Shown: positions 1 through 64,000 of the stretch, piece by piece | How positions within the stretch are numbered: position 1 is the first letter of the stretch | Layout of the letters: every line of letters begins with the position of its first letter | Origin: an uncultured Acidobacteriota bacterium | GTDB lineage: Bacteria; Acidobacteriota; Thermoanaerobaculia; Multivoradales; UBA5704 | Assembly (NCBI GenBank): GCA_963770895.1 | Contig: CAVYRF010000001.1 | Span: forward strand, 704,481 to 768,480 | Reading direction: 5' to 3' | DNA: 64,000 nucleotides | Program-made: the position numbers and the translations under genes | Notes under the pieces: model-generated | The model's database searches: none | Told to the model about the DNA's origin: nothing | Seen by the model: the letters and a program-made list of their open reading frames with translations, nothing else

Positions 1-1026
1 TTCCAGCCGGTCGGGCGAAACCGCGATCTCGTGGAAGCTGGGCAGCGCCTTGTCGCTGTCGGGGAAGCGGCCGGCGTGCGGACCGGTGATGATCGCCGTC
101 AGGTCGCTGTGCACGATCTCGTGGCCGTCGAGCATGGCCAGGATCGGCAGCCCGCTGTGTGCATGACCCTGGGGATACCGCTTGGTGTAGTCGATCTCGG
201 GGAGCTTCGCGGGATCGGGACGCGTGCAGACGCCGTTGTCCCACGTGCTGTCCTTGCTCGCCAGGCACAGGTCTTCGTGGTTCACCTGGCTGCGGTACCA
301 CTCGGCGCCGGCAGGCTCAACGATCAGCGCGCCGAACAGCCCCTGCTGCAGCTGACCGCCGTCGCCGTTGCCGCCGTCGGCCAGGCTGAACGTGTCGCCG
401 GTGCTGTACAGCAGGAATTCCCCTTCTTCCGGGGCATACAGCTGATACGTGATCGGCGGCAGGCCAGGCAGAACCAGGCTGCCGGTGCCCCCGGGCGGGG
501 TGCCCTGGCCGTTCAGGCCGACCCACGATCCGTCGTCGGCCGGCCGGTTGAACCAGTTGAGCCCCTGCACGTGCACGCCGGTGGCGCGGGTGGAGGGCTG
601 GCCGGCTTCGGGCGTCGGCGACACCAGGTTGCGGAACTCCACCTGCAGGCACTGCCCGCGGTTGACCCGCAGCACCATCGGCCGGGCGCGCTTGTACTTT
701 TTCAGCTGCACCTGGCCCGCCTGCCAGGTCGTCCAGTCCGCCGTGTTGGCGTTGGTCGACGTCTTGCTGGACGGTTCGACGTCGCCGGCCAGGGCATAGA
801 TCATTGCGTTGGGGAGGGATGCCCCCAGGCGGTTGGCGGTGATGGTCGCGTCGAGCGCCACCACCCGCGCCGTGACCGTCTCCGTGCACGGCGCGCCGCT
901 CTGCGCCATGGCGCCTGCCGGCACCATCCATGCGGCCAGCATCAAAAGGGCCGCGGGCGCCCACCGCGAAACACTGCAAGCAAAGGTGGGCCAAAGTGTA
1001 CGACGGAGCACTGCCGAGCTCTCCAT
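1..1026 (-). CDS. Secreted hypothetical protein, partial (N-terminal portion; gene continues beyond window start)
   Basis: Hand-translated minus-strand frame not in the ORF track (no stop within window). The start codon is the complement of 1024-1026. The N-terminus reads MESSAVLRRTLWPTFACSVSRWAPAALLMLAAWMVPAGAMAQS, which has a signal-peptide-like hydrophobic segment. Downstream composition is protein-like and diverse (e.g. GVHVQGLNWF, YPQGHAHSGLPILAMLDGHEIVH). No confident family assignment; a cupredoxin/multicopper-oxidase-like fold was considered, but the motifs are not canonical. Confidence 0.45.
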   Translation of the reverse strand, partial: MESSAVLRRTLWPTFACSVSRWAPAALLMLAAWMVPAGAMAQSGAPCTETVTARVVALDATITANRLGASLPNAMIYALAGDVEPSSKTSTNANTADWTTWQAGQVQLKKYKRARPMVLRVNRGQCLQVEFRNLVSPTPEAGQPSTRATGVHVQGLNWFNRPADDGSWVGLNGQGTPPGGTGSLVLPGLPPITYQLYAPEEGEFLLYSTGDTFSLADGGNGDGGQLQQGLFGALIVEPAGAEWYRSQVNHEDLCLASKDSTWDNGVCTRPDPAKLPEIDYTKRYPQGHAHSGLPILAMLDGHEIVHSDLTAIITGPHAGRFPDSDKALPSFHEIAVSPDRLE

Positions 1027-1267
1027 ATCTCCTCCCGTTGGCAAGTACTACCAGCCGCTGACCCCTACGCGATCGGCCCATCTTGGAGGTCAGGTCCCCC
1101 CAAAGGCCATGGATCAGAATCGCGGCATAATCACTGTGTTGGCGAGTACTTTAGCACGTGACGAGGCGCACCCGCAACGCCTCGATCACCCCCTCGCGCC
1201 CCCGCCCCGCGCGCCCCCGCGAGCGACGCGCGGGCGCCACAGTGCGCCGCCGCGCCGGAGAAGGCGG

Positions 1268-3724
1268 CTAGGTCAGCAGGCCGAGGCGCTTGATGGCGGC
1301 TTGCAGGGTGTCGATGGTGACGGGCTTGGTGAGGTGGATGGCGAAGCCGGCGGCGCGGCTGCGGCGGAGGTCTTCGTCGCGGCCGTAGCCGGAAAGGGCG
1401 ATGCCGCGCAGGGCGTAGCGGCCGGAGAGGCGGCGCATGAGGTCGTGGCCGTCGCCGTCGGGGAGACCCGGGTCGCTGATCACCAGGTCGATGCCGCCGC
1501 GGTCGGCCGCGCGCACGGCGTCCGCGATGGTGCCCGCGACGCTGACTTGCAGGCCCAGCAGCCGGAGGAGCTGATCGATGGCCTCGGCGGTGTCGGCGTG
1601 ATCTTCGACCAGCAGGATGTGGCCCTGCGGCGCGGCCGGCACGCTGACGGCGGGCGCCGCGCCGGACGTCGCCGTCGCCGGCATCGCCGTCGCCGGCGGC
1701 GCCGTGGCGGCCGCGACCGATGCGACCGATGCGTACGATGCCGACTGTGCGTCCGCGGCAGGCGCGCCGGCGTCCGCGTGCCCGGCGCCCGCCGCGGCGA
1801 AACCGGACGCGGCGTCGAGCAGCGGCAGCAGCACGGTGAAAGTGGCGCCGCCGTCCTGGCCGGGGCTGGCCGCGGTCAGGCTGCCGCCGTGGGCGGCGAC
1901 GATGGCGCGGCTGATGGCGAGCCCCAGGCCCAGGCCGCCGAAGCGCCGGGCGGTGCCGGACCGGCCCTGGTCGAAGGCGTCGAAGATGTGCGGCAGCGCC
2001 TGGGCCTCGATGCCGATGCCGGTGTCGGCGATCTCGATCGCCAGGTTGCGCGGCGGTGGCTGCTGCTGGTGCCGGTGCTCCGGCCGCTCGCGATCGGATG
2101 GGGCGGCGGCGCGGGGGGCGATATCGGAGCCGGGGGCGCCGGGAGCGCCGGCACCGGCGACGGCGGCGTCGGGGGCGGGCGCCGTGGCGACGAAGGTGCG
2201 GATGCGGATGGTGCCGCCGGCGGGAGTGAATTTGACCGCATTGCTCAACAGGTTCCAGAAGACCTGCGCCAGGCGTGCCGGGTCGCCCCAGACCAGGTGC
2301 TCTGCGGCGCCCAGGTCGCTGGTCAGGTTGCGCGCCGCAAGCTCCCGTTCGCCGCAGGTTTCGCAGGCCTGGCGGAGGACCGACCGCAGGTCGGTCGGCT
2401 GGCTGTGCAGCTCCAGCTTGCCGCGCGTGCTGCGGGTCAGGTCCAGCAGGTCGTCGATCAGCCGCGCCTCCAGGTCGATGTTGCGGCGGATGACGGCAAG
2501 GTCGGCCTGCAGCGGCGGCGGCAGCGCGGCGTCGGCCTCCAGCTTGGAGGCGATGGCCAGGACCGGAGTCAGCGGCGTGCGCAGCTCGTGGCTGAGGGTT
2601 GCCAGGAAGTGGTCCTTGGCGTGGTTGGCGGCTTCCAGGTCGCGGTACAGGCGCGCGTTGTCCAGGGCCACGGCGGTGCGCCGGGCCAGCTCGATGGCGA
2701 CCGTCAGGTCCTCGTGCTGGTGGCTGCGGAGGGAGTCGCCATAGACCAGGTGCCAGACCCCCAGGGTGCGGTCGCGTGCCACCAGCGGCAGGCTGACCAG
2801 CGAGCAGGGGGAGAGGGCGGCGACGATCGCCGTGCCGGGACCGGCCGCCAGCGCGGCGGGGATCGCCGCCGCCGATCCGTTGGCGAGCAGCACCGGCTCG
2901 CCCGTGCGCATGACGGCTGCCGCGACCGACCCGTCGTGCCACGCGGGCGGCGTGGACTGCAGCTCGGTGAGCTGGCGCTGGCGCTCGCTGTCGGGCGACT
3001 TGCTGACGACGCGCTGGCCGTTGGAGCCGCGGTCCTTCAACAGGTCGATGACGCACCAATCGGCGAGCCTGGGCACCGCCAGCCGGGCGCCGGTTTCCAG
3101 CGCTTCGCCGGGCCCCAGCCAGGCGGACAGCAGCTCGCCGGCGTCGGCGAGCAGGCGCAGGCCGTCTTCGGCGCGCTTGCGCTCGGTGACGTCTTCGACG
3201 AAAGCGACAAACCCCAGGACTTCGCTGCCATGGACGTGCGGCACGAAGCTGGCGCGCAGGCAGCGCTCACCCAGGTCATTGCCCAGGGGGGCCCAGCGCT
3301 CGCACGAAATCTGGCGCCCGGCGAGCGTCGCGTCGATCGCCTCCTTGAGCACGCCGAAGGCGCCCTCGCCCAGCACCTCCGCCATGGTCCGTCCCGAGAT
3401 CTGGTGCACCGGCATGCCGAACCAGGCCTCGTAACGGCGGCTGTTGAAGCGGTAGCACAGGTCGCGGTCGACGTAGGCGACCAGCGCGGGCAGCGAATCG
3501 GTCACCAGGTGGAGCTGGCGGATGAGGTCGGCGGTATCGAGCGTGTACACCTGCTCGCCGCCGGGCGCAAGCATCACGAACGCATCCACCTCGCCGCGGC
3601 GGATGGCGCTCACCGTCTCTTCGGGCTCGGCCAGGCGCGCCCGCAGCTCGGCAATTTCTACCAGCAGCTCCTGGCGGGATTTGGCGGCGTCGATGGCGTC
3701 GGTGGCGGCGTTGGCGTCGGTCAT
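1268..3724 (-). CDS. Hybrid sensor histidine kinase / response regulator (PAS-GAF-HisKA-HATPase-REC)
   Basis: 818-aa ORF. The H-box is ATLSHELRTPLTPVLAIAS. The HATPase region shows N/G-box motifs (LLSNAVKFT, GGLGLGLAISRAIV). The C-terminal receiver domain reads HILLVEDHADTAEAI...DLVISDPGLPDGDGHDLM...KPV. The N-terminal PAS/GAF-like region includes a DVTERKRAEDGL coil. It lies directly downstream of kaiB on the same strand. Confidence 0.9.
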   Translation of the reverse strand: MTDANAATDAIDAAKSRQELLVEIAELRARLAEPEETVSAIRRGEVDAFVMLAPGGEQVYTLDTADLIRQLHLVTDSLPALVAYVDRDLCYRFNSRRYEAWFGMPVHQISGRTMAEVLGEGAFGVLKEAIDATLAGRQISCERWAPLGNDLGERCLRASFVPHVHGSEVLGFVAFVEDVTERKRAEDGLRLLADAGELLSAWLGPGEALETGARLAVPRLADWCVIDLLKDRGSNGQRVVSKSPDSERQRQLTELQSTPPAWHDGSVAAAVMRTGEPVLLANGSAAAIPAALAAGPGTAIVAALSPCSLVSLPLVARDRTLGVWHLVYGDSLRSHQHEDLTVAIELARRTAVALDNARLYRDLEAANHAKDHFLATLSHELRTPLTPVLAIASKLEADAALPPPLQADLAVIRRNIDLEARLIDDLLDLTRSTRGKLELHSQPTDLRSVLRQACETCGERELAARNLTSDLGAAEHLVWGDPARLAQVFWNLLSNAVKFTPAGGTIRIRTFVATAPAPDAAVAGAGAPGAPGSDIAPRAAAPSDRERPEHRHQQQPPPRNLAIEIADTGIGIEAQALPHIFDAFDQGRSGTARRFGGLGLGLAISRAIVAAHGGSLTAASPGQDGGATFTVLLPLLDAASGFAAAGAGHADAGAPAADAQSASYASVASVAAATAPPATAMPATATSGAAPAVSVPAAPQGHILLVEDHADTAEAIDQLLRLLGLQVSVAGTIADAVRAADRGGIDLVISDPGLPDGDGHDLMRRLSGRYALRGIALSGYGRDEDLRRSRAAGFAIHLTKPVTIDTLQAAIKRLGLLT

Positions 3725-3766
3725 AGGTCCAGCGTTGGTATCTCGGGCGGGTCGCTGGACCGCGCA

Positions 3767-4108
3767 TCATCTCCGCGGCAGCACATCCAATCCCACCAGC
3801 ACCCGTTCCGTCTGTGACAGGTCGCCGATGATCTTGCGCATCGGCGCCGGCAGCTTCCTTACCAGGGTCGGGATCGCCAGGATCTGGTCCGCCCGCGCCA
3901 GGTGCGGGTTGGCCATGAGGTCGATCACCTCGACCCGATATCTCCCTGCAAGATGCTCGCCGCAGATCTTTTTGAGGTTGCTGAGCGCCGCCATTGAGCG
4001 CGGGGTCTGGCCGGCGACGTAGAGCCGCAGGTCCCAGGTTCCCTCCTCCTGCTCGGGCGGGAGCGATGGAGGCGATGGAGACGAGGTGGTCTGGTCGTGG
4101 TTGCTCAT
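3767..4108 (-). CDS. kaiB: Circadian clock protein KaiB
   Basis: 113-aa product from the internal Met of a longer artefactual ORF: MSNHDQ...[85 protein letters not shown]. This is the canonical thioredoxin-like KaiB signature (LYVAG.TP...IPTLV...RKIIGDLS). The start ATG (4108-4106) overlaps the kaiC stop TGA (4107-4105) as ATGA. Confidence 0.9.
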
Positions 4109-5892
4109 AGCCGTTCCTTCCGAGCCGGCGAGCGGCCGCCGGCCCCCTCTGTCTGGCGCTTTTGCGCCATGTCCTGCCGCAGGCGGGCGTCGTCTTCGCG
4201 GCGGCGTTGCTCGCCGGCGAGCAGCGCCTCCAGGCGCTCCTCCTCGACTTTGAATTCGTGGCGCAGCAGGGCGATGCGGTTTTCCACGTCCTCGCGCTTG
4301 AGCTCCACTTCGCGCCGCCGCCGCTGCACCTCCAGCTGCCAGTCCGCCATCTCTTTGTCCTGTCGCGCCTGCTCCGCGGTGCGCGCCGAGCCGACCAGGA
4401 TGCCGGCAGGACCTACAAAAACCTCCGACAGCCGGATGCCGTGGTCGGTCAGCAGCAGCTCGCGCGTCTGCCGCGAGTGACCCATGCCGCGCGACTTGAA
4501 CAGCGACAGGGTGCGGTTGCGCTCGCCGCCCGCTTCGACGTCGCTCAACACCAGCCAGCTGTCGATCAGCGACGAGACGCCGACCACGGATTCCTGTTCG
4601 TTGCGGTGTGGCGTCGTCAGGCTGGTGTACAGGGCGGTGACGCGGCGCTCCTTCAGGAAGTCCAGCAGCCGCACCAGCAGCGACCGCACGTCGTTGGCGG
4701 AGCTGGTGGACAGGAAGGTGCCGATCGAATCGATCACGACCATCTGGGCGTCGGTGTCGCGCACCGCGCGGTGGATCACCGCCAGATGGCTTTCCAGGCC
4801 GTGCAGCGTCGGCCGCGCCGCGTGGAAGCGCAGCAGCCCCTCGCGCAGTGGGGTTTCCATGTCGAGGCCGATCGATGCCATGTTGCGCACCACCTGGTCG
4901 TGCGACTCCTCGAAGGAGAAATAGAGGCACTTTTCGCCGCGCTTGCAGGCTGCGGCGACGAAGGACGACGCCAGGCTGCTCTTACCGCTGCCGGCAACGC
5001 CGGAGATCAGGACGCTGCTGCCGCGGTAGAAGCCGCCGCCCAGCATGGCGTCCAGGTCCGGCACGCCGCTCGAGATCCGCTCGCGCGACACCTTGTAGTC
5101 GAGGCCGGCGGCGGTGATCGGCAGCACCTCCAGGCCTTCGCTGTCGATCAGGAAGGGGTATTCGTTGGTGCCGTGGGCCGAGCCGCGGTACTTGACGATG
5201 CGCAGGCGGCGCGTCGCGATCTGGTCCACCACCCGATTGTCCAGCAGGATGACGCAGTCCGACACGTACTCTTCGATGCCGAAGCGGGTGAGCGCGCCGT
5301 CGCCGCGTTCGGCGGTGATGATCGCCGTCACGCCGCGGTCCTTGAGCCAGCGGAAGAGTCGCCGCAGCTCGGCGCGCAGGATGGCCTGGTTGGTGAGACC
5401 GCCGAAGAGCGCTTCCAAGGTGTCCAGGACAACCCGTCTGGCGCCGATCGCGTCGATGGCGAAACCCAACCGGATGAACAGCCCCTCCAGGTCGTAGTCG
5501 CCGCTCTCCTGGATCTCGCCGGGTTCGATGTGCACGGTGTCGACGGTCAGCAGGTGCTGCTTCGCCAGGGCGTCCAGGTCGAAGCCCAGCGAGCGGACGT
5601 TGGCGCTCAGCTCGTCGGCGTTCTCCTCGAAGGCCAGGAAGACGCCGGGTTCGCCGCACCGCGTCGCGCCGTGCACCAGGAAGTGCATCGCCAGGAGCGT
5701 CTTGCCGCACCCGGCGCTGCCGCACACCAGGCTGGGCCGGCCGGCCGGCAGGCCGCCGCCGGTGATCTCGTCGAGACCGGCGATGCCGGTGGCGGCCTTG
5801 GGCAGCGCGCCGGCGGCGGTCTGCACGCGGCTGTGGCTGACGGTGGTCGGCGGCGGTGCGGGCCGCTGGTCGCTGTCCGTCGTCTTGCTCAT
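4105..5892 (-). CDS. kaiC: Circadian clock protein KaiC (double RecA-like ATPase) with about 100-aa C-terminal coiled-coil-like extension
   Basis: 595-aa product starting at the internal Met MSKTTDSDQ; the upstream 212 aa of the ORF are Arg/Pro-rich junk. Two Walker A motifs (GSAGCGKT in [10 protein letters not shown] in CII). Catalytic EE pairs ([20 protein letters not shown]). A Ser/Ser phosphosite region aligns with S. elongatus S431/T432 ([10 protein letters not shown]). The C-terminal tail is rich in E/R/Q/L heptad-like sequence ([65 protein letters not shown]). Confidence 0.92.
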
Positions 5893-5909
5893 GGCGTTGG
5901 TCTGGCGCC

Positions 5910-7796
5910 TTACCCTGACGATAGCGACCCTCGCTGTATCCGGCCGCCGCCTGCCCGTGCCTGCCGCGGGTGGGAAGCGGTCGGAGTATACACCTCCGGC
6001 ATGGTGGCGCCGGGTGACGACAGCATCCCCCTGGCCGCCGCCAGGGCTGCCGCCAGGGGGATGCGGGCGGGGCGGTTGCGGGCGGCGTCGAAGAGGGCCT
6101 GGCTGAGCGGTCCCGCGGGCTGGGAGTGGACCAGCTTTTCGTGGTGGGCAAAGTAGAGGGTGGGCGTGGCGGCGGCTTCGGCCAGGTGGATCGGGGCGCT
6201 GTCGTTGGAGACCAGCAGGCGCGCGCCGGCGACCAGGGCCGCCAGGGCGCCGAAGGAATCCCGGCGGATGACGATGCGGCCGCGGTCGGCGGCGCCGGCC
6301 TGCCCGCGGCGCAGGTGTTGCTCCACCGCGGCGAGCACCGCGGCGTCGCCGGCGCCGCCTTCGATCAGCACGTGCAGGCCGTCGGCCGCCAGGCCCAGCG
6401 CCAGGGCGGCGAACTTGCGCGCCGGCCAGCGGGTCGACGAGCGCGCGCCGGGGGTGAGCACCGCGAAGGGGGCGTCGCCGATCCCGGCGGCGGCGAGCGC
6501 CGCGGCGGCTTCGTCGCGCCAGGCGGCGCACAGCGGCAGCTCGATGCGGCGGTCGACCGAGCCCGCCGGCGCGGCACCGGGCAGCGGATCGAGCGCGTGC
6601 AGCAGCAGGCGCGGGCTGGGCAGGGTGTTCCAGAAAAACCAGGCCTCGTGGGTGAACAGCGGCGACGCCTCGCGGCCGTCGTCCGCCGCGTCGAAGTATT
6701 CCAGGTTGACCCGCCAGGGAATGCCAAGCTGGGCCGCGGTTTCAGCCAGCCACCGTGCCGCCGGGCGCCGCACAAACGCGAACAGTGCGGCGTCGAAGCG
6801 GCGCGCCGCCAGCTGCTGCACCAAAAGCTGCCGGGGGGAGAGCCCGGCCGCGCCGTGCGGATTGACCAGAGGGTCCAGCGGGTCGAGCGGATCCAGCTGT
6901 GCCAGCGGGCTCGCCGCCTCCGGAGGATGCAACGGGTTCACCCGGTCCGGCGGGTTCGCTGGGGTCGGGCTCACGGGCTTCAGCGCGTTCGGAGTGTTCG
7001 GTGTCTTTGGCGATTCCCGTGGGTCCGGCGGCAGGATCAGCAGCTCACCCAGCCGCGGATTGGTTGCCAGCGCCGGCACCGCGCCCGGGGCGGCCAGCAC
7101 GGTGATCCGGACACCGGGCAGCCGGCTGTGCAGCGCGCGCAGCAGCGGCGTCAGCCACAGCGCGTCCCCCAGATGGGAGCGCGCCTGGAAGACCAGCACG
7201 CTGCGGACCGGGGCGGCGGGGCCGGGCGCCGCGGTCAGCCAGTGCGGCGAGTCCGCCGCCAGCGCGGCGGCGAACGCGTCGCCCGCCGCCCGCGCCGCCG
7301 CCCCGTCGGGCAGCCGCCATTGGAAGGCGCGCGGCACCGGCGCCAGCCACCAGCCGGGCCGCCCGGCAATGCGCTCTGCGATGGCGGCGTCGTCGCCCAG
7401 CAGCACGCCGGCGGCGCCCGGCCGGGCGAGGCCGCCGGGGCTCCAGGGCGGTGCCCCTCCGTCGGGCGCCGCGGCGCCGCCGGGGATCCGCGCGACCGCC
7501 GCCGCCGGGAGCAGCGCAAAGGGGGCGTCGGTGGCCAGGGCCGAGCGCAGCCAGACCCGCGTGCGCACCGCGGGCCGCGCCGCCCCCAGCCCCTCGAGCA
7601 GGCCGTACAGGCCGGCGAATTCCAGCCGGTGATGCACCGGCTGCCCGCACACCAGCTCCAGGTCGAAGCCCGCGGCGACCCCCTCCTGTGCCGCGACGGC
7701 GTCCAGGGCGCGCAGCAGGCCGGCGACGGTCGCGGGCAGCACCGGCAGGGGCAAGGTTCCCGCCGGGCGGCGAAGCTGTGGCTGGGGATCGGTCAT
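5910..7796 (-). CDS. Glycosyltransferase family 9 (heptosyltransferase-like) with about 190-aa N-terminal extra domain
   Basis: Internal Met MTDPQPQL at residue 509 of a 1136-aa ORF whose N-terminal 500 aa are junk. The GT9 N-terminal signature is VLVFQARSHLGDALWLTPLLRALHSRLPGVRITVLAAPGAVPAL. The C-terminal signature is LVSNDSAPIHLAEAAATPTLYF. A Pro-rich linker insertion (PTPANPPDRVNPLHPPEA...LDPLDPLDPL) separates them. The stop lies 18 bp upstream of the kaiC start. Confidence 0.7.
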   Translation of the reverse strand: MTDPQPQLRRPAGTLPLPVLPATVAGLLRALDAVAAQEGVAAGFDLELVCGQPVHHRLEFAGLYGLLEGLGAARPAVRTRVWLRSALATDAPFALLPAAAVARIPGGAAAPDGGAPPWSPGGLARPGAAGVLLGDDAAIAERIAGRPGWWLAPVPRAFQWRLPDGAAARAAGDAFAAALAADSPHWLTAAPGPAAPVRSVLVFQARSHLGDALWLTPLLRALHSRLPGVRITVLAAPGAVPALATNPRLGELLILPPDPRESPKTPNTPNALKPVSPTPANPPDRVNPLHPPEAASPLAQLDPLDPLDPLVNPHGAAGLSPRQLLVQQLAARRFDAALFAFVRRPAARWLAETAAQLGIPWRVNLEYFDAADDGREASPLFTHEAWFFWNTLPSPRLLLHALDPLPGAAPAGSVDRRIELPLCAAWRDEAAAALAAAGIGDAPFAVLTPGARSSTRWPARKFAALALGLAADGLHVLIEGGAGDAAVLAAVEQHLRRGQAGAADRGRIVIRRDSFGALAALVAGARLLVSNDSAPIHLAEAAATPTLYFAHHEKLVHSQPAGPLSQALFDAARNRPARIPLAAALAAARGMLSSPGATMPEVYTPTASHPRQARAGGGRIQRGSLSSG

Positions 7797-7897
7797 CAAC
7801 CGGGTTGGAGCAGTCGATCGCGCGCGCCGGCGCCGGCGCGGCTGCCGGCACCCCGGTGCAGTATTATAGTGCCACCTTACAGCCGCCAAACGAATCG

Positions 7898-8572
7898 ATG
7901 GGTCACGGGGCAAACGACGAAACCTGGCTGCGCGAGCGGCTGCGCCAGGTCTACTGGCTGGGGGGCTCGGCCTGCTCGGGCAAGACCGCCGTGGCGCGCC
8001 GCCTTGCCGCGGCGCACGGGCTGGCGGTGTACCACACCGACGACTCCTTCGAGCGCCATCGCCGGCAGGCCGATCCGCGCCGCTACCCGGCGTTCTGCCG
8101 CGTCGGCGACCTGGCCGTCGAAGCGCTGCTGGCGGCGCCGGCTGATGAGCAGGCCAGCGAAATGCTGGCCTTCCACCGCGAGCACCTGGAGCTGGTGATC
8201 GCCGACCTGGCGGCGGCGCCGCCGGACCAGCCTCTGCTGGTCGAAGGAACGTGCCTGCTGCCGGCGCGCGTCGCGCAGCTGGCGGCGGGGCCCGCGCGGA
8301 CCCTGTGGCTGCTGGCGACGCCGCGGTTCCGGCGCCGCAGCTACCGCCGGCGCGGCCCCTGGGTGGAACGCATGCTCGCCGCGTGCGATCAGCCGGCGGC
8401 GGCCTTCGAGCGCTGGATGGCGCGCGACGACGCGCTGGCCGACTGGCGCCGGCAGCAGCTTGCCGCCCTCGGTCTGGCATGGCGCGACGTCGACGGCAGG
8501 CGCCCGCCGGCAGAAGAGGCCGCCGCCGTGGCAGCCCATTTCCAGCTCGCCGTGCCGGCGGGCGTGGGCTGA
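7898..8572 (+). CDS. P-loop NTPase / small-molecule kinase-like protein
   Basis: 224-aa product from an internal Met (MGHGANDETW). Walker A is YWLGGSACSGKTAVARRLA. Topology is AAA_33/shikimate-adenylate-kinase-like. The upstream part of the ORF is Arg/Pro junk. Confidence 0.6.
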   Translation: MGHGANDETWLRERLRQVYWLGGSACSGKTAVARRLAAAHGLAVYHTDDSFERHRRQADPRRYPAFCRVGDLAVEALLAAPADEQASEMLAFHREHLELVIADLAAAPPDQPLLVEGTCLLPARVAQLAAGPARTLWLLATPRFRRRSYRRRGPWVERMLAACDQPAAAFERWMARDDALADWRRQQLAALGLAWRDVDGRRPPAEEAAAVAAHFQLAVPAGVG

Positions 8573-8669
8573 TGAGCGCGCGGCGCGCAGTGGGCGATAC
8601 GCCAGGCCGGCGCGGGCAGTGGGCGATGACGGGCCGGATGCCGCGCCAACCGGGAAGGAGGCAGTGCCG

Positions 8670-9482
8670 ATGGAAGACACCGTAGCGGCGGCGGGCGCCA
8701 CCGACGCCGAGCGCTATTTCTTCGAGGCCAACGGCTACCTGGTGATCCACGACGCCCTGGGGCCGCGCGACCTGGCGCGGGTGTGCGCCGCGGGCGAAGC
8801 CGCCGCCGCGCGCTGGCGGGCCGATCCGGCGCTGCCGGGGCCGCGCCGCGCCGACCTGGAAAGCATCCTGGCGATCGTCGAATACGACCCGGTGTTCCTG
8901 GAGGTGCTGGAAAACCCGCGCGTCCTGCCGGTGGTGCGCGACCTGCTGGGCCCGGATCTCATGCTGGTCGACAACGACTACTTTCTCACCCCGCCCGGCG
9001 CCACGATCCGCCGCGGCTGGCACTACGACGAATCCTTCCCCGGCGTGTATCACCCGCGCTCGCGGCTGCTGGTCAAGGTGTTCTACGTGCTGCAGGACAT
9101 CCCGCCCGGCGGCGGCGCCACGCTGGTGCTGCCCGGCTCGCACTGCTTTGCCGCCGACCTGCGCCTGCCCAACTCCGAGGTGCCCGAAGACCTGCCGGGA
9201 AGCGTGCCGCTCCACCTGCCGGCGGGGGCCGCCTATCTGATGTCCGGGCGCACCTATCACTCGGCCGGCACCAACCGCTCGGCGCTCTACCGCAAGCTGC
9301 TGATCTATACCTATGGGCACAAATGGATGCGCGTCTGGGACAGCTACGAACCCTCGGCGGCGCTGGCGGCGCGCGCCGAGCGGCCGATCACCCGCCAGCT
9401 GCTGGGGCTGACCGATCCCTATGGCGCCAACGCGCCCCTGGCGGCAAGCGACGGCCAGGCGGCCGCCCAGGTGGAAGCGTGA
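8670..9482 (+). CDS. Phytanoyl-CoA dioxygenase (PhyH) family Fe(II)/2-oxoglutarate oxygenase, paralog 1
   Basis: An SD (GGAAGGAGG) lies 8 nt upstream of the ATG. The N-terminus is MEDTV...ERYFFEANGYLVIHDAL. The HxD...H facial triad candidates are WHYDESF and GRTYHSAGTN. The sequence has the typical PhyH jelly-roll pattern. Confidence 0.8.
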   Translation: MEDTVAAAGATDAERYFFEANGYLVIHDALGPRDLARVCAAGEAAAARWRADPALPGPRRADLESILAIVEYDPVFLEVLENPRVLPVVRDLLGPDLMLVDNDYFLTPPGATIRRGWHYDESFPGVYHPRSRLLVKVFYVLQDIPPGGGATLVLPGSHCFAADLRLPNSEVPEDLPGSVPLHLPAGAAYLMSGRTYHSAGTNRSALYRKLLIYTYGHKWMRVWDSYEPSAALAARAERPITRQLLGLTDPYGANAPLAASDGQAAAQVEA

Positions 9483-10261
9483 GCGCGGCCACCCTGTGCG
9501 ACGACGAGCGCCTCTTCTTCGAGGCCAACGGCTACCTCATGCTGGAAGGCGCCCTGACCGCCGCCGAAGTCGCCCGCCTGCGCCAGGTCACCGACGAAGC
9601 CGAGCAGCGTTTTCACCGCAACCCCGATCTGCCGGGCTCGCGCCTGCCGGAATTCCTTGAGCTCGAAGCCATCATGGAGTATCACCAGCAGCTCTTCGAT
9701 CTCGTCGAGCACCCCCACGTCTTCCCGCGCGTGCGCCAGGTGCTGGGCCCCGACATCGCCGTGATCGATCACGCCTACTACGTCACCCCGCCGGGCGGCG
9801 TCGTCACCGGCAGCGCCTGGCACACCGACCTGGGCAAGCGCATTCACGGCGTCTACAACCCGCGCTCGATCCTGATGGTGCGGGTGATGTACACCCTGGA
9901 CGACGTCGGTCCGAACGACGGCGCCACCCTGGTGCTGCCGGGCTCGCACCGCTTCACCCCCGACGTCGCGGTGCCGCGCGTCGAAGTGCCCGAGCAGATG
10001 CCCGGCAGCGTGCGCCTGACATGCCCGGCCGGCAGCGCCTACCTGTTCAACGGCAACATCCTGCACTGCCCCGGCAACAACCGCGGCACCCGCAACCGCC
10101 GCATGCTGCTCTACAACTACGGCCACCGCTGGATGCGCATGTGGAAAGGCCACGACCCGTCGCCATGGCTGGCCCAGCGCGCCACCACCCCCATGCGCCG
10201 CCAGCTCCTCGGCCTCGGCCGCCACTACTACGGCGCCGACGCCCCCTGCGAACCCGCCTGA
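9479..10261 (+). CDS. Phytanoyl-CoA dioxygenase (PhyH) family oxygenase, paralog 2 (GTG start)
   Basis: GTG start overlaps the previous stop (GTGA). VSAATLCDDERLFFEANGYLMLEGAL aligns to the paralog 1 N-terminus. Shared motifs include WHTDLG and HCPGNNRGTRNRRMLLYNYGHRWMRMW. 260 aa. Confidence 0.75.
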   Translation: MSAATLCDDERLFFEANGYLMLEGALTAAEVARLRQVTDEAEQRFHRNPDLPGSRLPEFLELEAIMEYHQQLFDLVEHPHVFPRVRQVLGPDIAVIDHAYYVTPPGGVVTGSAWHTDLGKRIHGVYNPRSILMVRVMYTLDDVGPNDGATLVLPGSHRFTPDVAVPRVEVPEQMPGSVRLTCPAGSAYLFNGNILHCPGNNRGTRNRRMLLYNYGHRWMRMWKGHDPSPWLAQRATTPMRRQLLGLGRHYYGADAPCEPA

Positions 10262-11409
10262 GCGCCGGTCTCCTCGATCGTTGCCGGACGCTTGCCCGCC
10301 CGGTGGTGCAGCAAGCCGGGAAGATCTCCCAGGGGGGAGGGCGGCGTCAGGCGATGGTAGGAGAGGGCCTGGACGCTGTTGCCCAGCCAGCGCGGCCAGG
10401 CGCGGGCCAGGGCGAAGCCGACTTCGGCGGGCCAGGTGGCGAAGCGCCGGCGGTAGAGCACCTGGTCGCGGTCGACGTCCACCACGCGCAGCTCGTTGCG
10501 GTCGGCCAGCGCGAAGGCGTAGATGCCGCCGGCGATCTGCTGCACGTCGTGCAGCCAGCGGGAGCCGACGGCGAAGCGGTGGGCGATGCGGCCGCCGTCG
10601 TCCAGGACGATCAGGGCGCCGGCGGTGCTGTCGGCAAAGTAGAGGCGGCCGGCGTCGTCGAAGCGGGCACCGTGGCAGCCGACGAAGCCGCGGGTGACCT
10701 CCTCGTAGCGCTCGCGCTGCAGGTCGTAGACCCCGATCGCCCCCTGGATCAGGGTCGATACCGCGATCCAGCGCCCGCTCGCGTCGGGAAAGGCGGCGTT
10801 CACGTGCGCCGCCTGCAGCCGGTCCGGGACGTAGTGGCGGCGCAGGTCCAGCTCCGGGGTCAGCGGATAGGCGCGCGGGTAGACCGTCGCCGGCAGCGGC
10901 AGCCGGCGGACGACCGCGGCGGCGGCGTCGTCGACGACCAGCAGGGCGTCCGCCGCCGAGCACGACAGCACGGCGCCGCCGCCGGGCAGCGGCGCCACGG
11001 TGTGCAGGCCCGCCAGGTGCGGGTCTTCGCAGCGGCCGGCGAGCTCCGGGCGGGCCGCCGCCAGGCGCGTCACCAGGGCGGCGGACCGCCGCAGGCGCCA
11101 GCTCTCCAGGTGGTGCTCGCAGCCCACCAGCAGGTGGTGCGCGTCGACGAAAGCGGCGTGCTGGATGCGGACGCGGCTGCGCAGGGCGCCCAGCGGCAGC
11201 ACCCGGACGCGGCCGCCGTCCTCGACCACGCGATACAGGCTGAGGCCGCCGCTGTACAGGTGCGTCGCCGGCGGCAGGCTGGCCGCGGGCGGCGGGCGGC
11301 GCAGGCGGTCCGCATCGCCGAAGCGGCGCTCCAGGAACTGCGGCGAGCAGCGCTCCAGGTTGGTGCGCCGGCTCGAATGGGTCAGGCAGAGCAGCCCCAG
11401 GATGCGCAT
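10228..11409 (-). CDS. Hypothetical protein, beta-propeller-like (SMP-30/NHL-like repeats)
   Basis: 393-aa ORF with normal amino-acid composition and repeated strand-turn motifs (GRLYFADSTAGALIVLDDGGRIAHRF, GGIYAFALADRNELRVVDVD). No catalytic motif recognised. It overlaps the PhyH-2 3' end convergently by about 33 bp. Confidence 0.5.
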   Translation of the reverse strand: MRILGLLCLTHSSRRTNLERCSPQFLERRFGDADRLRRPPPAASLPPATHLYSGGLSLYRVVEDGGRVRVLPLGALRSRVRIQHAAFVDAHHLLVGCEHHLESWRLRRSAALVTRLAAARPELAGRCEDPHLAGLHTVAPLPGGGAVLSCSAADALLVVDDAAAAVVRRLPLPATVYPRAYPLTPELDLRRHYVPDRLQAAHVNAAFPDASGRWIAVSTLIQGAIGVYDLQRERYEEVTRGFVGCHGARFDDAGRLYFADSTAGALIVLDDGGRIAHRFAVGSRWLHDVQQIAGGIYAFALADRNELRVVDVDRDQVLYRRRFATWPAEVGFALARAWPRWLGNSVQALSYHRLTPPSPLGDLPGLLHHRAGKRPATIEETGAQAGSQGASAP

Positions 11410-11442
11410 GTGCCGCCGCCGCCGGTGTCTCGCCGCCGCCGT

Positions 11443-13359
11443 TCAGAGCCCGCGGCCGAGCAGGGCGTGGATGCGGTCCAGGTACAGGCCGGCGACCGCC
11501 TCCTGCGAGCACAGCCGCGCCACCTTGCGGCGCAGCGGCGCGCCGACGCCGGGGCCCAGGCGGGCCAGCGCCTGGCGCAGCGATGCGACGTCCGGTTCGC
11601 CGTCGCGGCTGTCGACGAACAGGATCTCGTCGGCGAACACCTGCGGCAGGGCGCCGACGCGGGTGGCGATCACCGGCACCCCCAGCATGCCGGCCTCCAC
11701 GACCACCATCGGAAACCCTTCGCTGGCCGACAGCACGACGACCGCGTCGACGCTGCGCAGCAGCGTGCCGATCGCCATGCCCGGCGGCAGCAGGTGCAAG
11801 CGCTGGGTGGTGCCGTGCGCGGCGGCCAGGGCCGCCAGGCCGGCGCGGGTCTGCTCGGCGGTGTCGATGCCCTGCACGACCAGGTTGCAGTCGAGCTCCG
11901 CCAGGCGCTCGACCAGCCAGGCGGCGCGCTTGAACAGCAGCAGCCTGCCCAGGAAGCCCAGGATCGGGGGATGCCGCGATCGTGCCGTCCGCGCCGCGCC
12001 GCCGGCGAACAGGCGCTGGCCGCTGCCGCGCAGGCGATCGCGTGAGCACGGGTTGGGGATGACCACGGCGTCGTCGATGCGGTCGCGCATCACCGGCGAC
12101 ACGCAGGCGCAGTCGTCGATCACGTGCCGCCAGCGCCGGTGGACGTCGACCTCCTGCTCCTTTTCCGTGTGCACCACGCGCAGCGAGCGCGGCCTGCGGG
12201 TCATCGACGCCAGCGCCCGCGGCACGGCGGGATTGAGCCCGTACCACAGCGCCACGTCCTGGTCCTCCAGGGCCGCCACCAGGTCCTGGCCGGTGGCGGC
12301 CACCGTCGCCGTGCCGAAGCGCGCCACCAGCTCCGGCGCCAGGTCGAAGAGCGGCTGCGGCCGCGCGTCGGCGTTGGGATCGTTGGGATCGCGGCGGGCC
12401 GGCAGCGGCGCGCCGCCCGGCACCTGGTCCAGGACGCAGACGGACACGGCGGCCCGGCGGCGCAAGGCCTCGGCCACCGCGATCATCGCGGTTTCGCCGC
12501 CGCCCAGCTCGCGGTGGGGGAAGACCACGCAGACGCGCGGCCGCGCGTGCCGCCCCCGCCGTCCCTGCCGCAGCGGTGCGAGCGGCGGCCGCTTGGCGCC
12601 GATCCCCGCCTTGCGATGGGCGATGAAGCTCCCCCAGGGGTGGGGACCGCCGGGGTCGAGGTGCACGACGTGGGTGGCGGCCAGGGCGTCGGCGATGCGC
12701 GGCGGATTGAACGGGAAGTGCCATTCGCCGCGAATCCAGCCGACGCGGTGCAGGCGGCCGGCCGCCGCCAGGCGCGCCAGGATCTCGCCCTCCGCGCCCT
12801 CGCAGTCCAGTTTCAACAGGTCGATCTCGGGGTTGCCGTGGCGGTCGAGCAGCTCGATCACGTCCAGCGCATCCACCACCACGGTGGCGGCGGCGCCTTC
12901 GCCGTGCGCCAGCGCCGCGCCCACCTCCTCGACGCGGCTGGCCGCGGCGTTGCCGTCCGCGTTGGCGCCGCCCTGGCGCAGCCGGGTGGTGCGCGCCCCC
13001 GGCCGGCCGAGCACCGCGCCGGCAAACACGCTCACCCCGTCCAGGCCGCCGACGTTGTGCGCCAGCAGGGCGGCGCTTTCGGGGTCCGGCTCGGCGGCGA
13101 TCACCCGCGCCTCGGGCCACAGGCGTTTGACCTTCAGGGTGAAGGCGCCGACGTGGGCGCCGACGTCGAGCACCGTGCGCGGGCGGTCGCCCGCCGCGCA
13201 AAGCGGCGCCAGCTGGTATTCGTCGCCTTCCAGGATGGAGCGCACCACTTCCTCGTCGCAGCGCCGCCCCGGCGGCTGGGCGCGCACCCAGAGCGTGAAG
13301 CCGGCCACTTCGATCGGCGCGGCATCCAGCAACAGGCGGGTGGCGACGACGAGCTGCAA
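11443..13359 (-). CDS. FkbM-family methyltransferase fused to GT1/GT4-type glycosyltransferase
   Basis: 638 aa. The N-terminal FkbM-like SAM methyltransferase region reads VLDVGAHVGAFTLKVKRLWPEARVIAAEPDPES. The C-terminal GT-B fold region reads AVVVLSASEGFPMVVVEAGMLGVPVIATRVGALPQVF. Confidence 0.75.
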   Translation of the reverse strand: MQLVVATRLLLDAAPIEVAGFTLWVRAQPPGRRCDEEVVRSILEGDEYQLAPLCAAGDRPRTVLDVGAHVGAFTLKVKRLWPEARVIAAEPDPESAALLAHNVGGLDGVSVFAGAVLGRPGARTTRLRQGGANADGNAAASRVEEVGAALAHGEGAAATVVVDALDVIELLDRHGNPEIDLLKLDCEGAEGEILARLAAAGRLHRVGWIRGEWHFPFNPPRIADALAATHVVHLDPGGPHPWGSFIAHRKAGIGAKRPPLAPLRQGRRGRHARPRVCVVFPHRELGGGETAMIAVAEALRRRAAVSVCVLDQVPGGAPLPARRDPNDPNADARPQPLFDLAPELVARFGTATVAATGQDLVAALEDQDVALWYGLNPAVPRALASMTRRPRSLRVVHTEKEQEVDVHRRWRHVIDDCACVSPVMRDRIDDAVVIPNPCSRDRLRGSGQRLFAGGAARTARSRHPPILGFLGRLLLFKRAAWLVERLAELDCNLVVQGIDTAEQTRAGLAALAAAHGTTQRLHLLPPGMAIGTLLRSVDAVVVLSASEGFPMVVVEAGMLGVPVIATRVGALPQVFADEILFVDSRDGEPDVASLRQALARLGPGVGAPLRRKVARLCSQEAVAGLYLDRIHALLGRGL

Positions 13360-13431
13360 GCGGCTCCTCCTTGGTCAGGCCCCGGATCGCGTGGGAGGCT
13401 CGGCCGGCATGGTATATTCTCCGCGCTCTTT

Positions 13432-14088
13432 ATGGAAAGCCTCATCAGGGTGCTCCCATCGGCTCCCCTCGCCATCCACCGCCGGAACGCTCGTGCCGGA
13501 GCTCTGGCGATGCTCCTGCTGGCCGCCTCCTGGGCCGGGGCTCCCGCTGGCGCCGCTGGGGCCGCGGCGGTTCCGGTCGTCGCCTCGGGCGACCTGCGCA
13601 TCCCGGACGTGACGCTGCTCGACCAGGACGGCCGGCCGGTGCGGTTCTGGAGCGACCTGGCGCGGGACAAGGTGGTCGCGGTCAGCTTCGTGTTCACCAC
13701 CTGCACCACCATCTGCCTGCCCATCGGCGCCAACTTCGGGCGCCTGCGCAGCCAGTTGGGCCGCCGCGCCGGCGCCGACGTCCAGCTCATCTCGATCAGC
13801 ATCGATCCCGAAGAGGACACGCCCGCCCGCCTCAAGTCCTGGGCCGCCAGGTTCGGCGGCGGACCGGGCTGGACGCTGCTCACCGGCCCGTCGCGGGACG
13901 TCGATCGTCTGCTGCGCGCGCTGCAAGCGTATACTCCCGATTTCCGCAACCACTCGTCGCTGATCTTGGTTGGAAACGCGGCGACGGGAACCTGGCGGCG
14001 GATCTCTGGCCTGGCGCCGGCGGACCAGATCGCCGCGCAGCTCACCAGCCTGGCGGCGCCGCAACGGCCGGTGCCGCCGGCCCCCTGA
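13432..14088 (+). CDS. SCO1/SenC family copper chaperone / thiol-disulfide oxidoreductase
   Basis: 218 aa from an internal Met MESLIRV. It has a signal/TM N-terminus. The thioredoxin-fold CxxxC motif is VSFVFTTCTTICLP. DPEEDTP and GWTLLTG are typical SCO1 motifs. Confidence 0.8.
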   Translation: MESLIRVLPSAPLAIHRRNARAGALAMLLLAASWAGAPAGAAGAAAVPVVASGDLRIPDVTLLDQDGRPVRFWSDLARDKVVAVSFVFTTCTTICLPIGANFGRLRSQLGRRAGADVQLISISIDPEEDTPARLKSWAARFGGGPGWTLLTGPSRDVDRLLRALQAYTPDFRNHSSLILVGNAATGTWRRISGLAPADQIAAQLTSLAAPQRPVPPAP

Positions 14089-14162
14089 CGTTTTCGGTCT
14101 GGCGCCGGTCTTAGGCTGCCAGCCATCGATTTGAGTGTTCGGAGGTTGAGAAGGAGCTGCAG

Positions 14163-14855
14163 ATGAAGTGTCTCATCCGACCCACGCTGGCGGCGCTCTC
14201 CCGGCGCGCCGGCATCGCCTCGGTGCTGGCCGCGATCGCCGCGACCGCGATGGCCGTGATCGTGCTGACCGTCACCGCCGCACCGCTCGGCGCCGCGGTG
14301 GCCTGGACCGACCACCTGACGACGGCCCCTCCCGAACCGCCGCTCGCCCCGCCCGCCGGCCCCGTCTCGCCGGCCCGCAAGTACTTCTCGGACGTGGAGC
14401 TGGTGGACCAGAACGGCCACACCCAGCACCTGTACAGCGACCTGCTGCAAGGTAAAACGGTCGTCGTCGAAGCCTTCTTCACCACCTGCACCGGCGCCTG
14501 TCCGGTGATGGGGCAGAAGCTGGCCGCCCTGCAGGAATGGCTGGGAGACCGCCTCGGCAAGGACGTCTACCTGCTCTCCTTCTCCGTCGATCCGCAGACC
14601 GACACCCCGGCGCGCCTCAAGCAATACGCCCAGCAGCTGGGCGCCCGGCCAGGCTGGTACTTCCTCACCGGCAAGAAGGAAAACGTCGACTGGGCGCTCT
14701 ACAAGCTCGGCGACTACGTCGAGCAGAAGCAGGATCACTCCAACCTGCTGATCTTCGGCAACGAGCCGACCGGTCTGTGGAAAAAAGTCTTCGGTCTGGC
14801 CCAGTCCGAAGACCTGATCCACTCCCTGGATGCGGTGCTGCACGACCGCGGTTAG
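14163..14855 (+). CDS. SCO1/SenC family protein, paralog 2
   Basis: An SD (GAAGGAG) lies 6 nt upstream. It has an N-terminal TM anchor. The CxxxC motif is EAFFTTCTGACPV. DPQTDTP and GWYFLTG are typical SCO1 motifs. 230 aa. Confidence 0.85.
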   Translation: MKCLIRPTLAALSRRAGIASVLAAIAATAMAVIVLTVTAAPLGAAVAWTDHLTTAPPEPPLAPPAGPVSPARKYFSDVELVDQNGHTQHLYSDLLQGKTVVVEAFFTTCTGACPVMGQKLAALQEWLGDRLGKDVYLLSFSVDPQTDTPARLKQYAQQLGARPGWYFLTGKKENVDWALYKLGDYVEQKQDHSNLLIFGNEPTGLWKKVFGLAQSEDLIHSLDAVLHDRG

Positions 14856-16980
14856 CCGCCGCCACCGCCGCTGCTCACTGCCAGGCGGACTGCAAGCAGT
14901 TGCCTGGCTGTGGCTCCTGGCCGCGGCGCCCTGTCTGGCCCAGGGCGCCGGCGCCCCGCCTGCCGCCCAGGCGGCGATGGTCGCCGCCGGCAAGCAGATC
15001 TACCGCACCGGCCATGACGCCGCCGGCCCCGAGATCATGGCCGTGCTCGGCGGCCAGCAGGGCGCCGAGGTGACCGCCGCGGCGCTCCCCTGCGCCGGCT
15101 GTCACGGCCGCGACGGCAAGGGGCGCCCGGAAGGCGGCGTCACCCCGTCCGATCTGACCTGGGACGCGCTCAGCCGCCCCTACCAGCTCGCCGAGCCCGG
15201 CAGCCGCCGCCACCCGCCTTACGACGAGCGCACCCTCAAGCGGGCCATCACCCTGGGCATCGACGCCGGCGGCCAGGCGCTCCAGGCCGCCATGCCGCGC
15301 TACCGCCTCACCCAGGAGCAGGCCGACCACCTGATCGCCTACATCAAGACCCTGGGGCGCGAGGCCGACCCCGGCGTTACCCCCGACCGCCTGCGCCTCG
15401 GCATCCTGCTGCCGCCCGAGCCCGAAGCCGCCGCCGTGCGCCGCGCCCTGGACGCCGCCGCCGCCCGTCTCAACGCCACCGGCGGCCTCTATGCCCGCCG
15501 TCTCGACCTGCGGTACCTGCCGCCATTGCCGCAGTCTGCCGCCATGCCGGGGCCGGAATCGACCGCTTTGGCGGCGTCGGGGATGGTTGCTTTGTCCAGG
15601 CCGGAGCTGGTTGTAGTGCGGGTGTCGGCGCCGGACGCCTTGTATCGGCCGGAGGGGGCTGCAATGCGGACACCAGCGCCGGCGGCGTTGGATGCGGCTG
15701 ACGCGGAGTCACCGCAGCGGGCTTCCTCGCCAGGGCCGGAGGCTGCAATGCGGGCACTGGGGCCGGCTACTTTGGCGGCGCCGGAGCCGGCTGACGCGGA
15801 GCCTCCGGAGAGGGTTTCCTCGCAAGGTTCCGGGGCGGCCGACCCTCTCGCCTCCGGCTCGGTTGTGCCGCCGGCTTCGCCGGCGCAGTCGGCCGCCTGG
15901 CGCGCCGCGGTCGAGCGGTTCCTGGACGCCGAGCAGCCCTTTGCCCTGGTGGCGTCGGCCGCCGCCGGCGAGGAGGCGGCGCTGGCATCCCTGGCCGCCG
16001 ACCGCGAGCTGCCCGTGGTGGGCGCCCTGACCGGGGCGCCGCCGCCGGCTTCGTCGCTCGATCGCTATGTTTTCTATCTCCAGCCGGGACTTGCCGAGCA
16101 GGCGCGAGCCCTGGTCGAGGCGGTATCCGCCGGCCTGGGCGGCGTGCCGCGCCACGCCGGCCTGCTGATCGCCGCGGCGCAGCCCGAAGCCGTGGCCGCC
16201 GCCGCCCGCGACCAGTTCGACCGCACGCGCGTTCAACCCTGGGCGGCGACCTGTGCGCCGGGAGACCGCCAACTGGCCGCGCGCATCGTCGAAGCGAATC
16301 AGGCCGGCGTCGACGCCCTGGTCTTTATCGGCGGCGCCCAGGACGCGCACGACCTGCTCGCCGGCGCCGACGCCCTGGGCTGGCATCCGCGCGTCTTCCT
16401 GCTGGCGGCCCTCGCCGCCGGCGCCGTCCTGGACGCGCCCGCTGCCTTCGCCGGCCGCCTCTACCTGGCCGCCCCCGGCCTGCCGTCGGATCTCACCGCA
16501 AAAGGCGCCGCGGCGCTGCTCGCCGCCGGCCTCGCACCCCCTTCGGGAGCGCCCGCGGCAGCCGCACCGCCCGACAACCAGGCCCCCGGCACCGCAGCCA
16601 ACAGCGGCCCGGCGGCCCAGAGCCCTACGGCTACCGCTCCGGCGCCCACCGCCCCGGCAACCCGCGGCCCGGCGTCCGGAGCCTCGGCCGGCGCCCCGGC
16701 GACACAGGCCAAGGAGCTGCCGCGCGCTACGCTCTACGAGCGTCAGGCGCTGGCGGCCTTTGCGACCTTCACCGAGGCGCTGACCCACTGCGGCCGCGAC
16801 CTCAGCCGCGACCGCCTGATCGACGCGCTGGAGGGGATGCACGACTTTGACACCGGCCTGACGCCGCTGCTCACCTTCGGCCCCGAGCGGCACCTGGGGG
16901 CGTTGGGCGCCTACGTCGTCGTCTTCGATCCCGCCCGCGGCGGCCTGGCTCCGGCCGGCGGTTGGGTGGCGCCACGTTGA
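14830..16980 (+). CDS. Cytochrome c domain fused to periplasmic binding protein (type I PBP-like) domain, secreted
   Basis: Signal-like N-terminus (RRHRR...AVAWLWLLAAAPCLAQG). Haem-binding CXXCH motif (LPCAGCHGRDG). A long Pro/Ala-rich linker follows. The C-terminal region resembles a Leu/Ile/Val-binding-protein-type domain (QAGVDALVFIGGAQDAHDLL). The start codon is ambiguous because the ORF overlaps the sco2 3' end by 26 nt. Confidence 0.65.
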   Translation: MRCCTTAVSRRHRRCSLPGGLQAVAWLWLLAAAPCLAQGAGAPPAAQAAMVAAGKQIYRTGHDAAGPEIMAVLGGQQGAEVTAAALPCAGCHGRDGKGRPEGGVTPSDLTWDALSRPYQLAEPGSRRHPPYDERTLKRAITLGIDAGGQALQAAMPRYRLTQEQADHLIAYIKTLGREADPGVTPDRLRLGILLPPEPEAAAVRRALDAAAARLNATGGLYARRLDLRYLPPLPQSAAMPGPESTALAASGMVALSRPELVVVRVSAPDALYRPEGAAMRTPAPAALDAADAESPQRASSPGPEAAMRALGPATLAAPEPADAEPPERVSSQGSGAADPLASGSVVPPASPAQSAAWRAAVERFLDAEQPFALVASAAAGEEAALASLAADRELPVVGALTGAPPPASSLDRYVFYLQPGLAEQARALVEAVSAGLGGVPRHAGLLIAAAQPEAVAAAARDQFDRTRVQPWAATCAPGDRQLAARIVEANQAGVDALVFIGGAQDAHDLLAGADALGWHPRVFLLAALAAGAVLDAPAAFAGRLYLAAPGLPSDLTAKGAAALLAAGLAPPSGAPAAAAPPDNQAPGTAANSGPAAQSPTATAPAPTAPATRGPASGASAGAPATQAKELPRATLYERQALAAFATFTEALTHCGRDLSRDRLIDALEGMHDFDTGLTPLLTFGPERHLGALGAYVVVFDPARGGLAPAGGWVAPR

Positions 16981-17810
16981 TGGGCGCCGCCCCCGCCAGC
17001 GCCGGCGGGCAGGTCGGCGCTGCCTACGACTCGATCGCCGCGGCATACGATGGCTTGGTCAGCGAAGACGCCTGGATGCGCGAGCGGCTCTGGGCGCACC
17101 ACCTGCGGGTGTTTCCCGCCGGCGCGCGAGTGCTGGACGTGGCCTGTGGCACCGGCCTCGACACCCTGCACCTTGCCGCGCGGGGTCGCCGCCTGACCGG
17201 TGTGGACGCCTCGCCGGGGATGCTGGAAGCGCTGCGCGACAAGGCCGCGGCGCTCGGGCTTGCCGGTCAGGTCGCGGTGCGGGCGGGCGACGCCGGTCAG
17301 CTGGACGATTGGGAACCCGCCAGCTTCGACGGCATCCTGTCGTCTTTCGCGGGCCTCAACACCACCGACCTGTCCGCCTTCGCCGCCGCCGCCGGCCGCC
17401 TGGTACGTCCGCGCGGCCGGGTGGTGATCCACCTGCTCGCGCCGGCCGGCATCTGGGAGCGCCTGCGCCTCGCCGCCGCCGGGAGCCCCGGCGCCGCGCT
17501 GCGCCTCGGCCGCCGCCGCCAGCTCACGGTCACCATCGCCGGAAGCGCCGTGACGCACCACCTGCTGCCCGCCGGAGACCTCTATCGCCGCCACTTCCAC
17601 GCCGCCTTCCACCTGCGCCGCTGGTACGGCCTGGGCTGGCTCTGGCCGCGCCAGTTCGGCGCCCGGCTAGGCCCCCGCACCGCCCGGGTGCTGGGCGGGC
17701 TGGACGCCGCCCTGGGCCGCTATGAACCCTGGCGCCGCTGCGCCCGCTTCCTCGTTCTCGACCTGGAGCGCCGCGACGACCAGGCCGGCCCCATCGAACG
17801 GCACGGTTGA
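16980..17810 (+). CDS. Class I SAM-dependent methyltransferase
   Basis: The ATG overlaps the previous stop (TGATG). Motif I is VLDVACGTGLDTLHLAARG. The post-I acidic motif is LTGVDASPGMLE. Confidence 0.7.
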   Translation: MGAAPASAGGQVGAAYDSIAAAYDGLVSEDAWMRERLWAHHLRVFPAGARVLDVACGTGLDTLHLAARGRRLTGVDASPGMLEALRDKAAALGLAGQVAVRAGDAGQLDDWEPASFDGILSSFAGLNTTDLSAFAAAAGRLVRPRGRVVIHLLAPAGIWERLRLAAAGSPGAALRLGRRRQLTVTIAGSAVTHHLLPAGDLYRRHFHAAFHLRRWYGLGWLWPRQFGARLGPRTARVLGGLDAALGRYEPWRRCARFLVLDLERRDDQAGPIERHG

Positions 17811-17916
17811 GCCGGCCGGGCAGCCGCACCCCAATTCCCGCGGCGCCCCCGAAACCTCCCTGGTGGCGGCCCCGTAGGGTTCGGCACGGGCGGAGATGTA
17901 CTCGCGGAGAGGGCGC

Positions 17917-18837
17917 ATGCGCAAGCTGTTGGCGGTGCTGTTGGAGCTGGCGATCGGACTGATCGTCGTGGCGGTGTTGTTCGTCGACGTGCGGGTCCTG
18001 CTGCAAAGCCCAACGTTGATCTATCTGTTCCTGCCGGTCGTCTGCGTGATCACTCTTGGCGTGGGCGCCTGGCGCGGCCGCACCAGCCCGCTCGCTGGTT
18101 GGCAGGTGGTGGCGCTGATCAACCTGCCGACGCTGGTGATCGTTGCTGCGACCGCGGGACGCGCCTGGCTGCAACTGCTCGCGTTGCCGGTTCTAGGGGC
18201 GGCGTGTACCGGTCTGGGATTGGCCGTGGCGCGCGGCCCGGCGGCCCGGCGACCGTGGCGGGCCGTGGTGCCGCTTTTGGCCATCGTGCTGGTTGCCTTG
18301 GGAGCCCTGGGCCCGCGGTTCGCCCGATCGCTGGTGTTCAGCGACGAGCAGCGCCAGCCCGCCGTCGCGTTCCGCTTCACCGACCTGGGCACCGGCGCGG
18401 TCGTCGGTGCGGAGCAGCTGCGCGGCCGCGTCGTGGTGATCGACTTCTGGGCCACCTGGTGCGTGCCCTGCCAGCACGAGCTGCCCGAGCTGGACCGTAT
18501 TGCGCAGCGCTTTGCGGGCGACCGCCGGGTGGCGTTCTACGCCGTGGACGTCCCGATGACCGACACGCCGAACGACCAGGGCGACACTCCCGAGCGGGCG
18601 CGGGCACTGTTCGGCCGCCGCGGGTTTCGCCTGCCGCTCGGTTTCGACGCCGGCGGCAGCGCGGCCGTCGCGCTGCACGCCCACGGCCTGCCGACGCTCA
18701 TCATCCTGGATCGTACAGGCCAGATGCGGCTGCGCCGCGTGGGCTACACCGGTGCCGAGGACCTCGGCGCAATCCTGGACGCCACCCTCGGGAAGCTCCT
18801 GGCCGAAGGCGCCGCGACCCCGCCGAGCCCCTCCTGA
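17917..18837 (+). CDS. Membrane-anchored TlpA/ResA-like thiol-disulfide oxidoreductase (thioredoxin family)
   Basis: Multiple N-terminal TM helices, then a thioredoxin domain with VVIDFWATWCVPCQHELPEL (WCxxC). An alternative start lies at 17896. Confidence 0.8.
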   Translation: MRKLLAVLLELAIGLIVVAVLFVDVRVLLQSPTLIYLFLPVVCVITLGVGAWRGRTSPLAGWQVVALINLPTLVIVAATAGRAWLQLLALPVLGAACTGLGLAVARGPAARRPWRAVVPLLAIVLVALGALGPRFARSLVFSDEQRQPAVAFRFTDLGTGAVVGAEQLRGRVVVIDFWATWCVPCQHELPELDRIAQRFAGDRRVAFYAVDVPMTDTPNDQGDTPERARALFGRRGFRLPLGFDAGGSAAVALHAHGLPTLIILDRTGQMRLRRVGYTGAEDLGAILDATLGKLLAEGAATPPSPS

Positions 18838-18955
18838 AGAGCGGCCCCACCGCCTTGCCGCGCCGGAGCCAGGGAGGCGCGCCAAGTTGAACGATGTTGG
18901 CTTTTTGATATGTTGTAATTGCGGTCAATGTACCAACGGCCCAAGGAGGGCTCCG

Positions 18956-19084
18956 ATGAAGAAAACGCTGATCAAGATTCGTCGTGAGACGCTGATCCCA
19001 CTCGAGGATCAATCCACTTGGCGCATCGCGGTGGTGGGCGCGACGGGCAAGTGCCCTTCCATCAACATCGGGTGCAATCAGTAA
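18956..19084 (+). CDS. Small 42-aa peptide with C-terminal two-Cys loop (MKKTLIKIRRETLIPLEDQSTWRIAVVGATGKCPSINIGCNQ), candidate secreted/modified peptide
   Basis: A strong SD (AAGGAGGG) lies 6 nt upstream of the ATG. The gene sits in a local AT-rich islet (about 18880-19200) in an otherwise 70% GC window. It is followed by a stem-loop at about 19100-19132. Codon usage is atypical for this genome (aaa, att, caa, cct, aat). No family recognised. Confidence 0.35.
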   Translation: MKKTLIKIRRETLIPLEDQSTWRIAVVGATGKCPSINIGCNQ

Positions 19085-19097
19085 AGCCCGAATCGGT

Positions 19098-19134
19098 ATC
19101 GTCTGCGGGCGGGTTACAACCTGCCCGCAGATCC
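19098..19134. terminator. Hairpin (9-bp perfect GC-rich stem, tctgcgggc...gcccgcaga) between convergent genes; candidate bidirectional intrinsic terminator without clear U-tract
   Basis: gtctgcgggcgggttacaacctgcccgcagatcc lies between the 3' ends of the small ORF (+) and the PEP-mutase-like gene (−). Confidence 0.35.
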
Positions 19135-19221
19135 GGCCATTTCACCAATTCGCCCAGGAGCGCCGCCTTCGCGGCTGGTGCCGTTGTTCATCGCTGGGCT
19201 CGCCGAGCACTTGCAAATGAC

Positions 19222-20052
19222 TCATGACGCGAAGATCGCGCTGATCTCGCGCGGGCTGGCGGCCTCCTCGGCATAGGTGAAGGTGCCGTGCTCGCGCATC
19301 TCGCGCGCGGCGCGCAGGAAGGCGCCCAGCGCGGCGCGCGCCAGCGAGCTGCCGATGCTGATCCGCCGCACCCCCATCTCCGCCAGGGCGGCCTGGCTCA
19401 GCTGCACGCCGCGCAGCCCCATCACCACGTTGACCGGCCGGTCCACCGAGCTGATCACCGCCGCGATGTCTTCCCTGGTCGCCAGGCCCGGCGCATACAG
19501 CACGTCGGCGCCCGCCTCCTGGTAGGCCTGCAAGCGGGCAATCGTGTCCTTGATGTCCGGACGGCCGTGCAGGTAATTTTCGGCACGGCCGGTCAGCATG
19601 AAGGGGACGGGGAGCGCCCGCGCCGCCTCCGCCGCGGCGCGCACCCGATCCGCCGCCAGCTCGCGCTCATAGATCGGACTGTCGGCGCGCCCCGTCGCGT
19701 CCTCGATCGAACCGCCGACCACGCCCGCGGCCGCCGCCAGCCGGATCGTCTCGGCAGCCGCCTGGGGGCTGTCGCCGAAGCCGTTTTCCAGGTCGGCGCT
19801 CACCGGCAGATCGGTCGCGTACGCGATCTGCGCCAGGTGTTCCATGATCATTTCGCGGTCGACCGCGTTATCCAGCTTGCCGACCGAAAACGCGAAGCCC
19901 ATGCTGGTCGTAGCCAGCGCTTCGAAGCCAAGGTGGGCCAGCAGCCGCGCGCTGCCGATGTCCCAAGGATTGGGAATGATGAACGCCCCGGCGCGCTCAT
20001 GCAGCGCCCGAAACGCCTGTCCTTTTTCAACTTGCGAAGTCATCGTCGTCAC
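19222..20052 (-). CDS. Isocitrate lyase/PEP mutase superfamily enzyme (carboxyvinyl-carboxyphosphonate phosphorylmutase / 2-methylisocitrate lyase-like)
   Basis: 276 aa. The family pattern is PNPWDIGSARLLAHLGFEALATTS...DLENGFG...GGSIED. Confidence 0.8.
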   Translation of the reverse strand: MTTMTSQVEKGQAFRALHERAGAFIIPNPWDIGSARLLAHLGFEALATTSMGFAFSVGKLDNAVDREMIMEHLAQIAYATDLPVSADLENGFGDSPQAAAETIRLAAAAGVVGGSIEDATGRADSPIYERELAADRVRAAAEAARALPVPFMLTGRAENYLHGRPDIKDTIARLQAYQEAGADVLYAPGLATREDIAAVISSVDRPVNVVMGLRGVQLSQAALAEMGVRRISIGSSLARAALGAFLRAAREMREHGTFTYAEEAASPREISAIFAS

Positions 20053-20637
20053 CCGATCTCAAGCGCCTTGCCAGTGAACCGCCAGCAGCGGAGCTCCCGC
20101 CAGCGCCAGCGCCAGCCCAGGCCGCCGCCGTGAGCCCTCAGTATATTGCGCCGGCACCCTCGGCAGTGTGCCGCCGGGTCGGCCGGAAGGTAGCGCGCAA
20201 TGGCGGTGGGCCGGTGCCTGGGCGGCGATGCGCCGGCGAGGTGGACCGGCGGGTCGGTCGGTTGGTCGATCGGGCGGCCGAGTGGACCGGTGGACTGTGT
20301 GGTGATCGGTCGGCGGGGCGGACCGGTGGGGCCGGTGGGTCAGTTGGCGATCGGTCGGCGGCTTGGATCGGGGGTCGATGGGTCAGGCGTGCAATCAGGG
20401 CGAAAAAGGTAGCGGGTCGAGGGGGAGGTCGGGTGGTGGACCGGTGCACCGGCGACGATGGTTCGGCGGAGGGGACCGGGCGGGTAAGTCGGTTGGCGAA
20501 GCGATGGAATGATGGGGCTGCGGCGGACCGTTGGGTCGGCCGGCGAAGGGTCGGCGGGGCAATGGAGCGTTGGGCAGGTGGGGTGGTGGGCAGGGGGTGT
20601 GGGATGTGAGTCTGGCCGATGGGATAAAATTGCCGCC

Positions 20638-21915
20638 ATGCAGCTTGCATTTCTCACGCTCTTTTTGGGCCTGGTCACAGGCTCGCTGCCGCTGTCGCTC
20701 ACCGCCGGCCCCGACGTCGCCAAGGTCGAGATCGTGCTGGACGGCGCTCCGGTTCAACGCCTGGCCGCGCCGCCCTGGAGCGGCAGGATCGACTTTGGCG
20801 CCGCGTTGCTGCCGCACCACCTGGAGGCGCGCGGCCTGGATGCCCAGGGGCGCGAGGTGGCGCACGCCGAGCAGTGGATCAACGTCCCGCGCGACCCCGC
20901 GGAAGCGCAGATCGTGGTCGAAAAAGCCCAGCCGGGCCAGCCTCGCACCATCCGTCTGGCCTGGCAGAGCATCACCAGCGACGCGCCCACCAAGGTGGCG
21001 CTCACCTTTGACGGCGCGCCGCTCGCCTTCGACAGCCAGTACCGCGCCGTCCTCCCCGCCCTCCACGGCACCGACACGCACGTCGTCGCGGCCGAGCTGC
21101 AATTTGCCGGCGGCGCCACGGCGCGCCACGCCGTCGCTCTCGGCGGCGAATATGACGACGCCGTCGCCAGCGACCTGACCGCGGTCCCCGTCTGGATCGC
21201 GCCGCGCGCCGAGCTGCCGCCGCTCGCCAGCCTGCAGGGGTGGTTTGCCGAAGAGGGCCGCCCGCTCCAGGTGCAGGCTGCCGACGCTGCCGCGCCCTGG
21301 CTCCTCACCGTGCGCGACGCCGCGGCCATGAAACTGCTCCGCCTCAGTTGGATGGCCCGCGACCGCTTCCGCTTCAAGCTGCCGCCGGGCAGCCGCATGC
21401 GCTTCATCTGGCCCCAGGCCAAGCGCCATGAAGCCTCGGGCCTGCCTTCCGAGATCTTCGACAGCAGCACCTACGCCATGGACGTGGCGCGCGACAGCAT
21501 CCCCTGGCTGCTCACCCGCGTCCAGCAGCCCGGCGCGGACCATCCCCGCCTGGCCGACGCCGCCGCCGCCTCAGGCCTGGCGCTGGCCGCCGCCGCCGGC
21601 CCCCGCGCCCTGATCGTCGTCCTGGATCCCGACACCAAGGACTACAGCCACCTCGACAGCGCCACCGTCCGCCGCTACCTGGAAGCCATCCACATCCCCC
21701 TGTTCGTGTGGGCAGTCGGCCCCCCCTCCGCCGACCTGACCGCCACCTGGGGCCACGTCACCAACATCTCCGTCGAATCCGGCATGGAATCCGCCTTCGC
21801 CGCCCTGCGCCAGGTCCTGGACCGCCAGCGCATCGTCTGGCTCGCCGGCCACCACCTTCCCCAACGCATCGCCCTGACCCCAGCCGCCGCCGGCCTCCAG
21901 CTCACCCCGCCCTGA
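20638..21915 (+). CDS. Secreted hypothetical protein
   Basis: Internal Met MQLAFLTLFLGLVTGSLPLSL (signal/TM), followed by 400 aa of normal composition. No recognised domain. Confidence 0.6.
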   Translation: MQLAFLTLFLGLVTGSLPLSLTAGPDVAKVEIVLDGAPVQRLAAPPWSGRIDFGAALLPHHLEARGLDAQGREVAHAEQWINVPRDPAEAQIVVEKAQPGQPRTIRLAWQSITSDAPTKVALTFDGAPLAFDSQYRAVLPALHGTDTHVVAAELQFAGGATARHAVALGGEYDDAVASDLTAVPVWIAPRAELPPLASLQGWFAEEGRPLQVQAADAAAPWLLTVRDAAAMKLLRLSWMARDRFRFKLPPGSRMRFIWPQAKRHEASGLPSEIFDSSTYAMDVARDSIPWLLTRVQQPGADHPRLADAAAASGLALAAAAGPRALIVVLDPDTKDYSHLDSATVRRYLEAIHIPLFVWAVGPPSADLTATWGHVTNISVESGMESAFAALRQVLDRQRIVWLAGHHLPQRIALTPAAAGLQLTPP

Positions 21916-22103
21916 CGGCCCCCCGCCGGCGGCGTTCACCGGATCAGCAAGGTTTTTGCGCCCGGCGACCGCCCGCAGCGGGCGCATCGCGCGGCATGCG
22001 CCGGCGATTTAGCTTCTTCGCCGCGATTCATCGATCTGCATACTGCGATTCGATAGCGCCCCGCGGCCGCCCCGGTGGTCCGCCGGTCGGCACCTACTAG
22101 GGT

Positions 22104-25100
22104 GTGTCTGACAGCGAGCACCCTTTCGCCGCGCGCGGAGCTGGCGCGGCTCCGCAGGACCTCGCGCCGGCCGGCGATCTGGACGGCGGGGACGGCCGTG
22201 ACGCGATGCTGCGGGCGGCCGGGCCGGAAGAGCGGGCCGCCCTGGCGCTGGCCTGGCTGCGGCGCCAGGCGGCGGCCACCCTCGACCGGGACGCCGCGCA
22301 GCTCCCCGCGGACCGTTCGCTGGTGGCCCTGGGATTGGACTCGCTGGCGGCGGCCGAGCTCTCGGGCGCCGTCGAAAACATCCTGAAAGTGCCGCTCGGT
22401 GTAGCCGACCTCCTGGCCGGCGCCAGCCTCGCGGAGCTGGCCGGCGACATCGCCCGCAATCTCGATGAGGCTGCGGCGGCGTCGCACGCCGGCCAAGCCG
22501 GCGGTACGGTCCACGCCGGGGACGACGGCCGCCAGGTGGTCGTGCCGGAGCCCCACCGCGCCGGCGCGCCGCCCCCCGCCGCGCCGTCGCCCCGCACCGC
22601 CCTGTCGTGGGGCCAGCGCGCCCTGTGGCTGGTGGACCGCATGGCGCCGGGCAACCCGGCCTACATCCTGGCCGGCGCCGCGCACGTCGGGGTTGGCGCC
22701 GCGCGCGGCGGCGACCTCGACGTGGCGCGGTTGTGTCAGGCCATTACCGCCCTGGTCGCTCGCCATGCGGCCTTGCGCATGCGGTGCGAGCAGGGGAGCG
22801 ATGGAGAGGTGGTGCAGGTGGTGGGCGACCAGCCGCTGTTCGGCTGGCTTGAGGTGGATGCCGGCGTCCTGAGCGAGCAAGGGTTGCACGAGCTGGTGGC
22901 AGAGGAGGCTTGGCGGCCGTTCGACCTCGCCCGCGGGCCGCTGCTGCGAGTGGCTCTGTTCCGCGGTGGCGGCCGGGCGCCGCTGCTGGTGCTCGCGGTG
23001 CATCACATCGTCGCCGACTTCTGGTCGCTCGGCGTGATGATCGACCAGCTGGGTGCGCTCTACCAGGGGCGCCTCCTGGCGCCGCTCGCGGCGACGCATG
23101 GCGAGCACGCGCGGCGCCAGGCGGAGCGGTTGGCGGGACCCGAGGGGGAGGCCCTGGCGGCCTGGTGGCGCGCCGCGCTGCCGCCGGGGGCGCCGGCGCT
23201 CGAGCTGCCGACCGACCGGCCGCGGCCGCCGGTGCAGGGATTCCGCGGTGGCGCGCGGACGCGCTGGTGGGAGCGGGAGCTGGTAGGGGAGCTCGACCGG
23301 CTGGGCCGGCGGGCCGGGGCCACGCCGTTCATGACCCTGCTGGCCGCCTACATGACGCTGCTGCACCGCTACACCGGCCAGCCGGAGCTGCGGGTGGGGA
23401 CGCCAGCGTCCGGCCGTGGCGCGCCGGACCTCTCGGGCCTGGTGGGCTACTTCGTCAATCCGCTGGTGGTGCGCGGCGAGCTGGCCGGCAACCCCGGCTT
23501 CGAGCAGCTGCTGAGCCGGGTGCGGCAGGCCGTGCTCGCGGTGTTTGCCCACCAGGACTTCCCGTTTGCGCTGCTCGCCGAGCTGCTGGGCGGCGCCCGC
23601 GATCCCAGCCGGCCGCCGGTGTTCCAGGCGATGTTCGTGTTCTACAGCGAGCGGCGCGCCGGCGAGCGCGGGATGAGCGGTTTCGCGCTGGGCGAGGCGG
23701 GCGCGCGGCTCGATCTTGGCGGCCTCACGCTCGAATCGGTGCGGCTGCCGCGGCGCGGCGCGCAGGTCGATCTGACGTTGCTGGCGGCCGATCGCGACGA
23801 TCGCGACCAGCGCGCCGAGCGCGAGGGTGCGCGGGCGGTCTCGTTGCAGTTCGACAGCGTGCTCTTCGACGGCGCCACGGCGGAGCGGATGCTGGGTCAC
23901 CTGTGCGCGCTGGCCGCCGCCGCGGTCGCCGATCCGGGGTGCGGCATCCGCGACCTGCCGCTGCTCACCGCCGGCGAGCGCCAGCAGGTGGCGGAGTGGA
24001 ACGCCACCGCCGTCGCCTGGCCTGGCGACCTGCGCCTGCACCAGCTTTTCGAAGAGCAGGCGCGCCGCACCCCGGACGCGGTGGCCGTGGTGGTCGACGC
24101 CGCTACCGACGCCGACGCCGACGCCGACGCTGATACCGGCGCCGACACCGCCGGCGCCGGGTCCCGTCGCGGCCCCGCACCGCCGGCGGCCGGCCGCGCG
24201 GTGGCTTCCGCCGCGTGCTGGACCTACCGCGGCCTCGACCGGCGCGCCGACCGGCTGGCGCGAAGGCTGCGGCAGGCCGGCGTCGGGCCGGAATCCGTGG
24301 TGGCGATCCTGGCCGAGCGCTCGGCCGCCATGGTCGCCGGCCTGCTCGCCATCCTCAAGGCGGGCGGCGCCTACCTGCCGCTCGATCCCGACCACCCCGC
24401 CGAGCGCCTGCGCCAGATGCTGCACGACTCAGGCGCCGGCGTGCTCCTGGCACAGCGCCGGCTGCTGCCGCGGCTGGGCGAGCCGGACGCGCCGCCTGTC
24501 GTCGCGGCCGCGGTGCTGGTGCTCGACGATCCCGACCGGGACGATTCCGCCCAGGACGAGCAGGACGATCCCGCCACCGGCGGTGCCGCGTTCGGCGCTG
24601 CCGCTCTTGCGCTGGCGCCCGACGGCCGGCCGGAGCGTGCGCCGCCGCCGCTGGAGCGCGCCGTCCACCCGGATAGCCTGGCGTACGTGATCTATACCTC
24701 GGGCTCGACCGGCCGGCCCAAAGGCACCATGAACACGCACCGGGGCATCGTCAACCGGCTGCTCTGGATGCAGCAGCAGTACCGATTGGCGGCCGACGAC
24801 CGGGTGTTGCAGAAGACGCCGCTGTCCTTCGACGTGTCGGTCTGGGAGCTGTTCTGGCCGCTCGCGACGGGGGCGTGCCTGGTGATGGCCCGTCCGGGCG
24901 GGCACCGCGACAGCGGCTACCTGCTGGCGGCGCTGGCGGCGCACCAGATCACCACCGTGCATTTCGTGCCGGCGATGCTGAGCGATCTTCTCGCGGCCCT
25001 GCCGCCGCGGGGCGATGCAAGCTCGGGCGCCGGCCCGTGGGACGCCGCGCCGGCAGGGCTGCGCCGGGTCGTGGCAAGCGGCGAGGCGCTGCCCTACGGT

Positions 25101-28100
25101 CTCCAGCAGCGCTATTACGCGGCGCTCGCGGCGCCGCTGCACAACCTCTACGGCCCTACCGAAGCCGCGGTCGACGTCACCCATTGGGCGACCGACCCGG
25201 ACGCCGATCGGCGGCTGGTGCCGATCGGGCGGCCGGTGGCCAACACCTGGATCCGGCTGGTCGACCGCCAGGGCGGGCTGGTGCCGATCGGTGTACCGGG
25301 CGAGCTGTGCATCGGCGGCGTGCAGCTGGCGCGCGGCTACCTGGGCCGCCCGGCGCTGACCGCCGAAAGGTTCGTGCCCGATCCGCTGGGCGACGCGGCA
25401 GGAGCGCGCCTCTACCGCACCGGCGACCTGGCGCGCTACCTGCCGGACGGTGCCATCGACTACCTGGGCCGCCTGGACCACCAGGTGAAGATCCGCGGCG
25501 TGCGCATCGAGCTCGGCGAGATCGAAGCTGCCCTGCTGCGCCATCCGGCCGTGCGCGAAGCGGTCGTCACCGTGGCCGCCGTGGCGGACCACGCCTCGCC
25601 GGCCGGCGCCGACCCGCGGCTGGCGGCCTACCTGGTGACGCGCGGGGCGGCCGCGCCGCCGCGGGCGGGAGAGCCGGCGGCTGGGGAGCCGGCCGCGCCG
25701 CCTGCTGCGCCGGCCGCCGCGCCGCCGTCCGACCTGGCCGACGACCTCCGCCGCCTGCTGCGTCAGAGCCTGCCGGAGGCGATGATCCCGGCGGCCTTCG
25801 TGGTGCTGCCCGCGCTGCCGCTGTCGGCCAACGGCAAGGTGGACCGCCGGGCGCTGCCGGCGCCGCGGTGGGGCGCCGCCGCGGTCGCGGGCACGCCGCC
25901 GCGCACTGCCGACCAGGAGATCCTGGCCGGCCTGTTCGCGGAGCTGCTGGGGCTCACGGTCGCTGGCGACCGCAGCGGCGACAGCAGCGGCAACGGCGGC
26001 AGCAGAGCTAGCGGCGACAGCAGCGACGACGGCGAAAGCAGCGGCAACGGCGGAAGCAGCGGCAACGGCGGAAGCAGAGGCAGCGTCGACAGCGGAGGCA
26101 GCGGCGCCGCGGCCGGCGGGTGGGTGGCTGGAACACAGGGGGGCGAAGCCGCGGACGCGCGCGGCGTCGCGGCGGCGAGCGGTGGGGAGCAAGGCGGCGG
26201 CCTTGGCATCGACCAGAGTTTTTTCGATCTCGGCGGCCATTCGCTGCTGGCGACCCGCCTGCTGGCGCGGGTGCGCCAGGTGTTCGCGGTGGAGCTGCCG
26301 CTGCGGCAGGTGTTCGAGGCGCCGACGGTGGCCAGGCTCGCCGCGGCGATCGCGGCGGCGCGGCGGGGCGACCTGGCGGCGGCGCCGCCGCTCGTGCCGC
26401 TGCCGCCCGCGGCTCGCCAGGGGCCGCTGGCGCTCAGCTTCGCGCAGGAGCGCATGTGGTTTCTCGACCAGCTGGAGGGCGGCGGTGCCACCTACAACAT
26501 GCCCGGCGTGCTGCGCCTCGCGGGCCCGCTGCAGGTGGCGGCGCTGCGCGCCGGGCTGGCGGAGGTGTGCCGCCGCCACGAGGTGCTGCGCACGACGTTC
26601 ACCGTGCGCGATGGCGCCGCGGGGCCGGTCGCCCGCGTCGCCCGGCCGGCCGCCGCTCCGGGGCCGCCGCTGCCGCTGGTGGATCTGTCCGGGCTGGCGG
26701 CCGGCTGCCGACAGGCGGTCGCCTCGCGGCTCGCCGCCCTGGAGGCGCGGCGCCCGTTCGACCTCGTCGCGGGCCCCGTGCTGCGCGCCGTGCTGCTGCG
26801 CCTGAGCGGCGGGCCGCCCGCGGCGGCGCAGGCGCTCCACCTGCTGCTGCTCACGCTGCACCACATCGCCGCCGATGCCGAGTCGGTCGAGGTGCTGGCG
26901 CGCGAGCTGGCCGCCCTCTATACCGCGGGTGCGACCGGCAGGCCGCCAGACGCGGCGGCGCTGCCGCCGCTCCCCGTCCAGTATGCCGACTTCGCCGCCT
27001 GGCAGCGGGCGGCGCTCAGCGGCGACCGGCGCGCGGCCGAGGTGGCTTTCTGGCGCGAGCAGCTTGCCGGCGCGCGCGGCGCACCGCCGGTGCTCGAGCT
27101 GCCCTGCGATCGGCCGCGCGGCACGGTGAGCGGCCGGCGCGGGGCGCGGCGCCCCGTGGTGCTGCCCGCCGCGCTGGCCGGCAGGCTCGCGGCGGTGGCG
27201 CGGGACCACCGCGCCACCCTGTTCATCGCCTTGCTGGCGGCCTTCGACACCCTGCTGGGCCGTTACGGCGGCCAGGACGACGTCGCGGTGGGCGTGCCGG
27301 TCGCCAATCGCGACCGCGCCCAGATCCAGCCGCTGATCGGGCTGTTCGTCAACACGCTGGTGCTGCGCCTCGACCTGTCGGGCGACCCCACCTTTGGCGA
27401 GCTCCTGGGGCGCGCGCGGCAGACGGCGCTGGCCGCCTACGGCCACCAGGAGATGCCGTTCGAGCAGCTGGTCGCCCACCTGCAGCCGCGGCGCGCAGCG
27501 GGCGAAAGCCCGTTCTTCCAGGTGGTCCTGGCGCTCCAGCCCGGCCTGGCGGCGCCGGCGATGGCGGGCCTGGCGGTCGAGCTCGCCCCCGGCGACACCG
27601 GCACCGCCAAGTTCGACCTGTCTTTGGCGCTCGACGTCGCGCCCGACGGCAGCCTTGCCGGCACCTGGACCTGGCGCGCCGGCCTGTTCGACCCGGCGAC
27701 GATCGAGCGGCTTTCGGTGCAGCTGCGGCAGCTGCTCGCGGCGGTCGCCGCGGGCGAACCGGGACCGGCGGGCCGCCTCTCCGAGCTGCCGCTGCTCGGC
27801 CCGGCCGAGCGCCACCAGCTGCAGCGGGAATGGAACGACGTCTGGCAGCCGGGCGGCGGCGACCTGCTGCATGCGGCGTTCGAGCGGCGGGCGGCGCAGG
27901 TGCCCGACGCGGTGGCGGCGGTGGAGGCCGGCCACGACGGCCTGATGGGGCGCAGCCTCACCTACGGCGAGCTGGCGGCGCGCGCCGGCCGGCTGGCGTG
28001 CCGGCTGGCGGCGCTGGGAGTCGCGCCGGAGCGGATCGTCGGCGTCTCGCTCCCGCCGTCGCTCGACCTGCTGGTGGCGCTGCTCGGCATCCTCAAGGCG

Positions 28101-31100
28101 GGCGGCGCCTACCTGGCGCTCGATCCGGCGCAGCCGCGGGAGCGCCGGGCGCAGATCCTGGCCGAGTCGTCGGCACTCCTGGTCGTCGCCGCGAGTCCTG
28201 CGGCGCCCACCGCTCCGGTTACCGCCGCCACCGCCGCCGCCTCCTCCTCCGTCATCGCGGCCACCACCGCCGCCGCCGCCGCGCGCCCGTCCGCGGTCGA
28301 GGGCCTGATGCTGCTCGGCCCGGACGGGCGCGCGGCGGCGCTGGGCGCCGCGGCCGGCGCCACCCCCCGGCGCACCCCGTTCCCCCCGGCCCCGGATCCG
28401 GACCCCGACAACGCCGCCTACGTCCTCTACACCTCCGGCTCCGGCGGCGCGCCCAAGGGCGTCGTGGTCAGCCATCGCGCCGTCGTCAACCGTCTGCGCT
28501 ACCAGGTTGCCGCCGACCTCGCGCCCGACTCGCGGGTGCTGCAACGGGCGCGCCTCGCCTTCGACGTCTCGGTGCTGGAGCTGTTCGCGCCGCTCTGGGC
28601 GGGCGCCGCGGTGGTGCTGATCGATGCCGCCCGCCAGCAGGACGCCGGCTACCTGGCCCGCGTCGTGGCCGCGCAGCAGGTCACCAACTTCAACGCGCCG
28701 CCGGCGTTGCTCCCGGCCCTGCTGGCCGAAGACGAGCTCCGCCGCTGCCGCGCGCTGCGCCGCGTGGTGCTGGGCGGCGAGCGGGTGCCGGTCGACCTCG
28801 CTCACCGATTCGCGACGATGATGGCGGCTGGGCCTGGGGCGGCGCCGTTGCTGCTGTCGCGCTACGGTCCGACCGAGGCCACCATCTCGGTGACCGAATG
28901 GCACTGCCGCCCCGCGCCGGCCGCGCCTGCCGGTTCGGCCGGACCGCTCGGCTGGCCGATCGCCGGCGCTCGCCTCCACCTGCTGGACCGCCATGGCCGC
29001 GAGGTGCCGCCCTCGGCTCCGGGCGAGCTCTGCATCGGCGGCATCTGCCTGGCGCGCGCCTATCTCGCCCGGCCCGACCTGACCGCCGCGGCGTTCATCC
29101 CGGACCCCTTCGCGGCGCCGGGCGAAGAGGCGGGCAGCCGCCTCTACCGCACCGGCGACCTGGCGCGCCGGCGCGCCGGCGGCGAGCTGGAATTCCTCGG
29201 CCGCATCGACCGCCAGGTCAAGATCCGCGGCTTCCGCGTCGAGCTGGGCGACGTCGAGGCGGCGCTCGCCCGCCACCCCGGTGTGCGCGAAACGGCGGTG
29301 GTGGACCGCGACGAGCCGGCGACCGGCGGCAGGCGCCTGGTGGCCTACGTGGTGCCCCGCCAGGCGGATGCCGGCGGGCTCGAGCCGCAGGCGCTACGGT
29401 CTTTCGTCGCGGAGCACCTGCCGCCCTACATGCTGCCCGCCGCCTGGGTCCTGCTGGACTGCCTGCCGCTCACCGCCAACGGCAAGCTGGACCGGCGGGC
29501 GCTGCCCGAGCCGGCCGACCTGTCGCCGGCGGCGGACGCGGCGGAGCCGGCTGCGCTGGACGGGGCGAGCGGCCGCCGCGGCGCCGCCCCCCGCACCCCG
29601 GCCGAAGAGCTGCTGGCGGGGATCTGGTGCCAGCTCCTGGGCGTCCGGCAGGTATCCATCGGGGACGACTTTTTTCACCTGGGCGGCCATTCGCTGCTCG
29701 CCACCCAGCTGGTGTCCCGGCTGAGCGCGACGCTGGCGGTCGACCTTCCCCTGGCCAAGGTTTTCGAGCACCCCACCCTGGCGGCGATGGCGTCGGCGAT
29801 CGAGCAGGCGCGCGGCCTGGGCGGCGCGGAGCCCACCGTCGCCGGGCTCGCCGGCCGTCTGACGCCGGCGCACGAAGCCGGCGGCGGCGCCGGCCGGGGC
29901 GACGGCGCGCGGCCGGTGCCGCTACCGCTCCTGCCGCGGCAGGCGGGCGGCGCCGCGGCGCAGCTGCCGCTGTCGTTTGCCCAGCAGCGGCTCTGGTTCC
30001 TGGACCGCCTGGCGCCCGGCTCGCCGGCCTACAACATGCCGCTGGCGGTGCGGCTCTCCGGCGACCTGGACATCCCCGCCCTGGCTGCCGGCGTCGCCGC
30101 CCTGGTGGCGCGGCACGAGACCCTGCGCACCACCTTCCACGAGACCGCGGGCGAGCCCTGGCAGCGGATCGCGCCGCCGCTCGCCGCCGGTGCCAGCTCC
30201 GGCGCCGGCGCCGGCGCGGCCGCCACAAGCGCGCTGCCGGTCGTCGACCTGCGGGCGCTGGTGGACGCCGGTGAACCGGACGGCGAGCCGGGCGGTGGGC
30301 CGGGGCTGGATGCCGGCTGGCCAGGTCAGCCGGATGGTTTCGCGCCGCTGCCGCTGCCGCGGCGCGCGCTCGCCGCGGCGCTCGACCTGGCCGCGGCCGC
30401 GGCGCGGCGGCCCTTCGACCTGGCGCGCGGCCCGCTCTTCCGGCCCCTCCTGCTGCGGTTGACCGGGCGCGAGCACCTCTGGCTGGGGACCATGCACCAC
30501 ATCGTCTCCGACGGCTGGTCGCTGGGCGTCCTGGTGCGCGAGCTGACCGCCGTCTACGCCGCGCTGGCGGCCGGCCGGGAGCCCCGTCTGCCGGCCCTGC
30601 CGGTGCAGTACGCCGACTACGCCGCCTGGCAGCGCCAGCGCCTGTCCGGCGACCTCTTGGCGGCGCAGATCGCCCACTGGCGCGAGCGCCTGGCGGGCCT
30701 GCCGGCGCGGCTCGACCTGCCGGTGGACCGGCCGCGCCCGGCCGTCGAAACCGTCGCCGGCGCCCAGCGGCGCTGGCGCCTGGCCGGCGACGTGGCCGGC
30801 CGGCTGCGCCAGCTGGCGGCAGCGTCGGGGGCGACCCCGTTCATGGTCCTGGTCGCCGCCTTCCAGGCGCTCCTGGGGCGCTGGTCCGGTCAACAGGACC
30901 TGGCGGTTGGCACGCCGATCGCCGGCCGCAACCGCATCGAGATCGAAGGCCTGATCGGCTTCTTCGTCAACACCCTGGTGCTGCGCGCCGATCTCTCCAG
31001 CGGGCCGCGGCGCCTGGCGTTCGACCAGCTGCTGGCCCGCACCCGCGAGGCGACCCTGGCCGCGTACGCCCATCAGGAGCTGCCGTTCGAACGGCTGGTC

Positions 31101-34100
31101 GAAGAGCTGGCCCTGCCCCGCGACCTCGCCTCGACGCCGCTGTTTCAAGTCATGTTCGCGCTGCAGAACGCGCCCGCGGGGGGCCTCGAGCTGCCGGGCC
31201 TCCGCCTGGCGCCCGTCGCGGTCGGCTCGCGCACCGCCAAGTTCGACCTCACCCTGTCGCTGTCCGAATCCGCCGCGTTCGCTGCTGCGCTCGCACCGGC
31301 GCCGGACCAGGCGGCAACCTTTGCCGGCTGGCTCGAATACAAGACCGACCTGTTCGACGGCGCCACCGCCGAGCGCCTGCTGGACCACTTCGCCGCCCTG
31401 CTCGAGCGCGTCACCGCCGACCCCTCGGCGCCGCTCGCGGACCTCGACCTGCTGGGCGCCGCCCAGCGCCACCAGCTGCTCGTGGAATGGGGGCACGGCC
31501 CGGCGCTCGATACCGCCGGCGCGGCCGTCACCCTCGACCAGTATTTCGAAGCCTCCGTCGACCGCGCCCCCGACGCGGTGGCGCTGGTCTGCGAGCACGC
31601 CAGCCTCACCTACGGTCAGCTCGACCGGCGGGCCAACCGCCTCGCCCATCACCTGCGCCGCCTGGGAGTCGGGCCGGAGACCCCCGTCGCCCTCTGCCTC
31701 GAACGCTCGCTCGACATGGTGGTCGCCATCCTCGCCATCGTCAAGGCAGGAGGCGCCTACGTGCCGCTAGACCCCAGCTATCCGCAAGAGCGCCTGCGTT
31801 TCATCGCCGCCGACGCCCTGGCCGCCGCCAGGCGTCCGGTCCTGGTCACCCGCAGCGGCCTCGCCGGCCGCTTCGTCCGTCTACTGGGTGGGGGCGGTGG
31901 GGAAGGGGAGGGGGTCGGGACCGCCAGCACGCCCTTCCAGCTGGTCCTGGTCGACGCCCACCAGCGGCGCATCGCCCGCGCCCGCGCCAGCGCCCGCCGC
32001 CCGCGCGCCGGCGTGCCGTCCGCCGGTCTGGCCTATGTCATCTATACCTCCGGCTCGACCGGCCGCCCCAAGGGGACGATGAACACCCACCGCGGCATCC
32101 TCAACCGCGTGCTATGGATGCAGGGCGCCCACCCCCTGACCCCCGGCGACCGGGTGATGCAGAAGACCCCCATGTCCTTCGACGTCTCGGTGGGCGAGCT
32201 CTTCTGGCCCCTGCTGGCCGGAGGCTGCCTGGTCCTGGCCCGCCCCGAGGGGCACAAGGACGCCGCCTACCTGGTGCGCCTGGTCTGCGAGCAGGCCATC
32301 TCCATCCTGCACTTCGTGCCGGCCCTGCTCGACCTCTTCCTCGACCAGCCGCAGGTGGCGCAATGCCGCAGCATGCGCCAGCTGGTGGTGGGCGGCGAAG
32401 TGCTCTCGGCCGAGCTGCGAGACCGCTTTCGGGCTCGCCTCCCGCACTGCGAGCTGCACAACCACTACGGCCCCACGGAAGCCGCCATCGACGTTTCGGC
32501 GTGGACCTGCCGGCACGCCGGCGAGCAGGCGCCGGTGCCCATCGGCCGGCCGGTCGCCAACACCTGGCTCTACGTCCTCGACCGCGACCTGCGCCCGCTG
32601 CCGGCGGGGGTGCCCGGCGAGCTGCTCATCGGCGGCGTCCAGCTCGCCCGCGGCTACCTCGGGCGCCCCGACCTGACCGCCGAGCGCTTTGTCCCCGACG
32701 CCTGGAGCGCCGGCGGGCGCCTCTACCGCACCGGCGACCTTGCCCGCCACCGGTCGGACGGCGCCCTGGAATACCTCGGCCGCCTGGACCACCAGGTGAA
32801 GCTGCGCGGCTTCCGCATCGAGCTCGGCGAGATCGAGACGGTGCTCGCCGGACACCCGGCCGTGCGCCAGGCAGCGGTGCTCCTGGTGGATGCGCCGCCG
32901 GCAGGCGCTCAGCTGGTGGCCTGCGTGGTGGCACAACCGGGCGCCGGCACCGGCGCCGAGGCTGCCGCGATCTGGCCGGAGCTGCGCGCCTTCCTCGCCG
33001 CGCGGCTGCCCGACCACATGGTGCCGGCGGCGGTGGTCTGGAGCGCGGCGCTGCCCACCACGCCCAACGGCAAGATCGACCGCCGCGTCCTCACACAGCA
33101 GGCCGCCGACGCCGCGGCGGCGGTACGCGGCACCGCCCTGCCTGCCGCCGCCCCGCCCCGCGATGCCGTCGAAGCCGCCCTGACCGCGATCTGGTCCGAG
33201 ATCCTGGGCCGCGGCACGCTCGACCGCGACGACAACTTCTTCGACCTGGGCGGCCACTCGCTGCTCGCCGTCCGCCTGATGGCCAGGATTCGCCAGCGCT
33301 TCGGCCGCGAGCTGCCCCTGCAGACCCTGTTCCGCGCTGCCACCGTGGGGCAACAGGCGGCGTTGCTGCGAGCCGGCGCGGCGACCGCCGGCCGCTCCAT
33401 CCTGGTCGAGCTGACCCCCATGGCCAGCACCGCCGCCAACGCCGGCACCTCCACCAGCGCCGGCACGCCCACCAACGCCGGCACCTCCGCCGACGCCGGC
33501 ACCTCCGTCAAGGCTGGCAGCCCCGCCGCATCGGAGCCCGCAGCCCGCCCGTTCTTCTGCGTCCACCCCGCCGGCGGCAACGTCCTCTGCTACGCCGAGC
33601 TGGCGCGGTCGCTGGGAGCGGACCAACCCTTCTACGGCCTGCAACTGCCCGACCTGCGAGACCTGCCGCCCGACGCCACGGTCGAGGCGCTCGCCTCCCG
33701 CTACGTGACCGCCCTTCAAGCCGTGGCCCCCAACGGTCCCTATGCCCTGGGCGGCTGGTCGCTCGGCGGAGCCATCGCCTACGAGATGGCCCATCAGCTG
33801 CGCCTGGCCGGCGAACAGGTCGACCTGCTGGCCCTGATCGACCCCTCGCCGCTTTCCGTCACCCACCCGCAGTCGCCGGAACCGGAAGATCCTGAAACCT
33901 CGGCCGCAAGTCCGGCGACGACTGCCAGTGCCGGGATGCCGGCTGCGGAACCGGAAGATGGGAACCACGGCGCCGACGCGCAGCTCGCCGCCGCCTTTGC
34001 CTACGACCTGGCCGCCCTGAGCGGCCACGACGCTGCGCAGCTGGCCGCGGCGCACGCGTCGCTGCACCTCGATCCAACCCGCCCGCTGCCCGACCTGCTG

Positions 34101-34448
34101 GCGGCCGGCCGCGCCGCCGGCCTGCTGCCAGCCGACCTGGCAACCGACGACGTGGAGCGGCTCTTTGACCTCTTCCGTACGACCTGGCAAGCCTTCCGCC
34201 GCTATCGCCCCGAGCCCTACCCAGGCCGCCTAACCCTCCTGCGTGCCGCCCACCGCCGATCGTCCGCCAACGGCCATCCGCCGACAGAGCCCGCCGCCGC
34301 CTGGGCCGCGCTAGCCCGCCAAGGCGCCGACATCGAAACCCTGGCCGGCGACCACTACTCGATCGTCCGCCCACCCGCCGTCGATCGCCTGGCCCAAGCC
34401 CTCCGCCGCCGTCTGACCGCAACCAGCCGCGGCTCCGGCCCCAAGTGA
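22104..34448 (+). CDS. Non-ribosomal peptide synthetase, 3 modules: N-terminal carrier domain, then C-A-T, C-A-T, C-A-T-TE
   Basis: 4114-aa ORF. The N-terminal carrier motif is LGLDSLAAAEL. Three condensation domains carry His motifs (HHIVADFWSLG, LHHIAADAESV, MHHIVSDGWSLG). Three adenylation domains carry the A3 core motifs YVIYTSGSTGRPKG, YVLYTSGSGGAPKG and YVIYTSGSTGRPKG, plus the A8/A10 motifs (YRTGDLAR, GR.D.QVKIRG, NGK.DR). Three thiolation domains carry FFDLGGHSLLA, FFHLGGHSLLA and FFDLGGHSLLA. The C-terminal thioesterase motif is GGWSLGGAIAYE. Confidence 0.95.
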   Translation: MSDSEHPFAARGAGAAPQDLAPAGDLDGGDGRDAMLRAAGPEERAALALAWLRRQAAATLDRDAAQLPADRSLVALGLDSLAAAELSGAVENILKVPLGVADLLAGASLAELAGDIARNLDEAAAASHAGQAGGTVHAGDDGRQVVVPEPHRAGAPPPAAPSPRTALSWGQRALWLVDRMAPGNPAYILAGAAHVGVGAARGGDLDVARLCQAITALVARHAALRMRCEQGSDGEVVQVVGDQPLFGWLEVDAGVLSEQGLHELVAEEAWRPFDLARGPLLRVALFRGGGRAPLLVLAVHHIVADFWSLGVMIDQLGALYQGRLLAPLAATHGEHARRQAERLAGPEGEALAAWWRAALPPGAPALELPTDRPRPPVQGFRGGARTRWWERELVGELDRLGRRAGATPFMTLLAAYMTLLHRYTGQPELRVGTPASGRGAPDLSGLVGYFVNPLVVRGELAGNPGFEQLLSRVRQAVLAVFAHQDFPFALLAELLGGARDPSRPPVFQAMFVFYSERRAGERGMSGFALGEAGARLDLGGLTLESVRLPRRGAQVDLTLLAADRDDRDQRAEREGARAVSLQFDSVLFDGATAERMLGHLCALAAAAVADPGCGIRDLPLLTAGERQQVAEWNATAVAWPGDLRLHQLFEEQARRTPDAVAVVVDAATDADADADADTGADTAGAGSRRGPAPPAAGRAVASAACWTYRGLDRRADRLARRLRQAGVGPESVVAILAERSAAMVAGLLAILKAGGAYLPLDPDHPAERLRQMLHDSGAGVLLAQRRLLPRLGEPDAPPVVAAAVLVLDDPDRDDSAQDEQDDPATGGAAFGAAALALAPDGRPERAPPPLERAVHPDSLAYVIYTSGSTGRPKGTMNTHRGIVNRLLWMQQQYRLAADDRVLQKTPLSFDVSVWELFWPLATGACLVMARPGGHRDSGYLLAALAAHQITTVHFVPAMLSDLLAALPPRGDASSGAGPWDAAPAGLRRVVASGEALPYGLQQRYYAALAAPLHNLYGPTEAAVDVTHWATDPDADRRLVPIGRPVANTWIRLVDRQGGLVPIGVPGELCIGGVQLARGYLGRPALTAERFVPDPLGDAAGARLYRTGDLARYLPDGAIDYLGRLDHQVKIRGVRIELGEIEAALLRHPAVREAVVTVAAVADHASPAGADPRLAAYLVTRGAAAPPRAGEPAAGEPAAPPAAPAAAPPSDLADDLRRLLRQSLPEAMIPAAFVVLPALPLSANGKVDRRALPAPRWGAAAVAGTPPRTADQEILAGLFAELLGLTVAGDRSGDSSGNGGSRASGDSSDDGESSGNGGSSGNGGSRGSVDSGGSGAAAGGWVAGTQGGEAADARGVAAASGGEQGGGLGIDQSFFDLGGHSLLATRLLARVRQVFAVELPLRQVFEAPTVARLAAAIAAARRGDLAAAPPLVPLPPAARQGPLALSFAQERMWFLDQLEGGGATYNMPGVLRLAGPLQVAALRAGLAEVCRRHEVLRTTFTVRDGAAGPVARVARPAAAPGPPLPLVDLSGLAAGCRQAVASRLAALEARRPFDLVAGPVLRAVLLRLSGGPPAAAQALHLLLLTLHHIAADAESVEVLARELAALYTAGATGRPPDAAALPPLPVQYADFAAWQRAALSGDRRAAEVAFWREQLAGARGAPPVLELPCDRPRGTVSGRRGARRPVVLPAALAGRLAAVARDHRATLFIALLAAFDTLLGRYGGQDDVAVGVPVANRDRAQIQPLIGLFVNTLVLRLDLSGDPTFGELLGRARQTALAAYGHQEMPFEQLVAHLQPRRAAGESPFFQVVLALQPGLAAPAMAGLAVELAPGDTGTAKFDLSLALDVAPDGSLAGTWTWRAGLFDPATIERLSVQLRQLLAAVAAGEPGPAGRLSELPLLGPAERHQLQREWNDVWQPGGGDLLHAAFERRAAQVPDAVAAVEAGHDGLMGRSLTYGELAARAGRLACRLAALGVAPERIVGVSLPPSLDLLVALLGILKAGGAYLALDPAQPRERRAQILAESSALLVVAASPAAPTAPVTAATAAASSSVIAATTAAAAARPSAVEGLMLLGPDGRAAALGAAAGATPRRTPFPPAPDPDPDNAAYVLYTSGSGGAPKGVVVSHRAVVNRLRYQVAADLAPDSRVLQRARLAFDVSVLELFAPLWAGAAVVLIDAARQQDAGYLARVVAAQQVTNFNAPPALLPALLAEDELRRCRALRRVVLGGERVPVDLAHRFATMMAAGPGAAPLLLSRYGPTEATISVTEWHCRPAPAAPAGSAGPLGWPIAGARLHLLDRHGREVPPSAPGELCIGGICLARAYLARPDLTAAAFIPDPFAAPGEEAGSRLYRTGDLARRRAGGELEFLGRIDRQVKIRGFRVELGDVEAALARHPGVRETAVVDRDEPATGGRRLVAYVVPRQADAGGLEPQALRSFVAEHLPPYMLPAAWVLLDCLPLTANGKLDRRALPEPADLSPAADAAEPAALDGASGRRGAAPRTPAEELLAGIWCQLLGVRQVSIGDDFFHLGGHSLLATQLVSRLSATLAVDLPLAKVFEHPTLAAMASAIEQARGLGGAEPTVAGLAGRLTPAHEAGGGAGRGDGARPVPLPLLPRQAGGAAAQLPLSFAQQRLWFLDRLAPGSPAYNMPLAVRLSGDLDIPALAAGVAALVARHETLRTTFHETAGEPWQRIAPPLAAGASSGAGAGAAATSALPVVDLRALVDAGEPDGEPGGGPGLDAGWPGQPDGFAPLPLPRRALAAALDLAAAAARRPFDLARGPLFRPLLLRLTGREHLWLGTMHHIVSDGWSLGVLVRELTAVYAALAAGREPRLPALPVQYADYAAWQRQRLSGDLLAAQIAHWRERLAGLPARLDLPVDRPRPAVETVAGAQRRWRLAGDVAGRLRQLAAASGATPFMVLVAAFQALLGRWSGQQDLAVGTPIAGRNRIEIEGLIGFFVNTLVLRADLSSGPRRLAFDQLLARTREATLAAYAHQELPFERLVEELALPRDLASTPLFQVMFALQNAPAGGLELPGLRLAPVAVGSRTAKFDLTLSLSESAAFAAALAPAPDQAATFAGWLEYKTDLFDGATAERLLDHFAALLERVTADPSAPLADLDLLGAAQRHQLLVEWGHGPALDTAGAAVTLDQYFEASVDRAPDAVALVCEHASLTYGQLDRRANRLAHHLRRLGVGPETPVALCLERSLDMVVAILAIVKAGGAYVPLDPSYPQERLRFIAADALAAARRPVLVTRSGLAGRFVRLLGGGGGEGEGVGTASTPFQLVLVDAHQRRIARARASARRPRAGVPSAGLAYVIYTSGSTGRPKGTMNTHRGILNRVLWMQGAHPLTPGDRVMQKTPMSFDVSVGELFWPLLAGGCLVLARPEGHKDAAYLVRLVCEQAISILHFVPALLDLFLDQPQVAQCRSMRQLVVGGEVLSAELRDRFRARLPHCELHNHYGPTEAAIDVSAWTCRHAGEQAPVPIGRPVANTWLYVLDRDLRPLPAGVPGELLIGGVQLARGYLGRPDLTAERFVPDAWSAGGRLYRTGDLARHRSDGALEYLGRLDHQVKLRGFRIELGEIETVLAGHPAVRQAAVLLVDAPPAGAQLVACVVAQPGAGTGAEAAAIWPELRAFLAARLPDHMVPAAVVWSAALPTTPNGKIDRRVLTQQAADAAAAVRGTALPAAAPPRDAVEAALTAIWSEILGRGTLDRDDNFFDLGGHSLLAVRLMARIRQRFGRELPLQTLFRAATVGQQAALLRAGAATAGRSILVELTPMASTAANAGTSTSAGTPTNAGTSADAGTSVKAGSPAASEPAARPFFCVHPAGGNVLCYAELARSLGADQPFYGLQLPDLRDLPPDATVEALASRYVTALQAVAPNGPYALGGWSLGGAIAYEMAHQLRLAGEQVDLLALIDPSPLSVTHPQSPEPEDPETSAASPATTASAGMPAAEPEDGNHGADAQLAAAFAYDLAALSGHDAAQLAAAHASLHLDPTRPLPDLLAAGRAAGLLPADLATDDVERLFDLFRTTWQAFRRYRPEPYPGRLTLLRAAHRRSSANGHPPTEPAAAWAALARQGADIETLAGDHYSIVRPPAVDRLAQALRRRLTATSRGSGPK
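25970..26105 (+). repeat. In-frame degenerate tandem repeats (about 18-21 bp, agcggcaacggcggaagc-like) encoding a Gly/Ser/Asp-rich linker between A1 and T1 of the NRPS
   Basis: The encoded linker is GDSSGNGGSRASGDSSDDGESSGNGGSSGNGGSRGSVDSGGSG. Repeated agcggcaacggcgg(a/c)agc units are visible. Confidence 0.7.
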
Positions 34449-34474
34449 GCGCCAAGCCCAGCGGGCGCGCATAT

Positions 34475-34717
34475 TCAATCGCTCAGCGACCTCTTCTCAC
34501 CCAGCAGATCCTCGATCTCCGCGAGCAGGTCATCAGCCTTTCCAGCGTATGCCCGCGCGAGACCCGCGTCAGTCTCCCGGCGACGCTTTGCTGAAAAATA
34601 GGTTTTGACAGCTGAGCTGATAAAGGCCGAACGACCCTTTTGTTGGGTTTCTGGATCGTCGTCGATCCGTCGCAGCAGCTCTTGATCCAGCCAGATCCTT
34701 ATGGGGCGAGTTGTCAT
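34475..34717 (-). CDS. Ribbon-helix-helix (CopG/antitoxin-like) small DNA-binding protein
   Basis: 80 aa: MTTRPIRIWLDQELLRRIDDDPETQQKGRSAFISSAVKTYF.... The conserved RHH beta-strand (IRIWLDQELLRRID) sits at the N-terminus. An AT-rich promoter-like region lies immediately upstream. No cognate toxin gene is visible. An alternative start lies 13 codons upstream. Confidence 0.5.
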   Translation of the reverse strand: MTTRPIRIWLDQELLRRIDDDPETQQKGRSAFISSAVKTYFSAKRRRETDAGLARAYAGKADDLLAEIEDLLGEKRSLSD

Positions 34718-34779
34718 GTTGTGATTATGCAATACAAGTTTGTGTTGTCGGGTCATCAAGTCGCGCGCGGCGCGCGGCG

Positions 34780-35196
34780 TCAGCCGGCGCGGAGCAGCAG
34801 GACGGGGACGTTGACGCTGTGCTGGACGCGGTTGGCGGTGACGCCCAGGAAGAGGTCGGCCAGGAAGCGGTGGCCGTGGGTGCTCATGGCGACCAGGTCG
34901 CAGCCGCGTTCGCGGACCCAGCGGACGATTTCGGTGGCGGGGTCGCCGTAGGCCAGCTCGGCCTGGGCGGGGATGCCCAGGGCCTCGAATTCGACGCGGA
35001 CGGCTTCCAGGTAGGCGGTGTCGTCGCGGATCTCGGGGCTCACGGCGTCGGGGCCGAAGGTGCGGGCGGCCCAGCCGGTGGCGACGTGCAACAGGACGAT
35101 GCGGGCCTGGGTGAGCTGGGCCAGGGGCTTGACGTGCTCGATGATGGCGCGATCGCTCCTGGTGGTGTCGAGGGTGACGAGAATGCACTGATACAT
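34780..35196 (-). CDS. Universal stress protein (UspA family)
   Basis: 138 aa from an internal Met MYQCILVTLD. The ATP-binding motif is DLVAMSTHGHRFLADLFLGVTANRVQHSVNVPVLLL. An SD (GGAGG) lies 5 nt upstream. Confidence 0.75.
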   Translation of the reverse strand: MYQCILVTLDTTRSDRAIIEHVKPLAQLTQARIVLLHVATGWAARTFGPDAVSPEIRDDTAYLEAVRVEFEALGIPAQAELAYGDPATEIVRWVRERGCDLVAMSTHGHRFLADLFLGVTANRVQHSVNVPVLLLRAG

Positions 35197-35216
35197 CGCC
35201 CCTCCTGCGCAGCCGT

Positions 35217-35382
35217 TAGTGGCCTGTCCTGGAGAATTCGAAAGCGGATGGCGCCGGCAATCGGCGGCGGGGGCCAGGCGCGCCGACGCAGGCATAGTCG
35301 GAACTATGTCGAGGAGGCGCAACGCCGCACCCGCCGTCGAGGGCAAGCCAGGCGCTTTCGAATTCTCCAGGACAGGCCACTA
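35217..35382. repeat. Perfect 30-bp inverted repeat pair (35217-35246 and 35353-35382) separated by 106 bp
   Basis: Arm 1 (tagtggcctgtcctggagaattcgaaagcg) is the exact reverse complement of arm 2. Each arm contains an internal GAATTC/TTCGAA palindrome. It lies between usp (its upstream region) and the mntH 3' end. Confidence 0.8.
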
Positions 35383-35402
35383 GTGTGCCGCCGCCATGGG
35401 AA

Positions 35403-36812
35403 TCAACCGGTGGGGCCGCCGGCGACGACCTGCCAGGCGGTCCTGAGGGCGTCGGGCAGGCCGTACAGGTCCATGGCGGTGATCAGCAGGGCGCTGGCCC
35501 AGCCGGCGCCGGTCAGCAGCCAACCGGTGCGCCAGGCGCCCATGCGCTGGCGCGAGGCGGTGAACCAGAGCAGCGGGAACATGGCGAAGGGCAGCTGCAG
35601 GGCCAGCACGACCTGGCTCAGGGTGAGCAGGTCGGTGACGCTGCGGTCGCCGTGCCAGGCGATGACTGCGACGGCGGGGACGATCGCGGCGCAGCGGGTG
35701 ATCAGGCGCCGCAGCCAGGGCGACAGGCGCCAGTGCATGAAGCCTTCCATCACCACCTGGCCCGCCAGGGTGCCGGTGATGGTGCTGCTCTGGCCGCTGG
35801 CAAGCAGGGCGATGGCAAAGAGCGCGCTGGCGGCGAAGGTGCCCAAGAGCGGCGCCAGGGTGAGGAAGGCGATGCGGATCCAATCGCTGTCGGGGCGGAA
35901 GGCGACGACCTGGCCGCCGGCCAGGGTGACGCTGGCCTTGCCGAAAAAGACGGTGGCCGCCAGGACCAGGATGGCGGCGTTGACCAGGAACGCGACGCCC
36001 AGCGCCGCGGTCGAATCCAGGGTGTTGAAGCGAATCGCCTGCCGCATGGAGGCCTTGTCGCGCTGCAGCCGCCGGCTCTGCACCAGCGCCGAATGCAGGT
36101 AGAGATTGTGCGGCATGACGGTGGCGCCGATGATGCCGATGGCGACGTAGAGCATACCGCGCTGGCGCAGGCCGGGCGCCGCCAGGGCGCGTCCCATCTC
36201 CAGGAACTGGGGCCGCGTCGCGGGGAGCACGAAGATCTCGGTGAAATAGCAGATGCCGATGGTCGCCACCAGGACCAGGACCACCGCTTCGATGGTGCGC
36301 ATGCCGAAGCGTTGCAGGCCGAGCAGCAGCAGGACGTCCAGGCCGGTGATCACCACGGCCCACAGCAGCGGCAGGTGAAACAGCAGGTTGATCGCCACGG
36401 CGCTGCCCAGCACCTCGGCCAGGTCGCAGGCGGCGATCGCCACTTCGCAGAACAGCCAGTTGGGCCAGCGGGTCCAGGGGGGGAGCCAGTCGCGGCTGCA
36501 CTGCGCCAGGTCCTTGCCGGTGACGACGCCCAGGCGGGCGGCGATGACCTGCAGGAAGATCGCCATGACGCTGGCCAGGGCGACGACCCACAGCAGGCCG
36601 TACTTGAACTGCGCGCCGCCCTGCAGGTCGGTGCCCCAATTGCCGGGATCCATGTAGCCGACGCTGACCAGCAGCGCCGGTCCCGCGAACGCCCGCCAGT
36701 GCCGCCAGAAGCCCTGGTCGGCGCGCGGCACCGCGACGCTCGAATGGACCTCCTGCAACGATTGCGTGGCGGAGGGCGCCGAGGCGGGGCTCATGTCGGA
36801 TGTTTTGAGCAC
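35403..36812 (-). CDS. mntH: NRAMP-family divalent metal (Mn2+/Fe2+) transporter
   Basis: 469 aa, multi-TM. The NRAMP signatures are GPALLVSVGYMDPGNWGTDLQGGAQFKY and MPHNLYLHSALVQSR. Confidence 0.85.
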   Translation of the reverse strand: MLKTSDMSPASAPSATQSLQEVHSSVAVPRADQGFWRHWRAFAGPALLVSVGYMDPGNWGTDLQGGAQFKYGLLWVVALASVMAIFLQVIAARLGVVTGKDLAQCSRDWLPPWTRWPNWLFCEVAIAACDLAEVLGSAVAINLLFHLPLLWAVVITGLDVLLLLGLQRFGMRTIEAVVLVLVATIGICYFTEIFVLPATRPQFLEMGRALAAPGLRQRGMLYVAIGIIGATVMPHNLYLHSALVQSRRLQRDKASMRQAIRFNTLDSTAALGVAFLVNAAILVLAATVFFGKASVTLAGGQVVAFRPDSDWIRIAFLTLAPLLGTFAASALFAIALLASGQSSTITGTLAGQVVMEGFMHWRLSPWLRRLITRCAAIVPAVAVIAWHGDRSVTDLLTLSQVVLALQLPFAMFPLLWFTASRQRMGAWRTGWLLTGAGWASALLITAMDLYGLPDALRTAWQVVAGGPTG

Positions 36813-37036
36813 TCAAAGTATTGAATCACAGGTACCCGAATTGTGTCAAAGCCCAGGTAGCAGGATGGTGACAGCTGCGCTTTCGGCGCTCGCCGCGCTC
36901 GCGCCGCGCCCGCCATCGTCTAGGATACGGGGCCTGGGCTTGTCGGGCAGCAAGGCCCGCCATCATGCGCTCCGCCCGGCGCGGCTTGCGCGCCGTCGCG
37001 GCAGCCTCAGATCGACCCGATCAAGGAGAGAAAATC

Positions 37037-37417
37037 ATGGGAAACCCGTTCTGCCACGTTGAGCTGACCACGACCGACATGGACAAGGCCAAGAGCTTCT
37101 ACACCGGCCTGTTCGATTGGAATCTCCAGGACGTGCCGATGGGTCCTGGCGGCAGCTACACCTTGATCGGCGTGGGCAAGGACAAGGCCGGCTGCGGTGG
37201 CGGCATGATGTCGATGCCGGGCGCCCCGACGGCGTGGATGGCCTACGTGCTGGTGGACGACGTCAAGGCGTCCACCGAAAAGGCCCGCTCGCTCGGTGCC
37301 ACCATCGTCAAGGATGTGATGGAGGTGCCGGGCGCCGGCTGGATGAGCATCATCACCGATCCGGGTGGTGCCACGCTCGGTCTCTGGGAAGCGAACCCGA
37401 ACGCCCAGCAGTCCTGA
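37037..37417 (+). CDS. VOC/glyoxalase-family (PhnB-like) protein
   Basis: An SD (AAGGAGAG) lies 6 nt upstream of ATG MGNPF. Motifs: HVELTTTDMDKAKSFYTGLFDW...GAGWMSIITDPGGATLGLWE. 126 aa. Confidence 0.75.
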   Translation: MGNPFCHVELTTTDMDKAKSFYTGLFDWNLQDVPMGPGGSYTLIGVGKDKAGCGGGMMSMPGAPTAWMAYVLVDDVKASTEKARSLGATIVKDVMEVPGAGWMSIITDPGGATLGLWEANPNAQQS

Positions 37418-37605
37418 TCGCCCAACCTGCCGCCGGCGTGGCTAGTGAGCCGCCTGTACCCGGCGGCCGCGGACAAGCCAGAGCTGGTCGAGGGCAGGCC
37501 CGGCGCCAGCGGTTTTGCTGGTACAGGTCCCTGGTGCCCCGGTCGTCGGGGCACCGGGCGCCCGGTGGGCGGGGTCGGCCGCGGGGCGGGGCCGGCGGCG
37601 CGGTT

Positions 37606-38271
37606 TCAACCGGCGCTGCTGGCGTGGATGCGGCGGGCGGCGGCGGTGCCGACGACGACGGCCGGGTGGCCGGCGGCGCGCAGGGTCACGGCGTCGGCCA
37701 CCGGGTCCAGGCGCTCGACCACCACCTTGCGGCCCGGCACCAGGCCGTGCTCTTCGGCAAAGCGCAGAAACTGGCCGTCTTCGGATTCGACGCGCGCCAC
37801 CTGCACTTCGCACCCCGGCTCGTAGTCGGCCAGGGTGCGGACGCGCAGCTGGACGACTTCCCCCGCGGCGTCGGGGATCGGGTCGCCGTGCGGGTCGGCG
37901 GTGGGGAAGTCCAGCACTTCGTCGATCCGCCGCAGGACCTTTTCGGAAACCGCGTGCTCGAGCACTTCGGCTTCTTCGTGCACTTCGCTCCAGTCGAGGC
38001 CCAGCACCCGCACCAGGAACAGCTCCAGCAGGCGGTGGCGGCGCAGCACGTGCAGGGCGAGCTTTTCGCCGCTGCGCGTCAGCCGCACGCCGGTGCGCGG
38101 TTCGTAATAGACCAGGCGCGCTTCGTCGAGCGCCTTGACCATGCTGGTCACGGTGCCCGGCACGACTCCCATGAGGGTCGCCAGGCGGCCCAGCGGCACC
38201 AGGCGCTCGGGACAGCGCTGCTGTTCCATGTACAGGCGCTTGACGTAGTCCTCGACCGTGCTGGTGGGCAT
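37606..38271 (-). CDS. DtxR/MntR-family metal-dependent transcriptional regulator with C-terminal FeoA/SH3-like domain
   Basis: 221 aa. The HTH region reads VEDYVKRLYMEQQRCPERLVPLGRLATLMGVVPGTVTSMVKALDEARLV. The metal-binding/dimerisation region reads HVLRRHRLLELFLV. It is adjacent and divergent to the methyltransferase operon and near mntH. Confidence 0.85.
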   Translation of the reverse strand: MPTSTVEDYVKRLYMEQQRCPERLVPLGRLATLMGVVPGTVTSMVKALDEARLVYYEPRTGVRLTRSGEKLALHVLRRHRLLELFLVRVLGLDWSEVHEEAEVLEHAVSEKVLRRIDEVLDFPTADPHGDPIPDAAGEVVQLRVRTLADYEPGCEVQVARVESEDGQFLRFAEEHGLVPGRKVVVERLDPVADAVTLRAAGHPAVVVGTAAARRIHASSAG

Positions 38272-38468
38272 TGCGGGGGGAGTCTACCAGGTAGGGTGGG
38301 AGTCGATTGCGTGCTTTCGAACGGTGCGGCAGGCGGGGACATGGTATCATTTGCGCACATTCGACGGCCAGGTATTTGTCGCCGCCGAGCCGCTGTAGTA
38401 CCTTAGTACCCAATGGCGAAAATGCTGGTGCCTCGGTGGGTCGTGCGACGGGTCAAGGTCACCGCGCA

Positions 38469-39227
38469 ATGAAGACCGTGTCCCGCCTGCTGTCCGTCGC
38501 CGCCTACGGCCTGGTGCGACCGTGGATGCGGCGCCGGGTGGGCCGGACGGTGCTCGAATCGATCGATGGCGTGCCGCTGGTGGTGTTGCCCCAGGTGCTC
38601 AACCCGCGCGTCTTCCGCACCGGCGCCTGGCTGGCGCAGGCGGTGCCGCCGGCTGCCGCGCCGGCGGCCACCCGCCGCGCTCTCGACATGGGCACCGGCT
38701 CGGGCATCGGCGCCATCTTCGCCGCCCGCCGCGGCTATCGCGTGACGGCGCTCGACATCAATCCCCACGCCGTCCGGTGCGCTCGCGTGAACGCCCTGCT
38801 CAACGGCCTGGACCAGCAGATCGACGTGCGGCAGAGCGACCTGTTCGACGCCGTCGCCGGCGAACGCTTCGACCTGGTGCTGTTCAATCCGCCATTTTTC
38901 CCCGGCACGCCGCGCGATCCGCTGGACGCGGCCTGGCGCAGCCACGACGTCATCGAGCGCTTCACCGCCGGCCTGCCCGCGGCGCTGGCGCCGGGAGGGT
39001 CGGCCCTGCTGCTGCTGTCCAGCGCCGGCGGCTCCGACAGCAAGCTCCTGGCCCACGTCCCCGCCCAGCTGCGCGTCGCGCCGGTCTTCCGCCGCGGCTT
39101 TGCCGGCGAAACGATCACGCTCTTTGCCGCCACCTGGGTCCCCGCCGCCAGCGCCAGCGCGGCCCAGGCCGGCGCCGCCCGGCCGCTGGCGGCGCCCGCG
39201 CTGTCCTCCGTGGAGGTGATGCGATGA
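38469..39227 (+). CDS. Class I SAM-dependent methyltransferase (HemK/PrmC-like small-domain family, NPPF motif)
   Basis: 252 aa from an internal Met MKTVS. Motif I is ALDMGTGSGIGAIFAARRG. The motif IV region is DLVLFNPPFFPG. It is the first gene of a five-gene translationally coupled + strand operon. Confidence 0.7.
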   Translation: MKTVSRLLSVAAYGLVRPWMRRRVGRTVLESIDGVPLVVLPQVLNPRVFRTGAWLAQAVPPAAAPAATRRALDMGTGSGIGAIFAARRGYRVTALDINPHAVRCARVNALLNGLDQQIDVRQSDLFDAVAGERFDLVLFNPPFFPGTPRDPLDAAWRSHDVIERFTAGLPAALAPGGSALLLLSSAGGSDSKLLAHVPAQLRVAPVFRRGFAGETITLFAATWVPAASASAAQAGAARPLAAPALSSVEVMR

Positions 39228-40816
39228 GCGCCAGCGTTGCCTCGGCAGGCGTGTCGGGCGCGGCGGCGGGCCGCCAGCGGGTGCTGCTGGTCAATCCGCG
39301 CATGTGCTCGCGCCGCTCGATGCGCCTGCCGCTGTCGCTGCTGTCGCTGGGTTCGGTCCTGGAAGGGCGCTACGACTACCAGCTGATCGACGGCAATGTC
39401 GATCCCGACGCCATCGGCACCGCGCTCGCCGCGCTGGCGCAAGGCGACCATGCAATGGTGGGGGTGAGCGTCATGCCGGGGCCGCAGGTGGGGCCGGCGA
39501 TCGCGCTGTCCACCGCGGTGCGCGCGCACTTCCCGCAGGTGCCGATCGCCTGGGGCGGGTACTTCCCGACCCTCTACCCGGATTCGGCGATCAACGCTTC
39601 GTACGTCGACTACGTGGTGCGCGGCCAGGGCGAAGAAACCCTGCTGGAGCTGCTGGCGCGGCTGCCCGACGCCGGGCCGCCGGCGCCGCCATCCGACTCG
39701 GCTGCCGACGCCGGCGCCCTGGCCGGCCTGGCGGGCCTGACCTTCAAGCACGACGCCGAAGTGCGGCACAACGCCGACCGCCACTTCAAGCCGCCGGACG
39801 ACCTGCCGCCGCTGCCCTACCAGCGCCTGGCCGACGTCACGCCCTACCTGCGCCCGACGTTCATGGGGGCGCGCACCGGCGTGCACCAGGCGGCCCTGGG
39901 CTGCCGCTATCGCTGCAGCTTCTGCGGCGTCGTCACGATGTTCAACGGCGTCACCCGCCTGCAGGGAGCGTCGCGCCTGGCGCAGGCGGTGACGACGCTG
40001 CGCGACAAGTACGGCGCCGACTCGATGCAGTACTACGACAACAATTTCTTCGACCGCGAAGAGAGCAGCGTGCCGCTGCTCGAAGAGCTCGCCCGCCTGC
40101 AATCGCCCTGGTGGTGCTATGCGCGCGCCGACACCATGGCGGGCTTTTCGACCCGCACCTGGGAGCTCATCCGCCAGAGCCGCATGCGCATGGCCTACAT
40201 CGGCGCCGAAGCGGGGAGCGACGCGGCGCTGCGCCAGATGAAAAAGGGGTCGCGCGTCGAAGACACGTTGGAGGTCGCGCGCCTGTGCCGCGCCTACGGC
40301 GTGGTGCCCGAGCTGTCGTTCGTGCTCGGCGGCCCCGACGATCCCGAAGGCGAGGTCGAGCACACCCTGAGCTTCATCAAGCGCATCAAGCAGATCCACC
40401 CCACCTGCGAAGTCGTGCTGTACTTCTACAGCCCGACGCCGCGGCGGGAAGCCGCGTCAGAGGCGACGCGGGCCAGCGGCCTGCGCCTGCCGGTGATGGA
40501 CAACTACGGCCCGGACGGCCCGCCGCTGCCGACGACGCCGCTCGAATGGACCGAGCGCAAGTGGATCGACTACGTGTGCCACCAGGACGCGCCCTGGCTG
40601 TCGCCGCGCCTGCGCCGCCGCGTGCGCGACTTCGCGACCGTGCTCGGCTGCCGTTTCCCGACCGTGCAGGACGCCAAGACCCCGGACTGGGGCAAGGCGA
40701 TCCTGCGCAACCTGTCCCGCTGGCGCTACAGCAGCGGCCTCTACGGCAGCCCCTGGGAGCTGGAGCTGGCCCGGCGCCTGGTGCCCTTGCGCCAGCCGCA
40801 GCGCGAAAGCCTGTGA
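39224..40816 (+). CDS. Cobalamin-binding (class B) radical SAM enzyme
   Basis: The ATG overlaps the previous stop (ATGA). The N-terminal B12-domain-like Rossmann region reads RVLLVNP...VGVSVMPGPQVG...IAWGGYFPTLYPD. The rSAM cluster is CRYRCSFCG. 530 aa. Confidence 0.85.
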   Translation: MSASVASAGVSGAAAGRQRVLLVNPRMCSRRSMRLPLSLLSLGSVLEGRYDYQLIDGNVDPDAIGTALAALAQGDHAMVGVSVMPGPQVGPAIALSTAVRAHFPQVPIAWGGYFPTLYPDSAINASYVDYVVRGQGEETLLELLARLPDAGPPAPPSDSAADAGALAGLAGLTFKHDAEVRHNADRHFKPPDDLPPLPYQRLADVTPYLRPTFMGARTGVHQAALGCRYRCSFCGVVTMFNGVTRLQGASRLAQAVTTLRDKYGADSMQYYDNNFFDREESSVPLLEELARLQSPWWCYARADTMAGFSTRTWELIRQSRMRMAYIGAEAGSDAALRQMKKGSRVEDTLEVARLCRAYGVVPELSFVLGGPDDPEGEVEHTLSFIKRIKQIHPTCEVVLYFYSPTPRREAASEATRASGLRLPVMDNYGPDGPPLPTTPLEWTERKWIDYVCHQDAPWLSPRLRRRVRDFATVLGCRFPTVQDAKTPDWGKAILRNLSRWRYSSGLYGSPWELELARRLVPLRQPQRESL

Positions 40817-42537
40817 CGGACACCCAGCCCGACAGGCTGCCGGCAGCGAAGCTGCCGCTGCGGCACGGCGCCTATGCGTGGCAGACGCGCTGGCGCCCCG
40901 GCGAGCTCGCCACCGCCCGCTTCATGCCCATGGGCCTCCACCTGGAGCTGGTCACCAACAGCCCGCCCCTCCTGGCTGCCGCCCGCCAGTGCTTCGGCGG
41001 CTACGGCGAGCCGGCGCCAGACCGCCCCGTCGATCTCACCCTGAGGCTCTACCAGCACTCCGTCGACGCGCCGGCGCCAGGCGCTGGCGTCGCTACGACC
41101 GCCGCTACGTCCGGCCACCTCGCCACGGCAACGGCCGCCGCCGCCAACCCGGCCGGCACCGCCGGCCTCCCCGACCTGGCCAACACCGCCAACCCCGCCG
41201 ACCAGGGGTTCAACGGGGGCAGCGTCGCGGCGATCCACCCAGTGAGGGCGGCTGCCCTCCCGGAGGCCGGGCCGCCCGGCGCCGCCACGTCCGGCAGCTG
41301 TGTCGCCGCAACCGCCGCCGGCGCCACCCCCGGCTCCGTCGCTGCAACCGCCATCCACGCCTCGACGACCGGCAACGCCGCTGCTGCAACCGCCATCGGC
41401 GCCGCCATGTCTGGCAGCTCTAGCGCAGCAACCGCTGCCGACGCTACGACCGGCAACTCCGCTGCTGCAGCCGCCATCGGCGCCGCCATGTCTGGCAGCT
41501 CTAGCGCAGCAACCGCTGCCGACGCTACGACCGGCAACTCCGCTGCTGCAGCCGCCATCGGCGCCGCCATGTCTGGCAGCTCCGTCGCCGCAACCGCTGC
41601 CGACGCTACGACCGGCAGCTCCAGTGCCGCAACCGCTGCCGACGCTACGACCGGCAGCTCTAGTGCAGCAACCGCTGGCGACGCCACGACCGGCAGCTCC
41701 GTCGCCGCCACCTCACCTGTCGCCGCGATGGCTGGTGCCGCCGCCGGCGGCCGGGACGTGCATTTCTTTGACGGCGGCGCCGCCGGCGCGCCGCTGTCCG
41801 CGCCGATCCTGCGCTGCGAGGGTCCGTATCTCTACCAGGCCAGCGGGTCTGACACGGTGATGGTGGCCGACCGCGGCGCCGGGGTCACCTTCGGCTACCT
41901 GGCCGCAGCGACCGTGGCCGATGCAGCGCACCTCACCTGGCACTACCTGTGGCCGGCGGTTTCCTATCACCTGGAATGCCGCGGTTTTGCCGGAGTGCAC
42001 GCCGCCGCCATCGCGCGGCGAGGCCGCGGGCTGCTGCTGCGCGGCCGCAGCGGCCAGGGCAAGACGACGCTCACCTATGCGGCCACCCGTCGCGGCTGGC
42101 AGGCCGTCAGCGAAGACATCGTATGGGTGGACGCCCGCGGCGCCACCTGGTGGGGCTCGCCCTGGACCTTCCACCTGCTGCCGGACGCCCGCCAGCTCTT
42201 TTCCGAGTTGAGCGGGCGCGGCGTCGCCCTGCAGCCCAACGGCGAAGTCAAAGTGGTGGTCGACATGGAATCCCTCTGGCCCGGCAGCACCCTGCCCAAG
42301 GCCGCGGCCGGCCCGGTGGTCATCCTGGAGCGCCGCCATGGCGGCACCAGCAGCCTGGTCACCCTCGACCCGGCCACAGCGCACCACGAATGGCTGGACG
42401 GCTGCGCCCGCCACGAGCGCCAGGCCCCCGGCTACGACCAGACGGTGGCGGACCTGCTCAGCAGAGGTTGCCACCGCCTCCACCTGGGAGACGACCTGGA
42501 CGGCGCCCTGGACCTGTTGGAGCCGCTCCTGCCATGA
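40813..42537 (+). CDS. HPr-kinase-related Ser/Thr kinase-like P-loop protein with internal Ala/Thr/Ser/Gly-rich tandem-repeat insert
   Basis: The GTG start overlaps the previous stop (GTGA); an alternative start is Met +38. The N-terminal domain reads YAWQTRWRPGELATARFMPMGLHLELV. The 230-aa low-complexity insert is encoded by perfect 81-bp tandem repeats. The C-terminal HprK-like domain carries GAGVTFGYL...HAAAIARRGRGLLLRGRSGQGKTTLTYAA (GxSGxGKT/S P-loop). Confidence 0.7.
   Translation: MTDTQPDRLPAAKLPLRHGAYAWQTRWRPGELATARFMPMGLHLELVTNSPPLLAAARQCFGGYGEPAPDRPVDLTLRLYQHSVDAPAPGAGVATTAATSGHLATATAAAANPAGTAGLPDLANTANPADQGFNGGSVAAIHPVRAAALPEAGPPGAATSGSCVAATAAGATPGSVAATAIHASTTGNAAAATAIGAAMSGSSSAATAADATTGNSAAAAAIGAAMSGSSSAATAADATTGNSAAAAAIGAAMSGSSVAATAADATTGSSSAATAADATTGSSSAATAGDATTGSSVAATSPVAAMAGAAAGGRDVHFFDGGAAGAPLSAPILRCEGPYLYQASGSDTVMVADRGAGVTFGYLAAATVADAAHLTWHYLWPAVSYHLECRGFAGVHAAAIARRGRGLLLRGRSGQGKTTLTYAATRRGWQAVSEDIVWVDARGATWWGSPWTFHLLPDARQLFSELSGRGVALQPNGEVKVVVDMESLWPGSTLPKAAAGPVVILERRHGGTSSLVTLDPATAHHEWLDGCARHERQAPGYDQTVADLLSRGCHRLHLGDDLDGALDLLEPLLP
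41371..41691 (+). repeat. Coding tandem repeats: 3 near-identical 81-bp units plus 2 x 39-bp sub-units (encoding (A)AMSGSSSAATAADATTGNSAAAAAIG repeats)
   Basis: The unit ggcaac(g/t)ccgctgctgca(a/g)ccgccatcggcgccgccatgtctggcagctctagcgcagcaaccgctgccgacgctacgacc is repeated at 41371, 41452 and 41533. Copies 2 and 3 are identical over their first 49 nt and diverge over the rest of the unit. Confidence 0.85.
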
Positions 42538-43721
42538 CGCTCGAAGCAATCGCGGACCAGGAGGCTACACCGCCTGCCGCCGCCGCCGCTGCCGGCGGGT
42601 CGCCTTCCGCCGCCGTCGCCGGTGGCGAGCCGCCACCCGGCGCTGCAGGAGACGCCGGGCGTCTGGCGTGGATGTGCGAGCGGCTGGCCGTTTGGGTGGT
42701 CGCCCCGCCGCCGCAGCCGCCGCCGGCGTGGCCGGCCGCGGCGTGGGAGGACTTTCGTGCCGCCACGCAGGTCCACGGCGTCGGCCCGCTGCTGGGGCGG
42801 CGCCTGGGCGACCGCCAGCCATGGTCGCAGGCGGCAGCCTGGCTTGGCGCCGAGCATGCCGCCAACCGCTTGCGCGTCGAGCGTCTGCACCAGGACTTGC
42901 GCGCGATCCTGGCGCGCTTTGCCGCCGCGGACGTGCCGCTCATGCCGCTCAAGGGCGCGGTGCTGGGGCCGCTCTATTATTCCGACCCCGCGGAGCGGCC
43001 AATGGCCGACCTGGACCTGCTGGTGCGCGCCGAAACGCTGGCGCAGAGCGCCCAGCTGCTGGTCGACATCGGCTATGAGGTGGTCTTTGAAGGCCGCAAA
43101 CACGTCAAGCTGGCGCCGCGCGGCGGCCGTCGCCGCCCGGTCAGCGACGCCGGCGGCGCCAGCGACGGCGACGTTGGCGCCGACGCCGGTGGTAGCCCCG
43201 GCCCCGGCCCCGGCGACCACGAGGCGGCCGGCGAGCACCCCGACAACCCGCGCTGGGTCGAGCTGCATCCGGCCTGCGGCGAATGGCTGGGGGACGAGCG
43301 CATCGATCTGACCGGCCCGATCTGGGCCGGCGCCCGCCGGCAGCCGCTGCTGGGCGAGCCGGCCTGGCTGCCCGACCCGGCGACCCATTGGCTCTACCTG
43401 TTGGTGCATGCCACCCACCACATCCTGATCAATCGCTTCCGTCTCATCCAGCTGCTCGACCTGCTGCTGCTTTGCCCGACGGACCTGTTGGGCGCCGCCC
43501 TCCAGGTCGAGCCGCCCGCCGCCGCGGCCGCCATGGCGCGCGCCCTGTACCCGCCTCTCGCGCTCCTCCAACGGTACTTCCCGGCGGGCGCCACCGCCGC
43601 CGCGACGGCCCTGCGCCAGGACTTGCGCGCGCGGCTGGCGCCCGGCTACGCGGCCTGGGCCGACGGCCTGGACCTGTTCCAGGCTTGCTATCTCGACGCC
43701 GCGCCGTGGAGGGCGCCATGA
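42534..43721 (+). CDS. Nucleotidyltransferase-family protein (pfam14907/NTP_transf_5-like)
   Basis: The ATG overlaps the previous stop (ATGA). 395 aa. The motif PLMPLKGAVLGPLYYSDPAERPMADLDLLV fits the G[SG]...D.D nucleotidyltransferase fold. The C-terminal region reads HWLYLLVHATHHILINRFRLIQLLDLLLL. Confidence 0.7.
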   Translation: MTLEAIADQEATPPAAAAAAGGSPSAAVAGGEPPPGAAGDAGRLAWMCERLAVWVVAPPPQPPPAWPAAAWEDFRAATQVHGVGPLLGRRLGDRQPWSQAAAWLGAEHAANRLRVERLHQDLRAILARFAAADVPLMPLKGAVLGPLYYSDPAERPMADLDLLVRAETLAQSAQLLVDIGYEVVFEGRKHVKLAPRGGRRRPVSDAGGASDGDVGADAGGSPGPGPGDHEAAGEHPDNPRWVELHPACGEWLGDERIDLTGPIWAGARRQPLLGEPAWLPDPATHWLYLLVHATHHILINRFRLIQLLDLLLLCPTDLLGAALQVEPPAAAAAMARALYPPLALLQRYFPAGATAAATALRQDLRARLAPGYAAWADGLDLFQACYLDAAPWRAP

Positions 43722-45148
43722 GCGAGCCTGGCGCCGTCAGCGAGCCGGGCACCGTCGGCGAGCAGGGTGCCGTCAGCGAGCCGGGCGCCGCCAGCGAGCC
43801 GGGCACCGTCAGCGAGCAGGGCGCCGTCAGCGGGCCGGGCGCGGTCAGAGCGCGGGGCGCCGTCAGTGGGCCGCGCGGCATGAGCGGTCAAGGCGCCATG
43901 AGCGAGCGCCCGGTGGTGGTGGTGGTGGGCGACGCCGTGGCGCCCACCGGCTTCGCGCGCGTGCTGCACAGCATTCTGGGGCGGCTCGCCGACCGTTACG
44001 AGTTCCATCACCTGGGGGTCAACTACGGCGGCCAGCCGCACGAGCACGCCTGGCAGATCTATCCCGCGGACGGCGGCGGCGACCTGCACGGCGTGCGGCG
44101 CGTGCGCGACCTGGTGGAAAAGGTGCGGCCCCGCCTCGTCTTCCTGCTCAACGACCCCTGGCTGATGGGCGGCTACCTCGACGCCTTGGGCGATTGCCGC
44201 GCCGGCATCAAGGTGATCGCCTACGCGCCGGTCGACGCCGGCCCGCTGGAGGCGGAGCTGGTGGCGCCGCTCACCGGCCTGGATCACCTGGTGCTCTATA
44301 CCCGCTACGGCCTGCAGGAAATGGAGGCGTCGGCGGCGCAGCTGCGCCGCCTGCGCCCCGACGCGGCCGCCTTCCCGGCGCTGTCGGTCGTGCCGCACGG
44401 CGTCGATTCGGACCTCTTCCGCCCGCTCGCCGGCCCGCCCACGGCGGCGGCGCCCGGCGACTTTGCCGCCTCCCGCGCCGCGGCGCGCCGCCAGCTGTTC
44501 GTCGACCCGGCGCTGCACGACGCCTGGATCGTCTTGAACGCCAACCGCAACCAGCCGCGCAAGCGCATCGACGCGACGATCAAGGGCTTCGCGCTCTTTG
44601 CGCGCGACAAGCCGCCCAACGTCCGCCTCTACCTGCACATGGGGATGGTCGATTGCGGCTGGAACGTGGTCGCCCTGGCGCGCCGTCACGGCATCGAAGA
44701 CCGGCTCATCCTGACCGCCGAGGAGCACTTCCTGCCGGCGGTCGCCGACGATCTGCTCAACCAGATCTACAACGCCTGCGACGTGGGCATCAACACCTCC
44801 CTGGGCGAGGGCTGGGGCCTGGTCAACCTGGAGCACGCCGCCACCGGCGCCGCCCAGGTGGTGCCCCGCCACAGCGCCTGCGCCGAGATCTGGGACGGCG
44901 CCGCCGAGCTCGTCGAGCCCGTCGCCAGCCTCACCATGGAAGGCCTGCTGACCGAAGGCCGCCTGGTCGGCCCCGAAGGGGTCGCCCGCGCCCTCGATCG
45001 CCTGTACACCGATCCCTCCCACCTGCGCCGGCTGTCCGCCGCCGCCTACCAGGTCGCCACCCGCCCCGAATACCGCTGGGACGACGTCGCCCGCCGCTGG
45101 GACGATCTCTTCCAGCAGATGCTGGCGGCCACCCCCACTGCCGTCTGA
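43718..45148 (+). CDS. GT4-family (GT-B) glycosyltransferase with N-terminal S-E-P-G hexapeptide repeats
   Basis: The ATG overlaps the previous stop (ATGA). The N-terminus MSEPGAVSEPGTVGEQGAVSEPGAASEPGTVSEQGAVSGPGAV is encoded by 18-bp repeats. An alternative start lies at MSERPVVVV. The GT-B donor-binding region is INTSLGEGWGLVNLEHAATGAAQVV (E-x7-E). Confidence 0.75.
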   Translation: MSEPGAVSEPGTVGEQGAVSEPGAASEPGTVSEQGAVSGPGAVRARGAVSGPRGMSGQGAMSERPVVVVVGDAVAPTGFARVLHSILGRLADRYEFHHLGVNYGGQPHEHAWQIYPADGGGDLHGVRRVRDLVEKVRPRLVFLLNDPWLMGGYLDALGDCRAGIKVIAYAPVDAGPLEAELVAPLTGLDHLVLYTRYGLQEMEASAAQLRRLRPDAAAFPALSVVPHGVDSDLFRPLAGPPTAAAPGDFAASRAAARRQLFVDPALHDAWIVLNANRNQPRKRIDATIKGFALFARDKPPNVRLYLHMGMVDCGWNVVALARRHGIEDRLILTAEEHFLPAVADDLLNQIYNACDVGINTSLGEGWGLVNLEHAATGAAQVVPRHSACAEIWDGAAELVEPVASLTMEGLLTEGRLVGPEGVARALDRLYTDPSHLRRLSAAAYQVATRPEYRWDDVARRWDDLFQQMLAATPTAV

Positions 45149-45283
45149 GAAAATCGCCGTTGATCTGACCCGCTACCACCGCCCCAGACCACTAGACGTG
45201 CGATCGGGGGGCGTGGTATCTTCTAAAACAAGCAGACCAATGTCGTCCTTCGATCCTGTTTGGATGGGGGAGAGGAGGTAAGC

Positions 45284-45589
45284 GTGGCGATTACGGTTGT
45301 CAATCAGTCGGTCGGTGCTCTGTCCTATACCGTGTTCGGCGGCTCGACTTCGGGTTCGGGCACGGGCGGGTCGGGCAGCAAGGGTTCGGGAACCACGGGC
45401 TCCGGTACCCACGGCTCGGGCGGCGGCTCGGGTGTCGTGGCTTCGGGCGTCGTCGGTCCGGGTGGCACCGCGTCCGGGATCCAGGTGGGTGCAGGCTCCT
45501 ATACCGTGGTCTTCGGGTGGAAAACCTTCCCCAGCTACACGGTTTCGGCCTCGGGTGTGGTCAAGGTGACGACGACCGTCCAGCCGTAG
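45284..45589 (+). CDS. Small 101-aa Gly/Ser/Thr-rich protein, candidate modification substrate
   Basis: Ideal SD (AGGAGG) 5 nt upstream of GTG. The product is VAITVVNQSVGALSYTVFGGSTSGSGTGGSGSKGSGTTGSGTHGSGGGSGVVASGVVGPGGTASGIQVGAGSYTVVFGWKTFPSYTVSASGVVKVTTTVQP. Beta-strand-like ends flank a GS(T)-rich core. A lower-GC leader lies upstream. The gene is located between two convergent enzyme operons. Confidence 0.5.
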   Translation: MAITVVNQSVGALSYTVFGGSTSGSGTGGSGSKGSGTTGSGTHGSGGGSGVVASGVVGPGGTASGIQVGAGSYTVVFGWKTFPSYTVSASGVVKVTTTVQP

Positions 45590-45621
45590 CGCGTTCCGAA
45601 CGGTTGCCAGCGCGGCGCGGC

Positions 45622-46656
45622 GTGTCCAGACCTTCGCTGTTCGTCGTCTCGCTGCCGCGCTCTCTTTCGACGCTGCTCTACCACGCGATCCGCCAATCGC
45701 TGGCGTTGCGTGAGCCGCAGTGGACGACGGACGGGGAGATCCTCAACGTCCGTCGCTTTGCCTTTCTGGCGGAGGAGGGCGCGGTCGAGGGGGTGCGCTA
45801 CGTCCAGCGCGATCACGACGGGCCGCGCTTCGCGAAGCTCCTGGCCTTCCTCGACCAGGTGACCCAGGCTCAAGGCTTTGCCTACAAAGACGTCATCCAG
45901 CCCTTCGTCGTCGGCGAATGGCTGGCGCGCCAGAGCGCTCCGCCGGTGGGCGTGAACCGGCCCGCTGCAGCGGCCTCCTCCTCAGCCGCTGCCGAAGGCG
46001 CCACCGCCGCTGCGGCCGCCGCCGAGCGGCGCCGCTCGGCGTCATCGCCGAACAGCCCCGCACGCCCCACACCAGCGGCGCCAGCCCCCGCGGCCGTCTC
46101 TGCCTCCAGCGCTGCGGCACCCGCCCCGCGCGTCCTGGTCATCGACCGGCCGGTGCCTGACGTGGCCGCCTCGTTGCTCGATCGCGGCTGGCTGTATCCA
46201 GCGCTGGCCGCCGACGGCGCGGCGGCGCTTCCAGAGGCCGCGCGCGCGGTGGTCGCCGGTGCCCACACCGCCGACCTGTCGGCATTCCTCCCGCCCGACC
46301 AGGTGGAACGGGCGCTGGTGTCCGGCTTGCTGCGCGCCCGCCGGACCCTGGCCCGCCTGGCGGACCCGCCCCCGGCATGCGCCAGCCGGTGGGTGGTCTA
46401 CGACCAGCTGATCCACGACGAAGCGCCCTTGCATCAGGCCTTGCAGGCGCTCTACGGCGAAGACGTCCCGCCGCCCGCCTATCTGGACGACGAGTTCTGT
46501 CGCCAGCGCGATCAGGTGCTGCGCCGCCGCGCCAGCCCGCTCTACCAGCGCCTGCAGGCGCTCAGCGACGAGCTGGCGACCACGATGCTGGCCGCGCCGC
46601 CGGCCGCCGCCATCGGCGCCGGCGTCGCCGCGGCGCCACGGCGCCGCACGCAGTAG
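45622..46656 (+). CDS. Hypothetical protein with weak sulfotransferase-like N-terminal motif
   Basis: Candidate GTG start (VSRPSLFVVSLPRSLSTLLYHAIRQ). SLPRSLSTLL resembles the sulfotransferase 5'-PSB motif (G.P[KR]SGTT) but is degenerate (G to S, G to L). A long Ala/Pro-rich linker follows, and the C-terminal region has normal composition. The listed ORF start (45517) overlaps the preceding small gene and is unlikely to be real. Confidence 0.45.
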   Translation: MSRPSLFVVSLPRSLSTLLYHAIRQSLALREPQWTTDGEILNVRRFAFLAEEGAVEGVRYVQRDHDGPRFAKLLAFLDQVTQAQGFAYKDVIQPFVVGEWLARQSAPPVGVNRPAAAASSSAAAEGATAAAAAAERRRSASSPNSPARPTPAAPAPAAVSASSAAAPAPRVLVIDRPVPDVAASLLDRGWLYPALAADGAAALPEAARAVVAGAHTADLSAFLPPDQVERALVSGLLRARRTLARLADPPPACASRWVVYDQLIHDEAPLHQALQALYGEDVPPPAYLDDEFCRQRDQVLRRRASPLYQRLQALSDELATTMLAAPPAAAIGAGVAAAPRRRTQ

Positions 46657-46659
46657 CCA

Positions 46660-46885
46660 CCTGCAACACGCTCCGCTCACCGCTCGCCTTCACGGCTCGC
46701 GGTTCGCCACCTGCCTCTTGCGGTTCGCCGCTCGCCCTTCACGGCCCGCGGTTCGCCACCCGCCTCTTGCGGTTCGCCGCTCGCCTTCACGGCTCGCGGT
46801 TCGCCACCCGCCGGTTGCGGTTCGCCGTTGCCGCGGCTCGCGGTTCGCCACCCGCCGGCGGCCTTCGACTGGCGGCCTGAGAGGG
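46660..46885. repeat. Intergenic tandem repeat array (about 48-bp units containing ggctcgcggttcgccacc and cttgcggttcgccgctcgcc) between convergent operons
   Basis: caccgctcgccttcacggctcgcggttcgccacctgcctcttgcggttcgccgctcgcccttcacggcccgcggttcgccacccgcctcttgcggttcgccgctcgccttcacggctcgcggttcgccacccgccggttgcggttcgccg.... About four copies are visible. It is followed by a GC-rich palindromic segment. Confidence 0.75.
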
Positions 46886-46895
46886 CGCCGGCGGA

Positions 46896-48320
46896 TCAGG
46901 ACAGGCGTTGTGCCGGGCGCAGGAAGTTGGCGACCTGCTTTTCGATCGGGGCGGCGTAAAAGTCGCGGTCGCAGCGCCAGCGGGCCAGCGCGCGCAGCGG
47001 CCGGCTCCAGGGTCGGCCGGAATCCCAGGCCAGCTGCTGGAAGAATTTGAAGCGCTCGATCAGCCGGTACTTTTCGGGCGACACCCACGGACCGATCGAG
47101 CCCACGAAGTCAAATTCGCTCCATTCGTCCAGCGTGCAGGGGAGGGTGAAGCCGGCGGCCACCGCGTTCTGGGTGATCGAGGTGCCGGGATAGGGTTTGA
47201 AATAGAAAATCGGCGTCTGGAAGTCGGGGCTCATGGCGCGCAGCCGCTTGACCACCTGCAGGGTGGCGCGCACGTTGTCCTCGGTCTCTTCCGGGAAGCC
47301 GACGATGAAGGGGAAGTTGACCGCCACGCCGAACTTGCGACAGCGCTCGGCGACAAAAAAGACCTGCTCCAGCTTGATGTCTTTTTTGATGCGATCCATC
47401 ATTTCCTGCGAGCCCGATTCGACGCCGACCAGCAGGCGGCGCAGCCCCGAGCGCTTGCACTTGGCGAAGACCTCTTCGCTCATGCGCTGGCCCTGGTCGG
47501 CGCGCATGGTGGCGGCCCAGGTGATGGGGAGCTTGCGGCGGATGAGCTCTTCGGCGACCGCTTCGACGCGCTGGGCGTAGGTGAAAAAGGTTTCGTCCTG
47601 GAAGTTCACGTCGTCGTAGCGCGAGCGGTGCCACAGCGCTTCGAGCTCTTCGCCCATGCGCTCGGGCGACAGGCCGGTCCACTTGCGCTGGTAGACGAAC
47701 GGATCGGCGCAAAAGGCGCAGCGGAAAGCGCACCCCTGCGACGAGATGTAATCCAGCTGGCGCTTGCCCTTGAGGCGATAGTACGGTTCGATGTCGATCA
47801 GGCCGTAGTTGTGGACCGCCAGGGTGTTGACGTCGGCCAGCGGGCGGGCCGTGTTCACCTGCGCGGCGCCGTCCTCGCGGTAGGTGCAACCCTGGCAGCC
47901 GGTCAGTGGCCGCCCTTCAGCCAGGCGCTCGACGATCTCGGCAAAGGTGATTTCCCCCTGGCCTTGCACGGTCACGTCGACGCTCGGTTCCGCCAGGCAT
48001 TCGCGGCCGAACATCGACGGGTGCCAGCCGCCCCAGACGACCGGCAGGTCGGCGCGGCTGGCCTTGGCGGCGCGGCTGGCCGCAACCGCGTCGGCGATCG
48101 GCGCCCCGGTGAGCACCGTGACGCCCAGGCAGAGCGCGCCTTCCAGCTCCGCCACCAGGGCGCGGTGTGCCGCTTCGGGGTTTTTGGCCAACCGGGCGTC
48201 CACGACCACCACCTGGTAGCGCTCGGGATCGAGGTGCGATCCGATGGTGAGCAGCGCCAGCGGCATGGTGTAAAAGACCGCGGTCGGGTTGTACAGCACG
48301 ATTTTGTGGCGGCGACTCAT
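46896..48320 (-). CDS. Cobalamin-binding (class B) radical SAM enzyme
   Basis: 474 aa from an internal Met MSRRHKIVLYNP. The B12-like N-domain reads LPVVWGGWHPSMF. The rSAM cluster is CAFRCAFC. The ATG overlaps the upstream stop (ATGA). Confidence 0.85.
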   Translation of the reverse strand: MSRRHKIVLYNPTAVFYTMPLALLTIGSHLDPERYQVVVVDARLAKNPEAAHRALVAELEGALCLGVTVLTGAPIADAVAASRAAKASRADLPVVWGGWHPSMFGRECLAEPSVDVTVQGQGEITFAEIVERLAEGRPLTGCQGCTYREDGAAQVNTARPLADVNTLAVHNYGLIDIEPYYRLKGKRQLDYISSQGCAFRCAFCADPFVYQRKWTGLSPERMGEELEALWHRSRYDDVNFQDETFFTYAQRVEAVAEELIRRKLPITWAATMRADQGQRMSEEVFAKCKRSGLRRLLVGVESGSQEMMDRIKKDIKLEQVFFVAERCRKFGVAVNFPFIVGFPEETEDNVRATLQVVKRLRAMSPDFQTPIFYFKPYPGTSITQNAVAAGFTLPCTLDEWSEFDFVGSIGPWVSPEKYRLIERFKFFQQLAWDSGRPWSRPLRALARWRCDRDFYAAPIEKQVANFLRPAQRLS

Positions 48321-49399
48321 AAGGGCTCCGGGGTCAATGCCAGCGTGCAGACGCATTTGCGACAGATCGCATCGCGGTCGGTGTCCAGGCCGCGGCGCCA
48401 GGCGAGCGCCTGCGGCGAATTGACGATCGCGTCCAGGCTTGCCGCCTGCCGCAGGTTGCCGAGCGGCGGCTGGAAGAAGCACGGCCGCACCGTGCCGTCG
48501 GCTTCGATCACCGTCGACACCCACGGCGCGTTGCAGCGATGCGGCGGAAAATCGCCGTGGCCGCACAGTGCGGCGTAGTAGTCGTAGAGCCGCGCCCGCA
48601 GCTTCGCCGCGCCCTCGACGATGAAGCCGGATGCGAAGTCGGCCGCGTGCTCGCGTTCCAGGGCGTCCAGCTCGCCGGCCAGCCGCGGCAGCTCCTCTTC
48701 GAGCAGCGCCACCTGGCCGGCGCGCGCCGCTTCCCAGGGCTGCGGCCGGTTGAAGGCGTCGCTGCTGACGTCGGCGGCCAGCAGGCTCAACCAGTTCAGG
48801 CCGATCGCGCGGGCCGCCGTGACGGTGCCGCGCAGGTGGGCGAAGTTGGCCCGCTGGACGGTGCAGCGCCCGCCGATCGTCAGCTGAGGCGCGGCTTGGC
48901 GCACCGCCGCCACCCCGTCGGCCAGCTTGGCGAAAGCGCGCGGCAGGTTGCGGATGTGATCGTGCACGGGCTGCGGCCCGTCCAGGCTGACGATCACTTC
49001 GGAGCAGTAGGCGGCGACCTGGGTCGCGTCGCGCCGCAGCAGCAGACCGGTGGACAGCAGGGTGATCGCGATGCCGGCGCGCCGCAGGTGCTCGCACATC
49101 TCCCACAGGTTGCGGTGCAGCAGCGCTTCGCCGCCCGACAGCGCGACCTGGCGCACCCCCATGCGCTGCCATTCGGCAACCCACTGTGCCACCTCGGCCG
49201 CGCCCAGCTCCTGCTTGCCCGGATCGCGCCAGATGTCGCACATCAGGCAGCGGCAGTTGCAGCGGCTGTGCGGGAACAGGATGACGATCGGCAGCCGCTC
49301 GACCGGTTGGGGCCGCGGCAACCCGTCGGCCGCCCCGCCGCTCCACGCGTTGGCCGGCAGCTCGGCGGCCGGCAGCACCGGAAGCACGGTCGAGCTCAC
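48317..49399 (-). CDS. Radical SAM enzyme with C-terminal SPASM/twitch-type auxiliary Fe-S domain
   Basis: GTG start overlapping the upstream stop (GTGA); 360 aa. The N-proximal rSAM cluster reads ILFPHSRCNCRCLMCDIW. The C-terminal Cys-rich region (GDFPPHRCNAPWVSTVIEADGTVRPCFF...CRKCVC) is typical of SPASM domains. Confidence 0.8.
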   Translation of the reverse strand: MSSTVLPVLPAAELPANAWSGGAADGLPRPQPVERLPIVILFPHSRCNCRCLMCDIWRDPGKQELGAAEVAQWVAEWQRMGVRQVALSGGEALLHRNLWEMCEHLRRAGIAITLLSTGLLLRRDATQVAAYCSEVIVSLDGPQPVHDHIRNLPRAFAKLADGVAAVRQAAPQLTIGGRCTVQRANFAHLRGTVTAARAIGLNWLSLLAADVSSDAFNRPQPWEAARAGQVALLEEELPRLAGELDALEREHAADFASGFIVEGAAKLRARLYDYYAALCGHGDFPPHRCNAPWVSTVIEADGTVRPCFFQPPLGNLRQAASLDAIVNSPQALAWRRGLDTDRDAICRKCVCTLALTPEPL

Positions 49400-50385
49400 C
49401 GCCGCTCCAACTCCAGCAGGTAATGGTCGGCCAGCCAGGGCAGCGGCGGCCAGGTTTCGGCACGCCGCTCCCAGCGCCCGAGCAGACGCAGCAGGCGCGG
49501 GTGGCGCGCCGCCCAGCCTTCGGCGTAGGTGGGCGGCAGCAGCGCGCCGACCGCCGCGCGCCGGCGCAGGCGGAAGGCGGGACCGAACAGGCGCCGCAGC
49601 GCGCCGACCGACGGATAGCGGATGGTCAGGCCGCGCCAGCGCGTGCCGCCCGGCCGCAGCCGGCGAAAGGCGCGCCCCGGCTGCGCGTGGCCCAGGTACC
49701 AGGCCCACTCCCACGGCACCAGCGGGCCCATCACGCAAACGACCGCCATGGCGCCCGGCCGCAGGTTTGCCGCCAGCCAGCCCGCCAGCTGCCGCAGGTC
49801 GGCTGGCGCCACGCAGTTGAGGCCGCCGAAGTTGGACAGCACCCCGTCGAACGGCCGCGGCGCCGCCGGTGTGGCGCCGGCAGCAGGTGCGGCAGCGGGT
49901 ACAGGCGCGGTGGCGAGTACAGACGCGACCGCGGGCATAGGCGCAGCGGCGGGTACAGACGCGGGCGCGGGTGCCGGGTCCGCCGGCGGTGATTGCTGGG
50001 GGTGCCAGGGTTGCCGGGGCTGCCGGGTCAGCTGTTCGATGGTCTGGTGGCGCAGATCGACCCGATCGCCCAGGCCGGCGCTCGCGATCTTGTCGCCGGC
50101 GCGTTCCAGCATGCCGGCGGCGGCGTCGATGGCGGTGACGCGCACGCCGCGGCGAGCCAGGTACAGGGCGTCTTCGCCGGTGCCGCAGTTGAGCTCCAGC
50201 ACGTGGCTGCCGGGGGCGAAGCAGGCGTCCAGCCGCCGCCAGACCGCCTGGCGCATCTGCGTGCCGATGGCGCTGCCGGTGAAGCTGGCGTCGTAGGACG
50301 CGGCCATGCGGTCGAACGCGGTGGCACCCGTGGCGTCGCCATCGCGGCGCGCCGGCAGCACGGGGAGGACGGCCGGTTCGGTCAT
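49396..50385 (-). CDS. Class I SAM-dependent methyltransferase
   Basis: Motif I is VLELNCGTGEDALYLARRGVRVTAIDAAAGML. A low-complexity Pro/Ala insert is present. The ATG at 50385 lies 1 codon after the upstream stop. An alternative GTG at 50391 overlaps that stop (GTGA). Confidence 0.75.
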   Translation of the reverse strand: MTEPAVLPVLPARRDGDATGATAFDRMAASYDASFTGSAIGTQMRQAVWRRLDACFAPGSHVLELNCGTGEDALYLARRGVRVTAIDAAAGMLERAGDKIASAGLGDRVDLRHQTIEQLTRQPRQPWHPQQSPPADPAPAPASVPAAAPMPAVASVLATAPVPAAAPAAGATPAAPRPFDGVLSNFGGLNCVAPADLRQLAGWLAANLRPGAMAVVCVMGPLVPWEWAWYLGHAQPGRAFRRLRPGGTRWRGLTIRYPSVGALRRLFGPAFRLRRRAAVGALLPPTYAEGWAARHPRLLRLLGRWERRAETWPPLPWLADHYLLELERR

Positions 50386-50387
50386 CG

Positions 50388-51785
50388 TCACGGCGCCGCC
50401 GGCGACTCCTCGGGCCAGGAGAGCAGCGCCTGGTGCGCCGCTTCCGCCATCTGCAGCTTTTCGGCGGCGTCCGCCGGGTTGTCGGACTGCAGGCGGGCGG
50501 CGGCGACGCTGTTGCGCAGCCACCGGTCGGCCTGTTCGTAGTAGGCGCGCGAGCGCTGGCCGCGCAGCCGGTAGTCGCGGTCGGTGGCGGTATCCCAGCT
50601 CTTGTCGAGCTGCACGCGGTCGGCCACCTGGCGGAAGTAGGCGGTGTTCTTGATCGGGTAGGCGACGGTGGTGAAGAAGATGTTGGGGTTGGCCTTTTTG
50701 ACGTGCTCGACGGTGGCTTCGATGTCGGCCAGCGTTTCGCCCTGGTAGCCCCACATCAGGAACATGCCGACTTCGATGCCGTGGCGCTGGGCGGCGTGGG
50801 TCGCCCACTGCACCTGCTCGGCGGTGACGCCCCGATCCATGGCGTCCAGGATGCGCTGGCTGCCGCTTTCAGAGCCGATCCAGATGCGGTAGCAGCCCAT
50901 TTCGGCGAGCGTCGCGATCACTTCGTCCTTGAGCAGCCGATCGGCGCGCGAAATGGTTTCGAAAGGGCGCACCAAGCCGCGCTTCTTGAGCAGGCCGGCG
51001 AACTCGAAGAGCCAGCGGTGGTGGATGGTGAACACGTCGTCGGCGTACCACAGCTGTTCGGGCTGGTAGGCTTCGACGATGTGCGCCACTTCGTCGGCGC
51101 AGTCGAGCGCGCTGCGCCGGCGATGGGTGTAGCCGAACACGGCGTGCGAGCACCATTTGCAGCGATACGGGCAGCCGCGCGCGGTGATCAGGTTGACGCT
51201 GCCCATGCCGTGGTGGGTGTGCCAAACGTCGACGTAGCGGGCGATGTCGATCTGCTCGCGATCGGGCCAGGGGAGGCTGTCCAGGTCGGCGATCTGTTCG
51301 CGGTCCGGATTGGTGACGACCTCCCCTTCTTCGTCGCGGAAGACCGTGCCGTGCAGGCCGTGCAGACGGTGCGGACCGCGCAGGGCGAGCGCCGGCAGCA
51401 GTTCCGCGAGCGTCGCTTCGCCTTCGCCCACCACCACGACGTCGGCGCCGTGGGCCAGGTATTCGGCCGGGTAGTTGGCCGATTCGGGGCCGCCGAGCAC
51501 CACCGTCCAGCCGTGCTGCCGCGCGGCGGCGATGATGGCGAGGATCGACGCGCGGGTCATCAGGTTGGTGTAGATCCCCACCACGCCGCCGGGAGTGGCG
51601 GCAAGGCGCTGGCGCAGCGCGGCGCGCTCGGCGAACGTGGAATCGAAGATCTCGACGCTGAAACCGGCGCGACGCAGATACGAAGAGATGTAGAGCAGCC
51701 CCAGCGTCGGGTAGGGCTTCATGATCTGCAGCTCTTTGGGATCTTCGTGCAGGAAGTAGCCGTGGGTCAGCAGGATGTCGGCCAT
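50388..51785 (-). CDS. Cobalamin-binding (class B) radical SAM enzyme, tandem paralog
   Basis: 465 aa. The N-terminus is MADILLTHGYFLHEDPKELQIMKPYPTLGLLYISSYLRRAGFSVEIFD. The rSAM cluster is CPYRCKWCSH. Confidence 0.85.
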   Translation of the reverse strand: MADILLTHGYFLHEDPKELQIMKPYPTLGLLYISSYLRRAGFSVEIFDSTFAERAALRQRLAATPGGVVGIYTNLMTRASILAIIAAARQHGWTVVLGGPESANYPAEYLAHGADVVVVGEGEATLAELLPALALRGPHRLHGLHGTVFRDEEGEVVTNPDREQIADLDSLPWPDREQIDIARYVDVWHTHHGMGSVNLITARGCPYRCKWCSHAVFGYTHRRRSALDCADEVAHIVEAYQPEQLWYADDVFTIHHRWLFEFAGLLKKRGLVRPFETISRADRLLKDEVIATLAEMGCYRIWIGSESGSQRILDAMDRGVTAEQVQWATHAAQRHGIEVGMFLMWGYQGETLADIEATVEHVKKANPNIFFTTVAYPIKNTAYFRQVADRVQLDKSWDTATDRDYRLRGQRSRAYYEQADRWLRNSVAAARLQSDNPADAAEKLQMAEAAHQALLSWPEESPAAP

Positions 51786-51786
51786 A

Positions 51787-53367
51787 TCAGTTCCAGCTCT
51801 TGCTCAGGTCGGGCATCGCCGGCGTCGTGTAATCTTTTCGAATCGCCGTCGGCCGTTCGCTGCGGCTGCACGCTTCAAGCCGCCCCAGCTCCAGCCAGGC
51901 GCTGCACAGCTGATCCAGCTCCTGCCGGATCTCCGCATCGGACGCGCCGTCTACAGCCGCAGGCGCGCCGGCGGCGGCGTTTGCAGGCAGGGCGGGCGGG
52001 GCAGGGGCAGCGCCCCGGGACCTGTCGCGCAGGCGCTGGCGGACCAGCAGATCGCGGTGCAGCAGGCGATGCAGGTGGCGATAGAAAGGCGTCTGATAGG
52101 TGCCCTGAAACATCATCGCCAGGTCGTTGCTGTCCTGCCAATGATCCTGCCCGTTGAGCTGGGCCTTGACCATCTCATGGAAGCGCGTGCCGGGCAGCGG
52201 GTAGCTGACGCTGATGCCGATCTCGTCGGGCAGCGTGTCGCGCACCAGCTGCACCGTCTGCTCGATGTCTTCAAAGGTTTCACCGGCGTAGCCGAACTGC
52301 AGGAAATAGCAGGCGCGGATGCCGGCGTCGCGCAGACGCTCGCGCACCACCGGGATCTGGCGCGCGTCGGTGCCCTTGTCCATGGCGTCCAGGATCTTCT
52401 GGCTGCCGCTTTCGACCCCCAGCCAGACCTCGTGGCAGCCGGCCTTGGCCAGGCCGGCCACGGCTTTTTCCGTCATGAGGTCGATGCGCGACTGGATCTT
52501 GAACGGGATCGAGCCGTCGAGCGCCGTCACCCGGTCGGCAAATTCGGCGACCCAGCGCGGCTGCAGGCCGAAGATGTCGTCGGCAAACCAGATCAGGTCG
52601 GGCTTCAGGCTGCGCTTCAGCAGCGCCATCTCTTCGGCCACGCTGGCCGGCGAGCGCATGGCGTAGCGCTGCCCCCAGATCGGTTTTGCGCACCAGTTGC
52701 AGTGGAAGGGGCAGCCGCGGGTGCTCACCATGTTGAGGCTGAAGTAGCCGTGGGCGCCGCGCCAGGCATTGCGGTAGCGTTCCACGTCGAGCAGGTCCCA
52801 GGCCGGCAGCGGAAAGACGTCGGGGTGGCGCTCGACGGCGCGCGAGCAGGTGCGCTGCACCCCGTCCGGCGCCGCCGGATCGGGGATCGCGAGGCCGGCC
52901 ACTTCGTTCACGCACCGGCCGTTGGCGCGGCCGGCAAGGATGTCGACCAGCTCGCCCAGGGTGTGATCGGCTTCGCCGGCCAGCACGTATTGCACGCCCT
53001 CGCGGAAGTACACCTCGGGATGATCGGACGCGTCGGAGCCGGCGGCGATCACCGTGGCGCCGGCGGCGCGCGCGTGCCGGCTCATGTTGCAGCCGGCGCG
53101 GCGGCTGTGCGCCAGACACATCTTATTGAGAAAGTTGAATTGATCTTCGTAAAGGGCGACGATAGCCGGTTGCGTTTCGGCCAGGAGCCGTTCGAACTCC
53201 TCTTCGCCATCGGCCAGCATGGCGTCGAACAGCGCCACCGAATAGCCGCGCCGCCGCAGTTCGCTGGCCGCGTACAGCGTGCCGAGCGGCGCGTAGGGCG
53301 ACATCTTTTCGATCTGCTTCGGATCATTCTTCAGAAAGAACGAATGGGCGAGGAGGATGTCGGTCAT
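51787..53367 (-). CDS. Cobalamin-binding (class B) radical SAM enzyme, tandem paralog
   Basis: 526 aa. The N-terminus MTDILLAHSFFLKNDPKQIEKMSPYAPLGTLYAASELRRRGYSVALFD is paralogous to the neighbouring gene. The rSAM cluster is CPFHCNWC. It is the first gene of the minus-strand operon. Confidence 0.85.
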   Translation of the reverse strand: MTDILLAHSFFLKNDPKQIEKMSPYAPLGTLYAASELRRRGYSVALFDAMLADGEEEFERLLAETQPAIVALYEDQFNFLNKMCLAHSRRAGCNMSRHARAAGATVIAAGSDASDHPEVYFREGVQYVLAGEADHTLGELVDILAGRANGRCVNEVAGLAIPDPAAPDGVQRTCSRAVERHPDVFPLPAWDLLDVERYRNAWRGAHGYFSLNMVSTRGCPFHCNWCAKPIWGQRYAMRSPASVAEEMALLKRSLKPDLIWFADDIFGLQPRWVAEFADRVTALDGSIPFKIQSRIDLMTEKAVAGLAKAGCHEVWLGVESGSQKILDAMDKGTDARQIPVVRERLRDAGIRACYFLQFGYAGETFEDIEQTVQLVRDTLPDEIGISVSYPLPGTRFHEMVKAQLNGQDHWQDSNDLAMMFQGTYQTPFYRHLHRLLHRDLLVRQRLRDRSRGAAPAPPALPANAAAGAPAAVDGASDAEIRQELDQLCSAWLELGRLEACSRSERPTAIRKDYTTPAMPDLSKSWN

Positions 53368-53469
53368 TCGATCCCCTACTCAAGGCCGCTGGCGATGGCG
53401 AGCGGCGGCAATGCTCAACTTTCGATCGTTGGCGGCGCGCCCGAGCCGACGAACTGATCTCCTAAGACC

Positions 53470-53520
53470 TCGTGAGAATACTTCTATCCTGCACGGTCGT
53501 CAACGCCAAAGTCAATGTCG
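53470..53520 (-). promoter_or_regulatory. Candidate sigma-70-type promoter for the minus-strand rSAM operon (TTGACG, 16-nt spacer, TATTCT, read on the minus strand)
   Basis: A locally AT-richer patch sits in the 286-bp intergenic region. The −35 element is the complement of 53498-53503 and the −10 element is the complement of 53476-53481. A 34-35-bp two-copy direct repeat (gggccgcgcgccgccag(a/g)cggccagcccg) lies at 53540-53608 just upstream. Confidence 0.3.
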
Positions 53521-53653
53521 GCACCGCGCGCGCCAGATCGGGGCCGCGCGCCGCCAGACGGCCAGCCCGATCCGGGCCGCGCGCCGCCAGGCGGCCAGCC
53601 CGCATGCCGCCTGGCGAGAGGTGCCGGAGAGACAGCGGGGAACCGGCCTTCCT

Positions 53654-54916
53654 TCAGGGTGAAGGCGGCGTGCCGGCGGCGGCGCTCAGCGGCAGAAAGC
53701 GCGGCTCCGACACGACGCCCTTGTCGACGTTGCGCAGCACCAGCCCGGAGCCGCCGGCGGTGGCGGCACAGCCGGACAGCAAGACCCAGCTGTCCGCGGC
53801 CGGCACCAGCACCTGCGTCACCGGCAGGCGCTCGCCGTTTTTCGACACCACGTCGGCAGGCGCCTGGGCGACCTGCGCCCACGCGCCGTGCGGGTTCAGG
53901 CGTGTCAACACCACCTGTTCGGCGGCCGGCGAGCGGCGGTCGTACCACACCATCTGCAGGGCCCCGCGGCGATCGGCAAGCGGCAGGTCGATGCCGTACT
54001 CGGTGCCCTGCCGCCACATGCCGGTGGTGTCGCCGCCGCCCCACGGCGTCCAGGCGGAGCGCCGCCAGCTCTTGCCCAGGTCGGACGACAGGTAAGCCAC
54101 GCCGTCGGCCGAGATGTACGCGGCGTCGTTGCCGCCCAGGGCCAGGATCTGGCCGCGCCGGTCTGCTGTCACGCCCGGCAGCCCCTTGACCCAGGTTTCG
54201 GGCGGCGCGCCGGCGCTGAACAGGCCGGTGCCCGAGACCACGCCGTCCGCCTGCTGCGGCGCCGGCGTCACCTGCGGCTGGCCGACCGCCGTCACCTCCA
54301 GGCCGCCGTGCGATTTCCACTCGCGCCCTTCCAGGCGGTAGGCCCACGCCTGGTAGAGGCCCGGCTTGGTGCCCGCGGCATGCGCCATCAGCCACGGGGC
54401 GCCGCCCTCGTCATAGGTGCCGGCCAGGGTGGCCCCCGCCGGCAGGGTCACCGCTTCGCCGAGCGGCTGCCAGCCGCCGTGGTCCCAGCGCACCGGCTGC
54501 ACGCATTGCGCGCCGCAGGGCTCGACCGCGACCACCGGCCCCGGCCCGATCGAGCCGCCGTAGCGGCCGGAGGGGCGCTCGGGAAACGCTCGCGCTTCGT
54601 GCCCGCTGCCGTCCAGCTGCACCGTCCAGCCGCCGCTGCCGCCGCTGTCGCCGTTGTCGTCGGTCAGCGAGAACAGCATCAGGCCCGAGCGGGTGTCCAT
54701 GCCGATCAGCGTCAACGCCGACGCGGCGTCGCACGCCGGTCCGCCGCCCGCGGCATTGCCGGCGCGCCCTTGCACACGCTCGGGGGGCGGCGCCGCTGCC
54801 AGGCGGGGCGCGCCGGCCAGCAGCGCGGTCATCGCGACGATCAGCAGCGCCGCCGGGGCAGTGGTGAAGAGCGCCGCGGTAGCGGCGGGGCGTGAGATCG
54901 CGGCGCTTCGTTTCAT
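53654..54916 (-). CDS. Secreted BNR/Asp-box repeat protein (sialidase/glycosyl-hydrolase-like beta-propeller)
   Basis: 420 aa from an internal Met MKRSAAISRPAATAALFTTAPAALLIVAMTALLAGAPRLAAA (signal peptide). An Asp-box is present (YLSSDLGKSW). The ATG overlaps the upstream stop (ATGA). Confidence 0.7.
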   Translation of the reverse strand: MKRSAAISRPAATAALFTTAPAALLIVAMTALLAGAPRLAAAPPPERVQGRAGNAAGGGPACDAASALTLIGMDTRSGLMLFSLTDDNGDSGGSGGWTVQLDGSGHEARAFPERPSGRYGGSIGPGPVVAVEPCGAQCVQPVRWDHGGWQPLGEAVTLPAGATLAGTYDEGGAPWLMAHAAGTKPGLYQAWAYRLEGREWKSHGGLEVTAVGQPQVTPAPQQADGVVSGTGLFSAGAPPETWVKGLPGVTADRRGQILALGGNDAAYISADGVAYLSSDLGKSWRRSAWTPWGGGDTTGMWRQGTEYGIDLPLADRRGALQMVWYDRRSPAAEQVVLTRLNPHGAWAQVAQAPADVVSKNGERLPVTQVLVPAADSWVLLSGCAATAGGSGLVLRNVDKGVVSEPRFLPLSAAAGTPPSP

Positions 54917-55953
54917 CTTGAGGTCTCCCGGCCGCCTGGGCCGCCTGAATGATTGGGCTGCTGAGCCATCCCCACCCGCACCGGCCGCGCCGGCACGCCC
55001 GCCACCGTGACGCCGGCGGCCACGTCGTCCACCACCACGGCGCCGGCGGCGACCGTCGCATCGTCGCCGACGTGGACGCCGCCCAACACCAGCGCGCCGG
55101 CGCCGATGGTGACCCGGTCGCCGACCCGCGGGTAGTCCAGCTCGTCGAAACGGGCTTCCCCCAGCGTGACGCCGTGCAGCAGCGTGCAATCCTGTCCGAT
55201 CACCGTGTAGCCGCCGATCACCAGGCCGACGCCATGGGCGATGATGCAGCCGCCGCCGATCTGGGCGCGCGGCAGGATGTCGACGCCGCAGGCGCCGATC
55301 GCCCAGCGGCGGCAGGCCGCGGGCAGCGCCGGCACCCGCCACCGCAGCAGTGTATGCGCCATCCGGTAGGCCAGCAGCGCCTGAAACCCGGAATCGAACA
55401 CCAGGGCATCCAGCAAGGCCACCAGGAAGCTACGCCCCTTGACTTGGCGCAGCCGATGAAAATCTCGTGCCAGCGGCTGCCAGAACCGGGCCGCCGCCAG
55501 CCGGGGCGGTGGTGTCGTCGTGCCTCGCCGCACTCCCGTTGGGCGGTTGTCGGCCGCGGCTGGATCGCTCCCCGTCGGTGCGGGCTCGACCGCCGCGGGT
55601 GCGGGTTCGACCGCCGTGGGTGTGGGCTCGACCGCCGTGGGTGCGGGTTCGACCGCCGCGGGTGCGGGCTCGACCGCCGCGGGTGTGGGCTCGACCGCCG
55701 GGGGTGCGGGTTCGACCGCCGTGGGTGCGGGTTCGACCGCCGCGGGTGTGGGCTCGACCGCCGGGGGTGGGGAAGGCCGCGGTGCGGCGCCGGACGGCGT
55801 CGTGTCGAGCGCCTCCGGCCGGCGCGCCGGTTCGGCGCCGGCAGGCGCCGCCCCTGGACCGGATCGCCCGGCTTCCGTGGGTGCCTCAGGTGGGTTGTCC
55901 CGCGCTGACGGCTGACCGGCCGGCCCGGTGGCGTTTGGGTCGGCGGCGCTCAT
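54913..55953 (-). CDS. Hexapeptide-repeat acyltransferase (serine O-acetyltransferase/CysE-like) with N-terminal proline-rich heptad repeats
   Basis: The internal Met MSAADPNATG is preceded by a GGAG SD. Nine or more copies of (A/T)AVEP(A/T)P are encoded by 21-bp tandem repeats. The C-terminal left-handed beta-helix region reads LAYRMAHTLLRW...GACGVDILPRAQIGGGCIIAHGVGLVIGGYTVIGQDCTLLHGVTLG. Confidence 0.7.
   Translation of the reverse strand: MSAADPNATGPAGQPSARDNPPEAPTEAGRSGPGAAPAGAEPARRPEALDTTPSGAAPRPSPPPAVEPTPAAVEPAPTAVEPAPPAVEPTPAAVEPAPAAVEPAPTAVEPTPTAVEPAPAAVEPAPTGSDPAAADNRPTGVRRGTTTPPPRLAAARFWQPLARDFHRLRQVKGRSFLVALLDALVFDSGFQALLAYRMAHTLLRWRVPALPAACRRWAIGACGVDILPRAQIGGGCIIAHGVGLVIGGYTVIGQDCTLLHGVTLGEARFDELDYPRVGDRVTIGAGALVLGGVHVGDDATVAAGAVVVDDVAAGVTVAGVPARPVRVGMAQQPNHSGGPGGRETSR
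55575..55780. repeat. Coding 21-bp tandem repeats (ggtgcgggttcgaccgccgcg-like, about 9 copies) encoding PAAVEPA/T heptads
   Basis: Visible on the + strand as ggtgcgggctcgaccgccgcgggtgcgggttcgaccgccgtgggtgtgggctcgaccgccgtg.... Confidence 0.8.
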
Positions 55954-56831
55954 CGGGGATCTCCGGCGGCTGGCCGATGGCGGCCGGGGGCGGGCCGCGC
56001 GCGGCGGCGCAGGGCGCGCAGCAGGCCCAGGCGGGGCAGGCGGCTCCACCAGGGGTAGGCGCCGCTCGCCTTGAGCAGCAGCTCGAAGCGGCTGTCGCCG
56101 GGGTTGACGGCGAAGCGGGGTACTGCAAATGGATCGCCGGCGCGGCTGGATGCGCCGGCGTGGGCAGTGGCGGCGGTGGCGGCGGTGGCGACAATACCGT
56201 GGATGGCGGCGGCGGCCAGGTAGCCGGCGGCGGCCACGGCGGCGCGGGTGCGGGAGTTGTAGGCGCCGTAGGGGTAGCAGAAGGTGGCGACCGGTTGGCC
56301 GACCGCCGCCGCCAGGTCCTCGCGCGAACCGGCGATCTCGGCGGCCAGGCCGGCTTCGTCGCAGGTGGTCAGGTCGCGATGGTGCCGGCTGTGCGAGCCG
56401 ATCTCGATGCCGGCCGCGGCCAGCCGGCGCAGCGCCGCCGCGTCCAGCAGCTCTTCGCGGCGCTCGGCCGGTCCCCGCGGCGGCCGGTCCCAGGCGTTGG
56501 TGCCGCCCAGCTCGCCGCTGACCGCGAACAACGTTGCAGTCATGCCGCGTGCGGCCAGCGCCGGCGCCGCGTGGTCGCGGAAGCAGCGGCAGCCGTCGTC
56601 GAAGGTGAGCACCACCGGCCGCCGCGGCAGCGGCCGCCCGTCGCGCTGCCGCGCCATGGCGTCCGCCAGCGTCAGCGTCGTGCAGCCGCGCGCGGCCAGG
56701 GCGTCCAGCGCCGCGTCGAACTGCCCCTGCGCCAGGTAGCTGTCGGGGTGCATCGGCGGCGGTTCCAGCTCGCCCGCCGGCACCGCCTCGACATGGTGAA
56801 ACATCAGCACCGGCAGCACCCGACGGATCAT
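55950..56831 (-). CDS. Polysaccharide deacetylase (NodB/CE4 family)
   Basis: 293 aa from an internal Met MIRRVLPVLMFHHV. The NodB motifs are VVLTFDDGCRCF and LFAVSGELGG. The ATG overlaps the upstream stop (ATGA). Confidence 0.75.
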   Translation of the reverse strand: MIRRVLPVLMFHHVEAVPAGELEPPPMHPDSYLAQGQFDAALDALAARGCTTLTLADAMARQRDGRPLPRRPVVLTFDDGCRCFRDHAAPALAARGMTATLFAVSGELGGTNAWDRPPRGPAERREELLDAAALRRLAAAGIEIGSHSRHHRDLTTCDEAGLAAEIAGSREDLAAAVGQPVATFCYPYGAYNSRTRAAVAAAGYLAAAAIHGIVATAATAATAHAGASSRAGDPFAVPRFAVNPGDSRFELLLKASGAYPWWSRLPRLGLLRALRRRARPAPGRHRPAAGDPR

Positions 56832-58363
56832 GACGTGGGCCGCCGCGCCGGAGACGCCGCCGGCTGCGCCGGCTCCGGCATCGCTGGCGCGACAGCGGCC
56901 GTGGCGGCCTTGGTGGTCGTGGCGCGATCCAGGAGGGTCCCGCCCGGCTCGTCGCCGGCGCGGTCCGGCGGTGTTCCGGCGGCGCCTGCGCCGGCGGCCG
57001 GCGACGGCGGCGTCACGGCAGGCAGCGGCGACGGCGGCGTCACGGTCGGCGGCGGCTGCGGCGTCACGGTCGGCGGCGGCTGCGGCGTCACGGTCGGCGG
57101 CGGCGGCGGCGTGGCAAGCCCCGGCGCCTGGGGCCGCGAAGCCAGGGAGGTCAGCAACTGGGCGTAGGCTTGCACCATGGCTTCGATCGGAAAGGATGCG
57201 GCCCGCTGCCTGGGTAGCTCGCCCCAGTCGCGCGCCAGCGCGCTGCCCAGGGCCTGCGCATAGGCGTCGGGATCGGCGACGTCGCAGAACACCCCGGCGG
57301 CGCCGATCACTTCGTGCCGCACCGCGTCGTCCGGCGCGACCACCGGCAGGCCGCAGGCCAGCGCTTCCAGGTAGACCAGGCCGAACGACTCCGTGCGCGA
57401 CGGTAGCGTAAAGCAATCGGCAGCCCCATACCAGGCGGGCATCTCGCCGCGCGGCACCACCCGCCGCAGGTAGCGGCCGGCGCCCAGGCGCTCACCCGCC
57501 AGCCGATCGAGCGCCGCGGCCTCGGGTCCGTCGCCCAGCACCACCAAGCTGCCACCGCCGGCACTACCGCCGCCGGCCTTACCGCCCCCGCCGCTCCCGC
57601 CGCCGCTACTACCGCCGCCGGCCAATCGCGCCACCGCCTCGACCGCCAGGTGCATCCGCTTGTGTGCATCGACCGCCCCCACCGCCAGCACGCGCGGATG
57701 CGGCAGCGCATCCAGCTCCGCTGGGGGAGCCCCGGCCGGCGCCGGCGGCGCCGCCGCGGCGTCGTGCGCCGGGCCATCCATCGGCGGCCGGTGGGCCGGA
57801 GGGCGGAAGAGCGCCAGGTCCACGCCGTGCGGGATCACCACGACGTGGGCGCCGGGGGCGCGCTGGCGCAGCATCGCGGCGGCGGCGGCGGTGAAGGTGA
57901 CGACGCGATCGGGGCGCTGGCGCGCAAAGGCGCCTTCCCACTTGGGGTCCAGGCCGTGCGCGATGTCCACGAACGGCACGCCGCGCACGCGCCGCAGCAG
58001 GCGGCACAGCCAGGCGCCCACCAGGCCGCCCTCCATCACCACGACGTCGAAGCCGCCGCGCCACAGGTGGGGCAGGGCCGCCAGGGCGGCGCTGTACCAT
58101 TCCAGGCTCAGCGGATCCAGAAACAGGGTGTCCAGCGCCTTCTTCCCCAGGCGCGTGGCGCGGTAGGCGGCCACCACCCAGCGCTGGTCGCGCGGCAGGG
58201 CGCGGATGCGGCTGTGCGGCACCGTCGCCGGCGCCGGGCCGCGGCTGAACAGCCGCACCTCCCAGCCGGGCAGCGCCGCCAGCCGCTCGCACAGCTCGAC
58301 CACGAACGCCTCGGCGCCGCGCCGCTCGATCCCGACGCCGGGCATGACAAAGCCAACCCGCAT
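56828..58363 (-). CDS. GT4-family glycosyltransferase with C-terminal Pro/Thr-rich repeat tail
   Basis: 511 aa. The motif is LPSRTESFGLVYLEALACGLPVVAPDD (E-x7-E). An internal GGS-rich loop is present. The C-terminal tail reads PTVTPQPPPTVTPQPPPTVTPPSP (about 24-bp repeats at 57033-57110). Confidence 0.8.
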   Translation of the reverse strand: MRVGFVMPGVGIERRGAEAFVVELCERLAALPGWEVRLFSRGPAPATVPHSRIRALPRDQRWVVAAYRATRLGKKALDTLFLDPLSLEWYSAALAALPHLWRGGFDVVVMEGGLVGAWLCRLLRRVRGVPFVDIAHGLDPKWEGAFARQRPDRVVTFTAAAAAMLRQRAPGAHVVVIPHGVDLALFRPPAHRPPMDGPAHDAAAAPPAPAGAPPAELDALPHPRVLAVGAVDAHKRMHLAVEAVARLAGGGSSGGGSGGGGKAGGGSAGGGSLVVLGDGPEAAALDRLAGERLGAGRYLRRVVPRGEMPAWYGAADCFTLPSRTESFGLVYLEALACGLPVVAPDDAVRHEVIGAAGVFCDVADPDAYAQALGSALARDWGELPRQRAASFPIEAMVQAYAQLLTSLASRPQAPGLATPPPPPTVTPQPPPTVTPQPPPTVTPPSPLPAVTPPSPAAGAGAAGTPPDRAGDEPGGTLLDRATTTKAATAAVAPAMPEPAQPAASPARRPTS

Positions 58364-58536
58364 CAGGTCTCCGGCCCCTCTCCCGCCCCCGCTCCAGCTC
58401 CCGGCCCCGCCCCCGGCGGCGCCCAGCGGCCCTGGGACCGGCGGTTCGCAAAGCTGCGGCGGCGGTGCGGCCAGCGCCGCCGCGCCAGGGAGCGCACCAA
58501 GCCGGGGGAAGGACGGGATGTCTCCATCACGTCACC

Positions 58537-60144
58537 TCAACGGTCCGTCAGCGGCAGCGCCGCGTCGCCGGGCAGCGCCGCCTGCTCGCCCGCCAGGGCG
58601 GCCGCCCACGCCGCCGGCGGCGGCTCGGGAGCGGCGGCGAAGAAGCCGCGGAAGGGCCTGCCGAAACGCAGCAGGTAGAGGCCGCAGGCCGCGACTGCGG
58701 CGGGCACCGAGGCCGCCAGGCGCCCCCAGCTGGCGGCGGGCTGCCACCAGGCGACCAGGGCGAACAGCGGCAGCGGCGCCAGGTAGACGTAGGCCAGGTC
58801 GAGCGCCAGGCGGCCGAACTCGGCGCCGCCGCAGATGCGGTAGATGCGCCAGCCCATCAGCAGGCCGCCCAGCAGCAGGTAGTTCGCCCAGGCCATGCCG
58901 ATGGTGCCGAGGTGGGTGGTGAGCAGGACCCCGAAGGCGGCCAGCGACACCATGTTCAGCGCCACGACGGCGAACCAGTCGCGATCGTGGCCCTCGGTTT
59001 TGAGCAGCTCGCCGCCGAGCGGCGAAAAGGGATCGGCGAGCGGCGCAAAGCAGAGCACCTGCACCAGCGGCACCGCCTTGACCCACTGCGGGCCGATCAG
59101 GATGCGCACCAGGACGATCTGGGCGTTGAACGACAGGAAGTAGGCGCCCAGGGTCTGCAGGCCCAGGAGAGTCACCGTCCCCATCCGGTAGGCGCCCAGG
59201 TAGCGCGCGCGGTCGCCGCGCCGGCGGTAGTCGATGAGCGCCGGATAGAGCACCCGCGCCACCGCCGGCAGCACCAGTTCCTGCAGGCGGAAGCCCCATT
59301 CGCGCGCCTTGCTGTATTGCGCCGCCCAAAAGGCGCCGGCTGCCACTCCCAGGCCGGAGCCGACGATGAGGTTGCTGACCTGCGGCACCGGCAGCGCCGC
59401 CAGGGCGATCAGAAACAGAAACGAGCTGCCGGCGATCATGCGCGGCAGCAGGCGCAGGTCGGCCGCCGTCAGGGCGAGCGGTACCCGCCCCCAGGCGCGG
59501 CGCCACAGCAACACGGCGAACAGCGCGGCGCCGGCGAGCTGACCGGCGACCAGGCTCCAGACGCCTGCCCCGGCCGCGGCCATGGCGATCGAAACCGCCG
59601 CCACCGCCGCGCCGCGCGCGATCTCGGGCGCCACCAGCCGGCCGACTGCCAGCTCGCATTCGAAGTAGACGCGCGGCACGACCGCCAGCCCGTCGAGCAG
59701 CACCCACCAGGCATAGACGCCGAGCACCGCCGGCAGCTCCCGGCTGAGCCCGGCGCTCCACGGCGCCGCCAGCGCCAGACCGGCGGAGAGCACGACGCCC
59801 GCCCCCACCTCCCAGGCCAGGACCGCGCCGTACGGCCGGCGCGGGTGCCGCACCAGCTCGTAGGGGAGCCCCAGGTCGCGCACGATGCCGACGATCACCG
59901 TGAACGCCAGCGCCAGCGCGTAGACGCCGAAGGCGTCGGGCAGGATGATGCGGGCCAGGGCCAGGTCGCTGGCGGCACGGATCAGCACCCGCGCCAGCTG
60001 GCTGCCGTAGGCCGCCAGGGTGGACTGCAGGAATCGCCGCTCGCTGTCCCGCATGTGGCGGCTCATTGTGTCACCACCGGCCGCGCGCTTGGCACCCAGC
60101 GCCGCCGCCCGGCGCCGCCAGCGGTGGCGATCCGCCGTCGCCAC
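58537..60144 (-). CDS. Polysaccharide biosynthesis protein / Wzx-like flippase (MOP superfamily)
   Basis: 535 aa with about 12-14 hydrophobic helices and typical Wzx-like composition. The likely true start is the internal MSRHMRDSERRFLQ, about 26 codons in. Confidence 0.7.
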   Translation of the reverse strand: MATADRHRWRRRAAALGAKRAAGGDTMSRHMRDSERRFLQSTLAAYGSQLARVLIRAASDLALARIILPDAFGVYALALAFTVIVGIVRDLGLPYELVRHPRRPYGAVLAWEVGAGVVLSAGLALAAPWSAGLSRELPAVLGVYAWWVLLDGLAVVPRVYFECELAVGRLVAPEIARGAAVAAVSIAMAAAGAGVWSLVAGQLAGAALFAVLLWRRAWGRVPLALTAADLRLLPRMIAGSSFLFLIALAALPVPQVSNLIVGSGLGVAAGAFWAAQYSKAREWGFRLQELVLPAVARVLYPALIDYRRRGDRARYLGAYRMGTVTLLGLQTLGAYFLSFNAQIVLVRILIGPQWVKAVPLVQVLCFAPLADPFSPLGGELLKTEGHDRDWFAVVALNMVSLAAFGVLLTTHLGTIGMAWANYLLLGGLLMGWRIYRICGGAEFGRLALDLAYVYLAPLPLFALVAWWQPAASWGRLAASVPAAVAACGLYLLRFGRPFRGFFAAAPEPPPAAWAAALAGEQAALPGDAALPLTDR

Positions 60145-60172
60145 CCTCGCCGCCGGCGCGCGGCGCGCTGGT

Positions 60173-61063
60173 TCACGGCTCCGGCCAGCTGGCCAGGATG
60201 GCGCGGTACCAGGCCAGCCGGAAGGCGGCGACCGCCGGCAGCGACCGCCAGCAGGGGAGCAGCATCGGGTGGCGAAGAAAGATCGACGCGGCGCCGATCC
60301 ACGCCTTGAGCGGCGCCGCCAGGCGCAGGCGGCGGCGGGTCGCCCAGGTGGCGCCGGTGGCGAAGGCGCCGGGGTGGCGGGCCAGGAACTCCCGGAAGTG
60401 CCGGCCGTACCAGGCGGCGTGCCCTTCGAGATCGCGGCGGCTGGCGCGCACGGCGGCGTGCTCGACGACGGCGCCGGGCACGAAGGCGGTGGCCAGGCCG
60501 GCGGCGCGGGCGCGCAGCACCCAATCGTGGTCTTCGCTGGTCGGCAGCGCTTCGTCGAACGGCCCGACGCGCTCCCAGGCGTCGCGGCGGACCGCCAGGT
60601 TGAGGCTGCCCAGCGGGCGCCGCGTGTCGGCCTCCGCCGGGCGGTCGGGCAGCAGCGGGTGAAACGAGGCGATGTTGTCGGCCAGCGCCCAGCGCGCGGC
60701 GCCGCGGCGGGCGTCGCGTCCGCGGGCGAAGGTGACGGCGCCGCCGGCGATCGGCGCGCCGGCCAGCGCCGCCGCCAGCTCGCTCACCCAGCCGGCGGCG
60801 GGGCGGCAGTCCGCGTCGGTGAACAGCAGCAGGTCGCCGCGCGCCGCCACGACGCCGCGGTTGCGCGCCGCCGCCGGGTTGAGCCGCTCCGGCGTTTCGA
60901 CGAAGCGCACCGCCCCGTCGCGCGGCACCGCCCCCGGCGCGTCGCGCCCCACCACCACCACCTCCACCCCCTGGCCCGGCGCCCCCTGCGCGGCGAGCGC
61001 CGCGAGGGTCGCGCCGACCAGCGGCGAATCCAGGTTGGGCACCACGACGCTGATCAGGGGCAT
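60173..61063 (-). CDS. GT2-family glycosyltransferase
   Basis: The N-terminus is MPLISVVVPNLDSP...LLFTDADC (DxD). 296 aa. Confidence 0.8.
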   Translation of the reverse strand: MPLISVVVPNLDSPLVGATLAALAAQGAPGQGVEVVVVGRDAPGAVPRDGAVRFVETPERLNPAAARNRGVVAARGDLLLFTDADCRPAAGWVSELAAALAGAPIAGGAVTFARGRDARRGAARWALADNIASFHPLLPDRPAEADTRRPLGSLNLAVRRDAWERVGPFDEALPTSEDHDWVLRARAAGLATAFVPGAVVEHAAVRASRRDLEGHAAWYGRHFREFLARHPGAFATGATWATRRRLRLAAPLKAWIGAASIFLRHPMLLPCWRSLPAVAAFRLAWYRAILASWPEP

Positions 61064-61190
61064 GTCCGGTTCGAGTCGATAGCGCCTGGCGGGTGGGGCG
61101 CGATCCGCGAGCGATGGGTCCAGGGCCGGCCGCCTGCGCTGACCGGTGCCGGACCAGGCGGCCGCCGCGGTGGACCGCGGCGGCGGCGCG

Positions 61191-62294
<1,104 letters not shown>

Positions 62295-62545
62295 CGGCTC
62301 CCTTTCTGAAGCACGCTCGCCGGCGCGCCCCGGCTGCTGCTGGCCGCGCCGCGGCTGAATGGTAAAGGACCTGGACCTGGACGCGGAGCCCGCACCGACG
62401 AGAACCCGGCAGCCCGCCGGGCTGGGTCGGGAGGGATCGATGCCGGGCACTGCAGACCGCCACCTGATGCCCCTCCCTGGAAGGGCGAACTGCGGCGAAG
62501 TGTAGCCCAGCCGGTCAGGCGCGGCAACGCCGGGGGACTATGCGC

Positions 62546-63646
62546 TCAGGACGTGGGAGCGGCCACGGCCGGGGGAGCGGCGCCGGCGCCGCCGCCCAGC
62601 TCGGCCAGCAGCATCGCGGCCAGGATGAGGGCGCCGCCGAAGGTCAGCGCGGGCGTCCACGACTCGCGGCCGACGGCGACCGAAAAGACGGCGGCGACGA
62701 CCGGCTCGGCGGCCAGCAGCAGCACCGTGTCGGTCGCGGGCAGGTGGCGCTGGGCGTACAGCTGGCACAGGTAGGCCAGCACCGTGCCGGCGAGCGCCGT
62801 CAAGCCGATGGCGAACAGGGCGAAGGGCGTCGCCTCGCCGGCGCGCGGCGGCGCCAGCAGCAGCGACGGCGCGGCGAGCAGCGCGACCACCGCGAACTGC
62901 GCCACCGCCAGGGCGGTCAGCGACATGGCGCCGCGGCGCAGCACGCGCTCGATGCCGACGATGTGCAGCGAAAACGCCAGGGTGCCGGCCAGGGTCAGGG
63001 CGTCGCCGCGCCCGAAGGTCCAGTCGCCGTGCAGCCCCGCCGGCCGGTACAGCAGGTAGAGGCCGGCGGCGGCGCACAGCACCCCGGCGGCCGGTCCGGC
63101 CCGCCGGCGCGGCGCGGCGCCGACAGCGGCCGCCAGGCCGGCGCCGCGTCCCATCCGCAGGGAGAGCCAGGCGAGCGGCGGCACCAGGACGACGGCAAGG
63201 CCGGTCAAAAAAGCCGAACGCGACGGAGTGGTCCACAGCAGGCCGCTCGTCTGCAGCGCGAAGCCGGCGAACAGCAGCAAACCCAGGATGGCGCCCTGGG
63301 TCAGCAGCTCCTTGGCCGGACCAGCGCCGCCCGCCCTGGGGCCGGGTTCCAGGGCGCCGCCGGCACGGCGGGCGAGCGCCACCGGCAGCAGCAGCAGGGT
63401 CGCCAGGCTGAAGCGGTACGCCAGGAAGTGAAAGATCTGCACGTCGGCCAGGGCGCGCTGCACGACGGTGAACGAGGTGCCCCAGATCACCGTCGCGCCG
63501 AACAGGGCCAACCGCGCCAGCAGCCGCGCGTGCGCCGCCGGCGCCGCCGTGCGCGCCCCGCCCGTGGCGCCGGCCGCGGGCGCCGCGCCGCCCAGGTCCC
63601 CCGCCCCCGCTCCTGCCTCCGCCCCCTCCCCCTCCCCCTCTGACAT
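62546..63646 (-). CDS. DMT-superfamily (EamA-like) transporter
   Basis: About 10 TM helices with two EamA-like halves. It has a low-complexity Gly/Ala-rich N-terminus. The true start may be internal. Confidence 0.7.
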   Translation of the reverse strand: MSEGEGEGAEAGAGAGDLGGAAPAAGATGGARTAAPAAHARLLARLALFGATVIWGTSFTVVQRALADVQIFHFLAYRFSLATLLLLPVALARRAGGALEPGPRAGGAGPAKELLTQGAILGLLLFAGFALQTSGLLWTTPSRSAFLTGLAVVLVPPLAWLSLRMGRGAGLAAAVGAAPRRRAGPAAGVLCAAAGLYLLYRPAGLHGDWTFGRGDALTLAGTLAFSLHIVGIERVLRRGAMSLTALAVAQFAVVALLAAPSLLLAPPRAGEATPFALFAIGLTALAGTVLAYLCQLYAQRHLPATDTVLLLAAEPVVAAVFSVAVGRESWTPALTFGGALILAAMLLAELGGGAGAAPPAVAAPTS

Positions 63647-63655
63647 CGCGACGGC

Positions 63656-64000
63656 TCAGAGCTTGCCCAGGGCGGCCAGGACCTCGGCGTCGTGGCCGTC
63701 CACGTTGACGCGCTTCCAGACCTTGCTCACCCGGCCCTGGCGATCGATGAGGAAGGTCGAGCGCTGGATGCCCATCGACTTCTTGCCGTACATGTTCTTT
63801 TCGCGCCAGGCGCCGTAGGCGTCCGCGACGTGATGGTCGGGGTCCGCCAGCAGCGGGAAGTTGAGGCTGAACTTGTCGCGGAACTTGCCGTGGCTCGCGG
63901 TGTCGTCCGGCGAGACGCCCAACACGACGGCGCCGTGCGCCGCCAGGTCCGATTTGCGGTCGCGGAAGGCGCACGCCTCGCGGGTGCACCCCGGCGTGTC
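63656..64000 (-). CDS. bcp: Peroxiredoxin Bcp (AhpC/TSA family), partial (N-terminus beyond window end)
   Basis: The C-terminal portion reads VLGVSPDDTASHGKFRDKFSLNFPLLADPDHHVADAYGAW.... Hand-translation of the window end gives DTPGCTREACAFRD, the Bcp peroxidatic Cys motif. Confidence 0.8.
   Translation of the reverse strand, partial: DTPGCTREACAFRDRKSDLAAHGAVVLGVSPDDTASHGKFRDKFSLNFPLLADPDHHVADAYGAWREKNMYGKKSMGIQRSTFLIDRQGRVSKVWKRVNVDGHDAEVLAALGKL

Follow-up and report, generated by a model that had tools for sequence, protein, structure and literature searches.

The question raised by this locus is what kind of timing or signalling device is encoded by a kaiC gene and a kaiB gene that have a sensor kinase gene, and no kaiA, beside them. 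We analysed a 64-kb stretch of DNA (the window), whose nearest named relatives are Thermoanaerobaculia (Acidobacteriota) MAGs, so that the host is probably an uncultured member of the Acidobacteriota and not of the Proteobacteria. Very probably, the locus is a three-gene kaiC-kaiB-sensor kinase operon encoding a KaiBC phospho-switch that works without KaiA and belongs to the KaiC2 / KaiC-RS class.

All three genes are on the minus strand. kaiC (5892..4105) encodes 595 aa from an ATG start, with an alternative in-frame GTG start at 5826, and matches PF06745, NF006799 and PDB entry 8DBA. kaiB (4108..3767) encodes 113 aa (PF07689, E 5.9e-26). Through direct reading of the junction, CGGCTATGAGC, we found that the ATG of kaiB overlaps the TGA of kaiC as ATGA (4105..4108). 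The hybrid sensor histidine kinase gene (3724..1268, 818 aa, assigned by its Pfam domains) is third in the operon and begins 42 nt past the kaiB stop. The module is flanked by a GT9 glycosyltransferase gene and a secreted-protein gene, and no second kaiB or kaiC was found in the 64-kb window. When the ORFs were re-read, all coordinates of the original prediction and its kaiC to kaiB order with the ATGA overlap were reproduced.

KaiC has two intact RecA-type ATPase domains, PF06745 matching in two stretches (E 1.9e-111), each with a Walker A motif and a Glu-Glu pair. The CI domain (aa 34-259, 5116..5793, minus strand) contains Walker A GSAGCGKT at 58-65 and catalytic E89/E90, and the CII domain (aa 270-500, 4393..5085, minus strand) contains GVAGSGKS at 298-305 and catalytic E328/E329. 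K64, T65, E89 and E90 of CI were invariant in a family alignment of 62 sequences, and likewise the CII Walker A and E328/E329. S440 and S441 (codons at 4570..4575, minus strand), both invariant among the 62 relatives, are the equivalents of the phosphosites S413/S414 of KaiC-RS: the query vSSlid faces SS in wild-type 8DBA and EE in the S413E/S414E chain 8FWI. The KaiC-RS and KaiB-RS references are those of Cereibacter (Rhodobacter) sphaeroides KD131 (PDB 8DBA, 8DB3, 8FWI and 8FWJ; Pitsawong et al. 2023, PMC10076222).

The top PDB match of KaiC was 8DBA, the dodecameric KaiC-RS (E 4.5e-191, query 29-567 against chain 4-542), with 639 bits compared with about 321 to Synechococcus elongatus KaiC. 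Over 549 aa, coiled-coil segment included, KaiC was 55.4% identical to full-length KaiC-RS. NF006799 of NCBIfam was passed with 707.8 bits (cut-off 408). The top Foldseek matches of the predicted structure were also chains of the KaiC-RS dodecamer, and fold alignment with S. elongatus KaiC gave 36% identity. The canonical cyanobacterial type (KaiC1, TIGR02655) was rejected, as the score of 338.4 bits is below the cut-off of 546.25 and the phosphosite pair is Ser-Ser, not the Ser-Thr that KaiC1 and KaiC3 carry. KaiC thus groups with KaiC-RS and not with the canonical cyanobacterial proteins, which supports a KaiC2-class protein like that of C. sphaeroides and the placing of this KaiC in the C-terminal coiled-coil class first suggested for it.

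The KaiB domain occupies aa 28-108, after some 25 N-terminal aa, rich in Ser and Pro, that KaiB-RS does not have. Its closest solved relative is KaiB-RS (8FWJ_M, E 7.3e-31), with 68% identity over 81 aa, and it falls just under the NCBIfam KaiB cut-offs (104.2 against 110).

The original prediction had regarded the kaiC-then-kaiB order as inverted and had noted the kinase directly downstream. There is nothing unusual in this arrangement, which is normal for the class: the kaiC-kaiB-kinase layout recurs in 76 of the 81 related loci, which come from many phyla, and the same order is found on pRSKD131A of C. sphaeroides KD131, on the Pararhizobium plasmid p3 and in Rhodopseudomonas palustris (PMC4794148). 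The class itself is not specific to Proteobacteria and occurs across a wide range of phyla. In 37 of the 76 related loci with kaiB downstream, a 4-nt overlap (ATGA or GTGA) is possible; the nearest relative, L081, also shows ATGA, whereas KD131 has a 2-nt gap. The KD131 genes, which likewise have no KaiA, are carried on a plasmid of a purple phototroph, while those described here lie on a contig of 2.24 Mb or more, in a MAG that is high in GC and probably acidobacterial.

By its published description, the R. palustris system is similar in several points: the same order of kaiC, kaiB and a PAS histidine kinase in a single operon, a longer KaiC C-terminus, Ser-Ser in place of Ser-Thr, and no KaiA (Ma et al. 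2016, PMC4794148). KaiC2-KaiB2 of Synechocystis sp. PCC 6803, likewise compared by description, is a member of the KaiC2 subgroup, whose marks are paired serine phosphosites, kinase activity independent of KaiA and a lengthened C-terminus, but its cyanobacterial host also has a complete KaiABC clock (Schmelling et al. 2017, PMC5520375; Koebler et al. 2024, PMC11372060). With the KaiABC system of S. elongatus PCC 7942 the module shares the double-domain KaiC fold, the catalytic residues and the KaiB family; that system differs in its order kaiA, kaiB, kaiC, its Ser-Thr pair, a KaiC without C-terminal coil, a buried A loop dependent on KaiA, and output via CikA and SasA, the latter with a KaiB-like N-terminal domain.

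The presence of a PAS-GAF hybrid histidine kinase/receiver immediately downstream was borne out by Pfam (PAS_4, GAF_2, HisKA, HATPase_c and Response_reg). On the minus strand, the protein comprises an N-terminal head (aa ~15-66, 3527..3682; helix plus beta-hairpin, motif ...LRARLAEPEETVSAIRRGEVDAFVM...VYT), a PAS_4 domain (aa 76-184, 3173..3499; E 2.9e-13), a GAF domain (aa 220-355, 2660..3067; GAF_2, E 1.4e-07), a HisKA phospho-acceptor domain (aa 369-434, 2423..2620; E 1.5e-12) with H-box SHELRTPL at 378-385, a HATPase_c catalytic domain (aa ~480-636, 1817..2287), matched in two stretches and split by an Ala/Pro-rich insert of low complexity, about 45 aa long, and a C-terminal receiver (REC) domain (aa 703-812, 1289..1618; E 2.2e-16) with the motif DLVISDPGLPDGDG at 746-759. 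The L081 orthologue, 59% identical, has the same operon position. A SasA-type output kinase was rejected, as no KaiB domain was found in the kinase by Pfam, the N-terminus is a helix plus hairpin, and NF006800 gave 102 bits, under its cut-off of 342. This model (PRK09303) is listed as "histidine kinase" only, and we take it to be the SasA-type model.

The head matched no Pfam or NCBIfam model. AlphaFold2 predicted a helix at 17-42 and a hairpin at 48-61 (pLDDT 85-96), and the consensus over about 50 aa is L..E..ELR.RLEEAEETLRAIR.GEVDA.VV....G..VYT. A head HMM gave 71 matches directly after kaiB and 3 elsewhere (1.18 Mb searched). Six of six independently found head fragments were right behind a KaiB gene, and in plasmids (7.3 Gb) both of the two matches adjoin kaiC-kaiB. 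Across many phyla, the gene behind kaiB almost always opens with this head, and the output domains behind it vary (HisKA, HisKA_3, HWE, REC, GAF, GGDEF/EAL). The kinase of C. sphaeroides carries the head too, although it is a PAS HWE kinase of 478 aa and not a PAS-GAF-HisKA-HATPase-REC protein. The kinase described here belongs to the protein set found behind kaiB in this type of operon. The linkage of head and kaiB is observed, and from that linkage we tentatively suggest that the head might be an undescribed Kai-coupling module that docks sensor proteins onto KaiB or the KaiB-KaiC complex, a functional counterpart, in KaiC2 systems, to the N-terminal domain of SasA or the pseudo-receiver of CikA; an equally good alternative is that it serves the neighbouring PAS domain as a dimerisation cap. 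The gene linkage further suggests that the hybrid kinase would read the KaiBC state, probably via the head and PAS, and pass it on by phosphorelay.

How the module might work is suggested by the 55% identity to KaiC-RS, which points to KaiA-independent autophosphorylation and a KaiB-accelerated dephosphorylation governed by ATP/ADP. By analogy with KaiC-RS (PMC10076222), an exposed A loop would allow fast self-phosphorylation without KaiA at high ATP/ADP; KaiB would bind the post-hydrolysis CI ring and speed ATP hydrolysis, leading to dephosphorylation of KaiC when ATP/ADP drops. The net device would be an hourglass that needs resetting by the energy state of the cell, and not a free-running clock.

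The same proteins may, however, be no timekeeper, and could serve stress or energy-state signalling with no role in a daily cycle, as has been suggested for the kai operon of Legionella and for Pseudomonas KaiC-like proteins. We consider this possible but rather unlikely. Thermoanaerobaculia-like Acidobacteriota, the probable host group, are not known as phototrophs, which makes a part in day-night timing less evident here than for purple bacteria; the class also occurs in many phyla not known for daily physiology. Legionella KaiBC is treated as a stress-response system and Synechocystis KaiC2-KaiB2 is believed to be clock-independent (PMC5520375, PMC11372060). Against this, the closest characterised homologue, with the same operon, is an ATP/ADP-driven hourglass in vitro (PMC10076222), and the same-class KaiC of R. 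palustris, a phototroph, has a demonstrated fitness benefit under light-dark cycles (PMC4794148). Since an hourglass and a switch driven by the energy state share one mechanism, the two readings differ mainly in physiological use.

The C-terminal extension of KaiC (aa 501-582, 4147..4392, minus strand) is a single long helix, the homologue of the KaiC-RS coiled-coil segment, and is followed by a basic tail (aa 583-595, 4108..4146, minus strand) predicted to be disordered. The claim of about 95 extra C-terminal residues needs correcting. The alignment to S. elongatus KaiC ends at query residue 503 (Se 494 of 519), beyond which 92 residues remain, but the net extension is about 67 residues over cyanobacterial KaiC, more than the roughly 50 aa expected of the class, and about 5 over KaiC-RS, itself about 23 residues shorter at the N-terminus. 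The peptide quoted in the original prediction corresponds to residues 521-567.

In the single-chain AlphaFold2 model the extension is one continuous helix, with pLDDT 86-93 to about residue 570 and below 50 at residues 579-595; the extension is predicted helical and not disordered. The basic tail differs in length and sequence between homologues. The extension aligns gap-free in all close homologues, and the alignment to 8DBA runs without gaps through the coil up to query residue 567; Foldseek aligned 527-559 columns to KaiC-RS chains, the only ones for which the extension was included, compared with 463-470 to cyanobacterial KaiC. This C-terminal helix, about 80 residues long, corresponds position by position to its homologue, the segment that forms the coiled coil in KaiC from C. 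sphaeroides. By analogy with KaiC-RS (PMC10076222), KaiC hexamers would pair tail to tail through a 12-helix coiled-coil bundle and form dodecamers.

It is improbable that the extension is instead a flexible helical or disordered tail that forms no inter-hexamer coiled coil and leaves KaiC a plain hexamer. In favour of a plain hexamer, the AlphaFold model is of a monomer only, KaiC-RS can autophosphorylate without its coil, one of the two core positions of the heptad table is charged in the helix's first half, and a simple Fourier test of hydrophobicity gave a weak, borderline heptad signal (p ~0.04-0.06 at period 7; not significant at period 3.5). The solved coil of KaiC-RS, run as positive control, failed too, and the test therefore has little power. 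Both this failure and the atypical heptad pattern are explained by the packing of the KaiC-RS coil, which uses Ala/Arg in one of its states and Leu/Ile in its other state. The gap-free match to that coil, the family conservation, including the near-invariant R533, E537 and R544, and the high-pLDDT single helix, with zero proline and three glycines only over residues 505-585, argue against a tail that forms no coil.

The original prediction of no kaiA was upheld for the 64-kb window: using the S. elongatus KaiA sequence, verified against PDB before searching, we found no KaiA in six frames (best tblastn E 0.34, best phmmer E 1.5). A self-sustained KaiABC-type oscillator to which the module would belong, with KaiA or KaiA3 encoded elsewhere in the genome, is most improbable. 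Although the search covered 64 kb, from a contig of 2.24 Mb or more, and KaiA3-type proteins do occur in a few non-cyanobacterial genera, the window has no KaiA-like sequence, KaiA is restricted to cyanobacteria according to published work, KaiA3 pairs with KaiB3/KaiC3 and not with KaiC2, and this KaiC fails the cyanobacterial model and bears the extension described as a KaiA replacement.

The Kai module described here is a well-conserved further example of the already described Rhodobacter hourglass module. What is possibly new is the kinase head, a conserved element of about 50 aa that falls outside the Pfam and NCBIfam models and is a candidate Kai-coupling module.

The flagged interval of the window, whose GC content was 68-78%, contained three genes that all run along the minus strand. 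The first gene, kaiC (5892..4105), encodes 595 aa. It is followed by kaiB (4108..3767, 113 aa), whose ATG overlaps the kaiC TGA as ATGA, and by a hybrid histidine kinase gene (3724..1268, 818 aa) starting 42 nt past kaiB. Pfam revealed two KaiC domains in the first protein (E 1.9e-111), a KaiB domain in the second (E 5.9e-26), and PAS_4, GAF, HisKA, HATPase_c and receiver domains in the third. Coordinates and domains therefore agree with the original prediction of a kaiC-kaiB order, an ATGA overlap and a downstream PAS-GAF hybrid kinase.

Upstream, a GT9 heptosyltransferase-like gene on the same strand ends 17 nt before the kaiC ATG (gap region 5893-5912). Downstream, a separate minus-strand gene (1-1026, start ATG at 1026, running past the window edge) follows the kinase stop after a gap of 241 nt and has a strong ribosome-binding site, GGGAGGAG; its product carries a clear signal peptide and had no Pfam match. 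From these two borders we concluded that the module consists of the three genes. Because the GT9 gene ends so close to kaiC, either the kai promoter must lie inside the GT9 gene, or kaiC must be co-transcribed with it, or the kaiC start must be the GTG at 5826. At the locus of the nearest relative (L081) the gene upstream of kaiC is divergent, and the GT9-kaiC arrangement is not conserved there. Consensus scanning of 900..6600 found no sigma-70-like promoter, and terminator-like sites were not more frequent than in shuffled sequence.

Elsewhere in the window, a single 4114-aa ORF (22104-34448, plus strand) encodes a three-module non-ribosomal peptide synthetase with four condensation, three adenylation and four carrier domains and a terminal thioesterase. 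Two tandem, slightly overlapping PhyH-family dioxygenase genes (8640-10261, plus strand) adjoin an FkbM-methyltransferase/GT1 fusion (11443-13359, minus strand). Two neighbouring B12-binding radical SAM genes were located at 50388-53367 (minus strand), and a polysaccharide biosynthesis cluster at 56828-61063 (minus strand) comprised a GT4 glycosyltransferase, a Polysacc_synt_3 flippase-like protein and a GT2 glycosyltransferase.

The top solved relatives of the window KaiC were the C. sphaeroides KaiC chains 8DBA, 8FWI and 8DB3 (8DBA, E 4.5e-191), and cyanobacterial KaiC reached half their bit scores. The 8DBA alignment spans query residues 29-567 with a single 1-residue gap at the phosphosite end of the protein and none in the tail (the C-terminal extension), so it continues unbroken across the coiled-coil segment. 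When the wild-type chain was set against the S413E/S414E chain, S440 and S441 lay opposite both phosphoserines. A 62-sequence family alignment showed no variation in these serines, in the Walker A lysines or in either catalytic Glu-Glu pair. Full-length KaiC of plasmid pRSKD131A was 55.4% identical over 549 residues, its C-terminus differing in length by about 5 residues. The protein passed the NCBIfam KaiC model NF006799 (707.8 bits, cut-off 408) and failed the cyanobacterial equivalog TIGR02655 (338 bits vs 546). The proposed place in the R. sphaeroides class was thus borne out by the 8DBA match, the gap-free tail and the 55.4% identity.

KaiB pointed to the same system. Its nearest solved relative was the C. 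sphaeroides protein KaiB-RS, represented by chain M of the KaiBC-RS complex 8FWJ (E 7.3e-31); the two are 68% identical across 81 residues. The window KaiB scored slightly below the NCBIfam KaiB cut-offs, and its N-terminal stretch of about 25 residues is rich in Ser and Pro.

The C-terminal extension of KaiC is long, as was claimed, but its size had been put too high at about 95 residues. Past the last position aligned with S. elongatus KaiC, the window protein has 92 residues and S. elongatus has 25, therefore the net extension is about 67 residues. AlphaFold2 modelling using the family alignment (mean pLDDT 81) predicted one unbroken helix at 501-582, with pLDDT 86-93 to about residue 570, and disorder in residues 579-595; the structural check on the tail thus yielded a predicted helix and not a disordered segment. 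In a Foldseek search against the PDB, chains of the dodecamer of KaiC-RS (the C. sphaeroides protein) ranked first at E of about 1e-65 to 1e-59, with alignments of 527-559 columns, whereas those of cyanobacterial KaiC reached only 463-470 columns. The tail is gap-free across homologues, and R533, E537 and R544 are near-invariant. Fourier analysis of Kyte-Doolittle hydrophobicity along the tail gave p of about 0.04-0.06 for a period of 7 and no significance for 3.5. Since the solved KaiC-RS coil fails the same test, we regarded the result as uninformative and not as evidence against a coiled coil. The atypical periodicity is explained by the packing reported for the KaiC-RS coil, where the contacts switch between Ala/Arg Cβ atoms and Leu/Ile side chains from one state to the other (PMC10076222).

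The window was also predicted to be without kaiA. We searched all six frames by tblastn and phmmer with S. elongatus KaiA, whose sequence was checked against the PDB, and no match in the 64 kb was better than E 0.34, which upholds the prediction. No second kaiB or kaiC was found in the window. A KaiA3 adjoining the operon was considered and rejected, as the upstream neighbour encodes the GT9 glycosyltransferase and the neighbour beyond the kinase encodes the secreted protein.

For gene order we compared 81 loci, 80 from a scan of GTDB species genomes and the nearest metagenomic relative. The best KaiC identities among the listed matches of the genome scan were 53-64%; a protein search gave closer relatives at 72-74%. 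In 76 loci, kaiB lies directly 3' of kaiC on the same strand, and a 4-nt ATGA or GTGA overlap is possible in 37 of these. Two kaiB copies were often seen in Bacteroidota and several other groups. In L081, whose KaiC is 72% identical, kaiC and kaiB likewise overlap as ATGA, and the kinase matches the window kinase along its entire length at 59% identity. Plasmid pRSKD131A, the source of the characterised KaiC-RS and KaiB-RS, is annotated in the window order of kaiC, kaiB and kinase (here an HWE histidine kinase), and a Pararhizobium plasmid has kaiC, kaiB, kaiB and a hybrid kinase. In R. palustris, kaiC, kaiB and a PAS histidine kinase share one predicted promoter (Ma et al. 2016, PMC4794148). 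A 2023 paper (PMC10076222) had already reported a large kaiC2 clade distinguished by two serine sites and a tail about 50 residues long, and these findings were extended to reconstructed ancestors in a 2026 preprint. Gene order, overlap, tail and downstream kinase, which had been regarded as unusual, are all the norm of the class.

Some loci differed in composition. A 6.8 kb MAG contig assigned to the archaeon Candidatus Methanoperedens sp. (L077) carries a complete module of bacterial type: its kaiC product has the tail and is 57% identical, and two kaiB genes are present along with a kinase bearing the N-terminal head described below. Such a module on an archaeal contig suggests either horizontal transfer or a binning error. 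Loci L070, L076 (Ignavibacteria) and L065 encode KaiC with a C-terminal extension and have no kaiB directly 3'.

The window kinase is not of SasA type, because it has no KaiB-like domain. It starts with a head of about 50 aa (3527-3682, minus strand; motif AIR.GEVDA), and nearly all related loci (L001-L083) have this head at the beginning of the gene that follows kaiB; wherever the downstream ORF was readable (70 of 70 loci), it opens with the motif and a PAS domain comes next. Across the window and 1.18 Mb of loci, a head profile matched 74 times, 71 of them right after kaiB and three elsewhere. Among these 71 proteins we detected PAS (66), HATPase_c (57), HisKA (36), REC (24), HisKA_3 (20), GAF (10), HWE or HisKA_2 (3) and GGDEF-EAL (1) domains. 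The head also occurs in the HWE kinase of C. sphaeroides (55 bits) and in the Pararhizobium kinase (57 bits). The window kinase is thus a regular member of this kaiB-linked protein set. Its HATPase_c domain is split by about 45 aa of low-complexity sequence rich in Ala, Pro and Gly (2050-2190, minus strand; kinase aa ~512-558); the L081 kinase has a much shorter insert there and instead a long Gly/Pro-rich insert in the GAF region.

A database search with the 50-aa head profile returned only fragments of 40-88 aa, which came for the most part from frameshifted or truncated genes, and served solely as an unbiased sample of context; in all six contigs inspected the fragment directly followed a KaiB gene. 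Both matches in 7.3 Gb of plasmids lay beside kaiC-kaiB. Against 1.84 billion representative proteins, kinase residues 1-66 matched 1773 clusters at E <= 0.001, and among the best 150 clusters the match began within the first 40 residues in 148, the proteins being 58-1388 aa long. For kinase residues 1-200, AlphaFold2 predicted the head as a helix (17-42) and a β-hairpin (48-61) with pLDDT 85-96; the PAS part was poorly modelled for want of alignment depth. The head matched nothing in Pfam or NCBIfam, and our literature searches found no description of it. Of all the elements here, only the conserved N-terminal head of kaiB-linked sensor proteins may be new.

One 82-aa protein (P0305) between KaiB and a REC gene was considered as a stand-alone head protein, a reading rejected because its C-terminal half looks out of frame. 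At L087 (4626-5599), the order is a KaiB gene, an 82-aa head-motif ORF and a gene for a receiver domain, and kaiC is absent for 5 kb around; this ORF is recorded on many contigs, and its second half looks out of frame.

The module fits a known, structurally characterised class in every feature tested, which supports its reading as a KaiA-less KaiBC module. By homology, KaiC would autophosphorylate without KaiA, KaiB would speed its dephosphorylation, driven by ATP/ADP, and output would pass through the linked kinase. It contributes little as a Kai module, since a 2023 paper (PMC10076222) had presented the class together with its structure, mechanism and wide distribution. Proteins identical to the window KaiC and Nramp are recorded on a 2.24-Mb contig. 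The closest named relatives of the window KaiC (67-68%) and of an Nramp protein (81-83%) were Thermoanaerobaculia MAGs, and the complete three-gene module is here shown in a probable Thermoanaerobaculia (Acidobacteriota) genome. This lineage is not known to be phototrophic, and the module's presence there fits the view of energy-state sensing rather than light sensing. The strict linkage of the head to the gene after kaiB offers a concrete protein segment for the question of KaiC2-type output, namely the binding of KaiB or KaiC.

What the first reader, a model, noticed from the sequence alone, without database searches (positions are those of the whole stretch)
18880..19200. AT-rich islet encoding a strongly SD-preceded 42-aa peptide with a C-terminal CPSINIGC two-Cys loop
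GC content drops locally, and the ORF has atypical codon usage for this genome, consistent with horizontal acquisition. The product has a charged N-terminal half and a short C-terminal core with two Cys that could form an 8-residue disulfide or thioether ring. This resembles a leader/core arrangement of a small bacteriocin, signalling peptide or RiPP precursor. It sits next to thiol-disulfide oxidoreductase genes.
Basis: seen in the sequence. Interest (0 to 1): 0.5.

Follow-up and report, generated by a model that had tools for sequence, protein, structure and literature searches.

The report
Orphan 42-residue two-cysteine peptide gene
A small, probably genuine gene for a 42-residue peptide sits in a low-GC gap of a very GC-rich acidobacterial genome, but it occurs in only two near-identical genomes and nothing nearby supports the antibiotic- or signal-peptide-precursor idea, so its function stays unknown.

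Summary
The ORF at 18956-19084 (+) encodes MKKTLIKIRRETLIPLEDQSTWRIAVVGATGKCPSINIGCNQ. A perfect AAGGAGG lies 6 nt upstream and a 14-bp hairpin follows. The ORF is 55% GC in a 73% GC window and uses atypical codons.

It is probably a real coding gene:
- GC3 periodicity is significant (p = 0.002 and 0.0006).
- SD, frame, start, stop and hairpin are kept in the one relative, JGI contig L001 (81% aa identity).
- The ORF has no indels, while the surrounding spacers are indel-rich.

It is also an extreme orphan. Searches of 5.8 and 1.8 billion proteins, two genome scans, two metagenome scans, viral contigs, phages, plasmids and PDB sequences found no true relative. Redoxin orthologues at 57-67% identity lack it, so its position beside the TlpA-like redoxin looks incidental.

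Between the two genomes it changes by 9 non-synonymous and 1 synonymous substitutions (dN/dS about 2.8). Ordinary purifying selection is rejected; neutrality is not.

The RiPP/bacteriocin reading is untested rather than supported. The 64 kb hold no lanthipeptide, YcaO, SPASM or DUF692 enzyme and no C39 exporter, and the peptide fails the published double-glycine signal pattern.

Verdict: a lineage-restricted small gene of unknown role. Interest is low.

The parts
18886..18942 (+). AT-rich box (44% GC) upstream of the SD. It contains the block GCTTTTTGATATGTT, which is conserved in L001. Possibly a promoter, but unproven.
   Evidence: GC per segment comes and the alignment to L001. The sigma-70 consensus scan found no promoter. 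No terminator-like fold separates it from the redoxin gene, so read-through from the redoxin is also possible.
18943..18949 (+). Shine-Dalgarno sequence AAGGAGG, 6 nt before the ATG.
   Evidence: 1 match against 0.07 expected. It is kept in L001 with 5-nt spacing.
18956..19084 (+). 42-codon ORF plus TAA, encoding MKKTLIKIRRETLIPLEDQSTWRIAVVGATGKCPSINIGCNQ.
   Evidence: GC1/2/3 is 0.47/0.44/0.74, and Fisher p for periodicity is 0.002 here and 0.0006 in L001. The product is 81% identical in L001 and the ORF has no indel.
19101..19132 (.). Strong 14-bp GC-rich hairpin between the convergent peptide and PEP-mutase-family genes. Probably a bidirectional terminator, although it has no U-tract.
   Evidence: dG is -32.1 kcal/mol with z = -4.6. 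The L001 version has z = -6.7. The stem is invariant apart from one extra G in L001. The simple terminator scan did not call it because no T-run follows.
19135..19207 (.). 73-nt spacer segment present in the window but absent from L001. It is not part of the conserved unit.
   Evidence: Alignment.

Best explanation
This is a genuine, stand-alone, lineage-restricted small protein-coding gene. The unit consists of an AT-rich upstream box, a consensus SD, an ATG, 42 codons and a strong terminator-type hairpin. It lies in the gap between a TlpA-like redoxin gene and a convergent PEP-mutase-family gene.

Shown:
- The anatomy described above.
- The coding-type 3-base periodicity.
- SD, frame, start, stop and hairpin are kept in the one related genome, while the surrounding spacers are indel-rich.
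- The atypical composition and codon usage.
- Its absence from more distant relatives.
- The fast amino-acid change between the two genomes.

Inferred:
- The gene was acquired or arose recently in one narrow Thermoanaerobaculia-like lineage.
- It is functionally independent of the neighbouring redoxin.
- Its product is a cationic (net +4), intrinsically disordered peptide.

My committed but weak guess at mechanism, about 0.25 on its own: it is a competition- or signal-type precursor. It would be cleaved near the conserved V-V-G-A-T-G, leaving an 11-13-residue piece closed by C33-C40. The ring would be a disulfide, or T30-C33 and S35-C40 thioethers if a lanthionine synthetase acts on it. The machinery would be encoded elsewhere in the genome. 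The confidence below refers to the claim that this is a real, independent, translated orphan gene.
For: - SD plus ATG: 1 match against 0.07 expected. The only other strong SD-ATG sites in the window precede long ORFs with gene-like composition.
- GC3 is 0.74-0.77 against GC1/GC2 of 0.44-0.47 in both genomes, p = 0.002 and 0.0006. Positions 1 and 2 have therefore resisted the genome's GC pressure.
- A 42-aa homologue with the same start and stop sits in the same gene order on L001.
- My count from the alignments is about 18 indel events in about 840 nt of aligned non-coding spacer, against 0 in the 129-nt ORF. My Poisson estimate for this is P about 0.06.
- By my count the ORF is 92% identical in DNA, against about 84% for the upstream spacer.
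- The hairpin is strong and conserved.
- The ORF body has no significant RNA structure on either strand (z -0.75, +0.50, -0.96) and the two predicted folds differ. No Rfam family matches.
- The islet is not a repeated element.
- For the precursor guess only: the two Cys, T30, S35 and VVGATG are invariant. AlphaFold sees no fold, with pLDDT 48. Fast protein evolution and odd codon usage are also typical of such peptides; that last point rests on general knowledge.
Against: - Only two genomes carry the ORF. They are close (flanking genes 93-97% identical in DNA), so conservation carries little weight.
- The ORF has 9 non-synonymous and 1 synonymous changes, dN/dS 2.83. This is indistinguishable from neutral drift (p = 0.29) and inconsistent with the constraint on the neighbours (p = 0.0002-0.01).
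- No expression data are available.
- No promoter was recognised.
- Against the precursor guess specifically: there is no maturase, exporter or immunity gene in 64 kb.
- The peptide fails the double-glycine signal pattern.
- It matches no leader family model.
Confidence: 0.6

Rival explanations
1. The ORF is non-functional. The region would be an intergenic promoter/terminator spacer that happens to contain an open frame, or a decaying remnant of a recently acquired gene. It would be drifting neutrally.
For: - dN/dS is 2.83 with 9 non-synonymous and 1 synonymous changes. Neutrality is not rejected (p = 0.29) and purifying selection like that on the neighbours is rejected.
- There is no homologue beyond one near-identical genome.
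- It is absent downstream of redoxin orthologues.
- The codon-adaptation index is low, 0.43.
- By my estimate a 42-codon open frame at 55% GC has about a 0.19 chance per frame.
Against: - GC3 periodicity is significant in both genomes. Neutral non-coding DNA would not show it.
- A perfect SD at ideal spacing is kept in both genomes.
- The ORF has no indel although the surrounding spacers are indel-rich.
- The ORF is more conserved than the adjacent spacer.
- A decaying remnant of a once-real gene would still show the periodicity, so that version is harder to exclude.
Confidence: 0.2
2. The product is a cytoplasmic small protein that is never exported or processed, for example a regulator, a stress protein, or a thiol- or metal-binding micro-protein. 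The resemblance to a leader/core layout would be coincidental.
For: - There is no Sec or Tat signal, no lipobox and no canonical double-glycine signal in the sequence. This rests on my reading of the sequence plus the pattern from PMC12219008.
- No exporter lies nearby.
- The neighbourhood has a copper/redox theme: SCO1/SenC, a cytochrome c fusion, TlpA and a multicopper-oxidase fragment.
Against: - The neighbourhood link is not conserved in relatives.
- Two cysteines alone do not make a recognised metal site.
- No fold is predicted.
- Fast amino-acid turnover is unusual for a housekeeping micro-protein.
Confidence: 0.15
3. The functional product is a small non-coding or dual-function RNA of about 190-240 nt ending in the hairpin, and the ORF is incidental.
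For: - The whole 216-nt unit folds better than shuffles, z = -3.0.
- Synonymous sites are as conserved as the rest, with only 1 synonymous change.
- The unit ends in a strong conserved hairpin.
Against: - The low z-score comes from the terminal hairpin.
- The ORF body is unstructured (z -0.75 and +0.50) and folds differently in the two genomes.
- No Rfam family matches even at E <= 1.
- An sRNA would explain neither the SD plus ATG nor the 3-base periodicity.
Confidence: 0.05

Closest known systems
Class II microcins and other double-glycine-leader bacteriocins exported by peptidase-containing ABC transporters (PCATs)
   Same: - Small, cationic, ribosomally made peptide of a Gram-negative bacterium.
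- It has a G-A dipeptide preceded by hydrophobic V-V.
- It has a pair of cysteines near the C-terminus. A single disulfide is reported for MccV and EN43 in PMC12219008.
- It evolves fast and its composition is atypical.
   Different: - It fails the published signal pattern [R/K/E/Q/I]-x-[IL]-x9-G-[GAS]. With G28-A29 as the site, the required I/L position is D18.
- The implied leader is 29 aa, not 15-18.
- The mature piece would be about 13 aa, far below 5-10 kDa.
- No PCAT, membrane-fusion protein or immunity gene lies in the 64 kb.
Lanthipeptide precursors (LanA, classes I-IV)
   Same: - Charged N-terminal part and short Cys/Ser/Thr-containing C-terminal part.
- T30-x2-C33 and S35-x4-C40 spacings would allow two N-to-C (methyl)lanthionine rings. 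All four residues are invariant in the two sequences.
   Different: - No LanB/LanC, LanM, LanKC or LanL domain is present in the window.
- By my reading of the sequence, no recognised leader motif is present (FNLD box, ELxxxxGG/GA, ILELQ).
- No NCBIfam or Pfam precursor model matches.
Copper-binding Cys-derived RiPPs (methanobactin MbnA, bufferin BufA)
   Same: - Short Cys-bearing C-terminal part after a K/R-rich 'I-K-I-x-[KR]-[KR]-x-T-L'-like N-terminus. That comparison is recalled from memory, so it is a lead only.
- The neighbourhood contains copper-handling genes (SCO1/SenC, TlpA, a multicopper oxidase fragment).
   Different: - No DUF692/MNIO enzyme (MbnB/BufB) or partner (MbnC/DUF2063) is present in the window.
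- No Sec signal as in bufferins.
- The copper-gene neighbourhood is not conserved with the peptide.
HEAT_PBS-type repeats (the only non-self database hit, P0003, a NACHT plus HEAT-repeat protein)
   Same: Residues 11-29 (ETLIPLEDQSTWRIAVVGA) resemble the repeat unit ELIPLLQDQSEWVRSSVVEAL, at 41-63% identity over 13-39 residues.
   Different: - Every alignment needs gaps, usually two one-residue gaps per repeat.
- The single-sequence score is only 19 bits, and the 59-bit profile score sums 10 weak repeat matches.
- No Pfam HEAT model matches the peptide.
- One truncated repeat cannot form a HEAT fold.
MbtH-like proteins (small NRPS partner proteins)
   Same: It is a small ORF 3 kb from a 4,114-aa NRPS. 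Its 'EDQSTW' is reminiscent of the MbtH 'E-x-Q-x-S-x-W-P' signature; that signature is recalled from memory, so it is a lead only.
   Different: - The spacing of the signature is off by one residue.
- The second and third invariant Trp are missing.
- It is 42 aa rather than about 65-75.
- Pfam MbtH does not match at E <= 10.

Membership tests
Class II microcin / double-glycine-leader bacteriocin | N-terminal 15-18-aa signal fitting M...[R/K/E/Q/I]-x-[IL]-x9-G-[GAS] (motifs 1 and 2 of PMC12219008) | tested here: not met
   The only G-[GAS] is G28-A29. Ten residues upstream is D18, not I/L, and the implied signal is 29 aa. No NCBIfam bacteriocin-leader model matches at E <= 10.
Class II microcin / double-glycine-leader bacteriocin | A peptidase-C39 ABC transporter (PCAT), with a membrane-fusion protein and usually an immunity gene, encoded nearby | tested here: not met
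   Pfam and NCBIfam scans of about 30 ORFs across the 64 kb found no Peptidase_C39, ABC transporter or HlyD domain. The rest of the genome could not be read.
Class II microcin / double-glycine-leader bacteriocin | Antibacterial activity of the secreted mature peptide | not testable with these tools
   This needs expression and secretion assays.
Lanthipeptide precursor (LanA) | A lanthionine synthetase (LanB+LanC, LanM, LanKC or LanL) in the same gene cluster | tested here: not met
   No LANC_like, Lant_dehydr, DUF4135 or kinase-lyase-cyclase architecture appears in the window.
Lanthipeptide precursor (LanA) | Ser/Thr upstream of Cys at ring-forming spacing in the core | tested here: met
   T30-x2-C33 and S35-x4-C40 are invariant in both sequences. 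This is necessary but very non-specific.
Lanthipeptide precursor (LanA) | Match to a known precursor or leader family model | tested here: not met
   No Pfam or NCBIfam hit at E <= 10.
MNIO/DUF692-dependent Cys-modified RiPPs (methanobactin, bufferin) | An adjacent DUF692 (MbnB/BufB) enzyme with its partner protein | tested here: not met
   No PF05114 or DUF2063 hit among the window ORFs.
Radical SAM-modified RiPP precursor (sacti-/ranthipeptide etc.) | An adjacent radical SAM maturase with a SPASM/twitch domain, usually with a RiPP recognition element | tested here: not met
   The four radical SAM genes in the window are of the B12-binding type. They lie 19-34 kb away among glycosyltransferase and polysaccharide genes, and no SPASM domain was reported.
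MbtH-like protein | Match to Pfam MbtH (PF03621) with its three invariant Trp | tested here: not met
   No Pfam hit at E <= 10. The peptide has one Trp.
HEAT_PBS repeat protein (fragment) | Significant match to HEAT-type repeat models, or ungapped similarity to a repeat unit | tested here: not met
   No Pfam HEAT model matches. All BLASTP alignments need gaps, usually two per repeat. The single-sequence score is 19 bits.
Structured small RNA / known cis-regulatory RNA | An Rfam match, or significant and conserved secondary structure beyond the terminator hairpin | tested here: not met
   No Rfam hit at E <= 1. The ORF body has z of -0.75 and +0.50 with different folds in the two genomes.

The most novel reading that the evidence does not exclude
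The ORF is the precursor of a previously unseen, very small (11-13-residue) ring peptide. The ring would be a C33-C40 disulfide loop or a two-ring T30-C33 / S35-C40 lanthipeptide. Its 29-31-residue leader belongs to no described leader family. It would be made by an uncultured Thermoanaerobaculia-like acidobacterium using maturation and export genes encoded elsewhere, and the fast amino-acid turnover would reflect diversifying selection.
Probability: 0.12. Interest if true: 0.5.

Novelty: new member of a known kind. Interest (0 to 1): 0.2.

Why it matters
If the peptide is made, it adds one more taxonomically restricted micro-protein from an uncultured, very GC-rich acidobacterial lineage. Such genes are routinely missed or left unnamed by annotation. 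In practical terms it is a cheap synthetic target (42 aa, or a 13-aa looped core) that could be tested for antimicrobial or signalling activity.

It would matter more only if a maturase or exporter elsewhere in the genome acts on it, because its leader matches no known family. As it stands, the main value of this check is negative. Neither the proximity to thiol-disulfide oxidoreductases nor the leader/core look is evidence of a RiPP locus here.

Tried and rejected
- Curated families for the peptide: Pfam, NCBIfam, PADLOC, PHROGs and PDB sequences gave nothing at E <= 10.
- Homologue hunting gave only the peptide itself, one 81% relative and one spurious repeat protein.
  - Word-indexed search of 5.8 billion proteins.
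  - Exhaustive HMMER profile search of 1.84 billion representatives.
  - The peptide against genome contigs.
  - Leader patterns against metagenome contigs, and a degenerate core pattern INIGCNQ*. All 25 core-pattern matches were chance hits in low-GC DNA.
  - Viral contigs, plasmids and phages.
- Synteny test: redoxin orthologues of 61-65% identity in L002 and L082-L086 have no homologous or analogous small Cys ORF downstream.
- HEAT-repeat origin: rejected as repeat-amplified weak similarity.
- MbtH-like protein, lasso-peptide leader (Y-x2-P-x-L...T-x), Tat or Sec signal, and lipobox: considered by reading the sequence and rejected because the spacings or residues do not fit.
- sRNA: rejected.
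- Repeated or mobile element: the islet is unique in the window.
- Promoter and terminator consensus scans found nothing. No terminator lies between the redoxin and the ORF.
- AlphaFold gave no confident model, pLDDT 48, so no fold search was run.

Full report
**Observation**

- The ORF runs from ATG at 18956 to TAA at 19082-19084 on the + strand. It encodes MKKTLIKIRRETLIPLEDQSTWRIAVVGATGKCPSINIGCNQ.
- A perfect AAGGAGG lies at 18943-18949, 6 nt before the ATG. That arrangement occurs once in the window against 0.07 expected from shuffles.
- A looser SD plus ATG search finds only three sites on both strands. The other two precede long ORFs with gene-like composition.
- GC falls to 0.535-0.625 in 200-nt windows, in a 73% GC window. 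The upstream box 18886-18942 is 44% GC and the ORF is 55%.
- The codon-adaptation index, computed against 14 confident genes of the window, is 0.43 against 0.58-0.81 for those genes.
- Sixteen bases after the stop codon there is a 14-bp hairpin (19101-19132) with dG of -32 kcal/mol and z = -4.6. It sits between this ORF and the convergent downstream gene.

**Neighbourhood**

| Coordinates | Strand | Gene |
|---|---|---|
| 14163-14855 | + | SCO1/SenC |
| 14830-16980 | + | cytochrome c / periplasmic-binding fusion |
| 16962-17810 | + | methyltransferase |
| 17896-18837 | + | TlpA-like redoxin with a long membrane N-terminus |
| 18956-19084 | + | the peptide |
| 19222-20052 | - | PEP-mutase/isocitrate-lyase superfamily enzyme |
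| 20509-21915 | + | protein with no family hit |
| 22104-34448 | + | 4,114-aa NRPS |

About 30 ORFs across the whole 64 kb were scanned. None is a lanthionine synthetase, YcaO enzyme, SPASM radical SAM enzyme, DUF692 enzyme, C39-peptidase ABC exporter or HlyD-type protein. The four radical SAM genes are of the B12-binding type. They lie 19-34 kb away inside a glycosyltransferase/polysaccharide cluster.

**Is it a gene?**

Four lines of evidence say yes.
1. The SD and start codon described above.
2. The 3-base periodicity. GC3 is 0.74 (0.77 in the relative) against GC1/GC2 of 0.44-0.47, with Fisher p = 0.002 and 0.0006. In a 73% GC genome this pattern means that codon positions 1 and 2 have been held AT-rich while position 3 followed the genomic bias.
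3. Conservation of the unit. The only relative, P0002 on JGI metagenome contig L001, is also 42 aa and 81% identical. It lies in the same order: methyltransferase, redoxin, peptide, PEP-mutase family, unknown gene, NRPS. SD, start, stop and hairpin are all retained.
4. Indels. The non-coding spacers between these two genomes are indel-rich. I count about 18 events in about 840 aligned nt, including the G-rich spacer at 20.1-20.6 kb, while the 129-nt ORF has none. My Poisson estimate is P about 0.06.

An RNA-only reading is not supported. The ORF body has no significant structure on either strand, and it folds differently in the two genomes. No Rfam family matches.

**What weakens the case**

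- The two genomes are very close, with flanking genes 93-97% identical in DNA.
- Within the ORF there are 9 non-synonymous changes and 1 synonymous change. dN/dS is 2.83, against 0.14-0.30 for four flanking genes.
- Purifying selection of the strength seen in the neighbours is rejected (p = 0.0002-0.01). Neutrality is not rejected (p = 0.29).
- The peptide is therefore either evolving very fast under relaxed or diversifying selection, or it is a recently dead ORF. Two sequences cannot decide between these.

**Distribution**

The peptide is an extreme orphan.
- The word-indexed search of 5.8 billion proteins found only the peptide itself and P0002.
- The exhaustive HMMER profile search of 1.84 billion representatives added only P0003. 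P0003 is a 1,373-aa NACHT plus HEAT-repeat protein, and its repeats (ELIPLLQDQSEWVRSSVVEALGEIG) resemble residues 11-29 of the peptide.
- That hit is repeat amplification. Each alignment needs gaps. The single-sequence score is 19 bits, against a maximum of 12 for 400 shuffles. This is far below database-wide significance, and Pfam HEAT models do not match.
- DNA-level scans found nothing. These covered representative genomes, metagenomes with leader patterns and with a core pattern, viral contigs, plasmids and phages.
- The closest redoxin orthologue in the representative genomes is a Thermoanaerobaculia MAG at 61% identity. In the protein database, apart from L001 at 94%, the closest redoxin relatives are 57-67% identical, and those that carry a source name are Thermoanaerobaculia MAGs. 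This places the source in or near that acidobacterial class.
- In six such loci the redoxin is followed by unrelated genes or by GC-rich spacers (66-73% GC). None has a homologous or analogous small Cys ORF.

The redoxin is therefore a conserved clade gene, and the peptide islet is a recent addition next to it. The adjacency does not indicate a functional pairing.

**Comparison with known kinds**

- **Double-glycine signals.** The N-terminus (MKK..IKIRRETL.PL) and the V-V-G-A motif recall double-glycine-type leaders. The peptide nevertheless fails the published class II microcin signal pattern [R/K/E/Q/I]-x-[IL]-x9-G-[GAS] with its 15-18-aa signal (PMC12219008). With G28-A29 as the cleavage site, the required I/L is D18 and the leader would be 29 aa.
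- **Lanthipeptides.** T30-x2-C33 and S35-x4-C40 are invariant and compatible with lanthionine rings, but that feature is non-specific and no synthetase is nearby.
- **Other candidates.** By reading the sequence, lasso-leader, Tat or Sec signal, lipobox and MbtH signatures do not fit in spacing or residues. No curated model matches.
- **Structure.** AlphaFold gives no fold, with pLDDT 48. This fits a disordered peptide but is otherwise uninformative.

**Conclusion**

| Reading | Confidence |
|---|---|
| Real, independently translated, recently acquired or recently born small gene ended by a hairpin terminator | about 0.6 |
| Non-functional open frame or decaying remnant | about 0.2 |
| Cytoplasmic micro-protein that is never processed | about 0.15 |
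| Small RNA | about 0.05 |

The best-supported reading is the first: a fast-evolving, cationic, disordered two-Cys peptide. The leader/core exported-peptide mechanism is my preferred functional guess, but it stands at only about 0.25. Every membership test that could be run for known bacteriocin and RiPP families failed or was non-specific.

The finding is a well-formed but ordinary orphan small ORF. Interest is low unless whole-genome mining or peptidomics connects it to a maturase or exporter.

Noticed in passing
window 20180-20620: A G-rich, C-poor non-coding spacer of about 440 nt (GC skew +0.4 to +0.5) made of degenerate GGTCGG/GACCGGTGG-like units. It lies between the divergent PEP-mutase-family gene and the unknown gene, whose real start is probably the ATG at 20638. 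L001 has it too, with four large indels (42, 42, 31 and 14 nt). There is no meaningful Rfam hit, and its function is unknown.
   Followed up: partly
window 22104-34448 (+): A 4,114-aa NRPS with three adenylation, four condensation and four carrier-domain matches plus a terminal thioesterase. A 468-aa protein with no Pfam or NCBIfam hit precedes it (20509-21915). The start of the cluster is conserved on L001.
   Followed up: no
window 38399-40816 (+), 46896-49463 (-), 50388-51803 (-), 51787-53379 (-): Four B12-binding radical SAM genes are clustered with GT4 glycosyltransferases and a Polysacc_synt flippase (56828-60783). This is an unusual concentration of such enzymes in a polysaccharide or lipid-type cluster.
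   Followed up: no
window 1-1047 (-), 14163-18837 (+): The region has a copper/redox theme: an MnxG-like multicopper-oxidase fragment at the window edge, SCO1/SenC, a cytochrome c-periplasmic binding protein fusion, and a TlpA-like redoxin. The redoxin's roughly 150-residue multi-pass membrane N-terminus is conserved across about 50 homologues; those that carry a source name are Thermoanaerobaculia MAGs.
   Followed up: partly
P0003 (database protein), residues about 690-1200: A NACHT plus HEAT-repeat protein whose repeat unit ELIPLLQDQSEWVRSSVVEALGEIG resembles peptide residues 11-29. It was the only non-self hit among 1.84 billion proteins. I judge it repeat-amplified chance similarity, but the resemblance (13 of 21 residues in the best repeat) is striking.
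   Followed up: yes
window 19135-19207 and L001 3271-3331: The spacers flanking the peptide unit differ by large indels. A 73-nt segment is present only in the window, downstream of the hairpin. A 61-nt segment is present only in L001, upstream of the AT box. The SD-ORF-hairpin block is collinear between the two.
   Followed up: yes
window 1268-6741 (-), 35403-38283 (-): A KaiC-like double-ATPase gene lies next to a PAS/GAF hybrid histidine kinase-response regulator. Separately, an Nramp transporter lies near a DtxR/MntR-type metal repressor that has a FeoA domain.
   Followed up: no

What the first reader, a model, noticed from the sequence alone, without database searches (positions are those of the whole stretch)
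22104..34448. Orphan trimodular NRPS beginning with a free-standing-type carrier domain directly followed by a C domain (lipoinitiation-like) and ending in a TE
The domain string is carrier-C-A-T-C-A-T-C-A-T-TE. The megasynthase has no loading A or FAAL domain, and no adjacent fatty-acyl ligase, MbtH, transporter or tailoring genes. This implies a starter acyl group loaded in trans onto the N-terminal carrier domain and condensed by a starter-type C domain. That points to a lipotripeptide-like or N-acyl tripeptide product. A1 and A3 share near-identical core motifs (YVIYTSGSTGRPKGTMNTHRGI(V/L)NR(L/V)LWMQ), suggesting the same substrate. The first three Stachelhaus-like positions of A1 (FDVSVWE, giving D,V,W) weakly resemble Ser-type codes. 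That is unverified.
Basis: partly seen in the sequence, partly recalled or inferred. Interest (0 to 1): 0.6.

Follow-up and report, generated by a model that had tools for sequence, protein, structure and literature searches.

The report
Lipopeptide-type NRPS lacking its own loader
This is an intact three-module peptide synthetase from an uncultured Acidobacteriota (Thermoanaerobaculia-like) bacterium that starts with an acyl-carrier domain, so it probably makes a small N-acylated Ser-X-Y peptide using a fatty-acid-activating enzyme encoded elsewhere; it is an ordinary member of a known kind of system.

Summary
ORF 22104-34448 (+) encodes a 4114-aa NRPS with domain order T0-C1-A1-T1-C2-A2-T2-C3-A3-T3-TE. 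No other adenylating enzyme, MbtH, PPTase or ABC exporter lies in the 64 kb. Best hits are Thermoanaerobaculia (Acidobacteriota) MAGs, not actinomycetes.

T0 is an ACP-type carrier (LGLDS80L), unlike T1-T3 (GGHSL). C1 is not a canonical starter (Cs) C domain; by sequence it is a divergent LCL-like domain. It belongs to a well-supported clade of C domains that follow acyl-bearing ACPs (FAAL-ACP-C or PKS-ACP-C). That clade is marked by HHxxxD(F/L/M)WS. The query's FAAL-less subclade is nested among acidobacterial FAAL-ACP-C sequences.

The most likely mechanism is lipoinitiation by a FAAL acting in trans. Such a FAAL co-occurs, unlinked, with the two closest FAAL-less relatives in one MAG. I could not find one for the source genome.

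A1 is Ser-specific (DVWHVSLVDK). A2 (DVLNVGRISK) and A3 (DVGHVGHIDK) are unassigned. A1 and A3 do not share a code, so the "same substrate" claim fails.

Verdict: a new member of a known kind, of modest interest.

The parts
22104..34448 (+). Single 4114-aa NRPS gene (T0-C1-A1-T1-C2-A2-T2-C3-A3-T3-TE). An alternative ATG start at 22206 would still include T0.
22254..22445 (+). T0: N-terminal ACP-type carrier domain (aa 51-114). The phosphopantetheine Ser80 lies in LGLDSL (codon 22341-22343).
   Evidence: Pfam PP-binding E 2.3e-11. Motif. Only PKS/FAS ACPs match in the PDB. NCBIfam matches are NbtC, Pks13 and CAR ACPs. The Ser is invariant in the alignment of relatives.
22602..23987 (+). C1: condensation domain (aa 167-628) with active site HHIVADFWS (aa 300-308). 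It belongs to the clade of C domains that follow acyl-ACPs.
24210..25838 (+). A1: adenylation domain (aa 703-1245), code DVWHVSLVDK, Ser-type.
   Evidence: PMC12283262, PMC3795760
25917..26351 (+). T1: PCP (GGHS1380L) carrying an insertion of roughly 85 aa of Gly/Ser/Asn/Asp-rich repeats after helix 1. The insertion includes the 18-nt tandem repeat at 25972-26106.
26430..27755 (+). C2: condensation domain (aa 1443-1884), motif HHIAADAES.
27879..29486 (+). A2: adenylation domain (aa 1926-2461), code DVLNVGRISK (unassigned). It has an unusual P-loop, TSGSGGAPKG.
29610..29801 (+). T2: PCP (GGHS2530L).
29904..31481 (+). C3: canonical LCL-type condensation domain (HHIVSDGWS) with an insertion of about 50 aa in its N-lobe.
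31545..33074 (+). A3: adenylation domain (aa 3148-3657), code DVGHVGHIDK (unassigned).
33177..33368 (+). T3: PCP (GGHS3719L).
33549..34406 (+). TE: type I thioesterase (aa 3816-4101) with GWS3886LGG and GDH4084.

Best explanation
The gene encodes a complete, stand-alone trimodular NRPS from a Thermoanaerobaculia-like acidobacterium.

Proposed mechanism:
1. The N-terminal ACP (T0) is phosphopantetheinylated on Ser80.
2. [quoted passage not shown]
3. C1 transfers the ACP-bound acyl chain to the amino group of Ser loaded on T1 by A1.
4. C2/A2/T2 and C3/A3/T3 add two further alpha-amino acids of unknown identity.
5. The TE releases an N-acyl-Ser-X-Y lipotripeptide, by hydrolysis or cyclisation.

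Shown here: the domain order, intact catalytic motifs, the ACP nature of T0, membership of C1 in the acyl-ACP-linked C clade, the Ser code of A1, and the absence of a loader in 64 kb.

Inferred: that the loader is a FAAL, that it acts in trans, the nature of the acyl chain, residues 2 and 3, and the release mode.
For: 1. T0 has an ACP-type motif (LGLDSL) while T1-T3 have GGHSL. T0 has no significant similarity to T1-T3 (blastp E 0.06). Its only PDB and NCBIfam relatives are PKS/FAS ACPs, including the trans-loaded N-terminal ACP of Pks13.

2. Among the 120 best database hits to T0-C1, the C1 homologue is almost always at the protein start, after an ACP with GLDSL, or after FAAL-ACP. Only 7 low-identity hits follow a GGHSL PCP.

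3. Among 80 genome loci, about two dozen have a FAAL fused directly upstream of the homologous ACP-C. Five have FAAL-ACP-KS-AT(-DH-KR)-ACP-C.

4. In an NJ tree with 100 bootstraps, ACP-linked C domains form one clade (100%). Query plus L001-L005 plus L002 has 89% support. An acidobacterial clade mixing FAAL-fused and FAAL-less members has 80% support. The sister group of the query clade is always ACP-linked (100%). The motif HHxxxD(F/L/M)WS tracks this clade.

5. The carrier-first N-terminus is conserved in all close relatives. A second megasynthase beside L002 has it too. It is therefore a functional architecture, not a truncation.

6. Stand-alone FAALs without a carrier domain are common in Thermoanaerobaculia. 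They are 58-61% identical to the fused FAAL of the nearest FAAL-fused relative. One (L087, DATGHG010000217) lies in the same MAG assembly as the two closest FAAL-less loci (L004 and L005, DATGHG010000468 and 432) and is not linked to any NRPS.

7. The first A domain is Ser-type here and in 3 of 4 evaluable close relatives.

8. The literature describes FAALs as stand-alone, didomain or fused, and often outside recognised BGCs (PMC11837247, PMC12820801).
Against: - No FAAL was found for the source genome: none in the window, and none of the 120 best FAAL hits in either search lies on the 2,243,495-bp source contig.
- The conserved stand-alone FAAL of Thermoanaerobaculia sits in a lipid/APE-like neighbourhood (MMPL, lipid A-type acyltransferase, KS, KR, ApeI/ApeP-like). 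Its primary partner may be a different ACP.
- C1 is not a canonical Cs domain.
- Some members of the T0-C1 family are PKS-to-NRPS interfaces, so the donor could be a polyketide rather than a plain fatty acyl chain.
- The tree is distance-based only.
- Nothing here shows that the gene is expressed or that any product is made.
Confidence: 0.6

Rival explanations
1. T0 is loaded by something other than a FAAL. Candidates are a trans-acting PKS or acyltransferase (T0 acting as the carrier of a split PKS module), an acyl-ACP synthetase, or transfer from primary fatty-acid metabolism. The product would then be a polyketide- or otherwise-capped Ser-X-Y peptide.
For: Five members of the T0-C1 family sit at PKS-to-NRPS junctions (KS-AT(-DH-KR)-ACP-C). 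The closest relatives L001 and L002 are NRPS-PKS hybrids. No FAAL could be tied to the source genome.
Against: The PKS-linked members are more distant (39-42% C1 identity) than the acidobacterial FAAL-fused ones (45-48%), and they branch outside the query's acidobacterial clade. No PKS or AT gene lies in the window or within 10 kb upstream of the FAAL-less relatives. Modules split between the AT/KR and the ACP are unusual (general knowledge).
Confidence: 0.2
2. A1 loads Ser on both flanking carriers (T0 and T1), and C1 acts as an ordinary peptide-bond-forming LCL domain. The product would be a non-acylated Ser-Ser-X-Y tetrapeptide.
For: By sequence, C1 is nearest to LCL-type domains in the PDB. 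No loader is present in the window. A domains that serve more than one carrier are known in other NRPSs (general knowledge).
Against: T0 is an ACP-type domain unrelated to T1-T3 and keeps the GLDSL motif of FAAL- and PKS-linked ACPs. The T0-C1 pair is nested among FAAL-ACP-C sequences. C1 carries the clade-specific HHxxxDF motif rather than HHxxxDG.
Confidence: 0.07
3. T0-C1 is an evolutionary remnant of a FAAL-ACP-C loading module that lost its FAAL and is now inactive. Synthesis would start at A1-T1 and give a plain Ser-X-Y tripeptide, or the synthetase is non-functional.
For: The FAAL-less clade derives from FAAL-fused ancestors. No loader was found. The synthetase carries many low-complexity insertions, including one inside T1.
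Against: Ser80 and HHxxxD are conserved across the whole FAAL-less clade at 50-60% identity. This indicates purifying selection on both active sites. The ORF is uninterrupted over 12.3 kb with a strong coding GC3 signal. All core motifs are intact.
Confidence: 0.08

Closest known systems
Fused FAAL-ACP-C loading modules of lipopeptide NRPSs (multidomain FAALs reviewed in PMC11837247; found here in Acidobacteriota, Chloroflexota, Cyanobacteria and Tumebacillus: L007, L008, L024, L044, L062 and others)
   Same: The ACP (GLDSL) and C domain (HHxxxD(F/L)WS) are homologous, followed by A-T. The same clade has 100% bootstrap support. The implied chemistry is the same: acyl-ACP condensed onto the first amino acid.
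   Different: The FAAL domain is neither fused nor encoded within 22 kb upstream or 30 kb downstream. The protein starts with the ACP.
Daptomycin-type lipoinitiation: stand-alone FAAL (DptE), free-standing ACP (DptF) and a specialised first C domain (CIII) (PMC9113097)
   Same: A FAAL that is a separate protein loads a carrier, and the first C domain N-acylates residue 1.
   Different: Here the ACP is fused to the synthetase, and the FAAL is not in the cluster. C1 is not close to the actinomycete starter C domain CDA-C1 (41 bits).
Mycobacterial FadD32 to Pks13: a stand-alone FAAL loading the N-terminal ACP of a megasynthase (general knowledge; FAAL background in PMC8460268)
   Same: An N-terminal ACP fused to the megasynthase is loaded in trans by a separate FAAL. 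T0 gives weak matches to the Pks13 N-terminal ACP.
   Different: Pks13 is a PKS, so a KS follows the ACP rather than a C domain, and fadD32 is adjacent to pks13. Here no FAAL is adjacent.
Canonical starter C (Cs) lipoinitiation, as in surfactin SrfAA, CDA PSI and rhizomide RzmA (PMC7804268)
   Same: The first condensation domain N-acylates the first amino acid.
   Different: Cs domains sit at the extreme N-terminus without a fused carrier and take acyl-CoA or free acyl-ACP. C1 scores lower against the solved Cs structures than the elongation domain C3 does: SrfAA 46 vs 91 bits, CDA-C1 41 vs 51 bits, and RzmA not detected vs 65 bits.

Membership tests
Type I modular NRPS | C, A and T domains in collinear modules with intact core motifs, plus a terminal TE | tested here: met
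   Pfam domain order. HHxxxD x3; A3/A5/A7/A8/A10 motifs x3; GGHSL x3; TE GWSLGG and GDH.
FAAL-dependent lipoinitiation module (FAAL-ACP-C) | ACP with a phosphopantetheinylation Ser directly upstream of the first C domain | tested here: met
   T0 aa 51-114 with LGLDS80L. The Ser is invariant in relatives.
FAAL-dependent lipoinitiation module (FAAL-ACP-C) | First C domain belongs to the clade of C domains that follow acyl-bearing ACPs | tested here: met
   NJ bootstrap is 100% for the ACP-linked clade, and the query is nested among acidobacterial FAAL-ACP-C sequences (80%). The HHxxxDFWS motif is shared.
FAAL-dependent lipoinitiation module (FAAL-ACP-C) | FAAL domain fused to, or encoded next to, the ACP | tested here: not met
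   A stop codon lies immediately 5' of the ORF. No FAAL-like sequence is found anywhere in the 64 kb. The same is true for the closest relatives L001, L002 and L004.
FAAL-dependent lipoinitiation module (FAAL-ACP-C) | Fatty acyl transfer to the ACP and N-acylation of residue 1 | not testable with these tools
   This needs biochemistry or metabolite analysis.
Canonical starter condensation domain (Cs subtype) | Closest sequence similarity to reference Cs domains (SrfAA, CDA-C1, RzmA), and location at the extreme N-terminus with no fused carrier | tested here: not met
   The best PDB matches are LCL-type (Txo2/Txo1 196-201 bits, TycC 172). SrfAA-Cs scores 46 bits, CDA-C1 41 bits and RzmA is not listed. 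The control C3 scores higher on all three. A carrier domain precedes C1. No NaPDoS or antiSMASH classifier was available.
Aryl-capped siderophore NRPS with N-terminal ArCP (MbtB, PchE, HMWP2 type) | N-terminal carrier followed by a heterocyclisation (Cy, DxxxxD) domain, or a nearby stand-alone aryl-acid adenylating enzyme | tested here: not met
   C1 has HHIVAD, not DxxxxD. No additional adenylating enzyme is in the window. T0 resembles PKS ACPs rather than ArCPs. The family features are listed from general knowledge.
Phosphonate biosynthetic cluster (considered because a PEP_mutase-family gene and B12-rSAM genes are nearby) | True PEP mutase with the EDKxxxxxNS motif | tested here: not met
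   The 19222-20058 (-) product has GGSIEDATG and no EDK motif. It scores 43 bits against TIGR02320, whose cut-off is 319. The motif was recalled from memory.

The most novel reading that the evidence does not exclude
A Thermoanaerobaculia lineage may have uncoupled lipoinitiation from its biosynthetic clusters. Several assembly lines per genome start with a bare ACP-C pair (two on the L002 contig; L004 plus L005 in one MAG; this window). All of them could be served by a single unlinked acyl-activating enzyme. One candidate is the highly conserved stand-alone FAAL that sits in a membrane-lipid or APE-like locus. That would tie secondary-metabolite acylation directly to a lipid pathway. Alternatively, the loader could be an enzyme type not yet recognised.
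Probability: 0.2. Interest if true: 0.5.

Novelty: new member of a known kind. Interest (0 to 1): 0.27.

Why it matters
Thermoanaerobaculia are uncultured or rarely cultured Acidobacteriota, and I know of no characterised natural products from them. This locus is a compact single-gene target for heterologous expression (12.3 kb) that should give a small N-acyl-Ser-containing lipopeptide.

The practical lesson for genome mining is that the cluster is not self-sufficient: expressing the gene alone would probably fail without a compatible FAAL and PPTase.

The analysis also gives a usable sequence marker. An N-terminal GLDSL ACP followed by an HHxxxD(F/L/M)WS C domain identifies C domains that take acyl-ACP donors, even though subtype comparison places them with LCL domains.

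Beyond that, the system follows textbook NRPS logic.

Tried and rejected
1. Actinomycete origin, assumed from 72-77% GC, is rejected. All close hits are Thermoanaerobaculia or other Acidobacteriota MAGs.

2. The upstream 468-aa ORF (20509-21915) as a novel loader is rejected. It has no Pfam or NCBIfam hit and no FAAL similarity. It has an N-terminal hydrophobic helix and is not conserved next to any relative.

3. A phosphonate link via the PEP_mutase-family gene and B12-rSAM genes is rejected.

4. A metallophore link via the adjacent DtxR/Nramp genes has no support. They are convergently oriented and not conserved beside relatives. The closest relative L004 does have a Lys/Orn N-monooxygenase and a MacB exporter, but the window has neither.

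5. Conserved neighbours: none of 16 window neighbours recurs beside related synthetases.

6. Walking beyond the window failed. The source contig (2,243,495 bp, NCBI/ENA) is on record, but only short Logan contigs were readable. Two edge genes did not match exactly.

No hit on a 2,243,495-bp contig appears among the top 120 in either FAAL search. This is only weakly informative.

8. Literature look-up of the three specificity codes found no exact matches. PDB neighbours of A2 and A3 are generic.

9. Promoter and terminator scans around the gene gave nothing useful.

10. The first bootstrap attempt timed out and was redone with a faster distance calculation.
Full report
**1. The observation**

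The window has 69-78% GC. A single ORF runs from 22104 to 34448 on the + strand (4114 aa). Its codon-position GC (0.81/0.56/0.92) is typical of a real gene in this genome. A TAG stop at 22098-22100 lies one codon before the GTG start, so the protein cannot extend upstream. An alternative ATG at 22206 would still include the first domain.

Pfam on the whole protein and on ten slices gives PP-binding, Condensation, AMP-binding(+C), PP-binding, Condensation, AMP-binding(+C), PP-binding, Condensation, AMP-binding(+C), PP-binding, Thioesterase.

All catalytic signatures are present:
- Ser80 in LGLDSL for T0.
- GGHS at 1380, 2530 and 3719 for T1-T3.
- HHIVAD (300), HHIAAD (1586) and HHIVSD (2798) for C1-C3.
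- A3, A5, A7, A8 and A10 motifs in each A domain. A2 has an unusual P-loop, TSGSGGAPKG.
- GWS3886LGG and GDH4084 in the TE.

**2. The surroundings**

Neighbours were called by GC3 and scanned against Pfam and NCBIfam.

Upstream genes:
- SCO1/SenC.
- A cytochrome c / periplasmic-binding-protein fusion.
- A methyltransferase.
- A thioredoxin-like protein.
- A PEP_mutase-family protein (19222-20058, minus strand).
- A 468-aa membrane-anchored protein with no family match (20509-21915).

Downstream genes:
- Convergently oriented Usp, Nramp and a DtxR/MntR-type repressor, plus a glyoxalase.
- A separate region rich in B12-radical-SAM/SPASM enzymes and glycosyltransferases.

A tblastn search with FAAL sequences hits only the three internal A domains. 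No MbtH-like ORF exists. The PEP_mutase-family protein lacks the PepM EDKxxxxxNS motif, so there is no phosphonate connection. None of 16 neighbours is found beside related synthetases.

**3. Origin**

The best matches to the T0-C1 region (50-56% identity, about 90% coverage) are all from Thermoanaerobaculia or other Acidobacteriota MAGs. The same is true in the species-representative genome collection. The window is part of a 2,243,495-bp contig held by NCBI and ENA. I could not read that contig beyond the window. The criterion 'a loading module lies just outside the window' therefore remains untested.

**4. What T0 and C1 are**

T0 is not a PCP like T1-T3:
- It has the ACP-type GLDSL motif instead of GGHSL.
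- It shows no significant similarity to T1-T3.
- In the PDB it matches only PKS/FAS ACPs (PpsC, CurA, the Pks13 N-terminal ACP), and only weakly, at E 0.002-0.5.
- In NCBIfam it matches NbtC, Pks13 and CAR carriers.

C1 is 36-41% identical to C2 and C3, which are 47-48% identical to each other. Against solved structures, C1 is closest to LCL-type domains: Txo2/Txo1, TycC, DhbF and the fuscachelin PCP-C. It is only distantly related to canonical starter domains: SrfAA 46 bits, CDA-C1 41 bits, RzmA not listed. The elongation domain C3, used as a control, scores higher on those starter domains (91, 51 and 65 bits). C1 is therefore not a classical Cs domain.

Position and phylogeny tell a different story:
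- In the 120 best database hits, the C1 homologue is nearly always the first C domain. It lies at the N-terminus, after a GLDSL ACP, or after FAAL-ACP.
- In 80 genome loci, about two dozen have a FAAL fused directly in front of the homologous ACP-C.
- Five loci have FAAL-ACP-KS-AT(-DH-KR)-ACP-C.
- A bootstrapped NJ tree gives 100% support for a clade of ACP-linked C domains.
- It gives 89% for the query with L001-L005 and L002, all of which are FAAL-less.
- It gives 80% for an acidobacterial clade in which this FAAL-less group is nested among FAAL-ACP-C sequences.
- The clade carries HHxxxD(F/L/M)WS where other C domains mostly have HHxxxDGWS.

C1 is thus a C domain specialised for ACP-bound acyl donors. 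The carrier-first architecture most likely arose by loss or separation of a fused FAAL.

**5. Is the carrier-first start real and functional?**

All close relatives begin with a short leader, the ACP and then C. The active-site Ser and HHxxxD are conserved at only 50-60% overall identity. A second megasynthase on the L002 contig has the same start. One MAG (DATGHG01) has two such loci, L004 and L005. This argues against truncation or decay.

**6. Who loads T0?**

No adenylating enzyme lies within 10 kb upstream of the FAAL-less relatives. Their abutting upstream genes are exporters or tailoring enzymes: MacB/FtsX, a Lys/Orn N-monooxygenase, a halogenase-like flavoprotein and an amidase.

Stand-alone FAALs without a carrier domain are abundant in Thermoanaerobaculia and are 58-61% identical to the fused FAAL of L024. 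They form a tight orthogroup:
- Nine aligned members are 79-84% identical to one another.
- 44 clusters score at least 1139 bits in the profile search, and the next hit scores 869.

They sit in a conserved, non-NRPS neighbourhood: two TonB_C genes, ApeI/ApeP-like, a halogenase-like flavoprotein, MMPL, a lipid A-type acyltransferase, KS/KR and an SRPBCC cyclase. One of them (L087, DATGHG010000217) is in the same MAG as L004 and L005. Another (L089) is from the same sample as L001.

This shows that an unlinked FAAL is available in at least one genome of the clade. It does not show that this FAAL serves the NRPS. No listed FAAL hit lies on the source contig. The reviews confirm that FAALs act as stand-alone, didomain or fused enzymes and are often found outside annotated clusters (PMC11837247, PMC12820801).

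**7. Substrates**

Specificity codes were extracted by alignment to GrsA-PheA. The reference fragment was recalled from memory, and the extracted positions agree with the motif anchors. The codes are A1 DVWHVSLVDK, A2 DVLNVGRISK and A3 DVGHVGHIDK.
- **A1:** differs from the published Ser codes DVWHLSLVDK, DVWHMSLVDK and DVWHFSLVDK only at position 299. That position is reported as variable among Ser domains (PMC12283262, PMC3795760). Three of four evaluable close relatives also have Ser codes in their first A domain.
- **A2 and A3:** neither code is in the searchable literature. Both keep Asp235 and Lys517, so they probably activate alpha-amino acids (inference).
- **A3:** shares 7 of 10 positions with the Orn code DVGEIGSIDK (PMC3992020) but replaces Glu278 with His. 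I leave it unassigned.
- **A2:** one relative (P0012) has a similar code, DVLTVGRIA.
- **A1 versus A3:** they differ at 4 of 10 code positions and are 48-54% identical overall. The shared YVIYTSGSTGRPKG is just the generic core motif, so it does not indicate a shared substrate.

**8. Verdict**

The most likely function is synthesis of an N-acyl-Ser-X-Y lipotripeptide. The acyl chain would be delivered to the fused N-terminal ACP by a FAAL encoded elsewhere (confidence about 0.6).

Rivals are a non-FAAL or PKS loader (0.2), double loading by A1 (0.07) and a vestigial T0-C1 (0.08).

The system follows known lipoinitiation logic. It differs from characterised cases only in its fusion state (ACP fused, FAAL unlinked) and its host lineage. 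I rate it a new member of a known kind, with modest interest.

Noticed in passing
window 25972-26106 and 33423-33527: Two in-frame 18-nt tandem repeat arrays lie inside the NRPS gene (7.5 and 5.8 copies). The first encodes Gly/Ser/Asn/Asp-rich hexapeptides inserted into T1 between helix 1 and the GGHSL motif, so Pfam matches only profile positions 18-67 of T1. The second encodes AGTS-type repeats in the T3-TE linker. Whether the T1 insertion affects carrier function is unknown.
   Followed up: partly
window 1268-6741 (minus strand): A KaiC-family ATPase (4105-6741) is followed by a KaiB-like sequence (the C-terminal part of ORF 3767-4930: [10 protein letters not shown]...[20 protein letters not shown]). 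A PAS-GAF-histidine kinase-receiver hybrid (1268-3724) comes next. This looks like a kaiBC-type timing or signalling module in an acidobacterium.
   Followed up: no
window 38469-53379 and on to about 60800: This is a dense region with a methyltransferase, four B12-binding radical-SAM enzymes (39224-40816, 46896-49625, 50388-51803, 51787-53379) and a SPASM radical-SAM enzyme (48317-50755). It also holds an NTP_transf_5 protein, GT1 glycosyltransferases and a polysaccharide flippase. The ORF starting at 40813 has Ala/Thr/Gly-rich repeats. It is probably a separate RiPP, glycolipid or polysaccharide cluster. No link to the NRPS was found.
   Followed up: no
window 34780-38271: A Usp, an Nramp (MntH-like) transporter and a DtxR/MntR-type repressor with a FeoA domain lie immediately 3' of the NRPS on the opposite strand. 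This looks like a manganese/iron homeostasis unit. It is not conserved beside related synthetases.
   Followed up: partly
window 20509-21915 (+): A 468-aa protein with an N-terminal hydrophobic helix and no Pfam or NCBIfam match lies 188 nt upstream of the NRPS on the same strand. It is not found next to any relative, and its function is unknown.
   Followed up: partly
L083-L089 (Thermoanaerobaculia contigs): A highly conserved stand-alone FAAL orthogroup (nine aligned members 79-84% identical to one another; 44 clusters) sits in fixed synteny. The neighbours are two TonB_C genes, ApeI/ApeP-like, a flavin halogenase-like gene, MMPL, a lipid A-type acyltransferase, KS/GT2/KR, an SRPBCC cyclase and NUDIX. 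It looks like a lineage-wide lipid or aryl-polyene-like locus with an uncharacterised product.
   Followed up: partly
L004 4166-9847 and L022 7369-9882: The closest FAAL-less relative (L004) has a Lys/Orn N-monooxygenase, a halogenase-like flavoprotein and a MacB/FtsX exporter directly upstream of its ACP-C gene. L022 also has a MacB/FtsX exporter. Some members of this clade may therefore make acylated hydroxamate-type metallophores.
   Followed up: no
window 27879-29486 (A2); relative P0012: A2 has an atypical P-loop (TSGSGGAPKG, Gly in place of Thr) and an unassigned specificity code, DVLNVGRISK. The first A domain of relative P0012 has a similar code, DVLTVGRIA. This may be a recurrent A-domain type of unknown substrate in Thermoanaerobaculia.
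   Followed up: partly
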